From a virus (lineage: Duplodnaviria > Caudoviricetes): DNA of 58,714 nt. The notes beneath the pieces were generated by a model. That model was not told the DNA's origin. It worked only from the letters and a program-made list of their open reading frames with translations, and did not search any database. This document shows positions 1 to 58,714 of the stretch, piece by piece. The position numbers were made by a program, and so were the translations under genes. Positions within the stretch are counted from its first letter, which is position 1. Each line of letters opens with the position of its first letter. Location of the stretch: positions 1 to 58,714 of the IMG/VR virus record IMGVR_UViG_3300043399_000459. One strand, 5' to 3'.

Positions 1-163
1 TGACATGGTGGTCCTCCGTTGCTGATGGCTTCCTACGCCACGTTCAATCGGCGGTTGCAAGAGGCTAGTTATCCCTGAATGCTGAGAGGGCAGATGCGAT
101 AGCCCACGTTCAGCACTGTGCCATTGCCATACTGGCACATGTGATCCCCGTTCTGATACCACT
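1..163. repeat. Terminal direct repeat / circular assembly overlap, left copy
   Basis: 1-163 matches 58552-58714 except for one base (pos 36 C vs 58587 T). Confidence 0.97.
18..60 (-). promoter_or_regulatory. Early promoter/leader motif, copy 1 (divergent)
   Basis: Minus strand TTGCAA...TCAGCAAC-GGAGG upstream of the ATG of the 58261-58557 gene, with the same spacing as the other copies. Confidence 0.6.
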
Positions 164-251
164 GCGCAACGAGATAGTAGGTCATGGCGTGTGCCGGGGT
201 AGCTGCCAGCACGGCAGCGGCGAGAGCGATTGCTTTGATGACGTTACGCAT
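69..251 (-). CDS. Small secreted protein (signal peptide ending AHA, two Cys)
   Basis: MRNVIKAIALAAAVLAATPAHA signal peptide; AGGAG RBS upstream. Confidence 0.8.
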   Translation of the reverse strand: MRNVIKAIALAAAVLAATPAHAMTYYLVAQWYQNGDHMCQYGNGTVLNVGYRICPLSIQG

Positions 252-266
252 TGTTAGTCTCCTTGA

Positions 267-350
267 TTAAAACCTGATCTCATCATCGGCCCAGTCGTAA
301 ACGTCCCAACCGAATTGCTCCCATATCCACTGGCGCAGGGCGGGCGTCAT
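267..350 (-). CDS. 27-aa Trp/acidic peptide, copy A (MTPALRQWIWEQFGWDVYDWADDEIRF)
   Basis: Hand-translated. The paralog at 1596-1679 differs only synonymously over the last 23 codons; ATGA coupling to the upstream ORF. Confidence 0.8.
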   Translation of the reverse strand: MTPALRQWIWEQFGWDVYDWADDEIRF

Positions 351-418
351 GGGGTCCATTCATCCCTTGCTTCCAGCTTCGGCATCAGCACATCGGCGCG
401 GGCTTGTAGGTCAGTCAT
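347..418 (-). CDS. 23-aa micro-ORF
   Basis: ATGA overlaps at both ends fill the gap in the operon. Confidence 0.45.
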   Translation of the reverse strand: MTDLQARADVLMPKLEARDEWTP

Positions 419-639
419 TTCAGATGATCCCCCCCTTCGATGGCTTCGGCTATATCGGCAGGCGCTACGTAATCCGGCCAATCGTCCAGACGAAACCGTA
501 GCCATTCAACGATGTTGCCACGCTCTTGCTCGACACCATCATCTTTACCTTGGCGATACCAATACTCGGCTAGGGCTTGTAGGTCGGCTAGGGCTTGTAG
601 GTCGGGCGCGTACTGGTCTTCGTGTGCTGTGCTAGTCAT
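415..639 (-). CDS. Hypothetical early protein
   Basis: ORF in a translationally coupled chain; internal DLQALA duplication. Confidence 0.7.
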   Translation of the reverse strand: MTSTAHEDQYAPDLQALADLQALAEYWYRQGKDDGVEQERGNIVEWLRFRLDDWPDYVAPADIAEAIEGGDHLK

Positions 640-899
640 GGCTTGCTCCTGTGTTCGCCGTTGCGGATGAAAACCTGCATCACGTGCGCCTTCATCTCGG
701 GATGCGCCTGCATGAAAGCTAACACGGCCTCCCGTTCCTCCCGCTCTATCTCGGGGCGCATCGCTTCGATTGCGGCGGTGGCTTCTGGCGTGTAGTTAAG
801 CCATTCGTTGTCCTCGACGGGAATAGCATCAGCTCCGTAGAGGTCTTTATGCATGGCTATAACAATCGCCCGCGCGACCTTCTCGACCAGTTCAGTCAT
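636..899 (-). CDS. Hypothetical early protein (MTELVEKVARAI...)
   Basis: Typical phage VEKVARA...EATAAIEAM module; GAGG RBS. Confidence 0.75.
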   Translation of the reverse strand: MTELVEKVARAIVIAMHKDLYGADAIPVEDNEWLNYTPEATAAIEAMRPEIEREEREAVLAFMQAHPEMKAHVMQVFIRNGEHRSKP

Positions 900-1038
900 C
901 GCTTCGCTTCCTCTCAATGGTAAATGACTGGCTTTCGTCATCGTCACGAACCACGGTGAAGCTGATTATTCGGAAGTCCGGGTTCTCCTTGGCGATGCGT
1001 CGGCAAAGGATGATGAGTCCGTGTTCTGGTTCAGTCAT
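892..1038 (-). CDS. 48-aa hypothetical protein
   Basis: Hand-translated; overlaps both neighbours. Confidence 0.55.
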   Translation of the reverse strand: MTEPEHGLIILCRRIAKENPDFRIISFTVVRDDDESQSFTIERKRSDD

Positions 1039-1264
1039 CGCTCAGTTCCTTCAAGAGTTCGGTGAGGCCGCAGTCGCAGGGGGATGGGTTGGGCCAAACT
1101 ATGCCGCTGGCACACCCATCGTCATGCACCGCATAGCCTTTCAGCTTTTCGAGCGCGTCGGCGGCTTGATGGCAGGTTCCAACGTCAATAAAGCGGACGA
1201 ACTTCCCTTTATCGCGTTCCATGATTTCGGCGTGTCCGCGCAGCCGTTCAATCAGTCCCGGCAT
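1031..1264 (-). CDS. Hypothetical protein with H-x3-C...CDC metal-binding motif
   Basis: AAGGAG RBS before MPGLIERLR. Confidence 0.7.
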   Translation of the reverse strand: MPGLIERLRGHAEIMERDKGKFVRFIDVGTCHQAADALEKLKGYAVHDDGCASGIVWPNPSPCDCGLTELLKELSDD

Positions 1265-1586
1265 CTGGCGTCTCCTTGGTTGCTTCGTTAGGAAATACTG
1301 CCAGCCTGCACTTGATAGCCCAGCGCCCATCTTCGGTTCGCCTCATATAGGGACGCATGCGCCATGCGATCTGCTCGGCATCTTCCACGTACCCTTCCAA
1401 TCCGGCCATAAATAGCCGCACCGCCTCGGCGTGCCCCTTTGCAGAAGGAACAGTGTCGCCTTCGTCCAAGACGCCAAGCAGACCAAAAGACACGTACGGA
1501 ATGCCAAAGCAGTGATTGGTCGATGGCCCATCAAACTGCAGGGCGTCAGTCTGCAACGCGAAAACGCTGTTCAGGTCTTCGTCCAT
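1248..1586 (-). CDS. Hypothetical protein
   Basis: GGAGG RBS; 112-aa ORF. Confidence 0.7.
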   Translation of the reverse strand: MDEDLNSVFALQTDALQFDGPSTNHCFGIPYVSFGLLGVLDEGDTVPSAKGHAEAVRLFMAGLEGYVEDAEQIAWRMRPYMRRTEDGRWAIKCRLAVFPNEATKETPDAGTD

Positions 1587-1595
1587 AGCTTCCTC

Positions 1596-1679
1596 CTAAA
1601 ACCTAATTTCATCATCGGCCCAGTCGTAAACATCCCAGCCGAATTGTTCCCATATCCACTGGCGCAGGGTGTCAGACAT
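1596..1679 (-). CDS. 27-aa Trp/acidic peptide, copy B (MSDTLRQWIWEQFGWDVYDWADDEIRF)
   Basis: Hand-translated; paralog of 267-350. Confidence 0.8.
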   Translation of the reverse strand: MSDTLRQWIWEQFGWDVYDWADDEIRF

Positions 1680-1764
1680 TGCGCCTGCCATCCCCATAGC
1701 CTGCCCAGTATCCGATCACCACGCACAGGGCGCAGACGATCCATGCGACGGCGGGGTCAGTCAT
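1672..1764 (-). CDS. 30-aa single-TM micro-protein
   Basis: MTDPAVAWIVCALCVVIGYWAG hydrophobic segment; overlaps both neighbours. Confidence 0.5.
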   Translation of the reverse strand: MTDPAVAWIVCALCVVIGYWAGYGDGRRNV

Positions 1765-2071
1765 GGTCGGGGCCTTTCAAACAGTAGATGGCAATGTCCT
1801 TGGCAGTCATGCCCGCCCATTTTGGTTCACGCTCTGGGCCTCGGTCTAGGATCGCGTTGAAGCCCTCCCGCAGCCGCTTATTCTCGGCAGCTTCATCTCG
1901 GTAACGCGCCTCCCAGTAGCGGCCACCATGCTCTTCTAATGCTTTTTCAAGCAGAACAATACGCGCTGCCTGCTGCCCAATCCTAGCCGCAGCCTTGTCG
2001 CACACAAGCTGGCTTTTTGTGACCGGGAGCCGGTGTGCCGTTAGCAGCAGTTCAATCAGATCGTCGGTCAT
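1757..2071 (-). CDS. Hypothetical coiled-coil early protein
   Basis: MTDDLIE...AAARI module; GGAG RBS. Confidence 0.7.
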   Translation of the reverse strand: MTDDLIELLLTAHRLPVTKSQLVCDKAAARIGQQAARIVLLEKALEEHGGRYWEARYRDEAAENKRLREGFNAILDRGPEREPKWAGMTAKDIAIYCLKGPDHD

Positions 2072-2346
2072 TGCGTGTCTCCCAGTGCGGCGCGGGCGAT
2101 GTCGCACCAGTTGCCGTAGCGGTGTGCCAAGACGTTTTCCAACGCCTCCCGCAGCCGCTCGATCTCGCGGGCTTGGGTTTCGATTAGGTCAGCATCCTGC
2201 GCGATCAGGTTGTCCATAATTTTGCTACGTTCTTCGGACATTACTGCTCTCTCCTCTAGTGCTGCTGCAATTGCCCTGAAGCCGCAATACACGGTGCCGC
2301 CAAACAGCGCGGCTAGGATTAATACGATCCACATCCAGTCAGTCAT
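2068..2346 (-). CDS. Hypothetical protein with N-terminal TM segment
   Basis: 92-aa ORF; possible internal start at 2241 with its own RBS. Confidence 0.65.
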   Translation of the reverse strand: MTDWMWIVLILAALFGGTVYCGFRAIAAALEERAVMSEERSKIMDNLIAQDADLIETQAREIERLREALENVLAHRYGNWCDIARAALGDTQ

Positions 2347-2668
2347 GGCTCTCTCCTAGTGCTGCGCGGGCTGCATTTAGAGGATACGGGGCATCGGGCA
2401 GCGCCATCCAGTGTGAGTAGTCGGTGATGCTCCACCCCTGCTCGCAGTCGGTATGAATGTCTCCGGTTTCATCATCCAGCCAGACGACATGATATTCCCA
2501 CCAGTGGCCCCCGTTTTTATGGCGAACCTCAATCGCGGCAAGGAACCAGTCGTCATCAGGTGCGGTTCCGATAGGCTTCCACTTAGTCAGCCGCTCAACA
2601 TCCAATGCTGCTTCGGTGTAATCGACCTTCCACTGCTCGATCTCGCGGGCTTGGGTTTCGATTAGGTC
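2157..2668. repeat. 34-bp direct repeat (2157-2190 and 2635-2668) encoding DLIETQAREIE
   Basis: GCTCGATCTCGCGGGCTTGGGTTTCGATTAGGTC is identical at both sites. Confidence 0.9.
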
Positions 2669-2770
2669 GGCGGCTTCTCCCCCGTCCCGATTGTATGGCA
2701 GGCCCGCGAGAAGACTATCGGCTAGTTTTTCTCGCAGCCGCTTAATCAGTTCCTCGCTCATCTCATTCAC
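2339..2770 (-). CDS. DUF551-like protein
   Basis: WKPIGTAP...SHWMALPDAP signature. Confidence 0.75.
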   Translation of the reverse strand: MNEMSEELIKRLREKLADSLLAGLPYNRDGGEAADLIETQAREIEQWKVDYTEAALDVERLTKWKPIGTAPDDDWFLAAIEVRHKNGGHWWEYHVVWLDDETGDIHTDCEQGWSITDYSHWMALPDAPYPLNAARAALGESHD

Positions 2771-3038
2771 TCCTAATCCCAGCGCGATTGCTAACAGTGC
2801 CGTCGCCGTAGCCGTTGCCGTTGCCGTAGCCGTCGCCGTAGCCGTTGCCGTAGCCGTCGCCGTTGCCGTAGCCGTAGCCGTAGCCGTAGCCGTAGCCGTA
2901 GCCGTAGCCGTAGCCGTAGCCGTAGCCGTCGCCGTCGCCGTAGCCGTTGCCGTAGCCGTAGCCGTAGCCGTAGCCGTTGCCGTTGCCGTTGCCGTCGCCG
3001 TTGCCGTAGCCTATCGGCCTAAAGATAGTGGAGGCCAT
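2763..3038 (-). CDS. Gly-rich (G-Y/N/D)n repeat protein
   Basis: About 35 GX dipeptides; ATG overlaps the stop of the upstream gene (TGATG). Confidence 0.75.
   Translation of the reverse strand: MASTIFRPIGYGNGDGNGNGNGYGYGYGYGNGYGDGDGYGYGYGYGYGYGYGYGYGYGNGDGYGNGYGDGYGNGNGYGDGTVSNRAGIRSE
2799..3011. repeat. 6-bp tandem array (GCCGTN), about 35 units
   Basis: Directly visible. Confidence 0.95.
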
Positions 3039-3340
3039 CACAGCCCCCATCCATCTGGCACTGGAACACTAAACACTTCCGCGCCCTGTGGGATGTCAAC
3101 GTCTGCGATCTTGCGCAGGTCTGCCTTGGCCTTCTTCGGGTCATCAACGACGGCGGCAAAGCCGACGCCCGCCCAGCGGAAAACGTGCAGGGCATTGGCG
3201 AGATGGATACGTCCATTCTCGCGGGTCACGTCACCAGCGAAAATCCAGCCACGGTCCACCACGACAACAGCGCGGGTGCCGGTCGGCTTGCTGCTTGCGG
3301 GGATGTATTCAATTCCGTTCACGGTGATTTTGTCAGTCAT
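3038..3340 (-). CDS. DUF6948-like protein
   Basis: VVVVDRGWIFAG...LANALHVFRWAG motif, usually seen upstream of GY-repeat genes. Confidence 0.65.
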   Translation of the reverse strand: MTDKITVNGIEYIPASSKPTGTRAVVVVDRGWIFAGDVTRENGRIHLANALHVFRWAGVGFAAVVDDPKKAKADLRKIADVDIPQGAEVFSVPVPDGWGL

Positions 3341-3459
3341 TGGTTTGCTCCTTTGCTCAGTTCGTTGCTCAGTTCTTCCAACATATCCGCAGCGCGCAGG
3401 ATGTCGGCGTTGTCCCAGTTGCGGCGCAGGCGCTCGGCTAGGGCTTTAGGGTCGGTCAT
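3337..3459 (-). CDS. 40-aa micro-ORF (MTDPKALAERLRR...)
   Basis: Hand-translated; ATGA-coupled on both sides. Confidence 0.6.
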   Translation of the reverse strand: MTDPKALAERLRRNWDNADILRAADMLEELSNELSKGANQ

Positions 3460-3671
3460 GTCGTCTGCTCCATGGCTTGGCGGTGGACGATCGCCTTGAC
3501 GCTGCGCCGCCTGTCATGCGTCAGCCTGCGCTCGGCCACCGGCAGCGCCAGAGCCTCGCTCAGCGCGTCGACGACGCAACTGAACGTCTTCTCGGTGCCG
3601 TAGGGCGTCCTGTAGACCAGCATGCAGGCGTAGCGCCGCGTCGGCGCGTCGTGGAACCTGTGCCTCCTCAT
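3456..3671 (-). CDS. Hypothetical protein
   Basis: ATGA-coupled ORF. Confidence 0.65.
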   Translation of the reverse strand: MRRHRFHDAPTRRYACMLVYRTPYGTEKTFSCVVDALSEALALPVAERRLTHDRRRSVKAIVHRQAMEQTT

Positions 3672-3832
3672 CTCTCGCCCTCCGTCAGCAGGTGCCGCAT
3701 GCCGAGGCGCTCGGCCTCAGCCAGCAGGTGGCGGTAGCGCCGGCGTGCCAGCTCCAGTTGCTCGGGCAGCACCCTGCGCCTGTAGCGCAGGTAGTGCCGC
3801 TCGCGCGTCTCTCGTGCGGCCTCGTCGGTCAC
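3668..3832 (-). CDS. Hypothetical Arg-rich protein
   Basis: GTG start overlapping the upstream stop. Confidence 0.55.
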   Translation of the reverse strand: MTDEAARETRERHYLRYRRRVLPEQLELARRRYRHLLAEAERLGMRHLLTEGER

Positions 3833-4044
3833 GTGATCAGGCCCCGGGCGCGACAGGACTGCTCGAGATGGTAGGGTGCAGTGCCCCACAGCCCCGCAGT
3901 CTGGTCCCAGAGGCGGCACAGGGCGCGCAGGCGGGCGCCAGAGGCCCTGACTGCCTTGCGCAGCTCCTCGGCCTCCCTGAGCGCCTCTACGGCCTCTGTG
4001 AGGACGTCCAGCTCAGTGTGGGTGCGTGTCAAAGTGTCAGACAT
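3829..4044 (-). CDS. Hypothetical protein
   Basis: GGAGG RBS before MSDTLTR. Confidence 0.65.
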   Translation of the reverse strand: MSDTLTRTHTELDVLTEAVEALREAEELRKAVRASGARLRALCRLWDQTAGLWGTAPYHLEQSCRARGLIT

Positions 4045-4435
4045 CGTCGCGCCCTCCCTGCTCGAACTGCTCCAGCCACTCCAGCCACTCGTTGGCGTCG
4101 TGTGCGACGTCGCCGAAGATGTGGCCAACGTGCTCGCCGTGCACGCTGGCCAGCAGGCACAGGCGGCGCAGGATGGCCTCGGCGGTCTCGACCTCGCGGG
4201 TCAGTTGTGCGTTGTCGTCCCTGAGATCCGCGACGGTGAGGCGGGTGTCGTCGAGCACACGCTCGAACTCTTTGTTCTCACGCTCGAGCGCAGTGATGTC
4301 GTCGAGGTCGGCGCAGTCCTGCAGGCGCTCGCCGAGGACGATCGCCAACTCGTTGCCGCTGTGGCGCGCTTCCTCGATGAGGCGCAGGTTGCTCTCTGAC
4401 CGCCAGTAGGTGCGGTCGTATGCGGTGATGGTCAT
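4037..4435 (-). CDS. Hypothetical coiled-coil protein
   Basis: First gene after the repeated promoter; GGAG RBS. Confidence 0.8.
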   Translation of the reverse strand: MTITAYDRTYWRSESNLRLIEEARHSGNELAIVLGERLQDCADLDDITALERENKEFERVLDDTRLTVADLRDDNAQLTREVETAEAILRRLCLLASVHGEHVGHIFGDVAHDANEWLEWLEQFEQGGRDDV

Positions 4436-4457
4436 GTCGTTGTCTCCGTAGTGACGT

Positions 4458-4500
4458 GTTGCTGAGAAGCCCTACATACCAGTTCAACCGGGGGTTGCAA
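4458..4500 (-). promoter_or_regulatory. Early promoter/leader motif, copy 2
   Basis: TTGCAA-N16-TATGTA-GGGCTTCTCAGCAAC. Confidence 0.75.
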
Positions 4501-4509
4501 CACCTTTTT

Positions 4510-4878
4510 TCACTTTTTCTTTGGGAACACGCCCGGCGTCTTGGGTGGCGGCAGGACGATGATCGGCTCGACGATGCCGCCGTGGTGTGTGATCAGGCGG
4601 TTGATCGCGTCGACCGGCACGCGCATGTAGAGGTTGCTGTCGCGCGCCTCCCTGTAGGGCATGAGCGAGCGCAGGACGACCTTGGGGCTCATGACCTCGA
4701 CGTGCGTCCACGGGCCCGTGTCGCTCTTCGGCTCGCAGTAGTGCGTGCGCGACGCCTGAAGGCTGATGGTCAGCCCCTTGGCGCAGCGCAGGTGGGGCAC
4801 GACGGCGTGGCCGACCGTGCCGGGTGTCTTGTCCGCCTTTATGCGGCGCAGGTACTCGTTGGCGTAGTCAAAGGGCAT
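4510..4878 (-). CDS. Hypothetical phage protein (SLQASRTHYCEP motif)
   Basis: Recognisable phage motif ...SxQAS..HYC.P...VP...I...I..HGG. Confidence 0.7.
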   Translation of the reverse strand: MPFDYANEYLRRIKADKTPGTVGHAVVPHLRCAKGLTISLQASRTHYCEPKSDTGPWTHVEVMSPKVVLRSLMPYREARDSNLYMRVPVDAINRLITHHGGIVEPIIVLPPPKTPGVFPKKK

Positions 4879-5407
4879 CGACTTCGTCCCAGTCAATCTG
4901 GAAGGACACGTTCAGCTCCTTGAGCTGCGCGATCGTCATGGCGTTGAGCACGCAGGTGAGCCGCTTGCGCAGCTTGACGATCTGCTCGTCGCGCGCGTTC
5001 AGGAGTCGGCTCAGGCGGGTCACGTCGGCCTGCAAAGCGTTGTTGGTCTCGACCAGCCGCTCGTACTGCGCCACCTTCTGCTCAAGCTGCCACTCGAGCA
5101 TCTCGACCTGACTAGTTCCGGGCGTGTCCTCAATGAGAGGCTCCGGCTTGGGCCGGTACTCGTCCGGCATGTCGAGGGCGGCGCGGATGAGTTCGACGAT
5201 TTCGTTGCAGGCGCGCCGGCCAATACCCTTCTGTTTCTTCAACGTGCCGTCCAACAAAAGCCTCTCAGCGTCGAGCAGCGTCTTCGCGCCGAGGTTGTCC
5301 AACGCACGCAGCGTTCGCACGGACAACTCGCAATCCTTGAGCCAGACGCCCCGCAGCACGTCGTCGTTGGACTTGATCATCTCGTTGAGCTTGATGTCTA
5401 CGGCCAT
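4868..5407 (-). CDS. RNA polymerase alpha-CTD-like domain plus coiled coil
   Basis: ELSVRTLRALDNLGAKTLLD...KKQKGIGRRACNEI resembles the RpoA CTD (ELSVRSxNCL...NFGxKSLxEI). Confidence 0.7.
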   Translation of the reverse strand: MAVDIKLNEMIKSNDDVLRGVWLKDCELSVRTLRALDNLGAKTLLDAERLLLDGTLKKQKGIGRRACNEIVELIRAALDMPDEYRPKPEPLIEDTPGTSQVEMLEWQLEQKVAQYERLVETNNALQADVTRLSRLLNARDEQIVKLRKRLTCVLNAMTIAQLKELNVSFQIDWDEVDAL

Positions 5408-5408
5408 G

Positions 5409-5672
5409 TCAGTTGCTCCCTTGTTGGATGGACAGCGCCTCGGCGAACACCGCCTCACGCAGATCCTGTACGATCTTGATGCGGACGTAGTGCGTCTCGC
5501 GGTCGGCGTGCAGGCGCTCGGTCTCGCCGGGGTAGTCGCGCCCGTTAGGTGTGGCGGCCCTGAGTGCGCCAACCAGCGCGTCACAGGCGTCGATGATCGC
5601 ACGCCGCTGGTCGACCAGATCGACGCGGCTGGTGCCGTTGTTGTTGACGGCGGGGCGGATGGTGGCGGTCAT
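5409..5672 (-). CDS. Hypothetical protein (NNNGTSR...PNGRDY)
   Basis: First gene after the promoter; GAGGAG RBS. Confidence 0.8.
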   Translation of the reverse strand: MTATIRPAVNNNGTSRVDLVDQRRAIIDACDALVGALRAATPNGRDYPGETERLHADRETHYVRIKIVQDLREAVFAEALSIQQGSN

Positions 5673-5695
5673 GGTGTAAGTGCTCCTCGCGTGTA

Positions 5696-5737
5696 TTGCT
5701 GAGAAGCCCTACATAGCATGTACACCTGCGGTTGCAA
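5696..5737 (-). promoter_or_regulatory. Early promoter/leader motif, copy 3
   Basis: TTGCAA-N16-TATGTA-GGGCTTCTCAGCAA. Confidence 0.75.
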
Positions 5738-5799
5738 TAGATTTTTTTCATAGGCGGACGGACAAATTAAAAGCGCAGAAGGCGCATGTCTGTCCGGTG

Positions 5800-5828
5800 T
5801 TGCCGTGCGGCAGACAGACATGCTATAT
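5800..5828 (+). promoter_or_regulatory. Sigma70-type promoter for the AAA gene, overlapped by an inverted repeat
   Basis: TTGCCG-N17-CTATAT; CATGTCTGTC (5785-5794) / GACAGACATG (5813-5822) inverted repeat. Confidence 0.55.
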
Positions 5829-5856
5829 GGCGTCCGTCCTTAACACGGAGATTGAT

Positions 5857-6966
5857 ATGTGGACCGGAGATAGACTTGTATCCAACCCTTTGGTGGTGTT
5901 GCAGAATGCCGCAGAAACTAGGGACGTGCTGCGCGGCCTTGTGCCGGATAGGGGCATCACATGGCTGTATGGCTCGTCCATGAGCTTCAAGACGTTTGTC
6001 GCTATGTCGATGGCGGCGGCGATGTCCGACGAGCGCCCGTGGATGGGGCGCCAGACCGAGTCGGCGTTTGTGGTGTATCTTGGCGCAGAGGGCGGCAATG
6101 CGTTGCACATTCGGCGCGCTGCGGCGGAGTTGGATGCGGGGGCGTCCGGGCCGATGTACGTCGTGCAGGAGCGGCCTCAGCTTGACACGAGGTTCGGGGC
6201 TTTGCGTCTGCGCGGTATCCTTGCCGGGTTGACTGGCTTGTACCGCGGGGAGACGTACGAGGACATCGAGGAGGACGCGGTTTTCAGCGGCGCGTTTGCG
6301 AAATATGATGACGTCGGTGCGTGGGCGGAGGCGGACACGGCGGCGACTGTCGTGTGTTTCATTGACACGTACTCGCAGACGTCCGGCGGGGACGACAAGG
6401 CCAACGTGGCAGCCTACATCAAGAACCTTCGCGACTTGATTGACGCGGCTGCGCAGGAGGATTGGCGGCTGGCGTTTGTGGTGATCGACCACGCGACCAA
6501 GACTGGCGGGAGTTACATGGGCAGCGTCGCGAAGCTCAACGACGTGGACAGCCAAATTGAGGTGTTGCGCGCGTCCTCGGCCTACCGGGCTGTCCTGCAC
6601 CAGCGCAAGACGAAGGACGGCGTCGAGAGTAAGCCGCTAGACGTGGAGTTGGTACCCTTCGTGCTGGAGGGCTTCACAGACGCCTATGGGGACCCGCTCA
6701 GCACGTTGGTGGTCCGAGATGGCACCAAGGCCGCCCGGCTTGCTGAAGTCGCTGACGGGAAGGCTGGGGTGCTGCTCGGGCTGATCTTCAACCAAGGCGG
6801 CAGCGTGACGGACACCCAACTGCGTAGGCTGTTTGCGGAGGACAGCTCGAACGAGGGTATCAAGGCGGACAGCGTCAGCAAGGCGTATCGTCGATGCAAG
6901 GAAACCCTGCTCGACGGTGGCATGATTTCGGAGGCGGACGGGATCATCAACATCGGACACGGGTAG
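5857..6966 (+). CDS. RepA-like (AAA_25/SF4-type) helicase/ATPase, second copy
   Basis: LYGSSMSFKT Walker A, VYLGAEG, FIDT Walker B, IDHATK, RKTKDG; GGAG RBS before ATG 5857. Confidence 0.8.
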   Translation: MWTGDRLVSNPLVVLQNAAETRDVLRGLVPDRGITWLYGSSMSFKTFVAMSMAAAMSDERPWMGRQTESAFVVYLGAEGGNALHIRRAAAELDAGASGPMYVVQERPQLDTRFGALRLRGILAGLTGLYRGETYEDIEEDAVFSGAFAKYDDVGAWAEADTAATVVCFIDTYSQTSGGDDKANVAAYIKNLRDLIDAAAQEDWRLAFVVIDHATKTGGSYMGSVAKLNDVDSQIEVLRASSAYRAVLHQRKTKDGVESKPLDVELVPFVLEGFTDAYGDPLSTLVVRDGTKAARLAEVADGKAGVLLGLIFNQGGSVTDTQLRRLFAEDSSNEGIKADSVSKAYRRCKETLLDGGMISEADGIINIGHG

Positions 6967-7037
6967 GCCGGACACGAGACTACCCACACCCCCCCCCTAA
7001 AGGGGGGTGCGGTATGTCCGTCCGTCCGTCTTCCGCC
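6955..7037. other. Origin-like palindromic element
   Basis: CGGACA x2, C9-TAAA-G6 hairpin, then TGTCCG-TCCG-TCCG, directly after the helicase-like gene. Confidence 0.5.
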
Positions 7038-7194
7038 CAAGTGAGGTGCTTTTTTGCAATTTGTAAACGCTAAGTTGCAGCATCAGGTTGGTGTGACTCG
7101 TGCTGTATACTTGAGGTTGCAATCTTGCGGTCCCTTCGTGCAGGTGTTACATCGGGGGTTGAGTAATGCCTGCACAAGGATTGCGGAGCGGACT

Positions 7195-7695
7195 GTGGCC
7201 ACACCGATTAAGAAAACACCGGAATTGATTGAGCGGGTGCTCAGTCGCATCGCAATGGGCGAGACCCTTGCGGCGATCGCGAGGGACTTGGATTTCCATC
7301 CGGTGACGTGGAGCCAGTGGGTGGCCGCCGACGAGACCCTAAACATCGCACACCAGCGCGCACGGGCCGTCGGTGCCGACGTCATCGCGGACGACATCCT
7401 TGCCATCATCGACCAAGAGCCTGAGATGATCACTGGCGAGGGGGCAGCCCCGCGTCGCGACAGCGGCTACGTCGCGTGGCAGAAGGCCCGCGCCGAGACG
7501 CGCCTCAAGCTGCTCGCGAAGTGGCACCCCACTAAGTATGGCGACAAGCAGCAGGTCGAGCACAGCGGCCCGGGTGGCGCGCCGATCCAGATCGCCAACA
7601 CAGCCGGCGTCGCAACGGCCGCCGTTCGCGAGCTGCGTCAACTGCGGCTCAAGACTGGCGAGCTGCCCCCACCGGACGGCACCGACCTGCTGTGA
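7195..7695 (+). CDS. terS: Terminase small subunit
   Basis: HTH (IAMGETLAAIARD), RLKLLAKWHPTKYGDK, VEHSGPGGAPI; directly before terL. Confidence 0.85.
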   Translation: MATPIKKTPELIERVLSRIAMGETLAAIARDLDFHPVTWSQWVAADETLNIAHQRARAVGADVIADDILAIIDQEPEMITGEGAAPRRDSGYVAWQKARAETRLKLLAKWHPTKYGDKQQVEHSGPGGAPIQIANTAGVATAAVRELRQLRLKTGELPPPDGTDLL

Positions 7696-9218
7696 CCTAC
7701 GCCCTCGAAAAGATGGCGGATCCGCGCGTGGCAAGCGCAATGCCTGCCAACGACCACGCGTACTTCGACTGGCAGGCGCGGTGGTATCGTACCGCACGCA
7801 CCGTCCAGATACCGCCAGAGCCGGAGGAGCAGGCTGACTGGCTGACAGAGAACGCCGGCAGCCTGTACTTCGCGCCCACGGACGTGAGCCTGCCTTGGAA
7901 CGAGATGGGCTACATGGCCGGGCGCGGCTTCGGTAAGACGCGGGTGGGCGCCGAGTGGCTGGGGCGCGTCGCCGTCGAGTGCACGCGGGGCCTGCCCTAC
8001 GCCGTTGTCGCGCCGACCCAGAACGACGTGCGCATGACGTGCTTCGAGGGCATGAGCGGCCTGCGCAATACCATCCCTGAGGAGTGCATCGAGAAGTACA
8101 GCGCGGACGACCTGCGCATCATCCTGAAGAACGGCGCGACGATCCGCGGGTTCAGCGCCGAGAAGGCGGAGCGCTTGCGCGGGCCTGAACATGCTGCGGC
8201 GTGGTGTGATGAAATCGCGGCGTGGGGCAAGGACGCAGAGTACACGCTGGACATGCTCCAGATGGGCCTCCGCCTCGGGGAGCGGCCACGCCTGCTGTGG
8301 ACCTCCACCCCCAAGCCGAACGCGCTTGTGCGCAACCTGACCACGCCCCGCCCCGGCCGCCTCATCGTGTGCGGCTCGACGTACGACAACAAGGCGAACC
8401 TTGCAGGTAGCTTCTTCGACAACCTCGAGAAGTATTCCGGGACAAACCTCGGCCGGCAGGAGCTATACGGCGAGCTGATCGACCCCGAAGAGGCGGGCAT
8501 CATCAGGCGGAGCTGGTTCAGGCTGTGGCCTGCCGGAAAGCCGCTGCCGCGCTTCGACTGGATCATCATGTCGCTCGACACGGCCTACACCGAGAAGAGC
8601 GTCGACACGAAGGGCGACCCGGATCCGACCGCGTGCAGCGTGTGGGGCGTCTTCCAGCACGAGAAGCGCGCCAACGTGATCCTGCTCGACTGCTGGGAGG
8701 ACCACCTCGGCCTGCCCGACCTCATGCGCCGCGTCAGGCGCGAACTCAACACGGCCTACGGCGACGACGAGGACACGGCGCTGATCAAGCCGATGTTCGG
8801 CAGCAGCAAGCCGCTCACCTCCGGCCGCAAGCCGGACATCCTGCTCATCGAGGACAAGGGCAGCGGCATCAGCCTGCGCCAGATGCTGGCCGAGGCGGGC
8901 ATCGAGGCCTACGCCTACAACCCGGGCCGCGCAGACAAGCTCAGCCGCCTGCACATCGTCAGCCCCGTCTTCGCGCAGAAGCGCGTGTGGCTGCCCGAGA
9001 GCGACCGGAGCCCGGGCAAGCCGCGCACGTGGGCCGACCCGCTGGTCACGCAGCTCTGCTCCTTCACTGGGGAGGGCAGCATCAAGCACGACGACCTCCT
9101 CGACAGTTGCACGCAGGCGCTGCGTCTCTGCATGGATAAGGGCTTGGTATCGTTGATCAAGCAAGCCCCAGTCGACAACACGCCGCCGAAGCAGTATATC
9201 AACCCCTATTCCCAGTGA
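7692..9218 (+). CDS. terL: Terminase large subunit
   Basis: AGRGFGKTR Walker A, LRGP, WCDE Walker B, TSTPK, SLDTA, IEDKGSG, HDD nuclease motifs. Confidence 0.95.
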   Translation: MTYALEKMADPRVASAMPANDHAYFDWQARWYRTARTVQIPPEPEEQADWLTENAGSLYFAPTDVSLPWNEMGYMAGRGFGKTRVGAEWLGRVAVECTRGLPYAVVAPTQNDVRMTCFEGMSGLRNTIPEECIEKYSADDLRIILKNGATIRGFSAEKAERLRGPEHAAAWCDEIAAWGKDAEYTLDMLQMGLRLGERPRLLWTSTPKPNALVRNLTTPRPGRLIVCGSTYDNKANLAGSFFDNLEKYSGTNLGRQELYGELIDPEEAGIIRRSWFRLWPAGKPLPRFDWIIMSLDTAYTEKSVDTKGDPDPTACSVWGVFQHEKRANVILLDCWEDHLGLPDLMRRVRRELNTAYGDDEDTALIKPMFGSSKPLTSGRKPDILLIEDKGSGISLRQMLAEAGIEAYAYNPGRADKLSRLHIVSPVFAQKRVWLPESDRSPGKPRTWADPLVTQLCSFTGEGSIKHDDLLDSCTQALRLCMDKGLVSLIKQAPVDNTPPKQYINPYSQ

Positions 9219-9229
9219 CAGGACGCCCG

Positions 9230-11797
9230 ATGGACGAAGACGAAATCCAGAGCGAAGAGGACATCCGCGCGGGTGAGTACATGCCGCTGGACGGCGCGGA
9301 GGACGACGTCGAGGACACGCCTGACGGCGGCGCGATCGTCACCCTCGACGACGAGGACGGCCCGGCCAAGGGCGAGAGCGAGTTCTACGCCAACCTAGCC
9401 GAGACGCTGCCCGACAGCGAGCTGAACACCCTGTCGAGCAGCCTGCTGGACCTGATCAGCAAGGACAAGGAGGCGCGCAGCAAGCGCGACCAGCAGTACG
9501 AGGAGGGCATCAAGCGCACCGGCCTCGGCGACGAGGCACCCGGCGGCGCGCAGTTCTCCGGCGCGTCGAAGGTCGTGCACCCGATGCTGACCGAGGCGTG
9601 CATCGACTTCGCGGCGCGGGCCATGAAGGAACTGTTCCCGCCCATGGGTCCGGCCAAGGACTTCGTGCCGGGCAAGCAGACCGAGGACAAGCTCCTCAAG
9701 GCCAAGCGCAAGACGACGCTGCTCAACTGGCAGATGACCGTGCAGTGCCCCGAGGTGCGCGCGGAACTCGAGCAGCTCATGACGCAGGTGCCGCTCGGCG
9801 GCGCGCAGTACATGAAGCTGGGCTGGGACGACAAGCGCAACCGCCCGACGTTCCTGTTCGTCGCGATCGACGACATGTACCTGCCCTACGCGGCGACCAA
9901 TTTCTATACGGCGCAGCGCCGTACGCACGTACAGTACCTGACGCAGCTTGACTACGAGCAGCGCGTCAAGAGCGGCATGTATCGCGACGTCGACCTGACG
10001 CCGCCGGGCATGGAGCCGGAGCTGTCAGGCGCAGGCAAGGCCAACGACAAGATCGAGGGCCGCAGCGCCACGAGCTACAACGAGGACGGCCTGCGCATCG
10101 TCTACGAGGTCTACGCCATCGCGCAGATCGGCGACGACGAGGACGCGGCGCCCTACATCATCAGCATCGACAAGCCGACCGGCAAGGTGCTGTCGATCTA
10201 CCGCAACTGGGACGAGGAAGACGAGACCCGCGAGGAGCTTCAGTGGTTCGTCGAGTTCCCCTTCATCCCGTGGCGCGGCGCGTACCCGATCGGCCTGCCG
10301 CACATGATCGGCGGCCTCTCCGGCGCGGCGACCGGCGCGCTGCGTGCGCTGCTTGACGCGGCGCACATCCAGAACACGCCATCAGGCCTCAAGCTGAAGG
10401 GCGCCAAGATCGGCGGCCAGTCAGAGAGCCCCGTGCCGGGCGAGATCAAGGAGATCGAGGGCGGCCTGAACGTCGACGACGTGCGCAAGCTGTTCATGCC
10501 GATGCCCTACAACCCACCATCCCCGGTGCTGTTCTCGCTGCTCGGCTTCCTGATCGACGCGGGCAAGGGCGTGGTGCGCACGGCGCTGGAGGACATCGCC
10601 GACGGCAACCCCAACGCGCCTGTCGGCACGACGCTGGCCAAGCTTGAGCAGGGCATGGTGGTGTTCAGCGCCATCCACAGCCGCCTGCACGACAGCATGG
10701 CGCGCATGTTGCGCGTGTTGCACCGCCTCAACGCCATGTATCTCGACGACGAGGCGCTGGAGAACGAGGCGGGCGAGGAGTTGGCCGAGCGCAAGGACTT
10801 CGAGGGGCCGCTCGACGTGGTGCCGGTGTCCGACCCGAACATCTTCAGCGAGACGCAGCGCTTTGCGCAGATGCAGGCCGTCGCCCAGCGCGCGGCGCAA
10901 CTGCCGCAACTCTACGACCTGCGCAAGGTCGAGGAGCGCATCCTCGAGACGCTCAAGGTGCCCAACGCGAAGGACTTGCTGGTCCCGCCGATGGAGCCGA
11001 AGGAGCAGAACGCCGTCAACGAGAACGTCGCGGCGTCGCTCGGCAGGCCCATCCTCGCCTTCCCCGAGCAGGACCACCTCGCGCACCTGCAGACGCACGT
11101 GTCGTTCCTCACCAACCCGATCTTCGGCAGCAGCGAGCTGTTCGCCGGCACGTTCATCCCGGCCATCCTGAACCACATGAAGGAGCACATGGTGCTCTGG
11201 TATGCGGCGCAGGTGGTCGAGATCAGCAACGACGCGATCGGCGAGGATCTCGGCAAGGTGATGAAGGAGATGGGCAAGGACAACGAGGAGCGCCGCGCCC
11301 TCGACCGCATGCTCGCCGAGGCGTCGAACGTCGTCAGCGACGCGGGCAGCCAAGTCTTCAGCCAGCTTCCGGCGGTCATGCAGCAGGCGCAGCAGATCAT
11401 GGCGCAACTGCAGCAGGGTCAGCCCGCCCCGCAGGATCCGAGGCTGGCGCTTGAGGGCCAGAAGCTCCAGATGCAGGCCCAGCGCGACCAGCAGCAGATG
11501 CAACTGGCGCAGGCCAAGATGCAGGCCGACGCGCAGCAGGGCGCCATGGACGCCCAGACCGACGCGCAGCGCATGCAGATGGAGGCGCAGCAGAAGGCGG
11601 CAGAGTTGCAGGCACGCCTGCAGATCGAGGCGCAGCGCCAAGAGGCAGAGGACACCCGCAAGGCGGCGGATATCGACGCCAAGCTGGCCATGAACGCAGA
11701 GGACAACCAGACCGCGATGCGGCTGGCTGCCGCAGAGATCGCAAGCGGCGAGCGTGTCGCCGTGTCCACAGGGGCGGGGATAAACCCGAACCCTTGA
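9230..11797 (+). CDS. Portal protein with long Gln-rich C-terminal coiled coil
   Basis: VVHPML, APVGTTLA.LEQG, PVSDPNI motifs; follows terL. Confidence 0.9.
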   Translation: MDEDEIQSEEDIRAGEYMPLDGAEDDVEDTPDGGAIVTLDDEDGPAKGESEFYANLAETLPDSELNTLSSSLLDLISKDKEARSKRDQQYEEGIKRTGLGDEAPGGAQFSGASKVVHPMLTEACIDFAARAMKELFPPMGPAKDFVPGKQTEDKLLKAKRKTTLLNWQMTVQCPEVRAELEQLMTQVPLGGAQYMKLGWDDKRNRPTFLFVAIDDMYLPYAATNFYTAQRRTHVQYLTQLDYEQRVKSGMYRDVDLTPPGMEPELSGAGKANDKIEGRSATSYNEDGLRIVYEVYAIAQIGDDEDAAPYIISIDKPTGKVLSIYRNWDEEDETREELQWFVEFPFIPWRGAYPIGLPHMIGGLSGAATGALRALLDAAHIQNTPSGLKLKGAKIGGQSESPVPGEIKEIEGGLNVDDVRKLFMPMPYNPPSPVLFSLLGFLIDAGKGVVRTALEDIADGNPNAPVGTTLAKLEQGMVVFSAIHSRLHDSMARMLRVLHRLNAMYLDDEALENEAGEELAERKDFEGPLDVVPVSDPNIFSETQRFAQMQAVAQRAAQLPQLYDLRKVEERILETLKVPNAKDLLVPPMEPKEQNAVNENVAASLGRPILAFPEQDHLAHLQTHVSFLTNPIFGSSELFAGTFIPAILNHMKEHMVLWYAAQVVEISNDAIGEDLGKVMKEMGKDNEERRALDRMLAEASNVVSDAGSQVFSQLPAVMQQAQQIMAQLQQGQPAPQDPRLALEGQKLQMQAQRDQQQMQLAQAKMQADAQQGAMDAQTDAQRMQMEAQQKAAELQARLQIEAQRQEAEDTRKAADIDAKLAMNAEDNQTAMRLAAAEIASGERVAVSTGAGINPNP

Positions 11798-11815
11798 GCC
11801 AGTGAGGAGTGACCG

Positions 11816-11947
11816 ATGGCGCGAACGCCCAAGCAGAAAACTACTCCTCAGCAGCCCCCGCTGGCTGTTGAGGAGACCACCGACAACGCCAAGCCTGACA
11901 CCAGCGAGCGTGCGCGCCTGCTGGCCATGGGCCAGAAGAAGGACTGA
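11816..11947 (+). CDS. 43-aa hypothetical protein
   Basis: GAGGAG RBS; hand-translated. Confidence 0.55.
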   Translation: MARTPKQKTTPQQPPLAVEETTDNAKPDTSERARLLAMGQKKD

Positions 11948-11952
11948 CGACA

Positions 11953-12093
11953 ATGGCAAAGAACGACGCGTCCCTGAGCAAGGGCAAGGAGACCGGCAGC
12001 ATCAACGCCGAGAACACCAACATGCACAAGCTGCTCAAGATGGGCCAGCAGCCCAAGCTTGAAGTCGGCGGCGGCAAGAAGACGCCCGCGTGA
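11953..12093 (+). CDS. 46-aa hypothetical protein
   Basis: AAGGA RBS; shares an LLxMGQ motif with the previous ORF. Confidence 0.6.
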   Translation: MAKNDASLSKGKETGSINAENTNMHKLLKMGQQPKLEVGGGKKTPA

Positions 12094-12281
12094 GACTGGA
12101 GACCCTGCTTCAGTGCCTGAAGGACGAGCAGAGCAAGCTCGCCCAGCAGACGCTGGAGCAGCCCCTCCCGGGCGACTTCAACTACGGCAAGGCTGTAGGA
12201 ATGTACGCGGGCCTCGAGTTGGCCCAGCGCGTCCTGATCGACCTCGTGGCCGAGAAGGATAGGAGAGATTTCAACCTCTAA
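12090..12281 (+). CDS. Hypothetical head-module protein
   Basis: YGKAVGMYAGL motif, typical of the gene between portal and co-chaperonin. Confidence 0.75.
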   Translation: MRLETLLQCLKDEQSKLAQQTLEQPLPGDFNYGKAVGMYAGLELAQRVLIDLVAEKDRRDFNL

Positions 12282-12300
12282 CCTGCTAGAAGGAGCGACC

Positions 12301-12729
12301 ATGCAGGCGTATGAAATGAACAAAGTAGAGTTCGCCTTTGATGGCGAGGAGGACGCATTCCCGGTTATGGATCCGGGCGTCCAGCCGTTCGGCAGCCGCG
12401 TGCTGCTGCAGATACGGCGGGCGAAGACCAAGACGAAGGGCGGCATCTTTCTGGCCGGCGAGACGCGTGACACGGAGATGTGGAACACGCAGGTCGCCAA
12501 GGTCATTGCCATGGGCCCCCTCGCCTTCCACAACCGCAACACCATGGAGCCTTGGCCTGAGGGCGCTTGGGTCCACGTGGGCGACTACGTCCGCGCGCCG
12601 AAATACGGGGGAGACCGCTGGTCTGTCCGTACCGAAGACGGGGAGGAGATCCTCTTCGTCATTTTCAACGACCTCGACTTGCTGGGCAAGATCACTGGCG
12701 ACCCGCTCGCAGTGAAGGCGTTCCTGTAA
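12301..12729 (+). CDS. groES: Co-chaperonin GroES-like
   Basis: QPFGSRVLL...KTKGGIFL...VIAMGP...VGDYV...KYGG. Confidence 0.88.
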   Translation: MQAYEMNKVEFAFDGEEDAFPVMDPGVQPFGSRVLLQIRRAKTKTKGGIFLAGETRDTEMWNTQVAKVIAMGPLAFHNRNTMEPWPEGAWVHVGDYVRAPKYGGDRWSVRTEDGEEILFVIFNDLDLLGKITGDPLAVKAFL

Positions 12730-12755
12730 CTCGATAAGGCTGAAAGGAGCCGGTC

Positions 12756-13694
12756 ATGAATACGTTGACTGAAGACGACGACAACACCCCCGACACCGAC
12801 GAGCTGATCCCCGTAGAGACGCCGCCCGAGGCTGAGGAAGCCGAGGACGACGATCAGGACGAGGAGGACGAGCGGCTCGCGCAGAGCGAGGATGACCACG
12901 AGGACGACATAGCATCCTCGAGCAACCGTGACCGCCGCCGCAAGCGCCGCGAGATCCAGAAGAAGGCCCGCGACGCGGCACAGCGTGAGCTGGAGGAGTT
13001 GCGGCGCACCGTCGCCGTCCTCTCGCAGCGCGTGGCGCAGACCGAGACGCAGTCCGCCACGGCGGCCGCGACTACAGCCGAGCAGACGATCGAGCAGCGC
13101 CTCGCCCAGACCCTGCGCGACATTCAGCAGGCCGAGGCCATCATGGCCAAGGCGGCGGAGGCCGGCAACGGTGACGACATGGTCGCGGCCATGAAGATCC
13201 GCGATCAGGCCATGCAGGAGGCGCAGCAGCTCCAGTACAACCGGCAGCAGGTCCAGCAGGCCAAGCAGCAGGCCACCCAGCCGCGTGTCGACCCGCAGGT
13301 GGTCAACTACGCCAAGGAGTGGATGCAGGCCAACCCGTGGTATGACCCCAACGCGGGGGACCGCGACAGCGCCCTGACCAAGGCGATCGACAACGAGCTG
13401 GCACGCGAGGGCTATGACCCTGCCAGCCGAATCTACTGGGAAGAACTGACTACCCGCGTCGCCGACGCGCTGTCCGAGAAGGGTGGCGACGAGGCCGCGA
13501 GGGCTCCGCGCCGCAAGGCACCGCCGACGGGCAACACGCGCGAGCACGCGCCCGCCAGCACCAAAAAAGAAATCTACGTGACACCTGAACGCAAACAGGC
13601 TATGATTGAGGCGGGCGTATGGGACGACCCTGTAGCCCGCAATCGTTACCTGAAAGCTTATCAGGAATATGATCGCGGAAATTCGGCACGCTAA
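12756..13694 (+). CDS. Scaffolding-like coiled-coil protein
   Basis: Acidic N-terminus, coiled coil, WMQANPWY; head-module position. Confidence 0.65.
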   Translation: MNTLTEDDDNTPDTDELIPVETPPEAEEAEDDDQDEEDERLAQSEDDHEDDIASSSNRDRRRKRREIQKKARDAAQRELEELRRTVAVLSQRVAQTETQSATAAATTAEQTIEQRLAQTLRDIQQAEAIMAKAAEAGNGDDMVAAMKIRDQAMQEAQQLQYNRQQVQQAKQQATQPRVDPQVVNYAKEWMQANPWYDPNAGDRDSALTKAIDNELAREGYDPASRIYWEELTTRVADALSEKGGDEAARAPRRKAPPTGNTREHAPASTKKEIYVTPERKQAMIEAGVWDDPVARNRYLKAYQEYDRGNSAR

Positions 13695-13710
13695 ACTTGG
13701 AGTGTGACAC

Positions 13711-14262
13711 ATGACTACAGAACGTGAAGACGCCCGCTTGAAGAAGGAATTTGATGTTGTTGGACGCCGCGAGGCTACCCGGCACTCTCAGGACCGGCAG
13801 GTTACCGAGAGCAGGGAGCTTAGCGAAGACGACCGACTGGAGATGTTCCGGAATCAGCTCTTTAACGACGCACTACCTGACCTGCCGGACCTTCCGGGCT
13901 ATCATATGTGCTGGCTCACAACTACCAACCCGCGCGACCCGATCTATCGCCGCATGCAGCTCGGATACGAGCCTGTGAAGGCGGAGGAGATGCCCGGGAT
14001 GGCCCACGCCACGGTCAAGACCGGCGAGTATGCCGGGATGCTCGGGGTCAACGAGATGCTCGCGTTTAAGCTGCCCTTGAGCCTCTACGAGAAGTTCATG
14101 CAGGAAGCTCACCACGAGGCTCCGCTGCGGGAAGAGAACAAATTGGCCGAAGTCGCGGAGATGATGCGCGAGCAGGCCGAGAGAGCCGGTACTACGCTAT
14201 TGGAAGGCGATGGCATGTCGGAGATGCGTGAATACGCTCCTCGCCGAGGTATATTCAACTAG
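13711..14262 (+). CDS. Conserved head-module protein
   Basis: PGYHMCW...GYEPV motif. Confidence 0.75.
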   Translation: MTTEREDARLKKEFDVVGRREATRHSQDRQVTESRELSEDDRLEMFRNQLFNDALPDLPDLPGYHMCWLTTTNPRDPIYRRMQLGYEPVKAEEMPGMAHATVKTGEYAGMLGVNEMLAFKLPLSLYEKFMQEAHHEAPLREENKLAEVAEMMREQAERAGTTLLEGDGMSEMREYAPRRGIFN

Positions 14263-14299
14263 GCGAGGGTAAACGCAATTCCTTTAGAGGAACCTAACG

Positions 14300-14848
14300 A
14301 TGGCTTCTATTTCTGCCCCGTTTGGTCTGCGCCCTTCGTACTCGCCAAGCGGTGTGGTTCGCCCCACCGCCTACTCGATTGCCGGGAACTACGCGACCAC
14401 CATCTACCAGAACCAGCCGGTAAAGCTGGTCGACGGTAACCTCGAAGCTGCCGCCGTGAACGACCGCTTTATCGGCACGTTCCAAGGCGTGGAGTGGACT
14501 GACAGCGACGGCCGCCGCCGCGTCAGCAACAAGTGGGTCGCCCAGTCGGGCGCAACCGACATCGTTGCCTACGCGACGCTCGACCCGAGCATTGTCTACG
14601 AGATCCAGTCGAACGCGGCACTCACCGCCGCCGACATTGGCGCTCAGTACGACTTTACCGCCGCCTCTGGCAGCGCCACCGTTGGCATCTCTACCCAGAT
14701 GCTCGACGTGGCCTCTGTTGCTAACAACGCCGCGTTTCGCGTTATTGGTATCACTCCCGGCGCGAACAACGCTTGGGGCGACACCTACGTGATCGTTCAG
14801 GTCCAGATCAGCGAGCATCAGAACGTCGCTGACGTGGTTGATTATTGA
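14300..14848 (+). CDS. Capsid decoration/cement-like protein
   Basis: APFGLRP N-terminus, GTFQGVEWTD, DPSIVYEIQ; precedes the major capsid gene. Confidence 0.7.
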   Translation: MASISAPFGLRPSYSPSGVVRPTAYSIAGNYATTIYQNQPVKLVDGNLEAAAVNDRFIGTFQGVEWTDSDGRRRVSNKWVAQSGATDIVAYATLDPSIVYEIQSNAALTAADIGAQYDFTAASGSATVGISTQMLDVASVANNAAFRVIGITPGANNAWGDTYVIVQVQISEHQNVADVVDY

Positions 14849-14859
14849 TTTGTAGCCCC

Positions 14860-15600
14860 ATGAGCCACTACGCCTACATTCACGCCCGCCCAGACACCCG
14901 AGATGCTCTCGGCGTGTTCTATGTTGGCAAGGGTGCAGGCAGGCGGTTCCGCCCGAGTATCAGGCGGAACAGGCACCACAGCAATGTGGTTGCCAAGCAC
15001 GGCGCCGAGAACATCTTGGTTGGCGTAATTGAGTGCTCAAGCGAGGACATCGCCCACGCACTTGAGCGCGGCCTTATCAAGTGCCTTCGGCGCTCTGGCG
15101 CTAAACTGGTCAACCTGACCGACGGGGGCGAAGGCTCCTCCGGTTACGTCCCGACGGAAGAAGCCAAAGCCAAGATCGGCGAAGCTTTCCGTCGCAAGTG
15201 GTCCAACCCCGAGTATCGGGCAAAGGTCTCTGAAGCGCAGAAGCTCGCGCAGAAGAACCCCGCTAACTTCACTGAGAAGAAGCGGGCGTCCTCTCTACGC
15301 AATGCGGAAGTGGCGAGAGCAGCTTTGCAGAACCCGGAAGTCCGCGAACAGGCCAGACTTATAAACGCCGAGAAGTCACGGGCCATGTGGTCTGATCCCG
15401 CGTTCAAGGACGCGATGAAGAAGCGGCACGCCGCTTTGTGGGATGTGGATCGCAGAAAGGAAGTGTCCGCAAGAACTCGCGGGCGCGTCCGTATGACTAA
15501 CGGAGTGGAAGAGCGCAATGTGCTGCCCGAGCAAGTAGAAGAACTGCTTGCTATTGGCTGGACTAAGGGGCGCAGATCGTCTCCCAGAAAGGAATTATAA
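14860..15600 (+). CDS. Free-standing GIY-YIG homing endonuclease (NUMOD3-like)
   Basis: YAYIH...FYVGKG...R...ALE...LVNLTDGGEG...TEEAKAKIG; codon usage differs from neighbours. Confidence 0.82.
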   Translation: MSHYAYIHARPDTRDALGVFYVGKGAGRRFRPSIRRNRHHSNVVAKHGAENILVGVIECSSEDIAHALERGLIKCLRRSGAKLVNLTDGGEGSSGYVPTEEAKAKIGEAFRRKWSNPEYRAKVSEAQKLAQKNPANFTEKKRASSLRNAEVARAALQNPEVREQARLINAEKSRAMWSDPAFKDAMKKRHAALWDVDRRKEVSARTRGRVRMTNGVEERNVLPEQVEELLAIGWTKGRRSSPRKEL

Positions 15601-15601
15601 A

Positions 15602-16777
15602 ATGGCAACGCCAATGCGTTCAACCGATTTCCGCAGCATTAAGTGACAGTGCCCTCATACCGCGAGGTATGTTGAATAACCGCCTCTAATTGACTTGGAA
15701 GCCCGGAAGCGGGCGACAGGGGGCAAGCAAGCGAAAGCTGTGCAGCCTGAACGACTAAGCGAGGTGGCCCTCTGGTAACAGAGGTGATGCGATAGTCTGA
15801 ACCCCGGTATAACCCAAGAAGCCGGGGAGGGAGATCCGAAGAGGTTTCCCCGCCTGCCGCGAGGTAGGTCAGTAAGCGAAAGCTGAAAGTAACAGAAGTG
15901 TGTTGAGCCGATCCTGAACGAAGAGTTCAACGGCATCTATGACCAGCGCGCTGACGAATGGTCGCAGGTCTTCAAGGAGTTCAAGGGCATCCCCCGGAAC
16001 TACCACGAAGAGCCTGTCCTGTTCGGCTTCGGTGCCGCCCCGGAACTTCCGGACGGCATGCCGGTCACCTACCAGTCGGGCGGCACGCTGTTCATCCAGC
16101 GCTACGTCTACCGGGTGTATGGCCTCGCCTTCGCCCTGACCAAGGTGCTGGTGGAAGACGGCGACCACATCCGTATCGGCCAGACCTATGCGCGTCACCT
16201 CGCGCAGTCGCTGGTCGAGACCAAGGAGACCCTCGGCGCCAACATCCTCAATCGTGCGTTCAATGCGACGTACGTTGGTGGTGACGGCAAGGAACTGGTG
16301 GCGACGGATCATCCGATCGCCAATGGCACCTTCTCGAACGAACTGTCCACGGCAGCCAACCTGTCGCAGACCTCACTCGAGCAGCTCCTGATCCAGATCC
16401 GCAACGCTGTGGACAACAACGGCAAGCGCATCCGCCTGACGCCGAAGAAGATCGTCACTGGTCCTTCGAACGTCTTCCAAGCGGAAGTTCTGCTGAAGTC
16501 AGCCCTGCGTGCAGGCACCGCCAACAACGACATCAATCCGGTCCGCTCGATGGGCCTGCTTGATGACGGTCAGGCCAACCTGTCGCGTGTCACCTCGACG
16601 ACTGCATGGTGGATCCAGACCGACGCGCAGGAGGGCCTCAAGCTCGCCATGCGCCGTGGCTTGGAGAAGTCCATGGAGGGCGATTTCGAGACGGATTCAA
16701 TGCGTTATAAAGCCACGGAACGCTATGCGTTCGGCTGGACCGATCCACGCGGCATTTATGGCACAACTGGGCTGTGA
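15602..16777 (+). CDS. Major capsid protein, spliced (exons 15602-15639 and 15901-16777; 304 aa)
   Basis: Joining the exons gives MATPMRSTDFRSIVEPILNEEFNGIYDQ..., in frame with the 16058-16777 ORF ending GDFETDSMRYKATERYAFGWTDPRG. Confidence 0.9.
15640..15900 (+). ncRNA. Group I self-splicing intron, ORF-less, 261 nt
   Basis: Exon U15639 pairs with G15649 in P1 (GCAU/GUGC); P10 GACA/UGUU; P7 GACUA/UAGUC; several GNRA-capped stems; ends in omega-G15900; removal restores the frame. Confidence 0.9.
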
Positions 16778-16808
16778 TCTAACAGACTGAAAAGCAATGC
16801 TTTTCGAG

Positions 16809-16843
16809 GTGGCTCCCGTCTCAGTGACGGGGGCCACTTTTTT
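16809..16843 (+). terminator. Rho-independent terminator after the capsid gene
   Basis: GTGGCTCCCGTC-TCAGT-GACGGGGGCCAC-TTTTTT. Confidence 0.85.
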
Positions 16844-16901
16844 GTTTGCTATCCTGCGTCTGGTTTTGTATCTTACAAAGCCAGTCACGAAGGAGCGAAA
16901 T

Positions 16902-18452
16902 GTGAAAGCCAGCCTCTCAGAAGTCCTGTCCAAGTTCCACCCCGACATGCTCGCTCGCTACGATTTCAGTCGGGCTGAGTATCACGGCGCACTGGAGCGC
17001 ATGACCGGCATCGTCTGCCCGGATCACGGCGAGTTCACGCAGTACCCCGCGCAGCTACGCAAGAACGGGTCGGGCTGCCCCGCGTGCGGCGATGCGGTGC
17101 GGCGCGCCAAGCGCCGATCTTCGCAGGAGGACGTCATTCAGCAGGCGCACGAGCGGCATGGTGGTTTCTACACCTACGACCGAGCCGTCTACGTCAACAA
17201 CACCACCAAGTTTACCGTTACGTGCCCGCACCACGGCGACTTCAGCATCACGCCCAACGGCCATGTCTCAGGCGGCAAGGGCTGCCCGGTGTGTGGCGCG
17301 CTCAAACGCGGGCACCGCAAGGATGTCACGGGCGCCGCCCGCAAAACGGCCGACGCCAAGATGCTCGCGCATGCCGCCGACTTTGAGCGCGAGGCCCGCA
17401 AGGTGCATGGCGCTGCCTACGACTACAGCGCCGTTGTCTACGCCGGGCGCAAGAAGCCGGTGACTATCCTGTGTCGCGCTCACGGACCCTTTCAGCAGCG
17501 ACCCGAGCACCACCTGAAGCGCGCGCATGGCTGCCCGGAATGTTCGCACCACCGATCCAAGGGCGAGGCCGCGCTGGCCAAGTTCATGGCGATCTTCGGC
17601 CCCGTGGAGGAGCGCAACCGCAAGCTGATCGCGCCGAAGGAACTGGACATCTATGCACCCTACGCCAACGTGGCTGTGGAGTACTGCGGCGAGTACTGGC
17701 ACGCCTCGTCGTCAGCCGATGAGGAGCGCAAGGACCGCACCCGGCACCTCGATAAGCATCGCGCTTGCGAGGCTGCCGGTATCCGCCTGCTGACTGTCTA
17801 CGAGAGCGAGTGGTTGGAGAGGCCCGCTGCCATACGACGCCTGATCCGCAACGCACTGGGCAAGGCGCGTGGCCGCGTCATGGCCCGCAAATGCGCCGTT
17901 GAGGCAGTCGGCAGCGCCGAGGCAACGGCATTCTTCGAGCGCTACCATCCGCAGGGTGGTGCTGGGTGGGGCCAGACATACGGGCTGCGCTACAGCGGCA
18001 AGCTGGTGGCGTGTATGCGCTTCGCCTTTGGGGCAAATGACCGGGGCGCGAATGCCGAGCGCGCGTGGACGCTGACACGCTACGCTACCCGCGTATCGGT
18101 CCCCGGGGGAGCCTCAAGGTTGTTCGCGGCGTTTTTGGCAGACCGCGACCCCGAAAGCGTCAAGTCTTTCTCTGACAACCGCTACTTCACTGGGCGGATG
18201 TACGAGCAATTGGGCTTTGTGCTTGAGGAGGAGACCGATCCCGACTACCAAGTCTACCACCCCAAGACTGGCCTGCTGGCCAAGACGGCGTGGCAGCGCA
18301 AGAACATCCCTGCGCGCATTCGCGACATCGGCGCGTCGGAGGTCTTCAACCCGGCCACGGACCTGCGCAGCGAGCGCGACATGACGTACCTGCTTGGCGC
18401 CCAGCGCATGTTTGATTGCGGCAAGAAGCGATGGGTCTGGCGCAAAGCATGA
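16902..18452 (+). CDS. Free-standing endonuclease: three CxxHG/CPxC zinc modules, PD-(D/E)xK-like domain and Hef-like C-terminus
   Basis: CPDHG..CPAC, CPHHG..CPVC, CRAHG..CPEC; ELDIY...VEYCGEYWH; SFSDNRY; FDCGKKRW; AAGGAG RBS before GTG 16902. Confidence 0.8.
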   Translation: MKASLSEVLSKFHPDMLARYDFSRAEYHGALERMTGIVCPDHGEFTQYPAQLRKNGSGCPACGDAVRRAKRRSSQEDVIQQAHERHGGFYTYDRAVYVNNTTKFTVTCPHHGDFSITPNGHVSGGKGCPVCGALKRGHRKDVTGAARKTADAKMLAHAADFEREARKVHGAAYDYSAVVYAGRKKPVTILCRAHGPFQQRPEHHLKRAHGCPECSHHRSKGEAALAKFMAIFGPVEERNRKLIAPKELDIYAPYANVAVEYCGEYWHASSSADEERKDRTRHLDKHRACEAAGIRLLTVYESEWLERPAAIRRLIRNALGKARGRVMARKCAVEAVGSAEATAFFERYHPQGGAGWGQTYGLRYSGKLVACMRFAFGANDRGANAERAWTLTRYATRVSVPGGASRLFAAFLADRDPESVKSFSDNRYFTGRMYEQLGFVLEEETDPDYQVYHPKTGLLAKTAWQRKNIPARIRDIGASEVFNPATDLRSERDMTYLLGAQRMFDCGKKRWVWRKA

Positions 18453-18522
18453 GCCTCTAGCAAATGCGCCGCCGGTGTGGTAATGTCGCGCCGCTATAGC
18501 ACTGTCCATAGAGGATACACCC

Positions 18523-19224
18523 ATGGGTAACATTTCGAACACGCGTTTCCCGTTCGGGCTCACCAATGTCGGTGAGACGAACCTGTTTGCCGACATGGTC
18601 CAGCCGGACCCGACGCTCTTCCACGAGTACTGGAACGACTTCGACACCTACACGGCTGGCGACTGGGTCGTCACCGAGACTGACGCCGGCGCGACGCAGG
18701 CCCTGACTGCCGGCGACGGCGGCCTCCTGCTGGTCACCAACACCGCAGCCAACGACGACCTCGTCGCGCTGCAGAAGACCCCGGCGGCCTTCACCTTCAC
18801 GGCAGGCAAGAAGACCTTCTTCCGCGCCCGCTTCAAGGTCTCGGACGCCACGCAGTCGGACGTCGTCATCGGCCTTCAGGTCGTCGACACCACCCCGCTC
18901 GACGTGACGGACGGCGTGTACTTCCTCAAGGCTGACGGCTCGACATCGTTCAGCTTCGTGTGCCGCAAGAACGCGACCACCGGCTCGACCTCCGTGGCGT
19001 CTGTCGCCACGCTGGCGGACGACACCTACATCACCCTCGGCTTCTACTACGACGGCGAGGGCAAGGTGGCGTATGAGGTCAATGGCGCGGTGCTCGGCTC
19101 GCTCGACGCCTCCTCGGCCTTCCTGCCTGACACCACCTGCACCGTGAGCTTCGCGCTGCAGAATGGTGAGGCTGTGGCCAAGACGATGACGGTCGATTAC
19201 CTGTACGCGGCGAAAGAGCGCTGA
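18523..19224 (+). CDS. Virion structural protein (beta-rich)
   Basis: TRFPFGLTN N-terminus, NDFDTY, TVDY C-terminus; GAGGA RBS. Confidence 0.75.
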   Translation: MGNISNTRFPFGLTNVGETNLFADMVQPDPTLFHEYWNDFDTYTAGDWVVTETDAGATQALTAGDGGLLLVTNTAANDDLVALQKTPAAFTFTAGKKTFFRARFKVSDATQSDVVIGLQVVDTTPLDVTDGVYFLKADGSTSFSFVCRKNATTGSTSVASVATLADDTYITLGFYYDGEGKVAYEVNGAVLGSLDASSAFLPDTTCTVSFALQNGEAVAKTMTVDYLYAAKER

Positions 19225-19232
19225 GAACTGAT

Positions 19233-19254
19233 GGGGCGGGCTTCGGCCCGCCTC
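19233..19254 (+). terminator. UUCG-capped GC hairpin (terminator or processing site)
   Basis: GGGGCGGGC-TTCG-GCCCGCCTC with a weak U tail. Confidence 0.45.
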
Positions 19255-19275
19255 TGACTTTGTGAGGATTGACAG

Positions 19276-19926
19276 ATGCGCCAGATTACCAAGAAGCTTA
19301 CTACGGGTGCCGCAGTCGGCAATGCGGTCTGCGCGTCGCAACAGCCCCTCGCCGCCGGCGCCTTGACCATCAATGGCGCCAACGCCACTGCGGGCGTCGC
19401 GACTTTCCCGGCGGCCTACGCCGTGTCGATCACTTCCAACGGCAACGACAGCACGCGCACCTTCACGGTGACCGGCACGGACGCCGCGGGCAACGTCATC
19501 AGCCAGACCGTCACCGGGCCGAATAACACCACGGTGTTTACCACGCTGGCCTTCAAGACCGTCACGCGCGTGACGATCAGCGCCGCCTCGGTGGGCACGG
19601 CCATCACTGTCGGCTTCGGCAGCTTCGCCGTGACTGAGCCTCTGCCGCTCGACATTCACGGGCGCCCGGACATCTCGCTGCAGGTGGTCGTGGACACGGC
19701 CCTCGGCACGCCGACGTGGACTGTGCAGCAGACGCTGGACAACCCCTTCACCTCGACCCCCGGCACGATGACGTGGTTCGATCACCCAGACGTCAACCTC
19801 GTGTCGCAGACCGTCAACCGGCAGGGCAACTACGCCTACGTGCCTGCGGCTGTGCGCCTGAGGATCAACGCCACTGCGGGCGCGGCGACGCTCACGATTA
19901 TCCAGTCTGGCGACAACAGGGCGTAA
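19276..19926 (+). CDS. Virion structural protein
   Basis: Thr/Ala-rich; TFTVTGTD...FKTVT motif. Confidence 0.75.
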   Translation: MRQITKKLTTGAAVGNAVCASQQPLAAGALTINGANATAGVATFPAAYAVSITSNGNDSTRTFTVTGTDAAGNVISQTVTGPNNTTVFTTLAFKTVTRVTISAASVGTAITVGFGSFAVTEPLPLDIHGRPDISLQVVVDTALGTPTWTVQQTLDNPFTSTPGTMTWFDHPDVNLVSQTVNRQGNYAYVPAAVRLRINATAGAATLTIIQSGDNRA

Positions 19927-19929
19927 GAT

Positions 19930-22140
19930 ATGGCTGTTGGCCTTTACAGCGGCGCTTCGGGCCTCGCGCTAGGCAGGGGGCTGTATCGCGACGTCTCTGG
20001 CCTGTGGGCCGGTTCGAGTGGTCTCATCGCGGGTTTTGGCGGCACTGCGTTCTCGCCCCTATCCCTGTTTGCCGCTGGTGAGCCGGGTGCGTGGTATGAC
20101 CCGTCCGACCTGTCCACGATGTTTCAGGACAGCGCAGGCACCACGCCCGTCACGGCGACGGGGCAGACGGTTGGGCTGCTTCTGGATAAGTCCAAGGGCT
20201 TGGTGCTGGGGCCTGAGTTGGTCACGAATGGTGATTTTAGTAACGGCAGCACGGGTTGGACTGCATCTTCTGTTACCGTTTCTGGCGGCGTTGCGTCTTG
20301 GGTGGCATCTTCCGGTACACTAGAGCAGGACATTGTAATAGCAGCCGGTAAAACTTATGCTTTGACATACACTGTTTCGGGATACGTTAGCGGGAACGTC
20401 ACTCCGCGCTTTACAGGGGGAACCCCAGTTATAGGCGTAGGCCGCGCAGCAAATGGCACCTTTACCGAGTATATGCTTGCAGTTGCTGACGCATCTTTGC
20501 GTTTTGTTGGAGGGGTGTTCACCGGCTCCCTCGACAACATCTCCGTCCGCGAACTCCCCGGCAACCACGCCTCCCAGAGCGTTCTGGCAAACAGGCCGAT
20601 CTACGGCATCGAGCCGTTCGGTGGGCGGCGGAACTTGCTGGTTCGGACCGAGGAGTTTCAGAGTTCGGCTTGGGCGAAATTTAGTGCTTCTGTTACAGCA
20701 GACAGCACGACTGCCCCCGACGGGACGTTGACAGCGGATAAAGTCACAGCACTTGGAGATTGGGCCGTATTGCAAACATTCTCTAGCGCCACTGTTGGAC
20801 AAACCTATACGTTTTCCGTATGGATTAAAGTCCCATCTCCACGAACAGTCCAATTGGTGTTGGACGGCGCGTTTATATCTGTTAGCGCCACAGCAGAGTG
20901 GAACAGGTTTTCTATTACAAAGGTTGCGGCAAATACGTCTTTCACAGTGGCGGTCCGAAGGAATACCCCCGGCGCAGAAACGGGATTTGAAACCTTCGTC
21001 TGGGGCGCACAACTCGAAACCGGCTCCACCGCCACGGCCTACCAGCAGGTAACGGACCAGTGGAACGTCACCGAGGCTGGCAAGCCCAGCGTGTCCTATC
21101 TCGCAGGCGACTTCGTTGACGACCGCCTTATTTTCAACGGTTCAACCGCAGTGGCGTGTGAAAGCGCATATGTGACTGAAAACGGGTGGATGGTCAGCGG
21201 CGCATCGGGCAGCAACTATGGCACTCTGTCTCGCATTCCGCTGGGCCGGGTTGCACAGTATGTGGTCAATCCCAATATCAAGATTAATGCTGACCAGCTG
21301 ACCTCATATTTCGGCGTGCCGCAATACTACTTTGTTGGCATGACCACTGACAGCACGGTGTTACACAACATTGTCAGCAGCGCGGGCCCTTATCCGATCA
21401 CCTATGTCGGCTCGAATGGGGTCACATATACGCAGACTGCAAATAACGTCACGACCGACCTTATTGCCCAAGGTCTGACTTCACCGTTTACAATGCTGGT
21501 TCCCAAGGCTGTTATTTCTGACACCGCACTGTCGGTGTTCGATTGCTACAACAACCAGTTAACGGGCAGCATCCCCAGCCTGACCGCTAACACCGCGCTG
21601 ACGGCTTTCCGGTGCTACAACAACCAGCTAACGGGCAGCATCCCCAGCCTGTCGGCTAACACTGCACTGTCGGTGTTCAATTGCTACAACAACCAGTTAA
21701 CGGGCAGCATCCCCAGCCTGTCGGCTAACACTGCACTGTCGGTGTTCCTGTGCTTCGGCAACCAGCTAACGGGCAGCATCCCCAGCCTGACCGCTAACAC
21801 CGCGCTGACGGATTTCCGGTGCTTCGGCAACCAGCTAACGGGCAGCATCCCCAGCCTGTCGGCTAACACTGCACTGTCGGTGTTCTATTGCTACACCAAC
21901 CAGTTAACGGGATGGAGCGGCGGCACTGTTTCCGCCACGCTCGGTGACTTTCAAGCGCAGAACAACTTGCTGACACAAGCCGCTGTGGACGCCATTCTCG
22001 CTGCTTTTGTCGCAGCAGGCAGAACGACTGGTACCCGCAACCTGAACCTCGGCGGCACAGGCAACGCAACACCCTCCGCTACAGGATTGACAGATAAAGC
22101 CACTCTGCAATCGCGCGGATGGACGGTGACAACGAACTAA
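19930..22140 (+). CDS. Receptor-binding/tail-associated protein with CBM-like modules and a leucine-rich-repeat C-terminus
   Basis: AWYDPSDLSTMFQDSAGTTPV, ELVTNGDF, RRNLL..TE, WGAQLE.GS.AT.Y; repeats of NNQLTGSIPSL. Confidence 0.75.
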   Translation: MAVGLYSGASGLALGRGLYRDVSGLWAGSSGLIAGFGGTAFSPLSLFAAGEPGAWYDPSDLSTMFQDSAGTTPVTATGQTVGLLLDKSKGLVLGPELVTNGDFSNGSTGWTASSVTVSGGVASWVASSGTLEQDIVIAAGKTYALTYTVSGYVSGNVTPRFTGGTPVIGVGRAANGTFTEYMLAVADASLRFVGGVFTGSLDNISVRELPGNHASQSVLANRPIYGIEPFGGRRNLLVRTEEFQSSAWAKFSASVTADSTTAPDGTLTADKVTALGDWAVLQTFSSATVGQTYTFSVWIKVPSPRTVQLVLDGAFISVSATAEWNRFSITKVAANTSFTVAVRRNTPGAETGFETFVWGAQLETGSTATAYQQVTDQWNVTEAGKPSVSYLAGDFVDDRLIFNGSTAVACESAYVTENGWMVSGASGSNYGTLSRIPLGRVAQYVVNPNIKINADQLTSYFGVPQYYFVGMTTDSTVLHNIVSSAGPYPITYVGSNGVTYTQTANNVTTDLIAQGLTSPFTMLVPKAVISDTALSVFDCYNNQLTGSIPSLTANTALTAFRCYNNQLTGSIPSLSANTALSVFNCYNNQLTGSIPSLSANTALSVFLCFGNQLTGSIPSLTANTALTDFRCFGNQLTGSIPSLSANTALSVFYCYTNQLTGWSGGTVSATLGDFQAQNNLLTQAAVDAILAAFVAAGRTTGTRNLNLGGTGNATPSATGLTDKATLQSRGWTVTTN
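21521..21912 (+). repeat. 69-bp tandem repeat (5 full plus 1 partial) encoding 23-aa LRR units
   Basis: Units start at 21521, 21590, 21659, 21728, 21797 and 21866. Confidence 0.92.
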
Positions 22141-22151
22141 GGAATTTACTA

Positions 22152-22496
22152 ATGCTATCCTGCGTACTCCTTCTCCCCGACAATCAGGTCGATACCGGCA
22201 ACGCCGTCAGCGAGGCTATGGGCTGGGGTTCGCCTGCCTACACTGTCCCGCTCTCGGCAGACGGCTCGGAGCCTGCATCACACTGGGGCCTGCACACATG
22301 GGCCGGTGATGACCTGCAAGCCATGATCGAGACGGGCTTCTACCCGCCGCAGGTCGAGGATGCAGGCATCACGCAGGACGCTTATAACGCCATGCTGGCC
22401 GTGCTGATCTACTCGTTCTGGCAGGACTATGTGGATCACTTTGCCACTGTTTGCGCGGAGAATGGGCTTACGGTTGTGGCGCCGGGCGATGCGTAG
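22152..22496 (+). CDS. Hypothetical protein (possible fiber chaperone)
   Basis: VPLSADGSEPASHWG motif; AAGGA RBS. Confidence 0.65.
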   Translation: MLSCVLLLPDNQVDTGNAVSEAMGWGSPAYTVPLSADGSEPASHWGLHTWAGDDLQAMIETGFYPPQVEDAGITQDAYNAMLAVLIYSFWQDYVDHFATVCAENGLTVVAPGDA

Positions 22497-22511
22497 CGGA
22501 GGCCGCGTGAC

Positions 22512-22676
22512 ATGAGCGACAAGCCATTCTGGGCCAAGCCGAGACCCGAGGGCCAAAAGCCCAAGAGCCTCTCGGTCAAACGCAAGGCTGCGGCCAAGCG
22601 CCGCGCCAAGGCCGCTGGCCGACCTTGGCCGAATCTGGTAGATAATGCCTTCGCGGCACGCAAAAAGGGCAAGTGA
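22512..22676 (+). CDS. 54-aa basic protein (AGRPWPNLVDN)
   Basis: GGAGG RBS; hand-translated. Confidence 0.7.
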   Translation: MSDKPFWAKPRPEGQKPKSLSVKRKAAAKRRAKAAGRPWPNLVDNAFAARKKGK

Positions 22677-22677
22677 C

Positions 22678-23208
22678 ATGGACGGCTTCAAGAACAGCAC
22701 CAAGACCCACTACGCCAAGGGCGGCTACGCCAAGGGCGGCGACGCCAAGGGCGCGGCCAAGATCAGCAAGGTCATGGGTGAATTTAAGTCGGGCGCGCTG
22801 CACAGCGGCTCGAAGGGCGGCCCGAAGGTCACCAGCAAGAAGCAGGCCGTCGCCATCGCCATGAGCGAGGCAGGCAAGGCGAAGCCGGTCAAGAAGGCCA
22901 TGGGCGGCGCGGTCGACCTGAACCGCGGCGGCGTGCCGCGCGAGGGCGTCTCGACGCGCCCCATCAGCAAGCGCACGGGCAAGCCCGCGACTGAGGCAGA
23001 GATGCGCCAGCGCCAGCGTGACTTCGGCGACATGACCGACGCTGAGATTAAGGCGCTGCTTGGCCGCGCCAACCGCGCCTCGGCCGCAGAGGCAGGCGAG
23101 CGTGTCCTCATCCGCCGCGGGCCCGCCGGAGCTGGCTTCAGCGGCGAGCCCATGATCAGCCGCAAGACGGGCGGCCTCGCCGTCATGCCGCGCGGCAAGA
23201 AGTGCTGA
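22678..23208 (+). CDS. Basic virion protein, DUF6496-like
   Basis: KVMGEFKSGALHSG...KQAVAIAMSEAG. Confidence 0.75.
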   Translation: MDGFKNSTKTHYAKGGYAKGGDAKGAAKISKVMGEFKSGALHSGSKGGPKVTSKKQAVAIAMSEAGKAKPVKKAMGGAVDLNRGGVPREGVSTRPISKRTGKPATEAEMRQRQRDFGDMTDAEIKALLGRANRASAAEAGERVLIRRGPAGAGFSGEPMISRKTGGLAVMPRGKKC

Positions 23209-23222
23209 CAGGAGTCTAGACT

Positions 23223-23624
23223 ATGGCAAACGCCTTGTACCCGTCTTGGAAGCAGGCCCTGCTGGAGTTCACCGCCGGCAACGACCTCGACGGGCAGACC
23301 GTCAAGGCGGCTCTGGTGACGGCGGGCTACACCTACTCGGCAGCACACCAGTTCTACAACAGCGCCAGCGCGTCTGTCGTAGGCACGCCCCAGACGATCG
23401 GCAGCAAGACATTCACCAACGGCGTGTTTGACGGCGCGAATGTGACCTTCACGGCCGTCACCGGCTCTCAGGTCGTGGCCATCGTGCTCTACATCGACAG
23501 CGGCAACCCCGCCACGTCTCCACTGGTGGCGTTCCTCGACACCGGCATAACCAACCTCCCTGTGACACCGAATGGCGGGGATATTTCAATTACGTGGGAT
23601 GCGACTGGCATCTTCTCGCTCTGA
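23223..23624 (+). CDS. Virion/tail protein
   Basis: MANALY...LPVTPNGGDISITW...GIF family motif. Confidence 0.75.
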   Translation: MANALYPSWKQALLEFTAGNDLDGQTVKAALVTAGYTYSAAHQFYNSASASVVGTPQTIGSKTFTNGVFDGANVTFTAVTGSQVVAIVLYIDSGNPATSPLVAFLDTGITNLPVTPNGGDISITWDATGIFSL

Positions 23625-23654
23625 GCCTTTTAATTCCTGCCGAGGGGCTTTGTC

Positions 23655-25151
23655 GTGGCCACTAAGACGGTCCTCCTCACATCCGGCACAACTTGGGTTC
23701 TCCCGAGCGACCTAGACACGTCCGTCAGCGTCACCGTCACGGCGATCGGCGGCGGCGGCGGCGGTGGCGGGGTTTCTGGCTCGTACGCCGGCTCGGGCGG
23801 GGGAGGCGGCGCTTGGTCCCAGAGCAGCGTATCCCTCTCAGGGCTGACGCCCGGCACTTCCAGCACCTACATTCGCATCGGCGCGGGTGGCACGGCTGCG
23901 GCAAGCGCCAATGGTGGACCCGGCGGCGATACGTGGTTCAACAAAACCTCAAACGCCGCGCCCGCATCAGCCACAGATGGCGCGCTGGCCAAAGGCGGCC
24001 TCGGCGGCACGCGAACCGGGGCTACCATTGCCGGCGGCGCGGCCGCGTCTGGCGTAGGCTCGACGAAGTATTCTGGTGGCAGTGGGGGCGCTGGTGGAAA
24101 CTATAGCGGCGGCGGTGGCGGTTCCGCAGGTTCGTCACTCGGCAACGGCGGCAATGGCGGATCCTCTGGCGCCGGTGTAAGATACGGCGGGGGCGGCGGC
24201 GGCGGCACCGGGGGTAACGGCGCGACAACCACTAGCGGGGTAGGTGGCGCTGGCGGCCTAACCTATACTGGCGCCGCCGGTGGCGCTGGCGGCACGACAG
24301 GTTCCGGCTCTGCTGGCAACAACGGCGGGGGTGGCGGAGGCGGCTATTCTGCCGCCGCTGTCACCTTGAGTCTCGGCGGCGCTGGCGGCGCTGGCACCGA
24401 GACATCTATCACGGCGGGGGGCACGGCGGGCTCCGGCGGCGGTGGCGGCGGCGGCGGCTACGGTGATTCCGGCCTGTTCACGGGCGGCGCGGGTGGCCTG
24501 TATGGTGGTGGCGGTGGCGGTGGCGGTTACGACTCAAACGAAGCTGGCGGCGTGGGCGCGCAGGGTGCGCTCATCATCACTTACACAGCCGTAACAACGG
24601 TCAACCTGACGGCCACGCGTTACAACAACTCGAACACCTTCTACACGGCGTCGATCGGCGCCACGTACGGCCTAGCCCCAAGCCGTTACGGCAACACGAA
24701 CACGTTCTACACGGCTGCCGTTGCTGCGGGCGCTGTCGGCCTTCAGCCAACTCGCTACGGCAACACGAACACGTTCTACACGGCTACGGTAGTCCCCGGC
24801 GATACGCTGCGGCCGGAACGCTACGACAACGCGAACACGTTCTACGCGGCCGCCATCACTACGGGCAATGTCGACATTACGCCGACCCGATACGACAACG
24901 CCAACACGTTCTACGCAGCCACGCTGGGGTTCGACCAGACGCTGTCGGCCAGCCGCTACGCCAACGCCACCGTCTTCTACGCCGCGTTGCTCACGGGCGG
25001 CAGCCCGGTGCCGGTCCCGTACTACCCGCGCGACCAACGCGGCAACATGCTGGTTGGCGAGATGTCGCGCGGCGCGATGGTGGTCACCGAGTTGCCGCGC
25101 GATGCCATGTCGATACAGCAGCTCCCGCGAAATGCGGTGGAGCCGGGCTGA
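23655..25151 (+). CDS. Glycine-rich tail protein with RYxNxNTFYxA repeats
   Basis: AIGGGGGG...GAQGALIITY Gly-rich domain followed by six 19-21-aa repeats. Confidence 0.75.
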   Translation: MATKTVLLTSGTTWVLPSDLDTSVSVTVTAIGGGGGGGGVSGSYAGSGGGGGAWSQSSVSLSGLTPGTSSTYIRIGAGGTAAASANGGPGGDTWFNKTSNAAPASATDGALAKGGLGGTRTGATIAGGAAASGVGSTKYSGGSGGAGGNYSGGGGGSAGSSLGNGGNGGSSGAGVRYGGGGGGGTGGNGATTTSGVGGAGGLTYTGAAGGAGGTTGSGSAGNNGGGGGGGYSAAAVTLSLGGAGGAGTETSITAGGTAGSGGGGGGGGYGDSGLFTGGAGGLYGGGGGGGGYDSNEAGGVGAQGALIITYTAVTTVNLTATRYNNSNTFYTASIGATYGLAPSRYGNTNTFYTAAVAAGAVGLQPTRYGNTNTFYTATVVPGDTLRPERYDNANTFYAAAITTGNVDITPTRYDNANTFYAATLGFDQTLSASRYANATVFYAALLTGGSPVPVPYYPRDQRGNMLVGEMSRGAMVVTELPRDAMSIQQLPRNAVEPG

Positions 25152-25248
25152 CAAGTTTACAGCGCCCGCGCTTTTTGATAAGACGAGGCTGCCAGAGATG
25201 CTTGCCCCACGTGGCGAGCTGCTGCCCTGAACCAGCGAGCGACATCTT

Positions 25249-26235
25249 ATGGCCTACTCCGGCACGGTATCTCAGACTGTCTTCGACACGCGGCGCGTGA
25301 TCGAACACGCCGCGCGCCGATGCAAGCTGCCTGCGCAGAGCCTGAGTGCCGAGCACGTCGACATCGCGAACGACCTGCTCTATCTGCTCCTGTCGGATCT
25401 CGCCAATCAGGGCACACCCCTGTGGTGTATCCAGAAGAGCATATACCCGCTCTACGACGGCACGCCCTACGTCACCACCTTCAGCGGCACGGTCGACATC
25501 CTCAACGCCAACTTGCGCTGGCTGCAGCAGGTCAGCGGCACCGACGTCGTGACGGCCACGAGCAGCGTCACCGAGTTCGCCAGCCCGGCGGCCGTGAGCA
25601 CGGTCGGCGTCAAGTGGTCGGCGGCCGCCGCGCCTATTGAACTCGCCCGCTCAAATGACGGCTTGACTTGGACGATCATTCAGAGTGAAGTGCCGAACGC
25701 AGGCACCGGGGAGTGGTCTTGGTACGATCTCGACAGCAGCGTTTCCGCCAAGTATTTCCGCGTCCGGGCAACCAGCGGCACCCTCGACTTCAGCCAGATA
25801 TATCTCGGGAACACGCCGACGGAGATCCCGCTGGCGAGGCTGAACAAGGACGACTACACCAACCTCCCGAACAAGACCTTCCAGAGCAACAGGCCCCTCC
25901 AATACTGGCTTGACCGCCAGTCGCTCTCGCCGGTCATGAACCTGTGGCCGGTGCCTAACAGTGCCGCCACAGTCATGCAGATCGTCGTCTGGGCGCAGCG
26001 CCAGATCATGGACGTCGGCAGCATGACGCAGGAGCTTGAGCTGCCGCAGCGCTGGTATGAGGCCGTCGTCTCGATGCTGGCCGCCAAGCTCGCCATGGAG
26101 TACATCGAGGTCGACCCGGGCATCGTGCCCATGCTCGACGCCAAGGCGCAGCAGGCGCTGTACATCGCGCAGCAGGAGGAGCGGGACGACAGCCCGCTCA
26201 ACATCGCGCCGAACATAGGGGCCTACACACGATGA
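25249..26235 (+). CDS. Head-tail adaptor / tail tubular-like protein
   Basis: LLSDLANQG.PLW, YTNLPNK, LWPVP, ELPQRW motifs. Confidence 0.65.
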   Translation: MAYSGTVSQTVFDTRRVIEHAARRCKLPAQSLSAEHVDIANDLLYLLLSDLANQGTPLWCIQKSIYPLYDGTPYVTTFSGTVDILNANLRWLQQVSGTDVVTATSSVTEFASPAAVSTVGVKWSAAAAPIELARSNDGLTWTIIQSEVPNAGTGEWSWYDLDSSVSAKYFRVRATSGTLDFSQIYLGNTPTEIPLARLNKDDYTNLPNKTFQSNRPLQYWLDRQSLSPVMNLWPVPNSAATVMQIVVWAQRQIMDVGSMTQELELPQRWYEAVVSMLAAKLAMEYIEVDPGIVPMLDAKAQQALYIAQQEERDDSPLNIAPNIGAYTR

Positions 26236-26462
26236 GCGTGTTCCTCGACACCACGGGCAAGGCATCCCTTGCGATCGGCATCTGCGGCAGGTGCTCGCGC
26301 AAGTTCCCGATTGACGAGTTGATGCCCGACCCCAACTACCCCGGCTTGCGCGTATGTGCGGTCGATCGGGACGATTTCGACCCCTACCGCCTGCCTGCAC
26401 GGCAGACGGAGAATATCGCCCTCCGCTTCCCTCGGCCCGACACGCCGCTAGACGGGGCCTAG
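26232..26462 (+). CDS. Small zinc-finger virion-associated protein
   Basis: ICGRC...GLRVC...FPRPD. Confidence 0.75.
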   Translation: MSVFLDTTGKASLAIGICGRCSRKFPIDELMPDPNYPGLRVCAVDRDDFDPYRLPARQTENIALRFPRPDTPLDGA

Positions 26463-26524
26463 GCGAGATGCACAGGAGCATTTCCGAGACCATGCTGGCG
26501 GGATCGCTCCCCTTGCCGCGTGGC

Positions 26525-26566
26525 GACGCCGGCGGGTACTCGCGCGACCTCCTCCCCGCCGGCGTC
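26525..26566 (+). ncRNA. Intergenic hairpin with CCUCCUCCC (cuckoo-like anti-SD) motif
   Basis: 12-bp perfect stem GACGCCGGCGGG/CCCGCCGGCGTC; CCTCCTCCCC at 26548-26557. Confidence 0.5.
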
Positions 26567-26587
26567 ATCACTCACAGGACATAAGAC

Positions 26588-27190
26588 ATGGCCAACAAGA
26601 AGATCTCTGACCTAGACCCGGCGACGACGCCACTAGCCGGCTCGGAGCTGATAGAGTTGTCTCAACTCGCAGGCGGCGTCTACGCCAGCGTGCAGGCCGA
26701 TGCGGCGGACGTCGCCTTCGCCGGGACCAAGTACGGCTCGTTCTACGACGTGACGGACCAGACGGGCAGCGTAAGCGCCGCCACGGCCGTCAAGTTAGGC
26801 ACGAACGACATCAACACCAAGGGCGTGACCGTCGTGACCAACGGCTCGGCCCTGACCCGCATCACGTATTCGACGGCGGGGACGTACATGGTCTCGCCCA
26901 GCCTGCAGTTCGCCAACTCGGACAGCAGCGACCACGACGCCACCGTGTGGCTCGCCAAGAACGGCACCGCCATCCCGGCCACAGCTACCACTGTCACAGT
27001 CCCCAAGGCGGCTGACGGAGGCTCTGCCTTCTTCGCCACGGTCTTCTACGTGACAGTCACGGCGGGCCAGTACATCGAAGTCATGTGGCTGCCTGAGAGC
27101 GTGCTGGTGACGTTGAACCACACCCTCGCGGGCGCGATTGCGCCGGCCATCCCCTCGGCGCTTGTCGTCACGGAAAGGATCGACTTGTGA
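26588..27190 (+). CDS. Virion protein (C1q/BclA-like beta domain)
   Basis: KISDL N-terminus, YGSFYD.TDQ, WLAKNG, GQYIEVMW. Confidence 0.7.
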   Translation: MANKKISDLDPATTPLAGSELIELSQLAGGVYASVQADAADVAFAGTKYGSFYDVTDQTGSVSAATAVKLGTNDINTKGVTVVTNGSALTRITYSTAGTYMVSPSLQFANSDSSDHDATVWLAKNGTAIPATATTVTVPKAADGGSAFFATVFYVTVTAGQYIEVMWLPESVLVTLNHTLAGAIAPAIPSALVVTERIDL

Positions 27191-27549
27191 TCGAGCAACT
27201 CATCGCCCGCGTCTTCTACGCCCGCAACGTCGCCCACTTCGAGCACTGGCGCGCGACCGGCAGCGGCAGCTACGCCAAGCATCAGGCTCTGGGCGACTTC
27301 TACGACAACGTCATCGACGCGCTGGACAGCCTCGTGGAGGCCTACCAAGGCGCGTTTGAGCTGGTCGGCGGCATACCCGCGCCGGAGACCAAGACGGGTG
27401 ACGTCCTGAAGCTTCTGGAGGCAGACGCGGCGTGGATCGAGGAGAACCACGAGAGCATCTGCAAGAAGAACCGCGCCGTGGGCAATCTGGTTGACGGCGT
27501 GACCGACACGTACCTCTCCACCATCTACAAGCTGCGGAACCTGAAATGA
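27187..27549 (+). CDS. Ferritin/Dps-like protein (DUF5856-like)
   Basis: HFEHW...SYAKHQALGDFYD...LVEAYQG...YKL. Confidence 0.75.
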   Translation: MIEQLIARVFYARNVAHFEHWRATGSGSYAKHQALGDFYDNVIDALDSLVEAYQGAFELVGGIPAPETKTGDVLKLLEADAAWIEENHESICKKNRAVGNLVDGVTDTYLSTIYKLRNLK

Positions 27550-27815
27550 ACGACGTGGATTATCAAGTGCTGTTCAACATCGTCTTCGCCGTCGCCGGCT
27601 TTCTGGGAGGGTGGGTCTTGAACAACCTAGCCAAGTCTATCGAGCGGCTTGATGCGGACGTCCGCGCCATGCCTCACACCTACGTCTCCAAGGACGACTG
27701 GCGCGACGCTATGAAGGAGATGAAGGAGGAGATGCGCTCTGGCTTCGACAAGCTGGACAAGACCCTCGGCACCATCTTCAAGAAGATCGACGGCAAAGAG
27801 GACAAGGCCAAATGA
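27546..27815 (+). CDS. Single-TM lysis-cassette protein (holin/antiholin-like)
   Basis: N-terminal TM segment, YVSKDD, coiled coil. Confidence 0.6.
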   Translation: MNDVDYQVLFNIVFAVAGFLGGWVLNNLAKSIERLDADVRAMPHTYVSKDDWRDAMKEMKEEMRSGFDKLDKTLGTIFKKIDGKEDKAK

Positions 27816-28069
27816 AGCTGCACCTCATCGACGACTGGGCACGCAAGTGGTGGCGCCTGTGGTCCGTGCGCCTCAACGCCATCGGCCTCGCCATCCTCGC
27901 GTGGGTGCAGATCGACCCGGTCGGCGCGCTTGCCGTCTGGGCGATGATGCCCTCCGAAGTCCGCGCCGCGCTGCCCCCTAACTTTGTCACGGTGGTCGGC
28001 CTGCTGTTCTTCGGCCTCTCCATGCTGGCGCGCCTCGTCGTGCAGCCTAGGCTGGATCGCAAGCCGTGA
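27812..28069 (+). CDS. Holin
   Basis: LIDDW.KWWRLWSVR, two TM segments, ARLVVQ; precedes the endolysin. Confidence 0.75.
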   Translation: MKLHLIDDWARKWWRLWSVRLNAIGLAILAWVQIDPVGALAVWAMMPSEVRAALPPNFVTVVGLLFFGLSMLARLVVQPRLDRKP

Positions 28070-28617
28070 GCCTGCTTGACTACTTCCGCCCGCGTGCCGA
28101 CGGGCGCGCCGAGCCTATCTCGCCGCCGCGCATTCAGCCGATGGAGGAGCCAACGAGCGGGCGCGCGAGGCTGGCCAAGATCGTCGGCGCGGGCGCAGTC
28201 GCCGGCCTGATCGCCGTCGTCGCGCAGTGGGAAGGCAAGAGCAACGATCCATATCGTGACATCATTGGCGTGTGGACAGTTTGCTATGGTGAGACGCGCA
28301 CGACTATGCGGAAATATACCGACGCAGAGTGTAAGGATATGCTCGCACATGGGTTGGCAGACTTCGCGGGCCCTGTGCTGGCCCGCAATCCCGAATTGCG
28401 CGGGCGCGACCCGCAACTGATCGCAGCTACGTCACTGGCGTATAACATCGGCACACGTGCCTACAACCGCTCGACCGTCGCGCGCCGCTTCTCGGCAGGT
28501 GACTGGCGCGGAGCGTGTGACGCCTTCCTGATGTGGACCAAGGCGGGCGGGCGTGAGGTCAAGGGCCTCCGGGCTCGTCGAGAGGCGGAGCGCAAGATAT
28601 GCCTGCGTGGGTTGTAG
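28066..28617 (+). CDS. Endolysin, GH24 lysozyme with SAR-like segment
   Basis: WEG...YRDIIGVWTVCYGET (E-8x-D-5x-T), AYNIG, GLRARR.AE. Confidence 0.92.
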   Translation: MSLLDYFRPRADGRAEPISPPRIQPMEEPTSGRARLAKIVGAGAVAGLIAVVAQWEGKSNDPYRDIIGVWTVCYGETRTTMRKYTDAECKDMLAHGLADFAGPVLARNPELRGRDPQLIAATSLAYNIGTRAYNRSTVARRFSAGDWRGACDAFLMWTKAGGREVKGLRARREAERKICLRGL

Positions 28618-29009
28618 CGGTGCCCGTCTGGCTCTACGCCGCGGCAGGCGCGCTGGCCGTCGGCTCTGTCGGCGGCTGGGTTGTTCGGGACGCCTTCTGC
28701 GACGCGGCTAAGGCCGACGTCATCGAGAAGGCCATGAAGGCGGCAGAGAAGCAGGCGCAGCGCGCCAACGAGGCCGCCGGGCGGTTGGAGGATTACAGAG
28801 ATGTCAACGACCAAGACGCCATTGCCACGCGGCGGGAGATCCGGACTATATACCGCGATCGCGTCGTCCGCGTTGGCTGCGACATTGATCCTGCTTCTCG
28901 GGGGCTGCTCGACAGGGCGCGCGATAACGCCAATGCCGCAGCTTCCGGCGAACCTCGCATCCCCATGCCCGACGCTGCCGCCAATCCCCAACCCGCTCGT
29001 CAGCCCTGA
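28599..29009 (+). CDS. Inner-membrane spanin (Rz-like)
   Basis: N-terminal TM segment plus coiled coil, after the endolysin. Confidence 0.75.
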   Translation: MPAWVVAVPVWLYAAAGALAVGSVGGWVVRDAFCDAAKADVIEKAMKAAEKQAQRANEAAGRLEDYRDVNDQDAIATRREIRTIYRDRVVRVGCDIDPASRGLLDRARDNANAAASGEPRIPMPDAAANPQPARQP

Positions 29010-29100
29010 GCTTGACTTGTGGCTGGTTGACGTATTCGCCGCCTACGGGGAGTGCGCGGCCAAGCACCGCTTGGCGGTGGAAGCTCACCCCAAAAGCTGA
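28801..29100 (+). CDS. Outer-membrane lipoprotein spanin (Rz1-like), overlapping
   Basis: Lipobox LLLGGC, Pro-rich, PC...YGECA.KH; exact start uncertain. Confidence 0.75.
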   Translation: MSTTKTPLPRGGRSGLYTAIASSALAATLILLLGGCSTGRAITPMPQLPANLASPCPTLPPIPNPLVSPELDLWLVDVFAAYGECAAKHRLAVEAHPKS

Positions 29101-29112
29101 TATGAGGTCGAC

Positions 29113-29766
29113 ATGGCTACGACGATGACCTTTGAGACGCTGAAGCAAGACGTGCAGCGCTATCTGGAGCGCGGCAGCACGTTTGCGTCGGACCCCATCG
29201 TCTTTGAGCAGATACCGCGCCTGATCAACCTCGCAGAGCGGCGCATCGCGCGCGAGTTGAAGGTGCAGGGCTTCATCAATGTCGTGACGGACACGCTCAC
29301 GCCGGGCCAGTCCGTCTACCAGAAGCCTGACCGCTGGCGCGACACGGTCTCCATCAACATCGGCACCGGGGCAAACAACACGAAGCGCAAGACGCTCTTC
29401 ACCCGCGACTACGAGTATATGCGCGCATACTGGCCCGACGAGAGCGAGACGGGCGAGCCGATCTTCTACGGCGAGTATGACTACACCCACTGGCTGATCG
29501 CGCCGACGCCAGACGAGGCGTACCCCTTTGAGGTGCTTTACTACGAGTTGCCCCCGCTGCTCGACGAGAGCATCCAGACCAACTGGCTGACCGAGTACGC
29601 GTCGCAGCTTCTGCTGTACGGCACGCTGCTCGAGGCGACGCCATTCCTGAAGAACGACGAGCGCATCGCCACGTGGCAGGCATACTACGACCGGGCCGCC
29701 GCGATGCTTAACGGCGAGGATCTAGCCAAGATCCTTGACCGCGCGGCGACGCGCAAGGAGGTTTGA
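29113..29766 (+). CDS. Head-to-tail adaptor protein
   Basis: IPRLINLAERRI, IAPTPD, TNWLTE, LLLYGTLLEA.PFLKND. Confidence 0.75.
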   Translation: MATTMTFETLKQDVQRYLERGSTFASDPIVFEQIPRLINLAERRIARELKVQGFINVVTDTLTPGQSVYQKPDRWRDTVSINIGTGANNTKRKTLFTRDYEYMRAYWPDESETGEPIFYGEYDYTHWLIAPTPDEAYPFEVLYYELPPLLDESIQTNWLTEYASQLLLYGTLLEATPFLKNDERIATWQAYYDRAAAMLNGEDLAKILDRAATRKEV

Positions 29767-32564
29767 ACGTGAGCTATACCAACATTTTCGGTGGCACTAC
29801 CGTATACCCCTCCGACGTATCATACCTTGCGCTGGCGCTTGACGCGGACGTCACCCTCGAGTGGCCGCTGGAGAACTCCGGCGAGGCTCCCCCGGCGGCG
29901 CGCATCATCGACGTGACGCCCGACGCCTCGACGTGGGCCGTCTCCATGCCCAACGCCACGCTGACGGGCGCGGGCCAGACTGTGCTCTTCAACAACCTGA
30001 GCGTCACTGACAGTTTCGAGGTCAAGGACTACATAGGCGGCACCCTTGCTACGGTGGGCGCGGGTGAGCAGTGGCAGGTCTACCTCGCCGCGACGACCAC
30101 GGCTGCGGGCACGTGGCGCGTCTTCCGCTACGGCGCCTCGACGGCCACCGTGCAGCCATCTGCGCTGGCGGGCTTCGGCCTCGTCACGACGGGCGCGACG
30201 CTCTCGCAGTCCCTGCCCGTGACCACATTCAACACCAGCGGCCTGACGCTGGCCGTCTCCAACCGCGCCTCGGCCTTCGTCTGGGATGGCACGGGCAGCG
30301 GCACGCTCAACCTGCCGACCGTGGCGGCTGCGGGTAACAACTTCTTTGTCTTCATCCGCAACGCGGGCGGCGGCGACCTCATCGTTGACCCGGCAGGCAC
30401 GGACGCCATCAATGGCGCCCTGACGCTGGTCCTGCGCCCCGGCGACAGCGCTACGCTGATTACGGACGGGCTTGAGTGGTACACCATCGGCCTCGGGCAG
30501 GAGCCGGTATTCGCGTTCGACTACACGTCGATCACCGTCACGGGCGGCACCAAGACGCTGACAGGCTCCGAGCTTAACCGCATCGCCTACAACTTCGTCG
30601 GAACGCTGGCCGCCGACCAGTACATCATTCTGCCATCCACGGTGCAGCAGTACTGGATTACGAACGGCACGAGCGGGCCGTTCAACCTGTTCTTCCAAAC
30701 GGCCTCCGGCACCCCCGTCCAGATCAATCAGGGCGCGCGAGGCATCTACTACTGCGACGGCGTCAACCTCGTGCTGGCGTCTGACCCGCTCTCCATCACC
30801 ACGCCGCTGGTGATCAGCGAGGGTGGCACCGGCTCAACCACGGCGTCCGGCGCCCGCCTGAGCCTCGGCATCACGGCGTTTGCGGATCCGATCGTCACCG
30901 CCTCGAACGCCGCCGCAGTGCGCACGGTCATCAACGCCGCAGGCTCCGGCGCCAACACCGACATTACCAGCATATCCGGCCTGACGACGCCCCTCAACGT
31001 CGCGCAAGGCGGCACAGGCTCGGCTACGGCGTCCGGCGCACGCACCAACCTCGGCGCGGCGGCGTCGGGCACGAACACCGACATCACGACGCTGAACCCG
31101 GCGGCTGGCCTGCAAGTCGGCACGCCTACCGGCGGCGCGCAAGGCGCGGGCACGATCAACGCAGCAGGCCTGTTCGTCAACGGCGCGGCGGTCGGCACCG
31201 GCTCGGGTTCTGTGACCTCGGTCGCCCTGTCGGGCGGCACGACGGGCCTGACGGCTTCAGGCTCGCCAATCACAACGTCTGGCACCATCACGCTGGGCGG
31301 CACGCTGGCTGCGGCCAATGGCGGCACCGGGCAGACGACGTACAGCAACGGCCAACTGCTCATCGGCAACGGCACCGGGCTTACCAAGGCGACGCTGACG
31401 GCTGGCTCAGGCATTACGATCACCAACGGCGCAGGCTCGATCAGCATCGCGGCTACGGCTGGCGGCGGCGGCACGGTTACGTCTGTCGCCCTGTCGGGCG
31501 GCACGACGGGCCTGACGGTCACCGGCTCACCGATCACCACCAGCGGCACGATCACGCTTGCCGGCACGCTCGTTGCGGGCAATGGTGGCACCGGGCGCAG
31601 CACGCTCACTGCTAACTCTTTGCTGGCCGGTAACGGCACGAGCGCCGTCAACCTCATCGCCCCCAGCACCTCGGGGAACGTGCTTACGTCCAACGGCACT
31701 GCGTGGGTGTCGTCGCCCTTGAATTCGATTGGGCTTAGCGACGGGACGGCGGCAGCCCCCTCATTGTATTTCAATGCTGAGTCGGGGACAGGCGTGTACC
31801 GCCCCTCGGCAAGCACTCTTGGCTTTGCGGTGGGCGGCGTGTTCGCTGGTTCGATTACATACACCGCGAGCGGTGAGGGCAATGTAAAAGTAGGTGATCG
31901 GGCTGGCACCTCTGCCTCTGGGACACGCAATGTTGCTGTAGGTAGCTGGGCTGGATTTGATCTAACTAGCGCGAACAACACAACGCTGATCGGGGCGTCG
32001 GCTGGCGCAAATATCACGACTGCGTCAGGCAGCACATTTGTAGGGTTTAGCGCAGGCGCGAACGTCACCACAGCGCAGGACAATACCGCGCTAGGATATA
32101 ACGCGGGCAGCACCATAACATCTGGCAGCAATAACACATGCCTAGGTAACGAGGCGCAGCCTTCTTCGGCCACTGTCTCTAACACAATCACACTTGGCAA
32201 CGCTTCAATCGCCACCCTCCGGTGTCAGGTGACGACCATCACCTCACTGTCCGACGCGCGTGACAAGACCGATGTCGCCGCGCTCGACGCGGGGCTTGCT
32301 TTCATCAACGCTCTTAATCCTGTCCGCTTCACGTGGGACGCGCGTGACCCTGACGGCAAGCACGGCGAGGCCGATACCGGCTTCATTGCGCAAGACCTTA
32401 AGGCGGCGCAGGAGCAGCTTGGTATCGACATCCCCGGCCTCGTCTACGCAGACAACCCAGACAAGCTGGAGGCTGGCTACGGCAAGTTGCTCCCCGTGCT
32501 GGTGAAGGCAATCCAAGAGCTATCCGCCAAGGTCGAGGCGCTCGAAGCACAGCTTGGAGGCTGA
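29763..32564 (+). CDS. Tail fiber with C-terminal intramolecular chaperone (peptidase S74)
   Basis: GGTG repeats, duplicated VTSVALSGGTTGL block, SDARDK...GFIAQ...LVKAIQEL. Confidence 0.85.
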   Translation: MNVSYTNIFGGTTVYPSDVSYLALALDADVTLEWPLENSGEAPPAARIIDVTPDASTWAVSMPNATLTGAGQTVLFNNLSVTDSFEVKDYIGGTLATVGAGEQWQVYLAATTTAAGTWRVFRYGASTATVQPSALAGFGLVTTGATLSQSLPVTTFNTSGLTLAVSNRASAFVWDGTGSGTLNLPTVAAAGNNFFVFIRNAGGGDLIVDPAGTDAINGALTLVLRPGDSATLITDGLEWYTIGLGQEPVFAFDYTSITVTGGTKTLTGSELNRIAYNFVGTLAADQYIILPSTVQQYWITNGTSGPFNLFFQTASGTPVQINQGARGIYYCDGVNLVLASDPLSITTPLVISEGGTGSTTASGARLSLGITAFADPIVTASNAAAVRTVINAAGSGANTDITSISGLTTPLNVAQGGTGSATASGARTNLGAAASGTNTDITTLNPAAGLQVGTPTGGAQGAGTINAAGLFVNGAAVGTGSGSVTSVALSGGTTGLTASGSPITTSGTITLGGTLAAANGGTGQTTYSNGQLLIGNGTGLTKATLTAGSGITITNGAGSISIAATAGGGGTVTSVALSGGTTGLTVTGSPITTSGTITLAGTLVAGNGGTGRSTLTANSLLAGNGTSAVNLIAPSTSGNVLTSNGTAWVSSPLNSIGLSDGTAAAPSLYFNAESGTGVYRPSASTLGFAVGGVFAGSITYTASGEGNVKVGDRAGTSASGTRNVAVGSWAGFDLTSANNTTLIGASAGANITTASGSTFVGFSAGANVTTAQDNTALGYNAGSTITSGSNNTCLGNEAQPSSATVSNTITLGNASIATLRCQVTTITSLSDARDKTDVAALDAGLAFINALNPVRFTWDARDPDGKHGEADTGFIAQDLKAAQEQLGIDIPGLVYADNPDKLEAGYGKLLPVLVKAIQELSAKVEALEAQLGG

Positions 32565-32568
32565 ATGA

Positions 32569-34188
32569 ATGGCCGAGAGTATTGTTCCGATCAGATCACA
32601 GCCCGGCATCAAGCGGGACGGCACGAAGTTTGAGGGGGACAACTACGTCGACGGCCAGTGGGTGCGCTTCCAGCGCGGCCTGCCCCGCAAGATGGGCGGC
32701 TACCGCTCGATCAACAAATACCTGAATGGCGTCGTGCGTGCGCTCCACGAGTACACGCTCGACCAGATCACCTATGTCCACGCGGGATCCGCCAACCTGC
32801 TGGAGCGCTTCTTCATCGACGGGACGCTCAACACCAGCACCATCTCCGACCGCACCCCGACCACTCTCGCCCTGAGCGACGAGAACCTCTGGCAGTTCGA
32901 CGTCGACACGGCGCTGGGCGGGGGCTTGCAGATCGTGGCGCAGGTTGCGCCAAACCTGAACTGCATCTGCAACAGCGCGGGCGGGCAACTCTTCACCGGG
33001 GACGCCTTCGGCACAGGGCGCCTCACCGAGGTGACCAACTTCCCTTCGACATACAGCGTCACGGGCGGCGTCGTGTCCCTGCACCCCTACACCGTGGCAT
33101 TCGGCAGCGACGGCTTCGTCATGTGGTCCGTGCCGGGCGACCCGACGGACTTCACCGGCTCAGGCGCGGGCAACGCCTACGTTACGGGCCAGAAGATCGT
33201 GCGCGGCATGCCGCTGCGTGGCGGACCCGGCAACAGCCCCTCGGGCCTGCTCTGGTCGGCTGACAGCCTCGTCCGCATGTCTTTCATAGGTGGCACCACC
33301 ACCTTCCAGTTCGACACGATCAGCGCGCAGTCGTCGATCCTCTCGGCGCAGTCCGTGATCGAGTACGACGGTATCTTCTACTGGATTGGCACGGATCGCT
33401 TCCTGTCGTTCAACGGCGTCGTGCGCGAGGTCGAGAACAACCTGAACCTCAATTTCTTCTTCGACAACCTCAACTTTGCGCAGCGCCAGAAGGTGTTCGC
33501 CTACAAGGTGCCGCGCTACGGCGAAATCTGGTGGTGCTTCCCCTTCGGCGACAGCGAGGAGCCGAACCACGCGGTGATCTACAACGTCCGCGAGAACACG
33601 TGGTACGACACGGCGCTGCCCGTAGGCGGGCGCTCTGCCGGCCTGTTTCCCGCCGTGTTCCGCAGGCCGCTGCTGGCGTCCCCAGACCCGACGTTCAACC
33701 CCACGGACCTGCGCATCACGCAAGTCGACGACCCGCGCATCACCGAGCAACTCGACAACAACCGGATCACCGAGCAGAGCGGGCAGGCGCGCTACCGCTT
33801 CTGGGTACACGAGCAGGGCGTCGACGAGATCGACGGCCTCAACCGCAACCCGATCCGATCCTACTTCGAGACGGCAGACATCTCGCTTCCGGTTCAGGCG
33901 CAAGTCAGCCGCGCCACGCAGGTGCTCATGCTCGAGCCGGACTTCATCCAGTCCGGGCCGCTGACTGTGCAGGTGGTGGGGCGCGCCAACGCCCGCGCGC
34001 CGGAGGTCTTCGGCCCGATCATGACCATCGTCGAGACGCCGCAGACGCCGCAGGAGCAGGTCGTCTTCTTCAAGGAGCAGCGCCGCGAGTTGCGCTTCCG
34101 CTTCGAGAGCAACTGCATCGAGGGTGATTATCAGATGGGCCTTGTTCTGGCGCACATGCAGCCCGGTGACGGCACGGTACTCGGCTGA
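32569..34188 (+). CDS. Tail nozzle / DNA stabilisation protein
   Basis: PGIKRDGT, WVRFQRGLPRKMGGY, GEIWW.FP, YN..ENTWY. Confidence 0.72.
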   Translation: MAESIVPIRSQPGIKRDGTKFEGDNYVDGQWVRFQRGLPRKMGGYRSINKYLNGVVRALHEYTLDQITYVHAGSANLLERFFIDGTLNTSTISDRTPTTLALSDENLWQFDVDTALGGGLQIVAQVAPNLNCICNSAGGQLFTGDAFGTGRLTEVTNFPSTYSVTGGVVSLHPYTVAFGSDGFVMWSVPGDPTDFTGSGAGNAYVTGQKIVRGMPLRGGPGNSPSGLLWSADSLVRMSFIGGTTTFQFDTISAQSSILSAQSVIEYDGIFYWIGTDRFLSFNGVVREVENNLNLNFFFDNLNFAQRQKVFAYKVPRYGEIWWCFPFGDSEEPNHAVIYNVRENTWYDTALPVGGRSAGLFPAVFRRPLLASPDPTFNPTDLRITQVDDPRITEQLDNNRITEQSGQARYRFWVHEQGVDEIDGLNRNPIRSYFETADISLPVQAQVSRATQVLMLEPDFIQSGPLTVQVVGRANARAPEVFGPIMTIVETPQTPQEQVVFFKEQRRELRFRFESNCIEGDYQMGLVLAHMQPGDGTVLG

Positions 34189-34433
34189 TGTCACGCGGCG
34201 CTGTAAACCCATTCGGCATGACTTGGCAGCAGTGGGCCGATGCTGCTATATTAAACGCCAACGACACCTACGCCCTCGGCAAGGCCGGCGGCGAGGAGAC
34301 GTGGCAAGATTGGGCTGTGGGGTTTGTACGCGCGCCGGGTTATGCGCAGCGCACCCTTCCAGACCCCTACCAATTTTCGGATTGGCGCGAGTGGGCCATG
34401 CGCGTATTTCCGATGCTTGAGGGTGTGGACTAG
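34188..34433 (+). CDS. Small Trp-rich virion protein
   Basis: Coupled ORF; PDPYQF.DWREWA. Confidence 0.7.
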   Translation: MSRGAVNPFGMTWQQWADAAILNANDTYALGKAGGEETWQDWAVGFVRAPGYAQRTLPDPYQFSDWREWAMRVFPMLEGVD

Positions 34434-36848
34434 ATGAACTTTAACATTAATCCGGCACTCTTGCAGCAAGCCTCGGCACAGCAGGCTCTGGCACAGCAGG
34501 CTCTGGCACAGCAAGCCGCAACGCAGCAAGCCGCAGCACAGCAAGCCGCAGCGCCTTCGCTGGCCGTACAGCCTACTATGCAGGCCATGCAGACTGCCGC
34601 CCCGATGGGCGGCAGCAGCGACTTCTCATTGAAGCCGACCACGGCTGCCACCTTAGCCCCGCAGCCCGCCGCCATGGCAGCCCAGCCCTTTGCGATGCCA
34701 GCGCCCTCTCTGCCGGCGCCCTCTCTGCCGGCGCCCTCTCTGGCGGCGCAGCCCACTGCGGCTATCGGCGAGACGGCGAACGCCCTTCGCGTCTATACGC
34801 CAGCCAACTTGCAGACCGCCACGACGCCGCCCATGCCGACACCCATGATGTCAACTACGGCAGCGCAGCCCGCCGCGCCGCAGGCGGGCGTGCCCGTCCC
34901 CGGCGGGACGCGGTTCTCGCTGCTTCCCAAACCAGCGGCACCGGCAGGCGCGGGCGTGCCTGTTCCGGGTGGCCAGAGCTTCGCGCTCCCGCCCAAGGCG
35001 CCGACCAGCGCGCTGCCGACTACGCCCCCCGCGAATTACAACACCATGTTCGGCGGCTTCGCGCTGCCGCCCGAGTACGCGCAGCAGATACAGCAGCGGC
35101 AGGCCGATTACGCCGCCAAAAACACATACACGATGACGCGCCCCACGTCAGGCCTCAGCGCGGCGAACCTCGACTTCCAACTGCGCGACGGGCAGCAGGG
35201 CTTCCAGTTCGTCACGAACAAGGGCAACGCGGCGGGCGTCGGCAAGAAGGCCGCCGGCACCAAGGGCGCGGCTGGCTACGTCAACGAGTCCGGCTTCGTG
35301 CCGCTGGTTGATAACGCCGTGTACCGCATTCGCAACGAGAAGGGCAAGGACCAGATCCTCTACTCCGGCACTGGTGCCGAGGGGCTGAAGAACGTCTACG
35401 CCTACGCCCAGAACCTCTCTGCCACGAAAGGCAAGAAGGCCAACTGGGGCGTCGAGATGCAACTGCCCGGCGAGACGGGCTGGCGGCGCGTGGCGGACGA
35501 TGACCCGGCCAAGGGCACCCTCAGCAAGATCGGCAAGATCGTCGGCACGGCGCTGCCGCTCGGCGTGGCGTTTATTCCGGGCCTCAACGCGCTCGGAGCC
35601 ATCGCTGCCGCAACCGCTGCCGGCGGTGCTGGCGCGGCGATGGCTGGGCGCAATCCGCTCAAGGGCGCGATCATGGGCGGCCTGTCCGCAGCAGGCGGGT
35701 CTTTGCTCGGCCCAGCGCTTAACGTGGGTAGTAAGGCAGCCTCAACTGCTATCGGCACCGGCATCGGCGCGACGGCAGGCGGCCTCGCAACAGGCCAGAG
35801 CTTGCAGAACTCGCTGATCGGCGGCGTTACCGCTGGCGGCCTGTCCGCCCTCGGCAGCGAGTTGGGCATCGGGCGCAAGCCGGGCGCGGCTACCGGCAAC
35901 GGTGGGCCCGCCAACCTGCTGGAGGGCACCCCGTTCAACGGTATCGCGACCACGCCCGCTGGTGGTCTTGTTGGGTCGAGTGGTTTAGGTGGCGCTGGTG
36001 GCTCAAGTGCCTCTTGGGATGGTGATCAAATCGCAATCACGGCAATTAAGTCGCCCGGCGGCACGACTGGTGGCGCTCCCGGTGGCGTTACCGGGGGGCT
36101 TACCACTGGCGGAAGCAAGCCTGCCACGTATGACGAGGCGACCGACGAACTAAAGATCACCGCTGACAAGAAGCCGGAGCCAATCCCCGGCGCTGGCGCG
36201 ATGTTCGGCGCAAGCCCCGAGTTGCAACAAGCCGTCAAGGACGCCGTCGACAACGACCCGAAGAACAAGGACAAGTCGACTACCGAGAAGATGGCCGACT
36301 ACCTCCAGCTTGCCTCGCTGGTCATCGGCCTCGGCGGCAGCCTGTTCGAGAAGGACAAGACGAACAAGCCCGGCAAGATACCCTTCGGCTTTGGCCCCGG
36401 CGGCCTCGGAGGCCCCTTCGCAGGCGGCCTGCCTGCGCCCAGCATGCCCGGCCTGAAGCCCGGCGGCAGCCTCGCGGCGCGCCCCATGACCGACACCGAC
36501 TGGTATCGCTACGGCTACGGCCCCGAGCAGTCCTTCTTCGAGCACGTCGCGCCGGGCGCAGCCAACACCAGCCGCGCCTATACCGGCTACGCGACTGGCG
36601 GCTTCGCCGTTGGTGGACCCGGCGACGGGCGCGACGACAAGATCCCGGCGATGCTCTCCGACGGCGAGTATGTTATCGACGCAGAGACCGTCGCCCTGCT
36701 CGGCAACGGCTCAAGCAAGGCTGGCGCAGACGCGCTTGACGTATTCCGCACCAACATCCGCAAGCACAAGGGCCAGAAGCTGGCCAAGGGCAACTTCAGC
36801 GTCAACGCGAAGAAGCCCGAGAAGTACCTCAAGAAGGGACGTAACTAA
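34434..36848 (+). CDS. Internal virion / ejection protein
   Basis: Low-complexity N-terminus, Gly/Ala membrane segments, GPGDGRDDKIPAMLSDGEYV. Confidence 0.72.
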   Translation: MNFNINPALLQQASAQQALAQQALAQQAATQQAAAQQAAAPSLAVQPTMQAMQTAAPMGGSSDFSLKPTTAATLAPQPAAMAAQPFAMPAPSLPAPSLPAPSLAAQPTAAIGETANALRVYTPANLQTATTPPMPTPMMSTTAAQPAAPQAGVPVPGGTRFSLLPKPAAPAGAGVPVPGGQSFALPPKAPTSALPTTPPANYNTMFGGFALPPEYAQQIQQRQADYAAKNTYTMTRPTSGLSAANLDFQLRDGQQGFQFVTNKGNAAGVGKKAAGTKGAAGYVNESGFVPLVDNAVYRIRNEKGKDQILYSGTGAEGLKNVYAYAQNLSATKGKKANWGVEMQLPGETGWRRVADDDPAKGTLSKIGKIVGTALPLGVAFIPGLNALGAIAAATAAGGAGAAMAGRNPLKGAIMGGLSAAGGSLLGPALNVGSKAASTAIGTGIGATAGGLATGQSLQNSLIGGVTAGGLSALGSELGIGRKPGAATGNGGPANLLEGTPFNGIATTPAGGLVGSSGLGGAGGSSASWDGDQIAITAIKSPGGTTGGAPGGVTGGLTTGGSKPATYDEATDELKITADKKPEPIPGAGAMFGASPELQQAVKDAVDNDPKNKDKSTTEKMADYLQLASLVIGLGGSLFEKDKTNKPGKIPFGFGPGGLGGPFAGGLPAPSMPGLKPGGSLAARPMTDTDWYRYGYGPEQSFFEHVAPGAANTSRAYTGYATGGFAVGGPGDGRDDKIPAMLSDGEYVIDAETVALLGNGSSKAGADALDVFRTNIRKHKGQKLAKGNFSVNAKKPEKYLKKGRN

Positions 36849-38254
36849 TGGCTGACATCTCCTCTTTCCTCAGCGAGGGTCAGGAAATACCGGCAGGCTC
36901 CGCCTTCAAGGCGCTGCAGAGCCAGACGGTGCTCCCCGAGTGGTACACCAACTACGGCATGCAACTCCTGTCGAATCAGCAGGCGCTGATGAACCAGCCG
37001 TACCAGTCCTACGCGGGTCCGCGCGTGGCCGAGTTCTCGCCGACGCAGCAGCAGGCCTTCGGCGCAACTCAGCAGGCCGCCAACGCCTACCAGCCCGCCC
37101 TCGGGCAGGCCACGTCCGCCGCGCAAGGCCTTCTCGGCGCGAATGCCCTCGGGCAGGCGCAGCCCTACTTCAGCCAAGCGGCGGGCATCAACGCCCCCAG
37201 CGCGGCGTCACCCTACCTCAGCCAATCGGCTGGCATGAACAGCGTGGGCGCCGCAACGCCCGCGCTCCAGCAGGGTGCGCAAATGTCTGCGCAGAGCGCG
37301 AACGCCCTCGGCATGCAGGCAGCCCAGCCCTATCTCAGCGCCGCAGGCCAGACGAGTGTGGCCAACATCGGCCAGTACATGAACCCCTACACCGAGCAGG
37401 TCGTCAACCGCATCGGCCAGCTTGGCGCGCGCAACCTGTCCGAGAACCTGATGCCCGCCATCGAGGGCCGCTACATCGCGTCAGGCCAACTTGGCTACGG
37501 CACGAGGCAGCCCGGCGGGAGCACGCCCTCGGGCATGATGACCGACACGGCGCGCGCACTGCGCGACACGCAGGAGGCGACCCTCGCGCAGCAGGCAGAG
37601 GCGCTCCGGCAGGGCTACGGCGAGGCCGCGACGCTGTCGGGTACGGACCTCGCACGGCAGGCGCAACTCGGCCAGTTCGCAGGCCAGCTTGGCATGGAGC
37701 AGCAGGGCGCTCTGGCGCGGGCGGGTCAGCAACTGGCCAACATCGGCCAGACCTACGGCACGCTCACCGCCGACCAGCAGCGGACACTCGCCGACATCGG
37801 CCAGACCTACGGCAACCTCACGGCACAGCAGCAGCAGGCCCTCGCCAACATCGGCGGCCAGATCGGCAACATCGGGGCCAACGACATCCAGAACCGCCTC
37901 GCCGCGTCGCAGCAGCTTGGCAACTTGGCCGAGTCCGCGCAGACGCTCGGCCTGCAGGGCGCGGGCGCCCTCAACGCCATCGGCACTCAGCAGCAGCAGC
38001 AGGCGCAGGCCAACCTCGACACGGCCTATCAGGACTACCTGCGGCAGCAGGCCTACAACCAGCAGCAGATTGACGCGGCCGCCAAGACGCTTCAGGGCGT
38101 CGCGCCAGCCGTGCCGACCGGCACGCAGGAATACGGCATCGTGCCATCCGGCCAGCCGGCGGAGTATAAGCCCGGCACGGCGGCGACGATCGCGGGTGCG
38201 CTGTCCGGCGCGGGCAGCCTGATAAGCAGCCTCGGCAAGACGTTTAAGCTGTAG
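36848..38254 (+). CDS. Internal virion / ejection protein (Gln/Ala/Gly-rich)
   Basis: YAGPRVA.F, YMNPY..QV motifs. Confidence 0.75.
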   Translation: MADISSFLSEGQEIPAGSAFKALQSQTVLPEWYTNYGMQLLSNQQALMNQPYQSYAGPRVAEFSPTQQQAFGATQQAANAYQPALGQATSAAQGLLGANALGQAQPYFSQAAGINAPSAASPYLSQSAGMNSVGAATPALQQGAQMSAQSANALGMQAAQPYLSAAGQTSVANIGQYMNPYTEQVVNRIGQLGARNLSENLMPAIEGRYIASGQLGYGTRQPGGSTPSGMMTDTARALRDTQEATLAQQAEALRQGYGEAATLSGTDLARQAQLGQFAGQLGMEQQGALARAGQQLANIGQTYGTLTADQQRTLADIGQTYGNLTAQQQQALANIGGQIGNIGANDIQNRLAASQQLGNLAESAQTLGLQGAGALNAIGTQQQQQAQANLDTAYQDYLRQQAYNQQQIDAAAKTLQGVAPAVPTGTQEYGIVPSGQPAEYKPGTAATIAGALSGAGSLISSLGKTFKL

Positions 38255-38263
38255 GGTGATAGC

Positions 38264-39313
38264 ATGAGCGAGTACCTCGCCTACCTCGCGAAGATGGCGG
38301 AACAATACGGCGTCCCACTCGAGGAGGCGCGCGCCCTGTACGAGTTGGAGAGCAGCAGCGGGCAGAATGTCCGCGACTCGTCGGCGGGCGCGATCGGCCA
38401 CATGCAACTCATGCCCGGCACCGCGCGCGAGCTTGGCGTCGACCCGCGCGACCCGTATCAGAACATTCGGGGCGGCGTGCAGTACTACGCCCAGCAGCGC
38501 AAGGCGTTCGGAGATCCGGCGCTGGCTGCGGCGGCCTACAACGCAGGTCCGGGCCGCGTGCGCCGCGCCGGGGGCATCCCGCGCATCGCCGAGACACAGA
38601 ACTACGTGCGCCGCTTTCGTGACATGCTCGGGATGGCGCAGGCCGCGCCATCTGCTATACCTCCGGCACAGGATCAAGGAACCACGCCCATGCAGCCACA
38701 GACTGGCGGCCTCTCAAGCATAGCAGGCAGCGAGCCGGACGACCCACGCGGCGAGTATTTCCGCCTGATGCAGGAGGCTGCGGCGCTGCCGGGTGAATAC
38801 GAGCAGCAGCGCAAGGCGCAGTTCGAAGCTGCGCAGAAGCGCATCGAGCAGATGTACTCCGGCCCCTCGCGCGCCGCGACGCTCGCCGCGCTGTCACAGG
38901 CCTTCCTCTCCCCGCGCCGCTACAAGGGCTTCGGCGGAACCATGCTCAACGTCTCGCAAGCGCTTGGTGGTGTCGCAGAGCGGCGCGACGAGGCGGCGCG
39001 CAACCGTCAGGAGGCCATGGCGGCGCTTGAGTCCAGTTACGGCAAGGGCAGCCTCGACGCCAAGAGCAGTTCGCTCAAGGCGCGTATGGACATGCTCAAG
39101 GCCAAGATGGATCTCGAAGCAGAGCAGGCCAAGGCTGGCAGACCCTCGTACCAACTCAGCCCGACAACCGGCGAAGTTGTCGAGGTGCCCAAGCAGGCGG
39201 AGCGCCCGCGCACCAAAGCCGAGTACGACGCGCTCCCGATTGGCACATACTACGTCGTGCCCGCCGGCCCGAAGATGGGCAAAGTCATCATGAAGACCGC
39301 CACTGGCGGCTGA
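38264..39313 (+). CDS. Virion lytic transglycosylase (SLT) fusion
   Basis: LESS...GAIGHMQLMPGTA...AYNAGPG...ETQNYV. Confidence 0.88.
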   Translation: MSEYLAYLAKMAEQYGVPLEEARALYELESSSGQNVRDSSAGAIGHMQLMPGTARELGVDPRDPYQNIRGGVQYYAQQRKAFGDPALAAAAYNAGPGRVRRAGGIPRIAETQNYVRRFRDMLGMAQAAPSAIPPAQDQGTTPMQPQTGGLSSIAGSEPDDPRGEYFRLMQEAAALPGEYEQQRKAQFEAAQKRIEQMYSGPSRAATLAALSQAFLSPRRYKGFGGTMLNVSQALGGVAERRDEAARNRQEAMAALESSYGKGSLDAKSSSLKARMDMLKAKMDLEAEQAKAGRPSYQLSPTTGEVVEVPKQAERPRTKAEYDALPIGTYYVVPAGPKMGKVIMKTATGG

Positions 39314-39323
39314 AAGGTTAAGC

Positions 39324-42239
39324 ATGGCCAAGCAGGACGAGTGGTGGGCGGGTGACGTAGCCGCGGCAGGCGGCCCCACCCCAGAGAGTCGCAAGACTGA
39401 GGCGACCATCGGCTCTTCTGAGGCGTCTGCCCGCTCCTCGGGCGTCAGCGCCGCGACCGGCGAGGCTCGGCTGCCTTACGTCGCGCCGCGCGAGCAGGCC
39501 GAACTGCAGGCCACGCTTCTGCGCAACATTCAGCTTCAGCAGGACTTGCTGCGCAGCACTAAGGGCGAGCGCCTCGGCAAGGACGAACGTAGCGACCTTG
39601 AGACGCTGGTCTCCGGTTTCGAGAACGTCACTACTCTGCTGCGCCGCTTCAGGGATGACTATACCGGCGCGGGCCTCGGCTTCCCGACACAAATTGAGAG
39701 CGCCATTCAGAAGCGCGCCTCGGGCTTTGGGACGCCCGGTCAGGCGAGTTGGTGGCAGAGCGCCAACGTACTCGACATGATTGAGCGCAACCGCTTCTTT
39801 GGCGCGTCGCTGACCGAAGGCGAGAAGGCTGCGTGGCAGGCGACCACCATCACCCCAGCAATGGACCCCGCAAGCATTCGCGAAAACCTGCGCCGACGTC
39901 AGGAGATCGTCGAGAAGGCCCTCGGCCGCTCCGTCGCCACCCTGCGCGCTGGCGGCTATCGTCCGGCTCAAATAGAGGCGGCGCTGGGCGGCGTCGCGCC
40001 GATGTTCACGCCGAAGAAGATCGTTGATCGCCAGAAGTTCTTCGCCAGCGAGGCGGGTACGCCCGCAGAAGGCGGCGGCGGTGAAGCGCCTCCGCCCGAG
40101 GGTGCGCAGGTCGGCGGCGAGCCGATCAAGGGCTTTCGCTTCAGCGCTGGCAGCGAGGCTGACATCGTCAAGTACACCCGCAGCCCCGAATTTACGCCGG
40201 AAGGATACGGCGAACTGGTCGCGCGCAAGGCCCTCGAGGAAGGCCAGATCCAACCCGAGCAGGCGGCGGACTACGCGGCGCGCACTGCGGCCGCCGCTGC
40301 CGAGCGCTACAGCGGCCTGACACCTGAAGAGCGCAGCCGCGTCCCGGGCGCGATCGACTACTCGGCGATTGACGAGGCGGCGCAAGAGAACGCAGGCCTC
40401 GGCGCTATCGCCATGCAGGCGCTGACAAACGCGCCTGAGAGCGCCGTGCAGTTGGCGCAGGGCCTTACTGCGCTGCCGGTGGACGCCGTGCGCAGCGTGC
40501 TTGAGGGGCAGCGCACAGGCTCCATCAAGACGTTGACCGACCTCGCCGGAGAGCTTGTCGCGCAGGCTGGCGGCGACCCGCAAGGCCCGACAACGCAGGC
40601 CGTCGTGGCGGCCATGAAGGAGCGCTACGAAGATCCGCTTCTAACCTTCTCGACTGACCCGCTCGGCATGCTGGGTGACCTGTCGGTCGTGCTGACCGCT
40701 GGCGGCACTGCCGGCGCTCGGCTCCCCGGCGCTGTCGGCAGTGCGGCGCAGAAGGTGGCCACCGCTGGCCGCGTCATCGACCCGCTGTCCGCCGTCGCCG
40801 CTGTGCCCGAGGCCTACCGCGCCGTTGGCGCGGCGGCCCCCAAGGCGATGGACACCATCACCAACGCACCCGGAGCGGCGACCAAGTTCGCCCTCGGACT
40901 GACGACCGGCGTGCCGGGCGGCGAGGGCTACGGGCGTGCCTTCCAAGTCGGCCGCGAGCGCGGCCAAGCTGGCGCGCCGACCGCGCGCGAGCAGAGTTTT
41001 GTCGAGCAGATGCGCGGCGGTGCGCCTGATGAAGTCATCGCGCAGGCCGAGAGCGCCGTGCGCAACATGCAGGAGCAGGCGTCGCAGGCCTACAAGTCGG
41101 GCATGGTCGACGTCAGTGGAGACGCCACGGTGCTGGACTTCGGTGGCATCGACAAGACACTCGACAACTTGCGCGACCGCGCCTTCTACAAGGGGCAGGT
41201 TCGCGACGCGCGCTCAGCCGCTGTGTATGAGAAGATCAAGGGCGTCGTCGACGAGTGGAAGACCCTCGACCCGGCCCAGTACCACACGCCCGAAGGTATG
41301 GACGCGCTCAAGCAGCGCATCGGCGACGTGGCGGATGACATGGCCGTCGCCAACGACCGCAAGGCGTCGAGCATCGCCACGGGCGTCTACCGCTCTGTGC
41401 GGCAGGAGATTGCCAAGCAGGTGCCGTCCTACGACCGCACCATGAAGGACTACGAGAAGGCGGCCGACACGCTGCGCGACATTCGCCGCACGTTCAGCCT
41501 CAATCCGACAGCCTCCGTCGACACTCAGCTTCGCAAGCTACAGTCGGTCATGCGAAATAACGCCAACACGAACTATGGCTATCGGCAGGAACTTGCCGAC
41601 CTCATGGAGCGGCAGGGTGGTGCGAACCTGATGGACAGCCTGTCGGCCCAGAGCATAAGCTCCTTCCAGCCGCGAGGCCTCGCGTCGATCCCCGCCACCG
41701 GCCTCGGCCTGAGCGGCATCGGCGGCGTCGCCACGGCGACCATGCAGAACGCGCCGGGCTTCTTCGATCCGACGTCGCTGGCTCTGCTGCCACTCACCTC
41801 ACCTCGGGCAGTGGGCGAGGCGTCTTACTATGCCGGGCGCGGCGTTGGCGCAGCCGAACGCGCCGGAGCCGCAATGGCAGACATCGCGCGACCCGTTACT
41901 GACCGGCTGGCGGATCTCTACCAGCGCTATCCGGCTGCGACGTTGGCGACGGCGCAACTCGGCTCGCGCACGCAGGATGTCGAGAACCAGTTCCTTGCCG
42001 ATGCCGCCCAGCGCTACGCTCAGACGCCGACACCTGTCGCCGAGGCACCAGTAGCCGAGCAGCCTGTCTGGCAGTCTCCCGAGACGCCGTCGCTGCCCGA
42101 GGGTAGCAGCGTCGTCAACGTCGACGGCGTAGACATCGCGTTGCCGCCCGGCACGACGTACGACCCCGAGACCCGCGAGATCGTCGGACCCGGCGGCGTC
42201 CGCATCCCGCTAAGCGCGCTGGCAGGAGGGCAACAGTAA
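39324..42239 (+). CDS. Large internal virion / ejection protein
   Basis: 971-aa Ala-rich ORF in the ejection module. Confidence 0.75.
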   Translation: MAKQDEWWAGDVAAAGGPTPESRKTEATIGSSEASARSSGVSAATGEARLPYVAPREQAELQATLLRNIQLQQDLLRSTKGERLGKDERSDLETLVSGFENVTTLLRRFRDDYTGAGLGFPTQIESAIQKRASGFGTPGQASWWQSANVLDMIERNRFFGASLTEGEKAAWQATTITPAMDPASIRENLRRRQEIVEKALGRSVATLRAGGYRPAQIEAALGGVAPMFTPKKIVDRQKFFASEAGTPAEGGGGEAPPPEGAQVGGEPIKGFRFSAGSEADIVKYTRSPEFTPEGYGELVARKALEEGQIQPEQAADYAARTAAAAAERYSGLTPEERSRVPGAIDYSAIDEAAQENAGLGAIAMQALTNAPESAVQLAQGLTALPVDAVRSVLEGQRTGSIKTLTDLAGELVAQAGGDPQGPTTQAVVAAMKERYEDPLLTFSTDPLGMLGDLSVVLTAGGTAGARLPGAVGSAAQKVATAGRVIDPLSAVAAVPEAYRAVGAAAPKAMDTITNAPGAATKFALGLTTGVPGGEGYGRAFQVGRERGQAGAPTAREQSFVEQMRGGAPDEVIAQAESAVRNMQEQASQAYKSGMVDVSGDATVLDFGGIDKTLDNLRDRAFYKGQVRDARSAAVYEKIKGVVDEWKTLDPAQYHTPEGMDALKQRIGDVADDMAVANDRKASSIATGVYRSVRQEIAKQVPSYDRTMKDYEKAADTLRDIRRTFSLNPTASVDTQLRKLQSVMRNNANTNYGYRQELADLMERQGGANLMDSLSAQSISSFQPRGLASIPATGLGLSGIGGVATATMQNAPGFFDPTSLALLPLTSPRAVGEASYYAGRGVGAAERAGAAMADIARPVTDRLADLYQRYPAATLATAQLGSRTQDVENQFLADAAQRYAQTPTPVAEAPVAEQPVWQSPETPSLPEGSSVVNVDGVDIALPPGTTYDPETREIVGPGGVRIPLSALAGGQQ

Positions 42240-42240
42240 C

Positions 42241-44208
42241 ATGGCAACCCGCAAGTCTTCGGCCGCAAGCACCCTGTCGCTCGGCGCAAAGAACAGAGAT
42301 CCGTACGGCACCGTGAACCCGCTGTGGCGCGTCCCCGTCCGCACAAAGGTGCCTGAGACGCGGCGCGAGACACCCAAGCGCGACTTCAGCGTCAACGTCC
42401 GGCGCGGGGAGGCACCCGACGCCGTGAAGCGCGCCCTGCAAGAGCGGTTCGGGCTTGAGCCTGGCATCGACCGCTCGGCGTTGCTGCCCCTCGCGCGGAA
42501 CCCTGACACTGGCGAGATTGAGCTGACCGCGCCGCAACTTCTCTACGACGCCGCGCGGGCCTTGGCGGCACCCAGCGTCATCCTCAGCGGCCAGCCCGTC
42601 GATCTCGAGAGCGAGGCGCAGAACCTCGCGCTGAACTTTAGTGGCGCCGGCTTAGGCGCTGGCGCACTGGCCCCGCTTGAAGGCGCGGCGCTGGGCATGG
42701 CCGGGGGTGTATCCGCTCGCAAGTTGGGCGTCATAGCCTCCGAATATAGCCCAGACATCGCACGCCGCCTTGACGGCCTGCTCGAACCTGACGCGCCGCT
42801 TGCCGTGTGGCGCGATGCCGCCGACCGTCTGGCGGGTTCTGCCAAGTCGAACGTGCCGCCAGCGCCTAAGGCTCCCGCCAAAGCTCTGGCCAAGAAAGCG
42901 GCCAAGAAACCTGCGCCGCCCAAGCCCGCCGCACCTGCGATCATCAGCAGCCGCTCTGGCACACCGCAGGCGGTGGCGAAGGACGTGCTGCGCGAGGCAA
43001 GCAAGCCCAGTAAAGGCAGCCCCTCCTACGCCGATTGGCGCGCCAAGAACACGGATACCGGGAAGCTGTTCGACCTCAGCAATCTCTCGGCAGTCCCCAA
43101 CGTCCCGCAGTTCCAGATTCAGCGCGTAAACCCGGCGCGGGGTCCGTCAGAGCGTATTGTTGACGTGCTCGCGAACCCTGAAGTCGAGCAAGGCATCAAC
43201 GAGACCGTTCAGCGCGGCATCGAGGGCGGCGGCAAGGAATGGTACAACACGGATCCGATGCTGCAGCGCATGCAGGGCGTTGTTCCGGCCAGCCAAGTCG
43301 GCAGCACCTACGCGCGGCTGATGGACCTGATGGCAGCGACCAGCCCCCGCGCTCGCGTGCCGGACAATGTCCGCACCGGCACCTACTACAACTATCTTCT
43401 CTCGCAGGGCATGCCAGTTCCGTCCTCGCCATCGGGCGGCTACGGTTCGATTGCCCAGAAGCTGCACCGCGACAATGTGCTCGGCCTGCAGCAGAGGGGC
43501 GGCTGGGACATTTTCAAGAACCCCAAGCCCGCTAGCTTCTCAAGCAACCTGCAAGGCAATCAGCAAGTCGCGACGATCGACACGCACAACTTCCGGCTCC
43601 CCGGCATTCTGTCGGCCGATCCCCGCTTCCTTGAGACCTCAATCGCCGAGCTTGCCAAGACACCGGAAAGCGCTTTCGAGACGCTCAAGCGGCAGTATCC
43701 CGGCCTGCTGGATGACATCGCGATGTCTGCGATCAAGACGAAGCCCGGCAAGGTGAACAAGAAGGGTGAGATCGGCGAGGATGTGACTTCCATCACGTAC
43801 CGGCCGCAAGAGTGGGTGGCGGAAGGTTACATTCCGATGGAGGATGCGGTCAACGATCCGGCGCTGTGGGCCTCCAAGCCGCGCGACAACGAATACCAGT
43901 ACTACGAGCAGTGGCAGCAGGACCAAGCACGTAAGCTCGGCATCTCGCCGGCCCAGTACCAAGCTTCGATGTGGCTGGGCGGCGGCGAAGCCACCGGCCT
44001 AGGTTCGGCTGCGGAGCCGTTCATAGGCACGGTCGAGGCGCGCGTCCGTTACACCGCCGATCGCCTCGGCATGGACCCCGAGACCGTACTTGAGATGATG
44101 CTCAAGGGCGAGATCCCGCTTTTGGCGAAGGGCGGCGCGGTCGACGCGAAGCGGTTTGCGGTGAAGCGGAAGGCTCGCAAGGCGAAGAAGGCACAAAGAC
44201 GGGGATAG
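42241..44208 (+). CDS. Internal virion protein with a possible HhH-GPD/DUF7178-like domain
   Basis: WY...AATSPR...K..SF..NL.G...TIDTH...PAQYQASMW pattern. Confidence 0.6.
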   Translation: MATRKSSAASTLSLGAKNRDPYGTVNPLWRVPVRTKVPETRRETPKRDFSVNVRRGEAPDAVKRALQERFGLEPGIDRSALLPLARNPDTGEIELTAPQLLYDAARALAAPSVILSGQPVDLESEAQNLALNFSGAGLGAGALAPLEGAALGMAGGVSARKLGVIASEYSPDIARRLDGLLEPDAPLAVWRDAADRLAGSAKSNVPPAPKAPAKALAKKAAKKPAPPKPAAPAIISSRSGTPQAVAKDVLREASKPSKGSPSYADWRAKNTDTGKLFDLSNLSAVPNVPQFQIQRVNPARGPSERIVDVLANPEVEQGINETVQRGIEGGGKEWYNTDPMLQRMQGVVPASQVGSTYARLMDLMAATSPRARVPDNVRTGTYYNYLLSQGMPVPSSPSGGYGSIAQKLHRDNVLGLQQRGGWDIFKNPKPASFSSNLQGNQQVATIDTHNFRLPGILSADPRFLETSIAELAKTPESAFETLKRQYPGLLDDIAMSAIKTKPGKVNKKGEIGEDVTSITYRPQEWVAEGYIPMEDAVNDPALWASKPRDNEYQYYEQWQQDQARKLGISPAQYQASMWLGGGEATGLGSAAEPFIGTVEARVRYTADRLGMDPETVLEMMLKGEIPLLAKGGAVDAKRFAVKRKARKAKKAQRRG

Positions 44209-44247
44209 GCATCTGCTCCGCGTCTTTCCACGGGCCGGTGCGTGTCG

Positions 44248-44613
44248 TCATCGCCCCGCTCCCTTCGCCTCGGCCATAAGCGCTAGATAGGCGATAGCAT
44301 CTTCCGCGCTATCGCCATGGTAGGCGCTGCGCGTGAACAGCCGCACCTGCTTGAGCAGCGCCATGAGCAGCCAGCCCTCGCTCTCGCTCAGGTCGCGCCC
44401 GGTCACGGCGTTGAACGCCGTCACGGTCTTGCCCATGGACCTCTCGCCCTCTGGTTCGTCGTAGGTCGACGCGCGGTCGTGCATGTGCATGGCGGCGCGG
44501 CCAAGCAACTCAGGTGCCAGCGGATCCGGCAGCGTTTGCTGCGGCGTCTCCAGCGTGACGCTCTCCTCCAGCACGTGCTCGTTCGGCTCGGTGTCGCAGG
44601 GCAGGTCGTTCAT
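44248..44613 (-). CDS. DUF6378-like protein
   Basis: R...YD...MALLK.VR...H.DS.ED.IAY. Confidence 0.7.
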   Translation of the reverse strand: MNDLPCDTEPNEHVLEESVTLETPQQTLPDPLAPELLGRAAMHMHDRASTYDEPEGERSMGKTVTAFNAVTGRDLSESEGWLLMALLKQVRLFTRSAYHGDSAEDAIAYLALMAEAKGAGR

Positions 44614-45980
44614 CGTTTCGCTCCTTTGCGTTGCATCGCCTCTAGCAGGACGTCCTGAACCGACCGCTTCGACGCGAGCCGCTCCATGACAACCTCGTCC
44701 ATCGTGTCCTTGGCGAGTATGGGGTAGATGAGGCAGGGCCGGTCGAAGCCGGCCTGCTTCTGTCGGGCTGGGCCGATGCGCTCGATGACCTGCATGTAGT
44801 CCTCAAGCGACCAGTTCACTCCGAAAAGCGCCATGATGTTACCGCCATATTGGAGGTTTAATCCGTGTGCGGCGCTTTTAGGATGAAGGAAAAGTAATGG
44901 TATCTTCCCGTCGTTCCACTCTTTAACCGTATCAGCGTTACTGTCCAACACCCGAGCTTTAGGGTAGCGACGCCGTAGCCGCTCGAGGTCGTGCCTGAAC
45001 TGGTACGCCACGAGAACAGGCGCGCCATTCGCCTCTTCGATGATGCTATCCAGCGCATCCAACTTTGCCCCATGCACTTCCTCCCAATTGCCTTGATCAT
45101 CCGTATAGATAGCCCCGTTGGCGATCTCCAAGCACCTCTGCGTCTTGACCGCCGCGTTCGCCGCCTCGACCCCCGTCTCCTCCAGCTCCGCGAACATGTG
45201 GGCCTCCATGCTGTCGTAGACGTGGCGCACGGAGGGGATGAGGCGGACGTAGACCGGGTTGACGATCGGCTCGTCTACGTCGAGGCCCTTCACAGTCAGG
45301 CAGATGTCCTTGAGCTTCTCCTGTATCTCCACCTGCGCGTGCTCCATGGGCTGCAGGCTGTAGCCGTCATAGCCCTTGCGGAACCAGCGCATCTCGAAGG
45401 CGCTGAACGTGCGGCCCAGCCGCTCGCCTTGGTCGAGGAAAAAGGTCTGCCCCCAGAGATCCTTCAGGCCGTTCGGCGCGGGCGTGCCGGTCAGTCCGAT
45501 GAAGCGGCGGACGCGCGTGTGCGCGACCTCGGCCAGCGCCTTGGCGCGGCTGCCACCCTGCCTGATGCGGAAGGATTTCAAACGCGGTAATTCGTCAGCC
45601 ACCACGGTCTTGAACGGCCACGCGTCGCCGTAGAACGATCGCAGCCAGCCGAGGTTCTCGTAGTTCGTGCAGTAGATGTCCGCATCCGCGGCAGCCGCCC
45701 GGTCGCGCTGCTTCGGCGTGCCTGCGATGACGCTGACGCGCAGGTGGCTGAGGTGCTGCCAGCGCTTGACCTCCTCGGGCCACGTCGACCGGGCGACGCG
45801 CAGCGGTGCCAGCACAAGCGCCGGGTAGACGTCGTCGACCAGCGAGAGTTGGTCAAGGGCCGTCAGCGTCGAGACGGTCTTCCCGCCGCCCATTGGCGCC
45901 CACACGGCGCAGCGCTTGTTCTGGCATATGAAGTCAATGACGTCTTCTTGGTACGGATGCGGCTTGAAGGTCTGCGTCAC
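44610..45980 (-). CDS. SNF2-family helicase
   Basis: HPYQ, MGGGKT, VADE, LTGTP, HGLNLQ, ERIG.RQ. Confidence 0.92.
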   Translation of the reverse strand: MTQTFKPHPYQEDVIDFICQNKRCAVWAPMGGGKTVSTLTALDQLSLVDDVYPALVLAPLRVARSTWPEEVKRWQHLSHLRVSVIAGTPKQRDRAAAADADIYCTNYENLGWLRSFYGDAWPFKTVVADELPRLKSFRIRQGGSRAKALAEVAHTRVRRFIGLTGTPAPNGLKDLWGQTFFLDQGERLGRTFSAFEMRWFRKGYDGYSLQPMEHAQVEIQEKLKDICLTVKGLDVDEPIVNPVYVRLIPSVRHVYDSMEAHMFAELEETGVEAANAAVKTQRCLEIANGAIYTDDQGNWEEVHGAKLDALDSIIEEANGAPVLVAYQFRHDLERLRRRYPKARVLDSNADTVKEWNDGKIPLLFLHPKSAAHGLNLQYGGNIMALFGVNWSLEDYMQVIERIGPARQKQAGFDRPCLIYPILAKDTMDEVVMERLASKRSVQDVLLEAMQRKGAKR

Positions 45981-46156
45981 TTGCAGTCCTCACAGAAGTG
46001 CATCCACTCGCCCACCTCGAGGCGCGCCACGCCGCCCCTGTCCTTGTACTCGTCGAGCGCGTCGTGGAAGTCGAGGCCGTCAGCCTCGAACATCTCGCCA
46101 CACCCGTCGCACTCAAAGGTGATGGTCCGGTCGGCGTAGTTCTTGCGGAAGCCCAT
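45977..46156 (-). CDS. 59-aa zinc-ribbon protein
   Basis: CDGC...HFCEDC; hand-translated. Confidence 0.7.
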   Translation of the reverse strand: MGFRKNYADRTITFECDGCGEMFEADGLDFHDALDEYKDRGGVARLEVGEWMHFCEDCK

Positions 46157-46160
46157 GCTC

Positions 46161-46313
46161 TTATCCTTTCACGATCGTGATCTTGCCCTGCATCTCCATC
46201 GTCGTGAGCAGCCACGCGCGGTCGCGTGACATGCCACGGTCGATGCGATCTTGCGCGCGGCGGTTAAACTCCGCAACCGCCGCGAGCGCCTTGGGGTTGG
46301 GTTCTTGCTCCAT
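46161..46313 (-). CDS. Hypothetical protein
   Basis: GAGGAG RBS before MEQEP. Confidence 0.6.
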   Translation of the reverse strand: MEQEPNPKALAAVAEFNRRAQDRIDRGMSRDRAWLLTTMEMQGKITIVKG

Positions 46314-46314
46314 G

Positions 46315-46473
46315 TCAGTAGCTCCTCGGTGTCGGGTTCTTCTCCCACGACCACTTCTCCATCGCGCCGAGTTCGGCCCAAGGGAGGCGCGGCAGGACGG
46401 TGCCGTCGACGCGCGGGTGATAGAACGGCTTGCGGCGCACGTCCTCTTCGTAGGCAATCTGTCCGGGTGTCAT
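46315..46473 (-). CDS. Hypothetical protein (MTPGQIAYE)
   Basis: First gene after promoter copy 4. Confidence 0.7.
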   Translation of the reverse strand: MTPGQIAYEEDVRRKPFYHPRVDGTVLPRLPWAELGAMEKWSWEKNPTPRSY

Positions 46474-46487
46474 GTGAGGTACTCCGT

Positions 46488-46531
46488 GTTGCTGAGAAGC
46501 CCTAGCTATCGCATTCAACTGCACGTTGCAA
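46488..46531 (-). promoter_or_regulatory. Early promoter/leader motif, copy 4
   Basis: TTGCAA-N17-TAGCTA-GGGCTTCTCAGCAAC. Confidence 0.75.
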
Positions 46532-46534
46532 CCC

Positions 46535-46825
46535 CTATTTCAGGCCGTTGCGCACAATTTCCACGATCGCCTCGATGTCGGACATGTCCCGCGCCGTGAA
46601 GACCGGGATCCCCGCGTTCTGCATCCGCTCGACCTCCCGCTGCTGGAGCTTGCTGTAGCGGTCGTCCCCGGCCTTGATCTCGACGAACGCGGCGGCAGGC
46701 CAGTCCCACCAGATGTAGCAGTCAGGGCAGCCCCGGCGGCCCTCCCAGCGCACCTTGCGGTACTGGCCTCCGCTACCCTGCACCAGCTTCTTGAGGCGGT
46801 CCTGCAGCTTGCCTGCGGGGGTCAT
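46535..46825 (-). CDS. VRR-NUC nuclease
   Basis: GRRGCPD...FVEIKA...SKLQ. Confidence 0.85.
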   Translation of the reverse strand: MTPAGKLQDRLKKLVQGSGGQYRKVRWEGRRGCPDCYIWWDWPAAAFVEIKAGDDRYSKLQQREVERMQNAGIPVFTARDMSDIEAIVEIVRNGLK

Positions 46826-46950
46826 GCAAACGCCCACCGGATCCAAGCCACGCCCTTGGCGATCTCGACCACCAGTACCCACAGGATCAGGATCGCGACC
46901 GCCGCTACGCCAGCACAGCCCGTCAAAGTACTTTTGAGGTCTTCGTCCAT
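46822..46950 (-). CDS. 42-aa membrane peptide
   Basis: Hydrophobic stretch; AAGGA RBS; ATGA overlap. Confidence 0.55.
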   Translation of the reverse strand: MDEDLKSTLTGCAGVAAVAILILWVLVVEIAKGVAWIRWAFA

Positions 46951-46953
46951 TTC

Positions 46954-49900
46954 TCAGTCCTTGCGATAGCGATGGCACTCGAACCCTGTGGCCGCCAACG
47001 GCAGCCCCAGCGACCAACTCGGGTTCGTCGCCATCATGCCAGCCAACGCCTCCGCCGTGAAGTCCGGAGTGTCAGGCACCTCGCACACAAGCTCGTCGTG
47101 GACGCGCAGGACCACCGGATAGCCCGCCTGCTCGGCGCGGTAGAAGCCGACGAAGAACACGTCGCGGGCAGTAGCCTGCACAACATTCTCGCAGTTGTGC
47201 ACGATCATCGTGTCGCCGTTTTCGCCAGCCACCACAAACCTGCGAAGCGGCCCACTATTCACCAAATCGTAAACTTCCGCGATGTGTCGGGTGCCTCGAA
47301 CAGCCTGCTGTCCGGCACTCCGGTGTTCACTCGATAGTACAGCGTCGTCCGGTTCAGCCCCGATCGGTCTGCCGCTTCCGCAACTGTCATCCGGCCCCAT
47401 GGTGTGTTTATCGGTACGTTCGCCCGCCTGTTTCGGGCCTGCCTCGTGTACGTCGCCCAGACGCAGTTCTGCGGGCTGTATCCTGCGGAATTGTCGCGCC
47501 GCTCTAGCGTCAAGCCCTCCTTGTACGTCGGGCCCATGTCTGCCCAGAAGGCGGAGAAGGAGCGACGCCACTCTTCGCACACTTTGATACCGCGACCGCC
47601 GTAGTTTTTCCAAGCCTGATGCGTAGGCAGCGTGCAACGGTCGATCATGCTCCGCCAGACCGCAAAGGCCTTGTGGTGCGACATCCCGTGCGTCTTGCGC
47701 TTGGTCGATATGGTGTGCCGCTTCATGCACCCGCAGGACGCTTGCACGCCGCGCTTCTGCTGTTTTGTTATCTCGATCGCGGGGAGAATTATCTCTTTCC
47801 CGCATACGCAGCGGAGCGACCACAGTGATCGGCTGCCATCGCTGCCTTGGTAGATCAAAACCGTCAGGTATCCGAGTGTCTGCCCGCTCAAGTCCCTCGC
47901 TCTGTGATGCACGCACCCATCCTTCCGTAGACAGCACTTCATGGTCAGGCGTCATCCAAACGCCATTCAGACAGATTACCTCTTTAATACCCCTCCTGAC
48001 AAGACCCTCGTGCTCGACCCAAGCGCCCCCGTCCCAGAGCTTATGCGTTGTGCTGACATGTTCGATTGGCAGCCATCCGGCGTCTGTCAGTACTAGCGTC
48101 CCCTGTGCTAAGCACAGTTTGCCGTAGTATGTCTCCAGCCACTCCCACTTGCGCGTGAACTGGTTGACACCCTCGTAGAGGATCTTGCCGTCGTCGTTCA
48201 CGTGCATGTTGCGGTAGCATATGTAGCGGCCGCTCGGCAGCTTGCAGCGCACGTACATCGCGCCGTCTGGCCCCTCGCGGCGGTCGAACTGGACGTAGCC
48301 GCGCACGTCGTACGTGTCGCCCACCTCACCCCTGATCGCCTTGCGGCACGCCGCCTCGACGTCGTACCAGAAGGCCTTGGTCGCCGGGTGCGCCTTGCGC
48401 CAGCTCCAGACCACATCTTGCACCTCTTCATCGGACATAGCGTCAACACGAGTGCCGCCCATTTTGCGAAAGGCACCAACGGATCCACCAAATCCACAGT
48501 TATGGACTATCACCGGCCCTGCGTCAGTCAGGATCGCAAACCGATTTCGCGGCCCCACATTGGCAATGTCGTAGACGTTCTTCCAATTCGAGGATGCGGG
48601 CTTGTAGAACTGGGATGCGTCGACCGGGGTTACGATTGGCTCGCCGTCCGATGAAACGGAGATTACCCGGCTCGTAACCCCGGTCGACATCAATTCGATC
48701 AAGCTCGAGTTCTGGTCTATCCCAGCCATCAAGCGTGACAAGATACCTGAGAAAAGCTGCTCGATCTGTTCGCCACGGCTCAAAGACGCGGATGCCTCGA
48801 CTGCCGTAGTTGGTGTAGGCTTTGTCGTTCGGGTTGTGGCACCTGTTGAGGCAAGCGGAGATGCGATTGCACAAACGCCGTCTATGCTCGTCATCTGGGC
48901 ATACGTCTGCATAGCGGAACCACGCTTTTGTCCAACGCCCCGCTTTCTTTTTTGCGCAGCTATTGCAGCGGGTGCTGGCTCCGCGACGGATATTGTGGAT
49001 GTCGGTTCCGTACGGGCCTGCCCCGCAAGAACATTTAACAAGAACAGCTCTAAGTCCTCCGCGAGGGCCGAGATCAAAGCCAACGACTTCAAGCTCTCCG
49101 AACCTGTCGCCAATGCTTGGTCGCGGCAGTTCGGGAAGGTAGCGACCGTCTGGGCCGATTGCCAAGTCTCTCCGCACAAGATGAGATGATCCGGTGTTAT
49201 CTCCACTCCGTCTAGCTGGACGACTTGTCTCCGGCCTCGGTCCACTAGGCCTGTATTTGGCACCCACTCCACTCCGTCCCATAGCAAGTCCTCCGCTGTA
49301 ACCTCTGTAATCAGCTTTACGCCAGTTTTGGTAATAACGCGGGTACGGGGGCCTAGGCAAGCGAGTTCGGATACTTTTCCGGGGTTTTGCCGCTCGTCCT
49401 TCGTTATGTCGCCCGGATCCTTGCCGAGGATGCGCCCGGCGGTGACCTTGTAGAGGTCCGGCCCCTCGCCCCGGTCGTACGCCTTGAAGGCCTCGATCTT
49501 CCACTGCTCGCCCGCCAGCCACGCCAGCACGCGCCCCTCGATGTTCGACAGGTCTGCGATCACGAACTTCTTGCCCGGCTCGGCCACGAGGCAGCCGCGC
49601 ACGGCCATGGAGCAGCGCTCGCTGACATTGCCCCACAGGATGTCGTCGCAGTCCGCCTTGAACGCCGCGACGGTCATCTCCTGTACGTCGCCGTCGAACC
49701 AGTCGGGTGTCCTAGGTAAATTTTGCGGCTGGAAAATACGACCCGCGTCCCTGAGAGTACGTGATGCGCCGCCGTACTGCACGGTTCCCCTAAGCCGCCC
49801 GTCACTCGACACTGCGCCGAGCAAAGCCTTGTACTTCGACGGGCTGGTGGCTGCCGCCTGCTGGCGCATCTTGAGCAGCTTGCGCACCTCTGCGGGCAGC

Positions 49901-50703
49901 TCACCGGCAAGCAGCTTCCCGACGTCGTCCTTGGTCAGGCCCTCGGCGTTGACGCCCAGCTCCGCCATGCGGGCGAGGAGCGCGTTGCGCTGCGTGGTCG
50001 AGCCCAGAGCGCCGCCGGTCAGAAGGGCGGTAGCGTCGGCCAGAGATCGAGAAGCTCGTTCAAAAGCTCGGAGAGCGGATCGGGCGAGTTCTCGGTCGAC
50101 GGCGATACCACTGTCAGAAGTTCTTTGGTCGAGTAGCCAGAACTGGCGCTCAGCCCGATTACAATTCCAATCCGGCAGCCGTCGATATACGGATCGCATC
50201 GCGTCCACATCGAGGCGGGCGTATTCGATGAACCTTTCCCACTCATCCGGGTGCGTCTCCCGCGTAGCTCTGCGAAGCTTCTGGTTCTTGGGCCGGGGCT
50301 TCGAGAACAGTTGTATCAGCTTCTTGCCGTCCTTGTCCTTAGCCTTGTCGGTAGGCACCTCGAGGACGTCACAGAGTTGACCCAGAGACGCAGGCAGCGC
50401 GTGTTGGAGCGCAATTACCATGGTGTCCGTGATTTTATCCACAGGAATATGCACGCCGCGGTGGCGCAGCACGGTGCGGTCAAAGGCGCTGTTGTGGATC
50501 ACGACCTCGTCCGCCGTGTCGATCATGAGCTGCACTGGACCCTTGGCGGCCTGCCAGTCGTCGCTCGTGTCAAGCACCGTCACAGGCTCGTCGTCCCACG
50601 CGTACGCCACCAGCAAGATCTCGGCGTCCTCGGCATAGCGGTGCGCGCCGTGCTTGATGGGGGTGTCGGAGTAGGTCTCGAGGTCAAGATACAGTGTAGA
50701 CAA
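46954..50703 (-). CDS. Family A DNA polymerase precursor with two inteins (about 655 aa mature)
   Basis: LDLET exonuclease motif, HNSAFD, QPQNLPR, DLSNIEGR (motif A), RQ..GKVSEL (motif B), VHDE (motif C). Confidence 0.95.
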   Translation of the reverse strand: MSTLYLDLETYSDTPIKHGAHRYAEDAEILLVAYAWDDEPVTVLDTSDDWQAAKGPVQLMIDTADEVVIHNSAFDRTVLRHRGVHIPVDKITDTMVIALQHALPASLGQLCDVLEVPTDKAKDKDGKKLIQLFSKPRPKNQKLRRATRETHPDEWERFIEYARLDVDAMRSVYRRLPDWNCNRAERQFWLLDQRTSDSGIAVDRELARSALRAFERASRSLADATALLTGGALGSTTQRNALLARMAELGVNAEGLTKDDVGKLLAGELPAEVRKLLKMRQQAAATSPSKYKALLGAVSSDGRLRGTVQYGGASRTLRDAGRIFQPQNLPRTPDWFDGDVQEMTVAAFKADCDDILWGNVSERCSMAVRGCLVAEPGKKFVIADLSNIEGRVLAWLAGEQWKIEAFKAYDRGEGPDLYKVTAGRILGKDPGDITKDERQNPGKVSELACLGPRTRVITKTGVKLITEVTAEDLLWDGVEWVPNTGLVDRGRRQVVQLDGVEITPDHLILCGETWQSAQTVATFPNCRDQALATGSESLKSLALISALAEDLELFLLNVLAGQARTEPTSTISVAEPAPAAIAAQKRKRGVGQKRGSAMQTYAQMTSIDGVCAIASPLASTGATTRTTKPTPTTAVEASASLSRGEQIEQLFSGILSRLMAGIDQNSSLIELMSTGVTSRVISVSSDGEPIVTPVDASQFYKPASSNWKNVYDIANVGPRNRFAILTDAGPVIVHNCGFGGSVGAFRKMGGTRVDAMSDEEVQDVVWSWRKAHPATKAFWYDVEAACRKAIRGEVGDTYDVRGYVQFDRREGPDGAMYVRCKLPSGRYICYRNMHVNDDGKILYEGVNQFTRKWEWLETYYGKLCLAQGTLVLTDAGWLPIEHVSTTHKLWDGGAWVEHEGLVRRGIKEVICLNGVWMTPDHEVLSTEGWVRASQSEGLERADTRIPDGFDLPRQRWQPITVVAPLRMRERDNSPRDRDNKTAEARRASVLRVHEAAHHIDQAQDARDVAPQGLCGLAEHDRPLHAAYASGLEKLRRSRYQSVRRVASLLLRLLGRHGPDVQGGLDARAARQFRRIQPAELRLGDVHEAGPKQAGERTDKHTMGPDDSCGSGRPIGAEPDDAVLSSEHRSAGQQAVRGTRHIAEVYDLVNSGPLRRFVVAGENGDTMIVHNCENVVQATARDVFFVGFYRAEQAGYPVVLRVHDELVCEVPDTPDFTAEALAGMMATNPSWSLGLPLAATGFECHRYRKD
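47194..48114 (-). mobile_element. Intein 2 in DNA polymerase (307 aa)
   Basis: YGKL|CLAQGT...TPDH...VYDL...IVHN|CENVVQ. Confidence 0.92.
47259..47912 (-). CDS. HNH homing endonuclease in the +1 frame inside intein 2
   Basis: CVCG...SCGC...HGMS...WRSMIDRC...YGGRGIKVCEEW...LERRDNSAGYSPQNCVWAT...Q.RNRR plus HTH; AAGGA 7 nt before GTG 47912. Confidence 0.85.
   Translation of the reverse strand: MHHRARDLSGQTLGYLTVLIYQGSDGSRSLWSLRCVCGKEIILPAIEITKQQKRGVQASCGCMKRHTISTKRKTHGMSHHKAFAVWRSMIDRCTLPTHQAWKNYGGRGIKVCEEWRRSFSAFWADMGPTYKEGLTLERRDNSAGYSPQNCVWATYTRQARNRRANVPINTPWGRMTVAEAADRSGLNRTTLYYRVNTGVPDSRLFEAPDTSRKFTIW
48499..49359 (-). mobile_element. Intein 1 in DNA polymerase motif B (287 aa)
   Basis: SELA|CLGPRT...TPDH...VYDI...IVHN|CGFGG. 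Confidence 0.92.
48524..49282 (-). CDS. HNH homing endonuclease in the +2 frame inside intein 1 (start ATG 49282 or TTG 49165)
   Basis: GDRFGELEV...CSCG...CNSC...RCHNP...NYGSRGI...LDRIDVDRGYEPGNLRF; GGAGG before 49282 and GGAG before 49165. Confidence 0.82.
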   Translation of the reverse strand: MGRSGVGAKYRPSGPRPETSRPARRSGDNTGSSHLVRRDLAIGPDGRYLPELPRPSIGDRFGELEVVGFDLGPRGGLRAVLVKCSCGAGPYGTDIHNIRRGASTRCNSCAKKKAGRWTKAWFRYADVCPDDEHRRRLCNRISACLNRCHNPNDKAYTNYGSRGIRVFEPWRTDRAAFLRYLVTLDGWDRPELELDRIDVDRGYEPGNLRFIGRRANRNPGRRIPVLQARILELEERLRHCQCGAAKSVCDPD

Positions 50704-50706
50704 GAA

Positions 50707-50827
50707 AGCCCTCCTCTTTTGGAGAGGCGCGCAGCGGTTTCAGCAACACGAGGAGACCCCACGTTCCGCTGCGCACCTCACCAAAAGGGAGGGCTGCCGG
50801 TCCCAAGGCAGCAGGGACCGACAGCCC
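50707..50827 (-). promoter_or_regulatory. Structured polymerase leader: long RBS-sequestering hairpin plus a competing hairpin
   Basis: Arms 50707-50737 and 50766-50795 (about 28 bp); second stem 50791-50804 / 50814-50827 competes for GGGCT. Confidence 0.75.
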
Positions 50828-50838
50828 AAGGTATAGCG

Positions 50839-51093
50839 TCAGATAAGGTCCATGCCAAGCTCATCCGCGTAAAGGTTCAGGATAGCGTTGCGCTCCCTGA
50901 GATCGTCCGGCTTCAGCTTCCTGAGCCGCACGATTTCACGCATGATCTTGGCGTCGTATCCGACCGCCTTGGCCTCTGCGTAGACGTCCTTGACGTCGTC
51001 GGCGATGGCCTTCTTCTCCTCCTCCAGCCGCTCTACTCGCTCCACGAGCAGCCGGAGGCGGTCGTTCGCCGTGCTTTCGCGCCCCGTACTCAC
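50839..51093 (-). CDS. GapR/DUF2312 DNA-binding protein
   Basis: LRLLVERVERLEEEKKAIADDVKDVYAEAKAVGYD. Confidence 0.9.
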   Translation of the reverse strand: MSTGRESTANDRLRLLVERVERLEEEKKAIADDVKDVYAEAKAVGYDAKIMREIVRLRKLKPDDLRERNAILNLYADELGMDLI

Positions 51094-51674
51094 AGGATGT
51101 CATCCGCTTCAGCCTTGGCCTTCGCCAGCCCGGAGAACTCATCGGCACTGGCCGGTGACGACCCGCCGCCGAAGTTCTCACCCTCGCCAGTCAGCATAAT
51201 GCCGCGCAGCGAGCAGTTGATGCGGCGCCCCCATTTGTTGTCTTGGGCCCAGATCTCGACCGAGGCGTTGACCTTGGCCCCGCTGAACGCTTGGCGCTCG
51301 ATGTCGCCCTTGCCAGACAGCCCTTCGCCGTATTGGTTATAGACGCTGGGCTGGGTCTTGGCGTTGCGCGCGGACAGGTAGTGCGTGCCCTCAAAGCCCT
51401 GATACGCCTCGCCAGTCTTCTTCGAACGGTAGACCTTCTTGGCGAAGGCAACCTTGCCGTCTTCGATCAGCATGCCGAGGGTGGCGTCGGCTTTGTCCTT
51501 CCACGCCTCCTTGGCCTCTACCTTCATGGCGTCCTCAATGAGCTTCTGGTGCTCGCTGTTGGGCACGATCGGGAACTTGGCCCCGTATGCGGGCTCGCCT
51601 TCGCCGAAAGACTGCGGCTCGGCCAGAGCCGGAAAAGCCATCGTGACGCCCTTAAGCATGATCCTAGTAGCCAT
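51090..51674 (-). CDS. ssDNA-binding protein (DUF2815-like)
   Basis: AFPALAEP...YG...FSGA.VNA...WAQDN..G.RINCSL; acidic tail. Confidence 0.85.
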   Translation of the reverse strand: MATRIMLKGVTMAFPALAEPQSFGEGEPAYGAKFPIVPNSEHQKLIEDAMKVEAKEAWKDKADATLGMLIEDGKVAFAKKVYRSKKTGEAYQGFEGTHYLSARNAKTQPSVYNQYGEGLSGKGDIERQAFSGAKVNASVEIWAQDNKWGRRINCSLRGIMLTGEGENFGGGSSPASADEFSGLAKAKAEADDIL

Positions 51675-51692
51675 ATGTCAATTATCCACTTC

Positions 51693-52934
51693 TCAGTTTT
51701 CAGTCTTGAAAAGACCAGCGAAGTCATCGCTGGCCGATGGGACGGCAATTTCTTGCCGCCTGTCAGTGACCGGAGCCACAGACGGCTTTCCGGCAGACTG
51801 GGTGATGAGGCCCTGCGCCTTCTCCCAGCGTGCCGAAGTCAGAAGCTTCTCAGCCTTGGTCGGGCTGATCAGCGAATAGTCATACATCTCCTCGTGCTTC
51901 AGGCGGAACGACTTAAAGAGCTTCTCCACCGCCTTGTCGTCACTCCACTTGCGCGCGCCGCGCTTGCCGGTGACCAGCTTGAAGCCCTCGACGGGTTTGC
52001 CTGCCAGCAGGCGGCGCTCGACCTCTGCGCGCACGCCCTTGCACCAGTCCTCGACCAGCCCGACTTTGGCCATGGCGATCGACAGGTAGTTGTCGCCCGT
52101 CTGGCTGTCCGGCACCTCCGGCAGGAACTGCGCGAAGTCCTCGGCGGTCGCGACGGACGATCCGCCCACGACTTCGGTGACCTCCGCACGCAGCGCCGGG
52201 CACGCCGCCTTGGCCTTGCAGAAGCGGCACTGCTTCTCGCCGGGGTTCAGGTACATCCAGTCGAGCTTGTCGTTCTGGGCAAGCACGTCCTGCGCGTCTC
52301 TGGCGATGTTGGCCGCCGCGCGCGCCTCTAAGCCGAACTCCTCCAACTGCGCGACCGGGATGCTCCACTCGCTCACGTGGTTCAGCCGCGGCTGGTGGAT
52401 CAGCATCGTGACGTAGGAGAAGTCCGAGATCAGGCCATACTCGTGCAGCGCGCCGAGGGCGTACATCTGCGTCTGCTCGTTGTCCTCAGCCAGCACCTGC
52501 ACGCCCATGCCGTACTTCAGGTCGATGACCTCGATCGCCTCTTGATCGTAGTCGATGATCACGGCGTCGCTCGTGCCGGTCGCGCCCTCCTCGCCCGTGA
52601 TGTGGCCGATCGGCAGCTTCTGTTCGACTAGCAGCGTCTTGCCCGCCGCGCGCTCGCGGACCAGCTTGACGTAGTCGTCGACGTGCGCCGCCATGTCAGG
52701 CGTGACGGGCCACGAGACGCGCTTGCCGTGGTCGTCGAACTCGATGTCGCGGCCGACGTAGTCACGCGCGGCGCTGTCAGGGTCGTTGAGGACCCGCGCC
52801 GCCAACTCGTGCGCCGCGGTGCCCTCGCGGGCGTAGCTGCTGCTCGTGTCGGGTATGCCCTCCGACAGCGCGACGCTGCCGGGGCACGCCATCCACCTAG
52901 AGGCCCCCGAGGGGCTGAGCTTGGCGTGCGCCAT
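51693..52934 (-). CDS. DUF2800 Cas4-like PD-(D/E)xK nuclease
   Basis: HAKLSPS...WMACPGS, GTAAHE, GTSD, IDLKYG, QCRFC..K..C. Confidence 0.88.
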   Translation of the reverse strand: MAHAKLSPSGASRWMACPGSVALSEGIPDTSSSYAREGTAAHELAARVLNDPDSAARDYVGRDIEFDDHGKRVSWPVTPDMAAHVDDYVKLVRERAAGKTLLVEQKLPIGHITGEEGATGTSDAVIIDYDQEAIEVIDLKYGMGVQVLAEDNEQTQMYALGALHEYGLISDFSYVTMLIHQPRLNHVSEWSIPVAQLEEFGLEARAAANIARDAQDVLAQNDKLDWMYLNPGEKQCRFCKAKAACPALRAEVTEVVGGSSVATAEDFAQFLPEVPDSQTGDNYLSIAMAKVGLVEDWCKGVRAEVERRLLAGKPVEGFKLVTGKRGARKWSDDKAVEKLFKSFRLKHEEMYDYSLISPTKAEKLLTSARWEKAQGLITQSAGKPSVAPVTDRRQEIAVPSASDDFAGLFKTEN

Positions 52935-53383
52935 TAGAGGGCGTCCGACAGGGCGTTGCACAGCTCCGGCCAGCGGGCCTCGTCGACCTCAGAGGCGCGC
53001 GCCGCGCCGAACTGGCTGAGGATCTCGATGGCGACGTCCTTGCCCTTCTCCTTGGCCACGCGCAGCACCAGAGGCGTGACGTCCTTGTCGAAGTCGAGAA
53101 CAGGCGCGTCTGGCTCAGAAGGGGCAGGCGCACTTTCCACAGTCGGCGTATCCGGCTCGCTGCTCAAAGTCGCTGAGGGGGCCTCCACAGTCGACGCAGG
53201 TGGCGCGTTTCCCGCCTCTTCCTTCTTCGCCTTGGCGGCCTTCGGCTTGGCGGGAGCCGCGTCGCGGATCTCAGGCATCACAGGGTCGGACGGCGCCGCG
53301 GTGTGGAACTGGCTGGCCATGGCCAGAAGCTTGCCGCCCAGCTCGCTCATGGTGTCGGCGGTAATCTCAATACGGTAGGTCAT
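52934..53383 (-). CDS. Hypothetical protein (usual DUF2800 neighbour)
   Basis: Pro/Ala linker; ILSQFGA...SEV C-terminal domain. Confidence 0.75.
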   Translation of the reverse strand: MTYRIEITADTMSELGGKLLAMASQFHTAAPSDPVMPEIRDAAPAKPKAAKAKKEEAGNAPPASTVEAPSATLSSEPDTPTVESAPAPSEPDAPVLDFDKDVTPLVLRVAKEKGKDVAIEILSQFGAARASEVDEARWPELCNALSDAL

Positions 53384-53396
53384 GTCTTCTCCTCTG

Positions 53397-53606
53397 TCAG
53401 GCTGTGCGCCACACGCGGCCGACGTCGCCGGTCGTGCGTGTCACGAAATTGCAGCCGGGGTTGCGGCGCTTTAAGTTGTTAATGGTGATGCGGACATTCT
53501 GAAGCTTATCAAGAGGCAGCACGAAGCTGTCTCCGACCTCCATCACCTTCAGGGGGTAGTTCTCGCGCGTCGCCGGCATAGGCACATTCTTCTCGATCAC
53601 GTACAT
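53397..53606 (-). CDS. Small DNA-binding protein (DUF7303-like)
   Basis: IEKNVPMP...YPL..MEVGDSF...RVWR. Confidence 0.75.
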   Translation of the reverse strand: MYVIEKNVPMPATRENYPLKVMEVGDSFVLPLDKLQNVRITINNLKRRNPGCNFVTRTTGDVGRVWRTA

Positions 53607-53619
53607 GTCAAGCTCCTCC

Positions 53620-53799
53620 TCAGAAGTTCCAGCAGGTGGCAGAATAGCGCTTGGCGATATCACGCGCCTCGCGCTTGCCGCTTACGTTGAAGCCGAGCAC
53701 CTTGGTGCGGCGACCGTCGATGATCCGGTTCAGGATCACCGTGGCCCCAGACCTACTGGTCCGGGGATAGAACTCGGCGGCGAGGATGTTGCAGATCAT
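53620..53799 (-). CDS. 59-aa hypothetical protein
   Basis: Hand-translated; ends ATCWNF. Confidence 0.6.
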   Translation of the reverse strand: MICNILAAEFYPRTSRSGATVILNRIIDGRRTKVLGFNVSGKREARDIAKRYSATCWNF

Positions 53800-53809
53800 G
53801 CCGGCCCCC

Positions 53810-54121
53810 TTACGCCTTGCGAGCCACGACCTTGAGGGTCGTGTAGCCCTTAGTGACCTTCTGGTTCTTGCTGAACCAGCGGCCGTCTACACCCAACTCG
53901 CGCAGCTTGGCCTCGGCGGCCTTGACGTCGAGCGACTGGCGCTCCGCGACTTCCGAGACAGATGCGCGGAAGGTGTCGCCGTCGTGCGCGCCAACGCCGA
54001 GGGCCTTGATCTCCTCGATCAGGAAAGCCTCGATGTCCTTGAGGCGGGCGATCTCGGCCTTGACGTCGCCGAGGCGATCGACGGGCGAGACATTTGCGAT
54101 AAAGGTGGGTGCAGTTGCCAT
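53810..54121 (-). CDS. Hypothetical protein
   Basis: First gene after promoter copy 5; GAGGA RBS. Confidence 0.8.
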   Translation of the reverse strand: MATAPTFIANVSPVDRLGDVKAEIARLKDIEAFLIEEIKALGVGAHDGDTFRASVSEVAERQSLDVKAAEAKLRELGVDGRWFSKNQKVTKGYTTLKVVARKA

Positions 54122-54142
54122 GGTAGAGTTCCTCGTATGTGT

Positions 54143-54185
54143 GTTGCTGAGAAGCCCCAGTTAGCAGTTACACGGTAGGTTGCAA
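54143..54185 (-). promoter_or_regulatory. Early promoter/leader motif, copy 5
   Basis: TTGCAA-N16-TAACTG-GGGCTTCTCAGCAAC. Confidence 0.75.
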
Positions 54186-54230
54186 TCCCCTATTTGCAAA
54201 AGTTTGCAAAAAGATTGTATGCGCCTGTAA

Positions 54231-56273
54231 TCACTCGTAGAAAATTACGCTGCCACCCGTCAGTTTGAGCGGCCCGTCCGGCTCGCGGCTGATCTTCTGC
54301 ACGGCGCGCATGACCGTCTGGCGGCGCGTGTCGCGCTTGTCCGGGTCGGGTGCGGGCATCGTGTCGACGGCGGTGCGGATGAGGCGCTCAAGCGACACAG
54401 CGTCGTCCTTGCCGAACGTCGCCATGGTCTCGATGACGTGCGTCTCGATGGCGCCGCGGCGCTTGACGCCCTTGCGGTCGCCCTCGACCTGCTGGGCCGG
54501 CTCGGCCTCAAGCACGACGCAGCTCGTGATGTCGTCGCCGTCGTCGTCCAAGCCGAGCACGACGGTGTCGAGCTTGAACGGCCACTGCAGGCCGTCCGTG
54601 CCGTCCTTCTGCTTCGTCAGCTTGATCTGCCGGTAGTTCGTGTCCAAGTCGCGGCTGACCTCCAGCTCGGCGTCTACGGCCGCCTTGATGCCCGACCAGC
54701 CGCGCGAGCCGCGCGCGAGATCCTTGCCGGCGTGGTGGACCAGCTCGACCGTCGCGTCCGTCGCCGTGCTGATCGTGCGGCAGTGCGACAGTGCTAGGCC
54801 CATGTCCTCGCCGGCGTTCTCGTTGGCGCCGGGTGTCACCTGCGCGAAGGTGTCGATGATGATGAGCGCGATGTCGTTGATCGTCTTGAGGGCCGCGATC
54901 AGTTCGGTGACGTCCTCCTGCTCGAGTAGGTTGGGGGGCACGGTGATCAGGCCGATGTCGAGCACTGCCGGGTCCACACCGTAATGCTGGCAGGCGGCCA
55001 GTATGCGATTGCCGTACCCCCCGGCGCCCTCGGCCGCGACGATCACAACCTTACCGCGACGCGTCTTGTGACCACGCCACGGCGTCCCCTGTGCGATCGC
55101 CAGCGCCATGTCGAGGGCGACGAAACTCTTGCCCGAGCCGCTTGCCCCATAGAGCAGGATCAAGTCGGCGGCGGGCAGCACGCCCTTGATCAGCCAGTCG
55201 ACCGGCTTGCGCCGGGTGGCCGTCAGGGCGGTGCTGATGGGAAACTTGCCCGCGTATCCTGCGGGCGTCTGTACGCCGAGAGCTGGCTCAAGGTCCGCCA
55301 CCATCGCCTCGGCGCGTTCGATGATGGCGGCGCTCCCCTGCGCCTGCTGCGCCTCCTTGACCATCTTCAGCACGCTGGCCATGGTCACCTGCCTACGGCG
55401 TGTGCCTGCCCGGCGGTCGAAGCCCTCCCACTGGGCGCGTAGCGCCTCCTCGGACGGGTACTTGCCGCCCTGCTCTGACCAGTCGTTCCAGACATCGAAG
55501 CCCTCTTCGGCTCCGTCCGTCTCATGGTGGATGGCCATGCCGACCCGTATCCAGCCGTCGCGGTCCATGTCGGCGTCGAGCTGGCTGACCTTGTCGGCGA
55601 TCTCCTCCAGCGAGAGGCCGATCTTCGGCTCATGCCCGAGCATGAAGTCGTCGGGGTCGACCGGCGCCGGGCCTTCGCCTGCGAAGCGGGTGCGGCAGTA
55701 GTCGATGACGCGGGCGGGCAGGGGCGCAACGCGGTCCTCCCAGCCCATCAGGTCGATGTGGTCGAGCATCCAGCCGGTGACGGTGACGAAGCCGTTCGAG
55801 CTGAACACCTCGGCTCCGAAGCGCTCGGCCGTGGCGGCAGACTTGCGGTTGCCGAGGATGTCGGCCGCGCCAGTGAAGAAGGCACGCACGCCTGCGCCGC
55901 TGGGCGACAACTCGGCATAGGTGCCCTGCACGAGGTCCAGCACGGCGTCGTCGACCTTGCCGTCCACGACGCAGTGGTCGAAGTCGAGGGCGACGATGCC
56001 CGCGTCGGGCGTCAGGGCGAAGCCCACGCCGTCGAGGCCGCGCCGGGCTGCCGCCTCACGCGCGACGGCGAAGGTGGTCAGCTTGGCCAGATCCGACGGC
56101 GAGCCCTGCTGGCCGTAGCGCCTGCCGCCCATGCTGTACTGCGGCACCTTGCGGGGCTTGGCCTCGCCCTCGTGCTGCTCGTAGGCCCACGTGAGCCAGA
56201 GCGGCACGTCCCGCAGCGGCGCAGGGACGTGGATGTCGCGAATGTTGGGCGAAATACGTTGCACGGCGCTCAT
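54231..56273 (-). CDS. Primase-polymerase / PriCT / AAA (RepA-like) helicase fusion
   Basis: ALDFDHC, ELSPSGAG, WIRVGMAIH, YGASGSGKS, IIDT, HHAGK...RGWS. Confidence 0.9.
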   Translation of the reverse strand: MSAVQRISPNIRDIHVPAPLRDVPLWLTWAYEQHEGEAKPRKVPQYSMGGRRYGQQGSPSDLAKLTTFAVAREAAARRGLDGVGFALTPDAGIVALDFDHCVVDGKVDDAVLDLVQGTYAELSPSGAGVRAFFTGAADILGNRKSAATAERFGAEVFSSNGFVTVTGWMLDHIDLMGWEDRVAPLPARVIDYCRTRFAGEGPAPVDPDDFMLGHEPKIGLSLEEIADKVSQLDADMDRDGWIRVGMAIHHETDGAEEGFDVWNDWSEQGGKYPSEEALRAQWEGFDRRAGTRRRQVTMASVLKMVKEAQQAQGSAAIIERAEAMVADLEPALGVQTPAGYAGKFPISTALTATRRKPVDWLIKGVLPAADLILLYGASGSGKSFVALDMALAIAQGTPWRGHKTRRGKVVIVAAEGAGGYGNRILAACQHYGVDPAVLDIGLITVPPNLLEQEDVTELIAALKTINDIALIIIDTFAQVTPGANENAGEDMGLALSHCRTISTATDATVELVHHAGKDLARGSRGWSGIKAAVDAELEVSRDLDTNYRQIKLTKQKDGTDGLQWPFKLDTVVLGLDDDGDDITSCVVLEAEPAQQVEGDRKGVKRRGAIETHVIETMATFGKDDAVSLERLIRTAVDTMPAPDPDKRDTRRQTVMRAVQKISREPDGPLKLTGGSVIFYE

Positions 56274-56286
56274 CTCAACCCCTCAG

Positions 56287-57738
56287 TCATATCAGCGCGA
56301 TAAGGTCGTCGACCATTTGAATGCGTTCACCGATCCAGCGCATTACTGGCACTGCCATGCTGTTGCCCAGCGCCTTGTAGCGCGGGCCATCAGGACACTG
56401 GTCGGCGTTTTTCTTGCGCCACGGGATCGCCGTGAAGCCATCAGGAAAGCCCTGCAGTCTTTCACACTCGACAGGGGTGAGGCGGCGCACCGCGCTGGCG
56501 GCAACATAGCTGCGGCTTGATCCACCGCTCGCTGCGCGGATGTTCGCTGTATCGTGCGGGCCTTCAAATTGGGCGCCGCCTTCTCGACCGCGCATATCAA
56601 AAGCCACGGCAGGCGTTTGCGACTTGATGAGCGCAGGTGCGAACCCATCAGTCACTTCAAGGTTTTGCGTTGAGCCTCTCTGCCGTTCAAAAGCCACCAC
56701 ATCCGGGCCTCTGTCCGCGCACGAGCTGCTGTCATAACGCCGGGTCAAAGTGCGGGCGGTGCCATCTTCGCTGAACGTGGCTACCGCTTGCGGCACGGTG
56801 CGTGCCTCCATTGTGTACGCAACATCGTCGCTGCGTATTCCAATACCGTCAGGACCAGCATCGGGGTTCTCGCTAATCGCGCGCTCCTGTATTGCGTATG
56901 CCACACAGGACGCAGTGTCCTGATCATTACGCGCCGCTACCGTCTTCGACACGCCTGAAGTCTCCTGCTGGTTGTAGCAGTCGAACGCTATGACGTTTTC
57001 GTCCTTGTTGTGGCCCGTGCCTGAGTTGGCCAAGGAGGAGGTGATCGCATTGGCGGTACCAGCAGCCCACTTTACAGAAGATCGCTGCCCTCCGGCAACC
57101 GCTGCAAAGTTGTCGCTGTCCTCTCTGTGACTGCTCTGAGACTGCGCTCTAAGGCTGCGGGCAACGCCTTGCCCCTTTTCTCTGCGCGGCGCAGGATGCC
57201 CTGACAGGCTGTGGCGCTCAAAAAGAACCGCTGCGGCACGGCGCCAGTCTCCAAGGTATCCGACAACAAACACACGGCGGCGTCGCTGGGCCACTCCGAA
57301 GTACTGAGCGTCCAGCACTCGGTAGGCGAGGCCGTACCCGAGGTCTTCCAGCGCCCCGAGGATGGAACCAAAGTCCCGTCCTCCGTTCGATGACAAGACA
57401 CCGGGGACGTTTTCCCAGACGATCCAACGAGGCCGCTCTCTCTGAGCAAGTCGGCAAAACTCAAGCGCGAGGTTACCACGCTCGTCGTCCAGTCCTCCTC
57501 GGAGGCCTGCGACGCTGAAGGATTGGCAGGGTGTCCCGCCAACGAGGAGATCAATTTTGCCATACTGGTTCTGCTCAATAGTGGTGAAGTCGCCGTGTAG
57601 GGGAACCTCCGGGTAGCGGTGTTCTAGCACCGCCCGGGGAAACGCCTCTATCTCGGAAAAGAACGCAGGCTCCCACCCCATGTGGTGCCACGCCATCGTC
57701 GCGGCCTCAATGCCGCTGCAAACCGATCCGTAACGCAT
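56287..57738 (-). CDS. C5-cytosine DNA methyltransferase with expanded variable region
   Basis: SVCSGI, GGTPCQ, WENV, QRRRR, RRLTP.ECERLQGF, ALGNS. Confidence 0.93.
   Translation of the reverse strand: MRYGSVCSGIEAATMAWHHMGWEPAFFSEIEAFPRAVLEHRYPEVPLHGDFTTIEQNQYGKIDLLVGGTPCQSFSVAGLRGGLDDERGNLALEFCRLAQRERPRWIVWENVPGVLSSNGGRDFGSILGALEDLGYGLAYRVLDAQYFGVAQRRRRVFVVGYLGDWRRAAAVLFERHSLSGHPAPRREKGQGVARSLRAQSQSSHREDSDNFAAVAGGQRSSVKWAAGTANAITSSLANSGTGHNKDENVIAFDCYNQQETSGVSKTVAARNDQDTASCVAYAIQERAISENPDAGPDGIGIRSDDVAYTMEARTVPQAVATFSEDGTARTLTRRYDSSSCADRGPDVVAFERQRGSTQNLEVTDGFAPALIKSQTPAVAFDMRGREGGAQFEGPHDTANIRAASGGSSRSYVAASAVRRLTPVECERLQGFPDGFTAIPWRKKNADQCPDGPRYKALGNSMAVPVMRWIGERIQMVDDLIALI
57072..57578 (-). 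CDS. Overlapping +1-frame ORF in the methyltransferase (EcoHK31I beta-like)
   Basis: LSDTLE...VPQRFFLSATACQGILRRAEKRGKALP motif; start uncertain. Confidence 0.65.
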   Translation of the reverse strand: MSRTSMAKLISSLAGHPANPSASQASEEDWTTSVVTSRLSFADLLRESGLVGSSGKTSPVSCHRTEDGTLVPSSGRWKTSGTASPTECWTLSTSEWPSDAAVCLLSDTLETGAVPQRFFLSATACQGILRRAEKRGKALPAALERSLRAVTERTATTLQRLPEGSDLL

Positions 57739-57749
57739 TGCGAGAAACC

Positions 57750-57995
57750 TCAGATGATGCTGGTAGCGGCCCGCATGTCAAGCGCGCTGCGGACGGAGGG
57801 CTCGACGATCTGCTCGCTCATGATGCCGAAGATCGCCTCGATGACGACGGCGCGCTCAAGTGGCACCCAGCCGCGCCGCATCCAGTTGTAGACGGCCTGA
57901 TGGCTGACGCCCATGGACTTGGCGAACTTGATGATGCCGCCGCCCCGCTGGATGGCCTCCTTGATGGCGGCGACGCGCTCTTCCTTGGTGGTCAC
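57750..57995 (-). CDS. Cro/YdaS-like HTH regulator
   Basis: GGIIKFAKSMGVSHQAVYNW..RG.VP. Confidence 0.85.
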   Translation of the reverse strand: MTTKEERVAAIKEAIQRGGGIIKFAKSMGVSHQAVYNWMRRGWVPLERAVVIEAIFGIMSEQIVEPSVRSALDMRAATSII

Positions 57996-58264
57996 TGGAA
58001 TGTCTGTCCCTTCTTGCCGATGCGGCCCGTCTCTGGGTTGCGGAAGTGGCCGGTGGCGATCTTCTTGCGCAGCTTGGCGATCTCGTTCTCGGCGAGCAGG
58101 AGGCGCAGCTCCTTCTCGCGCAGGTTGCCGTCGATCTCACCCAGCTTGTATTCATAGGCGTCGACGCGCAGCTCCAGTTCGCGCAGGTTCTCGCGCGCCC
58201 GGCACAGGCGGCTGCGCTCCCTACGCAGGGCAGCCCACGGCCAGATGATGTCTGTGATGCTCAT
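57992..58264 (-). CDS. Hypothetical coiled-coil protein
   Basis: GAGG RBS; C-terminal RNPETGR. Confidence 0.7.
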   Translation of the reverse strand: MSITDIIWPWAALRRERSRLCRARENLRELELRVDAYEYKLGEIDGNLREKELRLLLAENEIAKLRKKIATGHFRNPETGRIGKKGQTFQ

Positions 58265-58557
58265 GCTTCCTCTCCCTGCTCGACCGGGACTACCTCCGCG
58301 ATCAGTTCTGCCAGCTTGACGTAGCTGCGGACGGTGTCGATCTCGTCGACGCAGTTGTGTGGGCCGTGCCCCTCGAAGAGGCTGAGGCCGGTGGGGTAGT
58401 CGACGGCGTAGAAGCTCGTCGGCTCGCCGTAGACGTGCACGTTGAAGTGCGCCGGGTCGTCGCGGCTGACGGGTTGGCCGTCCCACTCGATGCGGATAGG
58501 CGCGTCGGTGATGCGGGCGAGGTAGCCGTTGACGGTGTCTTGGATGTAGTCTGACAT
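58261..58557 (-). CDS. Hypothetical early protein
   Basis: GGAGG RBS after promoter copy 1. Confidence 0.75.
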   Translation of the reverse strand: MSDYIQDTVNGYLARITDAPIRIEWDGQPVSRDDPAHFNVHVYGEPTSFYAVDYPTGLSLFEGHGPHNCVDEIDTVRSYVKLAELIAEVVPVEQGEEA

Positions 58558-58714
58558 GGTGGTCCTCCGTTGCTGATGGCTTCCTATGCCACGTTCAATC
58601 GGCGGTTGCAAGAGGCTAGTTATCCCTGAATGCTGAGAGGGCAGATGCGATAGCCCACGTTCAGCACTGTGCCATTGCCATACTGGCACATGTGATCCCC
58701 GTTCTGATACCACT
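58552..58714. repeat. Terminal direct repeat / circular overlap, right copy
   Basis: Matches 1-163 with one mismatch. Confidence 0.97.

Follow-up and report, generated by a model that had tools for sequence, protein, structure and literature searches.

Two inteins of a phage DNA polymerase gene and the putative nuclease genes that overlap them in other reading frames

Out-of-frame intein endonucleases and the polymerase locus

Inteins whose endonuclease is encoded in a different frame from the splicing domain are already known (Gorbalenya 1998; bioRxiv preprints 2025, 2026), so the layout itself is not new. For a cyanobacterial dnaX intein, Phillips, DeSimone and Gogarten (bioRxiv 10.64898/2026.09.14.751524) describe a same-strand overlapping endonuclease ORF in frame +2 and frame-dependent selection (low in the nuclease frame, relaxed in the extein frame), and they cite the 'Non-canonical inteins' of Gorbalenya 1998 as earlier work. 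According to a 2025 bioRxiv preprint on actinophage inteins, the endonuclease frame differs from that of the splicing domain and the in-frame middle is structureless; its authors propose that a free-standing endonuclease gene invaded an intein. The ShiLan-domain 'hidden HNH' of phage methylases is described as an out-of-frame HNH gene within an in-frame, stop-free insertion (Arsenault et al. 2025, PMC11855218). The recent preprints call out-of-frame intein endonucleases rare. The initial annotation of the locus studied here implied that its architecture was novel, a claim that does not survive these out-of-frame and antisense precedents or the RefSeq record of phage APSE-1, which annotates a homologue of one of our nucleases (P46, 'HNH endonuclease') within the DNA polymerase P45.

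We analysed a stretch of 58,714 nucleotides from a tailed-phage record (Caudoviricetes), hereafter the window. The locus comprises a polymerase gene with two insertions:

46954..50703, minus strand: family A DNA polymerase (PolA) gene, an ORF of 1249 codons including both inteins, with an extein of about 655 aa
48499..49359, minus strand: intein 1, 287 aa, polymerase residues 449-735, between GKVSELA and CGFGGS
47194..48114, minus strand: intein 2, 307 aa, polymerase residues 864-1170, between YYGKL and CENVVQATARD

The polymerase ORF matches Pfam DNA_pol_A (9.4e-13) and phrog_17 (7.5e-92) and aligns with 22 phage polymerases. Both insertions have Cys1, TPDH, VYD...HN and Cys+1, with junctions (marked by a slash) ELA/C...HN/CGF in intein 1 and GKL/C...HN/CEN in intein 2, and C1, T55 and H58 are invariant across 19 aligned intein sequences. 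Neither is matched by the Pfam and NCBIfam intein models; the intein profile (A2) matches the solved structures of the Mtu RecA mini-intein chains (2.1e-05), the Neq pol split intein and the Spl DnaX mini-intein. By these motifs and profile matches both insertions are class-1 inteins. They are predicted to splice, and both break conserved motifs of the sole PolA gene identified in the genome; the site of intein 1 is one that we take to be polymerase motif B.

In the polymerase frame, the intein middles are rich in Ala, Ser and Thr in intein 1 (37%) and in Arg in intein 2 (14.7%), and searches of Pfam and NCBIfam returned sub-threshold, unrelated matches alone (E 0.026-0.25). The same DNA contains two further ORFs on the same strand:

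48524..49282, minus strand: nuclease 1 ORF, frame +2, 252 aa if the start is ATG 49282
49290..49294, minus strand: GGAGG, candidate ribosome-binding site of nuclease 1, 7 nt upstream of ATG 49282
47259..47912, minus strand: nuclease 2 ORF, frame +1, 217 aa from a conserved GTG at 47912
47920..47926, minus strand: GGAAGGA, SD-like sequence of nuclease 2, 7 nt upstream of GTG 47912

Of the 39 stops in the +2 frame of the polymerase gene, none falls between codons 330 and 726; of the 43 in the +1 frame, none falls between codons 917 and 1148. Both nested ORFs (P0002 and P0003) match PHROG families annotated as 'HNH endonuclease' (phrog_374 at 4e-52 and 2.1e-28; phrog_3377 at 1.6e-49 and 7.3e-18). 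The initial annotation had placed both inteins in the 1249-codon frame at exactly the limits listed above, had assigned the nucleases to +2 and +1, and had seen no endonuclease motifs in the intein-frame middles, and our searches bear it out on all three points.

These are very probably dual-coded inteins with separately read nucleases, a reading in which splicing, internal initiation and the specificity of cleavage are predictions. The phage genome is complete, and related class-1 inteins have invaded its PolA gene, part of the replication module, in two conserved regions of the active site. In each intein the polymerase frame encodes the ends, an N-terminal splicing part of ~70 residues and a C-terminal part of ~28 residues, and the ~200 codons in between form the main part of a second gene, on the same strand but in a different frame. 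In the mechanism we propose, the nuclease DNA would be, to ribosomes translating the polymerase, a linker free of stops, unconserved and of low complexity, after which the splicing halves would remove the whole intein and restore the polymerase. The nuclease would come from other ribosomes that start internally, at an SD sequence and a start codon lying within the codons of intein block A or B. During co-infection, it would cut intein-free polymerase alleles, and repair would copy the intein in (homing).

Conservation of the two-frame layout in phage polymerase genes

We compared 101 related loci, 22 nested in polymerase ORFs (610-1192 codons) and 79 free-standing. Those that are nested include APSE-1, Salmonella SETP3 and Caulobacter phage RW. 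The frame offset is fixed by insertion site, being +2 in 17/17 site-1 types and +1 in 5/5 site-2 types, and 6 GenBank records yield the same offsets from their annotated CDS starts. All 17 site-1 polymerase loci have a nuclease 1 homologue in frame +2, at 40-73% identity. A second open frame across the match is absent from all 79 free-standing loci.

The nuclease ORF is intact in all 22 nested loci. Apparent stops in five nuclease frames were considered as signs of decay and rejected, as they are natural stops located at the match end or up to 7 codons before it. The polymerase frame is also stop-free in 22/22, compared with a mean of 1.2-9.0 stops after synonymous shuffling and 6-22 stops in the third frame. 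For the window, 4000 synonymous shuffles left the polymerase frame without a stop in 3.8% of trials for nuclease 1 and 0.6% for nuclease 2, and the third frame has 14-15 stops; one resampling took its codon usage from all ORFs of at least 350 aa, some of which may be spurious.

Variability by codon position changes frame along the inteins (4/6 site-2 and 7/18 site-1 sequences in this test). At the splicing ends the most variable position is the third of the polymerase frame (0.59-0.67), and in the overlap region it is the third of the nuclease frame (0.59 and 0.565). Against the nearest homologues, identity is 160/217 and 143/198 in the nuclease frame (72-74%), versus 103/216 and 82/197 for the same DNA in the polymerase frame (42-48%). 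Within the overlap, it is the nuclease frame that is under purifying selection. The comparison shows the intein middle to be kept as a nuclease gene in an alternate frame, with the polymerase frame kept merely stop-free. The layout is confirmed as genuine, beyond chance and widespread in phages. Dual coding, as first proposed from this one locus, agrees with the retention of both frames across the 22 loci and with the switch of wobble to the nuclease frame in the middle; the check for stop avoidance in homologues suggested with it came out in its favour, with no polymerase-frame stops and no broken nuclease ORF.

Expression, function and history of the nested nucleases

An internal SD and start had been proposed for each nuclease, and conservation supports this at site 2. 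There, the start codon of nuclease 2 is at the same aligned position in 4/6 site-2 sequences. Its GGAAGGA sits in the polymerase-frame codons for the intein 'EGW' after block B, and the counterpart is AGGAGG in locus L010 and AAGG in APSE-1 and RW. An ATG at 47942, 10 codons upstream of the GTG, is without a good SD. For nuclease 1 the proposal is weaker, as its GGAGG is not kept in homologues and the start position is uncertain: GTG 49267 and TTG 49165 are alternatives, and the 54 codons ahead of the conserved core (49120..48527) vary as polymerase-frame sequence. The last ~17 codons of this ORF overlap intein block F. The polymerase frame all but dictates NTG at the two Trp codons, so finding NTG there is weak evidence for a start. 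Short stretches around the nuclease starts, viewed by eye rather than by a formal scan, have no obvious slippery site.

Programmed ribosomal frameshifting would instead produce each nuclease fused to the N-extein and N-intein, with no internal initiation. Both ORFs lie on the polymerase mRNA, nuclease 1 has its unconstrained 54-codon leader, and no sigma-70-like promoter was found in 46800-51000 (uninformative, as the shuffle mean is 1.1), all of which this explanation accommodates. We nevertheless consider it very unlikely, as conserved starts and SD-like sequences head the site-2 ORFs and the nuclease 2 frame opens just 4-11 codons upstream of the start in 6/6 site-2 sequences.

The initial annotation described each nested ORF as a complete HNH-type nuclease. 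The ORFs are intact and the motifs that it listed, CxCG, RC, YGGRGI and (D/E)RxD...Y.P.N, are conserved columns in a 65-sequence family alignment, but where I-HmuI has the canonical catalytic His (DH), the family has an invariant Arg, R138. Y145 and N149 are invariant too, as in the PacI motif 'DR.D....Y...N'. Among solved structures, the family profile matches the HNH region of I-HmuI (1.3e-3) and, at an E-value of only 0.2, PacI, where it aligns with 'DRSDSFEGYSPQN'; nuclease 2 of the window reads 'ERRDNSAGYSPQN'. These matches require the family profile, since nuclease 2 alone has none in the PDB at E<=10. The N-terminal CxC...CxC zinc ribbon plus YGGRGI module has no counterpart in the solved structures searched, Pfam HNH_3 touches one of the 65 family members (E 0.006), and the nuclease core is recognised by neither Pfam nor NCBIfam. 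We predict a zinc-ribbon and His-Me-finger (HNH-superfamily) protein, belonging to a family whose phage members are mostly free-standing. Its motif resembles the Tyr-dependent variant of PacI, an enzyme without the catalytic His in which a Tyr fills that role (PMC5714182). Given the replacement of the canonical His by Arg, activity would depend on a PacI-like Tyr mechanism, which we infer from the weak match (E 0.2) and the shared motif. Among longer proteins, a search for in-frame fused forms turned up just two, of 416 and 414 aa; dUTPase domains occur in one of them, and neither contains an intein or polymerase, a blank that is weak evidence.

The missing His would also suit a decaying relic, that is, formerly in-frame nucleases that were frameshifted into unexpressed pseudogenes while splicing alone was maintained. 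Nuclease decay is predicted by the homing-cycle model, and one related locus (L011) has a mini-intein of ~125 aa at site 1. Decay of this kind is hard to reconcile with nuclease ORFs that are intact in every nested locus, with wobble that follows the nuclease frame across lineages just 40-74% identical, or with the (near) invariance of R, Y, N and four Cys in nested and free-standing members alike, and we regard it as highly improbable.

A sequencing or assembly artefact, in which nucleases that are truly in frame were shifted by compensating indel errors, is worth raising for a window that is a metagenome-derived virus record and was checked against contigs, not raw reads. The chance of it is negligible: the offsets are identical in 22/22 independent loci, isolate phage genomes included, not one of them has a stop in the polymerase frame, far under the shuffle expectation, and a separate, independent assembly from the probable source sample is identical to the window over 46954-49450 (0 differences, 0 gaps). 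Small contigs from two further studies cover parts of intein 2 without gaps and with 0-3 differences. In the phage collection, near-identical DNA is limited to a polymerase stretch of 94 bases, present in 4 Caulobacter phages. Equally negligible is removal at the RNA level by a nuclease-bearing intron inside each intein, which would make the polymerase-frame reading irrelevant: group I introns with HNH genes are described as frequent in phage polymerase genes, but 46500-51000 has no Rfam match at E<=1, which rejects a group I or II intron, and stop avoidance in the polymerase frame would be unneeded if the segment were spliced out of the RNA.

Under the dual-coded reading the inteins would be mobile, and they are sporadically present among related hosts. 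Site 1 is without an intein in 4/5 site-2-type homologues, which read ...ELA(G/L/C)GYGGG there, and site 2 in 17/17 site-1-type homologues, which read ...GG-KLVEN.TQA. A 9993-nt contig from another sample (run X5) has intein 2, with 43 differences, and resumes at 49363 after 351 nt, where the window has 1227 nt; the shortfall of 876 bases is the length of intein 1 (861) plus 15. From these contig coordinates, rather than from its sequence, we infer an empty site 1 in this relative.

Two different frames had been taken to imply two independent acquisitions, which the phylogeny does not establish. Each nested nuclease group forms its own clade (support 100 and 98), and an AU test on 44 sequences (18 nested, 26 free-standing; LG+G4, quick tree) does not reject a single clade of all nested nucleases (p 0.66). 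The free-standing sequences were all found with the nuclease 2 query, so their sampling is biased.

Comparison with known systems

A broader reading, which we offer tentatively and think more doubtful than not when taken as a whole, is that these loci belong to a large, old and undescribed class of overprinted homing elements in the polymerases of proteobacterial phages. Their nuclease would be a His-less, Tyr-dependent, PacI-like enzyme without a Pfam or NCBIfam model and uncharacterised as a homing endonuclease. Its ribosome-binding site and start would be built from splicing-motif codons (EGW after block B; LWDG.EW in block A), the same bases serving both, and mini-inteins would have captured free-standing nuclease genes on two separate occasions, giving the +1 and the +2 form. 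If true, the two captures would be natural replicates of a 'splicing first, endonuclease later' origin of inteins. Should the PacI-like chemistry be real, the family would be a large untapped source of site-specific nucleases.

The same layout recurs in 22 phage polymerase loci, including the well-studied aphid-symbiont APSE, Salmonella Jerseyvirus and Caulobacter phages, with two fixed frame offsets that are both found in one genome. These loci are natural material for how an intein and a free-standing nuclease gene merge into one mobile unit, and they illustrate the freedom of an intein linker whose sole apparent requirement is 'no stop codons'. They also reveal an annotation gap, as the nested gene is marked in one of the seven GenBank loci inspected and Pfam misses these inteins.

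Direct homologues of intein 2 and nuclease 2 are found in the Hamiltonella phage APSE-1 (P45/P46), Caulobacter phages RW, KcrB, RLK and GB2A, and Shewanella phage SFCi1. Their nucleases have 50-56% identity to nuclease 2, in frame +1 at the same or nearly the same site, and their polymerases have one intein only, with site 1 empty, whereas the window has two. Differential loss of the APSE polymerase intein is mentioned in PMC7313666. A description of P46 as the out-of-frame homing endonuclease of this intein was not found in the literature searched, the scope of which did not extend to the 1999 APSE-1 paper. Direct homologues of intein 1 and nuclease 1 are found in Salmonella Jerseyvirus SETP3-type phages, EBPR siphovirus 2, Pseudomonas phage MR14 and Vibrio phage 97.13, with nucleases at 47-52% identity to nuclease 1, in frame +2 at the same site. 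These have a single intein, and the nested ORF is unannotated in all four records.

The systems described earlier share the separation of frames and differ in their components. The actinophage inteins of the 2025 bioRxiv preprint are reported to involve other nuclease families and terminase, capsid, thymidylate synthase and polymerase genes as hosts; the main text of that preprint does not mention two such inteins in one gene, and its supplement may list more polymerase cases. The dnaX intein of bioRxiv 10.64898/2026.09.14.751524, as described there, has a LAGLIDADG endonuclease in a bacterial chromosomal gene, in contrast to the predicted His-Me finger in a phage polymerase of the window. The ShiLan insertions are described without splicing blocks and presumably stay in the protein (PMC11855218), unlike the insertions of the window, which have Cys1, TxxH and HN/Cys+1.

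The polymerase gene and its inteins

The IMG/VR record spanned by the window is a complete virus genome (58,714 bases), and its replication module lies on the minus strand at ~44.6 to 57.7 kb. The features concerned are the following:

44610-45980, minus strand: helicase
46954-50703, minus strand: PolA, open for 1249 codons, with two insertions
49359..48499, minus strand: intein 1, PolA aa 449-735
48114..47194, minus strand: intein 2, PolA aa 864-1170
47912..47259, minus strand: nuclease 2, likely gene, 217 aa, putative GTG start
51693-52961, minus strand: exonuclease
54231-56273, minus strand: primase
56287-57738, minus strand: C5 methyltransferase

Both insertions begin with Cys, have TPDH ~55 residues in and end in VYD...(I/V)VHN followed by Cys; their limits coincide exactly with the initial annotation. 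Neither is matched by the Pfam or NCBIfam intein models. A profile of 19 such inserts matches the solved mini-inteins Mtu RecA (2.1e-05), Neq Pol and Spl DnaX, and ~70 residues at the N terminus and ~28 at the C terminus are common to the two types, with C1, T55 and H58 invariant. Homologous polymerases can run uninterrupted through site 1 (...GKVMELA(G/L/C)GYGGG...) or site 2 (...TYGG-KLVEN.TQA.ARD...). We identify the insertions as inteins because of the profile matches, the shared splicing ends and these polymerases lacking one or the other insert.

In two homologous loci, L003 (2808-3728) and L011 (3290-4207), the site-2 intein is inserted three residues farther downstream than in the window (...AEN|C...|CTQA vs ...GKL|C...|CENVVQ), and the L011 intein ends in SN, not HN. 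The helicase gene adjoining the intein-bearing polymerase of Salmonella phage SETP3 (5720-6603) is annotated with a Hom_end_hint domain, which makes it a second replication gene of this phage with an intein. In the structural half of the window, a 551-aa ORF (16797-18452, plus strand) matches PHROG 'HNH endonuclease' (phrog_559, 3.6e-96) and 'homing endonuclease' (phrog_3339, 1.6e-68) as well as Pfam DUF723 and CapR; it probably encodes a free-standing homing endonuclease.

Nucleases nested in alternate reading frames

Across the PolA gene there are 43 stops in the +1 frame and 39 in the +2 frame; the former is stop-free at codons 917-1148, within intein 2, and the latter at codons 330-726, spanning intein 1. 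Their translations match PHROG HNH endonuclease families (phrog_374, 4e-52 and 2.1e-28; phrog_3377, 1.6e-49 and 7.3e-18), in agreement with the nuclease ORFs initially proposed in +2 of intein 1 and +1 of intein 2. Read in the polymerase frame, the intein middles have no meaningful match in Pfam or NCBIfam, and their composition is skewed towards Ser/Thr/Ala in intein 1 (37%) and towards Arg in intein 2 (14.7%), as had been described.

The layout extends beyond one genome. A tblastn search with nuclease 2 matched 971 phage records. Among the 40 matches listed, 17 have 50-56% identity, all under genes annotated as DNA polymerase (Caulobacter phages RW, KcrB, RLK and GB2A, APSE-1 to APSE-7, and Shewanella SFCi1), and the other 23 are free-standing genes with at most 40% identity. 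For nuclease 1, 38 of the 40 listed matches sit under polymerase genes, including those of Salmonella SETP3-type phages, EBPR siphovirus 2 and Pseudomonas MR14. The offset from the annotated CDS start is +1 in all three site-2 records and +2 in all three site-1 records. When IMG/VR loci were added and 101 loci scored mechanically for nesting, 22 had the match within a long same-strand ORF (610-1192 codons), with the offset kept throughout (+2 in 17/17 at site 1, +1 in 5/5 at site 2); no second open frame crosses the match in the remaining 79. The region 46954-49450 is identical, without gaps, in an independent assembly of the probable source sample, and parts of intein 2 recur in contigs of two other studies with 0-3 differences and no gaps. 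The reading of the offset nucleases as an artefact is ruled out by the kept offsets together with these gap-free assemblies.

Selection was examined frame by frame. Synonymous codons were shuffled within each nuclease ORF with the protein kept (4000 trials), and the polymerase frame stayed stop-free in 0.6% of shuffles for nuclease 2 and 3.8% for nuclease 1. The stop avoidance that the initial annotation proposed to look for is evident in the 22 homologues, none of which has a polymerase-frame stop (shuffle expectation 1.2-9.0); 6-22 stops fall in the third frame. The nuclease ORF is intact in each of the 22, single 'stops' in five being natural ends. Codon positions were compared in frame-blind nucleotide alignments of four of six site-2 sequences (leaving out L003 and L011) and seven of 18 site-1 sequences (leaving out eleven loci).

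Most variable codon position by region, with mismatch
Intein 1 splicing ends: polymerase-frame third position, 0.59 and 0.67
Intein 2 splicing ends: polymerase-frame third position, 0.66 and 0.65
Intein 1 overlap: nuclease-frame third position, 0.565 (other two positions 0.31 and 0.36)
Intein 2 overlap: nuclease-frame third position, 0.59 (other two positions 0.32 and 0.33)

In their own frame the nucleases share 160/217 and 143/198 residues with their nearest homologues, whereas a polymerase-frame reading of that DNA shares 103/216 and 82/197. This suggests that the intein middle is kept for coding a nuclease and that the main constraint on its polymerase frame is to avoid stops. Stop avoidance, the switch in wobble position and the higher nuclease-frame identity all argue for the dual-coded inteins first proposed; judged from sequence, the nested-nuclease feature is real, and the proposed mechanism appears correct as to the dual-coded layout.

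Internal starts with Shine-Dalgarno sequences had been considered plausible for both nucleases, a proposal that holds better for nuclease 2. Its start codon occupies one aligned position in four of the six site-2 sequences (GTG in three, ATG in one) and lies within five codons of it in the other two; in all six the frame opens just 4-11 codons upstream. An SD-like purine run recurs 7 nt upstream (GGAAGGA in the window, AGGAGG in the homologous locus L010), over the polymerase-frame codons for 'EGW' directly after block B. For nuclease 1 the start position is uncertain. The candidate ATG 49282, preceded by GGAGG at a distance of 7 nt, falls within the 'LW' codons of block A, and an NTG at a polymerase-frame Trp codon is nearly automatic; GTG 49267 and TTG 49165 are alternatives. 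The frame opens 1-15 codons before the ATG 49282 position in 11 of 18 site-1 sequences, and the 54 codons ahead of the conserved core vary in the manner of polymerase-frame sequence.

Mobility and origin

Among the homologues, 17 have an intein at site 1 alone and four at site 2 alone. The L011 polymerase (ORF 1190-4432) carries a ~125-aa mini-intein without nuclease (Cys1, TADH, VHN|C) at the same site as intein 1; its site 2 holds a full intein with a nuclease. A 9,993-nt contig from another study (X5) matches window 47064-48135 with 43 differences, and its match at 49363-49536 resumes after 351 nt rather than 1,227 nt; the 876 bases absent equal intein 1 (861) plus 15. Judged by coordinates only, it appears to come from a close relative that has intein 2 but is empty at site 1. 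In the same contig (record 23), 1,703 other letters replace the 500 bases at window 49536-50037, within the polymerase's N-terminal half, possibly an additional insertion that uses a third site.

The two frames had been taken to imply two independent acquisitions. Each group of nested nucleases is a clade (SH-aLRT 100 and 98), with the site-2 clade placed among free-standing genes (unstarred support 86-91). The tree does not demonstrate independent acquisitions, since a single clade of all nested nucleases was not rejected (AU test, 44-row subset, p 0.66). The anatomy seems to favour them: the third frame of each window nuclease holds 14-15 stops, so that flanking indels turning +1 into +2 would disrupt the polymerase, and the two ORFs begin at different intein blocks. 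On balance, we lean modestly towards independent acquisition.

The nuclease family and known systems

An alignment of 65 family members has three conserved blocks: a zinc-ribbon pattern of four Cys (CxCxCG...SCGC), W..M..RC.NP....Y..YGGRGI.VC..W, and LT(I/L)(D/E)R.D....Y.P.NC.W.T..eQ..N. G105, G108, I109, W115, R138, Y145 and N149 are invariant. No Pfam or NCBIfam model covers the family core (window 47259-47912 and 48527-49120) despite the 971 matching phage records, and Pfam HNH_3 touches one of the 65 members. A relative lies inside a 416-aa protein with dUTPase Pfam domains (P0004), and another match coincides with a gene of Enterococcus phage TJE2 whose annotated product is a dUTP-related protein; these may be in-frame or hidden insertions in a dUTPase gene.

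In a profile comparison, the last block of the family aligns to the HNH region of I-HmuI (1.3e-3); its alignment to PacI is weak (0.2). I-HmuI has DH where the family has an invariant DR, while PacI reads DRSDSFEGYSPQN and nuclease 2 reads ERRDNSAGYSPQN. PacI is described in PMC5714182 as a His-Me finger without the His, whose role a Tyr takes over. Because DR replaces DH and the motif resembles that of PacI, the family is probably an HNH-superfamily nuclease of the PacI-like, Tyr-dependent type. The motifs initially listed are conserved columns of the family alignment, but a complete HNH nuclease, as first described, is put in doubt by the invariant Arg at the position of the canonical catalytic His.

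In a full-text literature search of main texts, with few subscription papers among them, we found no paper ascribing out-of-frame nucleases to this PolA intein family; the APSE-1 RefSeq record annotates P46 inside P45. Alternate-frame intein nucleases are not new as a layout. In actinophage inteins, Gosselin et al. (bioRxiv 2025) describe endonuclease VII-like nucleases in frame 3 and, on the antisense strand, LAGLIDADG or VSR-like ones, crediting the antisense LAGLIDADG case to Gorbalenya 1998, and Phillips et al. (bioRxiv 2026, 10.64898/2026.09.14.751524) describe a dnaX intein with a +2 LAGLIDADG ORF under frame-dependent selection. Hidden HNH genes within non-splicing insertions are described by Arsenault et al. 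2025 (PMC11855218). The PolA inteins of the window are a further case of this already described class.

Follow-up and report, generated by a model that had tools for sequence, protein, structure and literature searches.

A conserved hairpin before the DNA polymerase gene of an uncultured phage clade presents a loop complementary to shared operon leaders

Introduction

In lytic phages, the timing of gene expression is commonly attributed to promoters, to sigma and anti-sigma factors, and to a small number of RNA-binding proteins or nucleases. The window analysed here (the whole 58,714-nt stretch of the viral record IMGVR_UViG_3300043399_000459, Caudoviricetes) raises the question of whether an RNA hairpin takes part in such control. 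Two adjoining hairpins lie on its minus strand at 50707-50827, 5' of a family-A DNA polymerase gene that starts with TTG, and a first-pass annotation had described the loop of the larger one as antisense to a leader shared by five repeated promoters. That annotation offered two readings: either a processed antisense RNA blocks the Shine-Dalgarno (SD) sequences of the early mRNAs, or early leaders open the stem and license polymerase translation in the manner of a natural toehold switch. Does the loop act on the leaders, do the leaders act on the loop, or does the resemblance have another origin?

Results

A stable hairpin covers the Shine-Dalgarno sequence of the polymerase gene

Hairpin 1 (50791..50827, minus strand) is made up of a 14-bp G+C-rich stem (5' arm 50827-50814, 3' arm 50804-50791) and a 9-nt loop (50813-50805), and is followed by UCCCUUUUGG. 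Hairpin 2 (50707..50795, minus strand) is built from a 5' arm (50795-50766), a 28-nt apical segment with the sequence AACGUGGGGUCUCCUCGUGUUGCUGAAA (50738..50765) and a 3' arm (50737-50707), within which lies the polymerase SD sequence GAGGAGGG (50709..50716). Its stem comprises about 29 bp (the first-pass annotation had counted about 28) with one bulged A, one U.U and one G.U, and it ranked first among the 9 inverted repeats listed for the whole window. The apex has the layout CUCC-N4-GUUGCUGA, with the anti-SD tetramer CUCC at 50755-50752 and the 8-nt anti-leader core GUUGCUGA at 50747-50740. The pentamer AGCCC (50795-50791) is common to both hairpins in the window, in agreement with the earlier suggestion that hairpin 1 competes for the base of hairpin 2.

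The 156-nt module region folds with a minimum free energy (MFE) of -86.7 kcal/mol, compared with -55.2 +/- 4.1 kcal/mol for 200 dinucleotide shuffles (z = -7.77; 0/200 as good). In the MFE structure of the window part of the apex pairs with itself, AACGUGGGG with CCUCGUGUU, forming 9 bp including three G.U pairs and leaving GCUGAAA unpaired; the 28-nt loop of the first-pass annotation is thus not fully open. The mean unpaired probability is 0.63 for the anti-leader core and 0.25 for the SD tetramer in the window, the latter falling to 0.02 over 30 sequences. As expected of an SD-sequestering attenuator, the SD is paired in a stable stem and this pairing has been kept in evolution. With about 29 bp, plus the 9-bp apical helix predicted in the window, hairpin 2 would also be long enough for RNase III (at least about 20 bp of nearly unbroken dsRNA).

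Since contigs from other studies match the module, its sequence is not an assembly artefact: a contig from another study's run is identical to the window over 50689-50839, and contigs of two further studies cover 50610-50782 with 1 difference and 50560-50758 with 2 differences. A search of the whole window against Rfam at gathering thresholds returned 0 matches, including none to c4; when 50600-50950 was ranked by E-value, the best hit was Atu_C6/EcpR1 with 20.5 bits against a gathering threshold of 60 (E = 0.78), so the module is not a member of that family. RNA sequencing runs containing 46400-54300 were sought and none matched. The possibility that plus-strand TCAGCAAC marks a promoter or gene start on the opposite strand was rejected, as no TTGCAA-type -35/-10 lies upstream of it and no start codon follows the SD-like GAGGAG.

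The hairpin apex is the colinear complement of five operon leaders

The leader motif TCAGCAAC occurs 10 times in the window compared with 1.74 expected, a number reached in 0/100 shuffles. Six of the copies stand behind minus-strand TTGCAAC promoter-like repeats and are followed by GGAG and ATG (core coordinates 4458, 18, 58569, 54143 and 46488), and a further, seventh promoter copy carries TCAGCAAT at 5695. Because the ends of the window repeat each other (163 nt, 1 mismatch), copies 18 and 58569 are one site, which brings the distinct TTGCAA-type promoters with a leader to five, as the first-pass annotation had stated; the five leader strings that it quoted are also correct.

The apex CUCC-N4-GUUGCUGA is the colinear complement of UCAGCAAC...GGAG behind all five of these promoters, the leader pattern that it matches being A/C-UCAGCAAC-N0-9-GGAG. 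The position of CUCC 5' of the core mirrors the core-then-GGAG order of the leaders, an order unfit for the translation initiation region (TIR) of the module itself. Promoters and leaders are all of class A and all on the minus strand, and the accessibility-corrected net energies of their pairing with the loop range from -10.5 to -15.2 kcal/mol. P1 (5670..5737) has the core UCAGCAAU at 5702-5695, in which a U would give a G.U pair with the loop, and an ATG at 5672 (-15.2 kcal/mol); in P2 (4433..4500; core 4465-4458, ATG 4435; -15.1 kcal/mol) both UCAGCAACACG and GGAGAC match the loop complement, but with 7 extra nt between them. P3 (58555..58611; core 58576-58569, ATG 58557; -11.6 kcal/mol) recurs at 4-60. 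P4 (54119..54185; -12.7 kcal/mol), which heads the operon running towards the hairpins, reads TTGCAAC, then UCAGCAAC (54150-54143), GAGGA and ATG (54121), and P5 (46471..46531; core 46495-46488, ATG 46473; -10.5 kcal/mol) offers 11 nt of contiguous complement. When the first cistrons behind the five leaders were compared with PHROGs, one family of unknown function was found and nothing else.

Shuffled controls gave accessibility-corrected energies of about 0, and for each of the five leaders 0/60 shuffles were as low. Among relatives, 31/33 leaders fell below all 40 shuffles, with a median of -16.8. A raw duplex scan of the 28-nt apex against 29,338 windows on both strands (mean -18.6, sd 4.0) gave poor separation in this genome of 64% G+C: three leaders were the 4th, 12th and 20th of the non-overlapping hits and two were outside the top 25, which speaks against action in trans. 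Accessibility-corrected energies with shuffled controls were adopted for this reason.

The longest complement between leader and hairpin lay wholly inside the apical region in 38/39 comparisons, and the remaining one touches the top pair only. Leader binding alone can therefore not unzip the SD stem, and with the long stem left untouched in 38/39 cases the toehold-switch reading is not supported. Nor is the loop a cis-encoded antisense RNA, as the loop (50740) and all five leaders (4458, 5695, 46488, 54143 and 58569) are on the minus strand at different loci. The loop does have a conserved, accessible seed, and its complementarity to the target initiation regions is conserved and, in one lineage with both partners seen, compensated, as would be expected of a trans-acting seed RNA.

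Loop, stem and leaders have been conserved together

The two-hairpin module was found in 29 further distinct sequences from uncultured relatives with polymerases 60-73% identical, and the colinear complement, anti-leader core plus anti-SD, was kept in every one of them. Over the resulting 30 sequences hairpin 2 has 26 consensus pairs, 19 of which changed on both sides; 92.1% of the cells of the module alignment are paired (98.3% for helix 1) compared with 36-52% in slid controls, and there are 23 double-change pairs versus 7.0 in shuffles (0/500 as high). This covariation supports the stem that the first-pass annotation had placed over the SD before the TTG start. Some G.U pairs would read A.C on the other strand, among them a conserved one in the apical helix (23/29 rows), and so point to a sense-strand RNA. 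A hairpin abutting hairpin 2 folded in 28/30 module sequences with unrelated stem sequences; of the other two, L001 is an exception with a deletion, and L019 was left out of the count through a wrong boundary setting, the adjoining hairpin being seen in its sequence.

The loop core GUUG[C/U]UGA is invariant in 30/30 aligned sequences while loop flanks and stems diverge, and its mean unpaired probability over them is 0.66. CUCC precedes the core in all 30, separated from it by a linker that varies (GCAGGAG, GAAGGGAG, ACGAGGAG, GAUAGGAGG and others). When the core was left free in the search pattern, 42 true hairpins were obtained, 41 with GTTGCTGA and 1 with GTTGTTGA. In 71 leader-loop pairs, 70 cores were Watson-Crick and 1 was a wobble, with a contiguous match of 7-16 nt (median 10).

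One lineage has changed both partners: in L013/L075, 3/3 leaders carry UCAACAAC and the loop carries GUUGUUGA, a compensatory change in trans that can pass through a G.U intermediate. L077 shows the same loop change with a separate origin on the polymerase tree. Conversely, the loop motif and the leader motif are both missing from L015 and L090, although L090 retains both hairpins, hairpin 2 having a loop of 12 nt. The co-conservation of loop and leader that the first-pass annotation had made decisive is therefore present, being compensated in one lineage and co-absent in two relatives. Two counts weigh against action in trans: there is only one compensatory event with both partners observed, and 4/67 distinct leaders have an uncompensated single change in the core, 1 of the 4 being wobble-compatible. 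Caulobacter phage RW, the closest isolate, lacks the anti-leader loop; it has a short SD-covering hairpin and different leaders. Viral contigs were also scanned for the variant leader TTGCAA-N27-32-ATCAACAAC; at least 119 stretches carry it, and no matching hairpin was present among the matches listed.

The module lies between a GapR-like gene and the polymerase gene and probably has its own promoter

The polymerase gene (46954..50703, minus strand; DNA_pol_A, 9.4e-13) encodes 1249 aa with two intein-like inserts and is 56% identical to the polymerase of Caulobacter phage RW. Its TTG start (50703-50701) is credible because the N-terminus, MSTLYLDLETY, agrees with those of the relatives. Directly upstream of the module lies a gene for a GapR-like DNA-binding protein (50839..51093, minus strand; Pfam GapR_DNA-bd, 4.7e-31), whose last codons and stop (TGA, 50841-50839) are overlapped by a promoter-like motif at 50830..50858 on the same strand, TTGGCA (50858-50853) and TATACC (50835-50830) separated by a 17-nt spacer. 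TTGGC[AT]-N17-TA[TA]NNN occurs in 25/29 module sequences, with a 17-nt spacer every time. The -35-like TTGGCA is held by conserved C-terminal codons of the GapR-like protein (LGMDL[IL] read in relatives), and the -10 box is non-coding DNA, near-invariant in the alignment of relatives. The conserved TTGGCA-N17-TATAnn suggests that the polymerase module has a promoter of its own, from which transcription is predicted to start at the first bases of hairpin 1. A consensus promoter scan with an E. coli-type rule picked out neither TTGGCA-N17-TATACC nor the TTGCAA promoters and is for that reason neutral on both. A sigma-54 reading of TTGGCATGGATCTGCT was rejected against the consensus, the GG-to-GC spacing being one base short and the GC not being conserved in L018 and L023.

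Hairpin 1 was listed first among the terminator-like sites of a consensus scan. It may serve as a terminator-like site behind the upstream operon or else stabilise, as 5'-terminal structure, a transcript from the promoter-like motif. It is probably more than a terminator, and a separate promoter for the polymerase module is likely.

About half of the relatives carry, between hairpin and polymerase gene, a gene for a 97-99-aa helix-turn-helix (HTH) protein. The small HTH protein was considered as a putative DNA-binding partner and discarded, as no homologue of its gene is present in the window (best tblastn E = 1.5). Scans of 10 proteins of the replication region and of 10 small early proteins likewise revealed neither a sigma factor nor a repressor.

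Discussion

A candidate anti-leader loop that acts in trans

The region is best explained as a conserved structured leader RNA before the polymerase cistron, or, in about half of the relatives, before the small HTH gene and then the polymerase gene. Because related phages keep the pairing of loop and leader, the hairpin probably serves the phage as an RNA device for timing its genes. The reading that we prefer, tentatively and with confidence that stops a little short of an even judgement, is that an antisense loop borne on a 5' UTR represses the first cistrons of the leader-bearing operons. Directly observed are a covarying fold, a complementarity that has been conserved and in one case compensated, and the co-absence of loop and leader motifs. 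From these we infer where the transcripts end, how they are processed, and when, in which direction and with which sign regulation acts, as follows. Transcription would begin at the sigma-70-like promoter TTGGCA-N17-TATAnn and yield an RNA with a G+C-rich hairpin at or near its 5' end, followed by the SD-burying hairpin of about 29 bp. The apex would offer its largely unpaired core GUUGCUGA, beside CUCC, to the 5'-terminal leader and SD of every operon with a TTGCAA promoter, and pairing in trans would keep 30S subunits off the first cistrons and might also attract RNase III. As polymerase-leader RNA builds up, the leader-bearing operons would be turned down, and an RNase III cut in the long stem would expose the polymerase SD and, at the same time, set loose the apical stem-loop, which would then be a small antisense RNA. 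The direct effect would be limited to the first cistron of each operon, which counts against this scheme, as does the partial self-pairing of the anti-leader in the window.

An opposite direction of control, which we hold to be unlikely, would have abundant leader mRNAs bind the loop, displace a cis pairing of the loop with the spacer and start codon, and so raise translation behind the hairpin (an anti-antisense switch). Such a cis partner is found in 21/30 sequences, where 9-11 nt of the loop (UGCUGAUA[C/A]..) are complementary to the bases that immediately precede the start codon and to its A (in each, 0/200 shuffles as long). The two sides vary together, a GAUAA loop being accompanied by UUAUC in 5/5 cases and a GAUAC loop by GUAUC in 14, and the GAUAA variant is found in two starred clades that lie apart on the polymerase tree; the covarying sites are, however, at most about 50 nt apart, and recombination could carry both. 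Cis and trans pairings are mutually exclusive since the partners use overlapping loop bases, GCUGAU, and in those 21/30 sequences the cis partner is at least as compatible with this reversed control as with trans repression. It is nevertheless absent from 9/30 sequences, including L004, L012, L075, L077, L086, L119 and the window, where the best cis match has 4 nt and 121/200 shuffles are as long. On the MAFFT alignment, the loop-spacer helix (helix 3) has 76.9% of cells paired, and the SD lies in a stem of about 29 bp that leader binding cannot open (38/39 comparisons).

The near-invariance of the core despite repeated change of the stems could equally reflect a constraint on the DNA at promoter positions +1 to +9. 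In its full form, this alternative makes TCAGCAAC an operator in duplex DNA, recognised by a regulator of phage or host origin and placed at +1 to +9 of the promoters and inverted in the polymerase leader, with RNA complementarity as a by-product. A duplex site can be read in either orientation, an identical 8-bp block is conserved in both contexts, strong invariance of the core suits protein contact, and a regulator of changed specificity would shift all copies together, as is seen in L013. We nonetheless regard it as distinctly improbable: it leaves unexplained why every loop keeps CUCC at a leader-like distance and in leader-like order despite the varying linker, and why the site lies unpaired at the tip of a hairpin whose G.U pairs speak for the sense RNA. 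The HTH gene is also absent from the window, and no sigma factor or repressor was among the proteins scanned.

More doubtful still is that the element is an ordinary SD-masking attenuator, or an RNase III site or mRNA stabiliser between cistrons of the kind known from T7 and the lambda N leader, in which the resemblance of the loop has no function. The compensation of all three leaders by the loop change in L013, the joint absence of loop and leader motifs from two relatives and the invariance of the core amid changing loop bases and stems speak against it, and gene conversion over a patch of 8-17 nt with unlike flanks would be an unlikely source of such a pattern. What it explains well is that the two-hairpin, SD-covering architecture predates the anti-leader loop, given that Caulobacter phage RW and L090 have short unrelated loops, and a stem this long could plausibly be cut by RNase III. 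That the invariant loop is a protein-binding translational operator, bound by the polymerase in the manner of T4/RB69 gene 43 or by some other RNA-binding protein, is hardly credible: a conserved hairpin with an invariant loop does overlap the TIR of a phage polymerase gene, and autogenous control by gp43 is established in T4 (PMC3014915), but the polymerase here is of family A and not of the T4 type, the adjacency of the gp43 type fails in the roughly half of the relatives in which a 97-99-aa HTH gene separates hairpin and polymerase gene, and the complementarity to the leaders would be left unaccounted for.

Comparison with known regulatory RNAs

The trans-acting anti-leader loop that we prefer resembles IS10 RNA-OUT/RNA-IN in that a hairpin loop faces the 5' end of its target, pairing extends over the ribosome-binding site, and the loop has a YUNR-type turn (CUGA here, UUGA in L013). 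In IS10, the loop of a long imperfect hairpin, RNA-OUT, meets the extreme 5' end of RNA-IN and the duplex continues over the ribosome-binding site; RNA-OUT comes from the strand opposite its single target and is fully complementary to it over about 35 nt. The phage regulator, in contrast, would be part of an mRNA leader, is encoded on the same strand as its five targets and kilobases from them, and matches them only in a core of 8-16 nt and the anti-SD. Like the RNase III sites and SD-masking leaders of T7 early mRNAs and the leader of lambda N, hairpin 2 is long, imperfect and intercistronic, keeps its internal mismatches and stands beside an SD. By analogy, cleavage of the present hairpin could unmask translation and leave a stabilising end, whereas its conserved anti-leader loop sets it apart from those hairpins, which are not known to have a conserved loop complementary to other messages. 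Activators of the DsrA-rpoS type and synthetic toehold switches rely on a trigger that pairs with the SD-masking strand. They share with the module an SD held in a hairpin and a second RNA that complements part of that hairpin, but here the complementarity is confined to the apex in 38/39 comparisons. Alphaproteobacterial small RNAs with anti-SD loops expose a C/U-rich motif of this kind, and the module is likewise a two-hairpin RNA with a loop-borne anti-SD, its match to the family Atu_C6/EcpR1 being sub-threshold only.

Among phage systems, c4 of P1/P7 uses short complementary loop sequences that pair around the ribosome-binding site of a same-strand transcript and block its translation; its single target region, ant, belongs to the operon of c4 itself, and its role is in immunity (PMC12197685). 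On that description, both are phage RNAs with a loop-borne complement to a ribosome-binding region, and the present element differs in lying in a lytic-type replication module, in burying the SD of the next gene and in facing the leaders of several operons. In T4, RegB and RegA inactivate many early messages at initiation regions containing GGAG, and this processing stimulates DNA polymerase synthesis (PMC3014915). To that extent the analogy is functional, a shut-off of early translation at the SD tied to polymerase synthesis; RegB and RegA are proteins, whereas here the specificity would lie in an RNA loop that reads a leader word and the SD. A literature search found no paper on the present element, which does not prove its absence from print, and the words promoter, hairpin, stem-loop, inverted repeat and intein are each absent from the text of the Riverwalkvirus paper PMC11053796.

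In the proposed reading, a shared 5'-terminal leader word gives specificity to a whole class of messages and is read by a single loop in the polymerase leader. A broader version, to be held with slightly more reserve than trans repression itself, is that one RNA may serve as a global switch in this uncultured phage clade: with a dedicated promoter and a universal anti-leader apex reading the 8-nt 5' word plus SD, it would turn down all leader-bearing operons, and in most members competition between leaders and cis partner would feed back on translation of the polymerase module. If true, phages would have an RNA-based means of shutting off, or feeding back on, a whole class of messages, comparable to T4 RegB/RegA but made of RNA, with shared 5' leaders as an address label for post-transcriptional control. 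The system would also provide a natural, compact and orthogonal leader/anti-leader pair, with a G-C to A-U specificity variant, for reuse as a tool, and would mean that regulatory RNAs recognisable by trans covariation alone exist in the genomes of uncultured freshwater and soil phages.

A search of genome contigs returned one contig identical to the window, in a metagenome-assembled genome (MAG) labelled Chloroflexota, and a 71%-identity fragment in a MAG labelled Bacteroidia with no hairpin in its 417 upstream nt; both labels were set aside for host assignment. The host setting appears to be alphaproteobacterial, as indicated by the GapR-like gene.

Two conserved hairpins precede the DNA polymerase gene

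The family-A DNA polymerase gene (1249 aa, TTG start at 50703, minus strand) follows two hairpins on the same strand: hairpin 1 (50827–50791; 14-bp stem, 9-nt loop) and hairpin 2 (50795–50707; about 29 bp with one bulged A, one U.U and one G.U). The Shine-Dalgarno sequence (SD; GAGGAGGG, 50716–50709, minus strand) is contained in the 3' arm of hairpin 2, with 5 nt between it and the TTG, confirming the SD-covering stem reported in the first-pass annotation. The apical 28 nt (50765–50738, minus strand) read AACGUGGGGUCUCCUCGUGUUGCUGAAA, as described there, but are not wholly an open loop: they are partly self-paired in a 9-bp helix with three G.U pairs that leaves GCUGAAA free. The 156-nt region folds at -86.7 kcal/mol versus -55.2 ± 4.1 in shuffles (z -7.77, 0/200) and includes the top-ranked inverted repeat of those reported for the window. 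Since one contig from a run of another study matches the window exactly over 50689–50839, the palindrome is no assembly artefact. A contig from a wastewater run carries T>A at 50720 (plus strand), corresponding in the RNA to A>U within hairpin 2's 3' arm, where it would give a U.U mismatch; the contig stops short of the partner base.

A search with the polymerase N-terminus yielded 65 viral, 70 metagenomic and 6 genome-collection loci, and the module recurs among relatives with 60–73% polymerase identity in the order GapR-like gene end, TATA-like box, hairpin 1, hairpin 2 (with the SD within its 3' arm), start codon. Covariation in related phages, raised in the first-pass annotation, is present: in an alignment of 30 distinct module versions, RNAalifold found 26 consensus pairs, and compensatory double changes occur in 19 of these. 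By an explicit count over the same sequences, 92.1% of cells were paired (36–52% in a control with slid partners) and 23 pairs showed changes on both sides, versus 7.0 ± 1.7 in shuffles (0/500), a shuffle comparison that overstates independence because the sequences are related. Hairpin 1 folded in 28 of the 30 sequences, with quite different stem sequences. We are almost certain that the RNA structure is real.

Just upstream of hairpin 1, the motif TTGGC[A/T]-N17-TA[T/A]NNN was found in 25/29 sequences, always with a 17-nt spacer; among the exceptions, the relatives' contigs L074 and L075 show TTGGAA and TTGGAT, respectively, as fitting variants, L001 has a deletion, and L086 gives an ambiguous picture. 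The -35 overlaps conserved Leu/Ile-Gly codons, and the -10, in non-coding DNA, hardly varies, in contrast to the adjoining sequence of hairpin 1. Judging from this motif, the module probably has its own promoter. Hairpin 1, called terminator-like by a consensus scan, may end upstream transcripts and also cap the new one. In about half of the relatives, hairpin 2 is separated from the polymerase gene by a 97–99-aa HTH gene that overlaps the polymerase start (L001:5705–6004, L007:5705–6004, L004:5540–5833, L070:1–180), so that the module would control whichever cistron comes next; no homologue of this gene was found in the window. 'Adjacent' and 'separated' (HTH gene between) states are interspersed on the polymerase tree, suggesting that the gene was repeatedly gained, lost or exchanged.

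The loop of hairpin 2 is complementary to the leaders of repeated promoters

The window contains five distinct minus-strand promoter-like repeats (P1–P5), putatively 'early', whose leader strings had been quoted correctly in the first-pass annotation. Their layout is TTGCAAC-N..-[-10 region]-GGGCTTC-TCAGCAA[C/T]-N0-14-GGAG-N-ATG, and TCAGCAAC is over-represented in the window (10 copies versus 1.74 expected); because the window ends repeat, P3 is double-counted in motif searches. In relatives, these repeats take the form TTGCAA-N17-[c/t]A[t/c][t/a]A[g/t]-N5-7-A-TCAGCAAC-[g/a]..GGAG..ATG, and 67 distinct promoter contexts comprised 61 with the exact core, two with UCAACAAC and four with a single other change. 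From the spacing to the -10 region, the likely +1 is the invariant A just before the core (C in four of the five window leaders), which would make the core the 5'-terminal word of the leader mRNAs. In relatives' promoters of this class (e.g. L008:2217–2260), a second TTGCAT lies about 13 nt after TTGCAA, a direct repeat inside the spacer with the window counterparts TTGAAC/TGTAAC.

In the loop of hairpin 2, the 8-nt core GUUG[C/U]UGA is invariant in 30/30 module versions while the stems and the remaining apex diverge; in the window it is 63% unpaired in the ensemble. The anti-SD CUCC stands 1–8 nt 5' of the core in all 30, across varying linkers (UGC, CUUC, UCGU, UUCCUUUC, UAUC, CGC, UUCUC, GGC). 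When collections were scanned for the flanks alone, the core being left free, 49 loci were returned; 42 of them are true hairpins, 41 with GTTGCTGA and one with GTTGTTGA. The order CUCC-then-core mirrors core-then-GGAG in the leaders, and does not suit pairing with the SD and spacer of the module itself.

The proposal that the loop is antisense to the leaders was borne out in 71 leader–loop pairs, whose cores were Watson-Crick in 70 and wobble in one, with contiguous matches of 7–16 nt (median 10). Comparison with shuffled leaders agreed: the accessibility-corrected net energies of the window's five leaders were -10.5 to -15.2 kcal/mol, with shuffles at about 0 ± 3–4 (0/60 as low for each), and across 19 relatives 31 of 33 leaders fell below all 40 shuffles (median -16.8 versus -1.3 ± 3.4). 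In the complement of the window loop (UCAGCAACACGAGGAG), the 'AC' after the core is common to four of its five own leaders; in most relatives, G follows the core in loop and leaders alike.

Loop and leaders are also co-conserved. In L013 (= L075 = L303) both are altered together, the loop to GUUGUUGA and 3/3 leaders to AUCAACAAC, one of which matches the loop's complement across 16 uninterrupted nt, SD included; this G-C to A-U switch can pass via a G.U intermediate (loop C to U first). L077 shares the loop change yet falls outside the 23-row clade with L075 (100/98 support), so the change happened twice; its leaders are not on the 2.6-kb contig, and both partners are visible in one compensated lineage only. 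Two relatives, L015 and L090, lack the loop motif as well as any UCA[G/A]CAA[C/U] leader. In L090, hairpin 1 persists and hairpin 2 still covers the SD, but the loop of the latter is an unrelated one of 12 nt, and the single recognisable leader is UUAGCAAAU; in phage RW, the hairpin over the SD is short, its loop has 3 nt, and the leaders differ. These hairpins argue that the SD-masking hairpin is the older part and the anti-leader apex an addition travelling with the leader word. On balance, we consider it fairly likely that the loop–leader pairing is functional.

Proposed mode of action

As a whole we tentatively favour a chain, its transcript points all inferred from sequence, in which the antisense loop, borne in a 5' UTR, would pair with the 5' end and SD of leader-bearing mRNAs and lower translation of their first cistrons; RNase III could plausibly cut the long stem, unmasking the polymerase SD and releasing the apex. 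The IS10 RNA-OUT loop acts against the 5' end of RNA-IN, and this system is among the closest in working to the present loop. So is the c4 antisense RNA of P1/P7 (PMC12197685). The present element, part of an mRNA leader, is encoded in trans on the same strand as its several targets. T4 RegB/RegA offers a functional parallel, early-message inactivation at GGAG going with stimulated polymerase synthesis (PMC3014915). No Rfam family matches the module, a literature search found no publication on the element, and the paper on the nearest isolates (PMC11053796) mentions neither promoters nor hairpins.

The other idea of the first-pass annotation, a toehold switch in which leaders open the stem and license polymerase translation, is not supported as regards stem opening, the longest leader–hairpin match being wholly apical in 38/39 comparisons. 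In 21/30 sequences, however, the bases just before the start codon, together with its A, find a complement of 9–11 nt in the loop's 3' part (UGCUGAUA[C/A]..; 0/200 shuffles each); no such partner near the start codon was found in the other 9/30, the window among them. The cis partners covary, loop GAUAA occurring with UUAUC (5/5) and GAUAC with GUAUC (in 14, plus two near-matches), and GAUAA appears in two separate starred clades of the polymerase tree. Because cis and trans pairings use overlapping loop bases, they would compete in those phages, which keeps leader action on the hairpin alive in modified form, although we think it rather unlikely. The conserved anti-SD and the strand-specific G.U pairs both count against an orientation-free DNA operator, which is more doubtful still. 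That the hairpin is an ordinary attenuator or RNase III site whose loop is incidental seems very improbable, and a protein operator of the gp43 kind the most far-fetched.

Genome context

The complete phage record (about 58.7 kb, 63.6% G+C) carries a 163-nt direct repeat at its ends (1–163/58552–58714; one mismatch, at position 36), indicating a circularly permuted or terminally redundant genome. Replication and early-type genes occupy the minus strand between 5737 and ~44248, counting down across the record's ends, and large ORFs the plus strand at ~7054–44208. The minus-strand genes upstream of the module are, in order, a C-5 methylase, a primase-helicase (PriCT_2 + AAA_25), three small ORFs, a DUF2800/PD-(D/E)XK nuclease and an Enc34-type ssDNA-binding protein, and directly upstream of the module lies a GapR-like DNA-binding protein gene (84 aa, 50839–51093, minus strand; Pfam GapR_DNA-bd, 4.7e-31), in a position kept in relatives. 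This phage-encoded nucleoid-protein homologue hints at an alphaproteobacterial host. The closest isolates are the Caulobacter phages RW, RLK, KcrB and GB2A (56% identity over the polymerase N-terminus). Two genome-collection entries, L305 (58,672 nt; polymerase N-terminus of 460 aa 100% identical to the window's; MAG labelled Chloroflexota) and L306 (71% identity; MAG labelled Bacteroidia), probably represent phage contigs that were binned together with unrelated bacteria, and give no evidence of host.

The first large plus-strand ORF (428 aa, 5680–6966), which diverges from promoter P1, looks by eye like a candidate RecA/DnaB-like ATPase. A minus-strand ORF at ~2763–3050, rich in Gly-Tyr/Gly-Asn/Gly-Asp dipeptides (GYGYGY...) and with (AV)n in the opposite frame, resembles a tandem repeat of short period, located in the early region. 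The polymerase contains two minus-strand inserts of about 290–310 aa (48499–49359, aa 449–735; 47194–48114, aa 864–1170), which start with Cys (CLGPRT.. and CLAQGT.., respectively) and end in ..VHN followed by Cys; they are intein-like in these boundary motifs, and Pfam gave no Hint/intein match (E <= 0.01). Within the first insert lies a perfect 17-bp inverted repeat with a 36-nt spacer (48619–48688), the second-ranked of those reported for the window.
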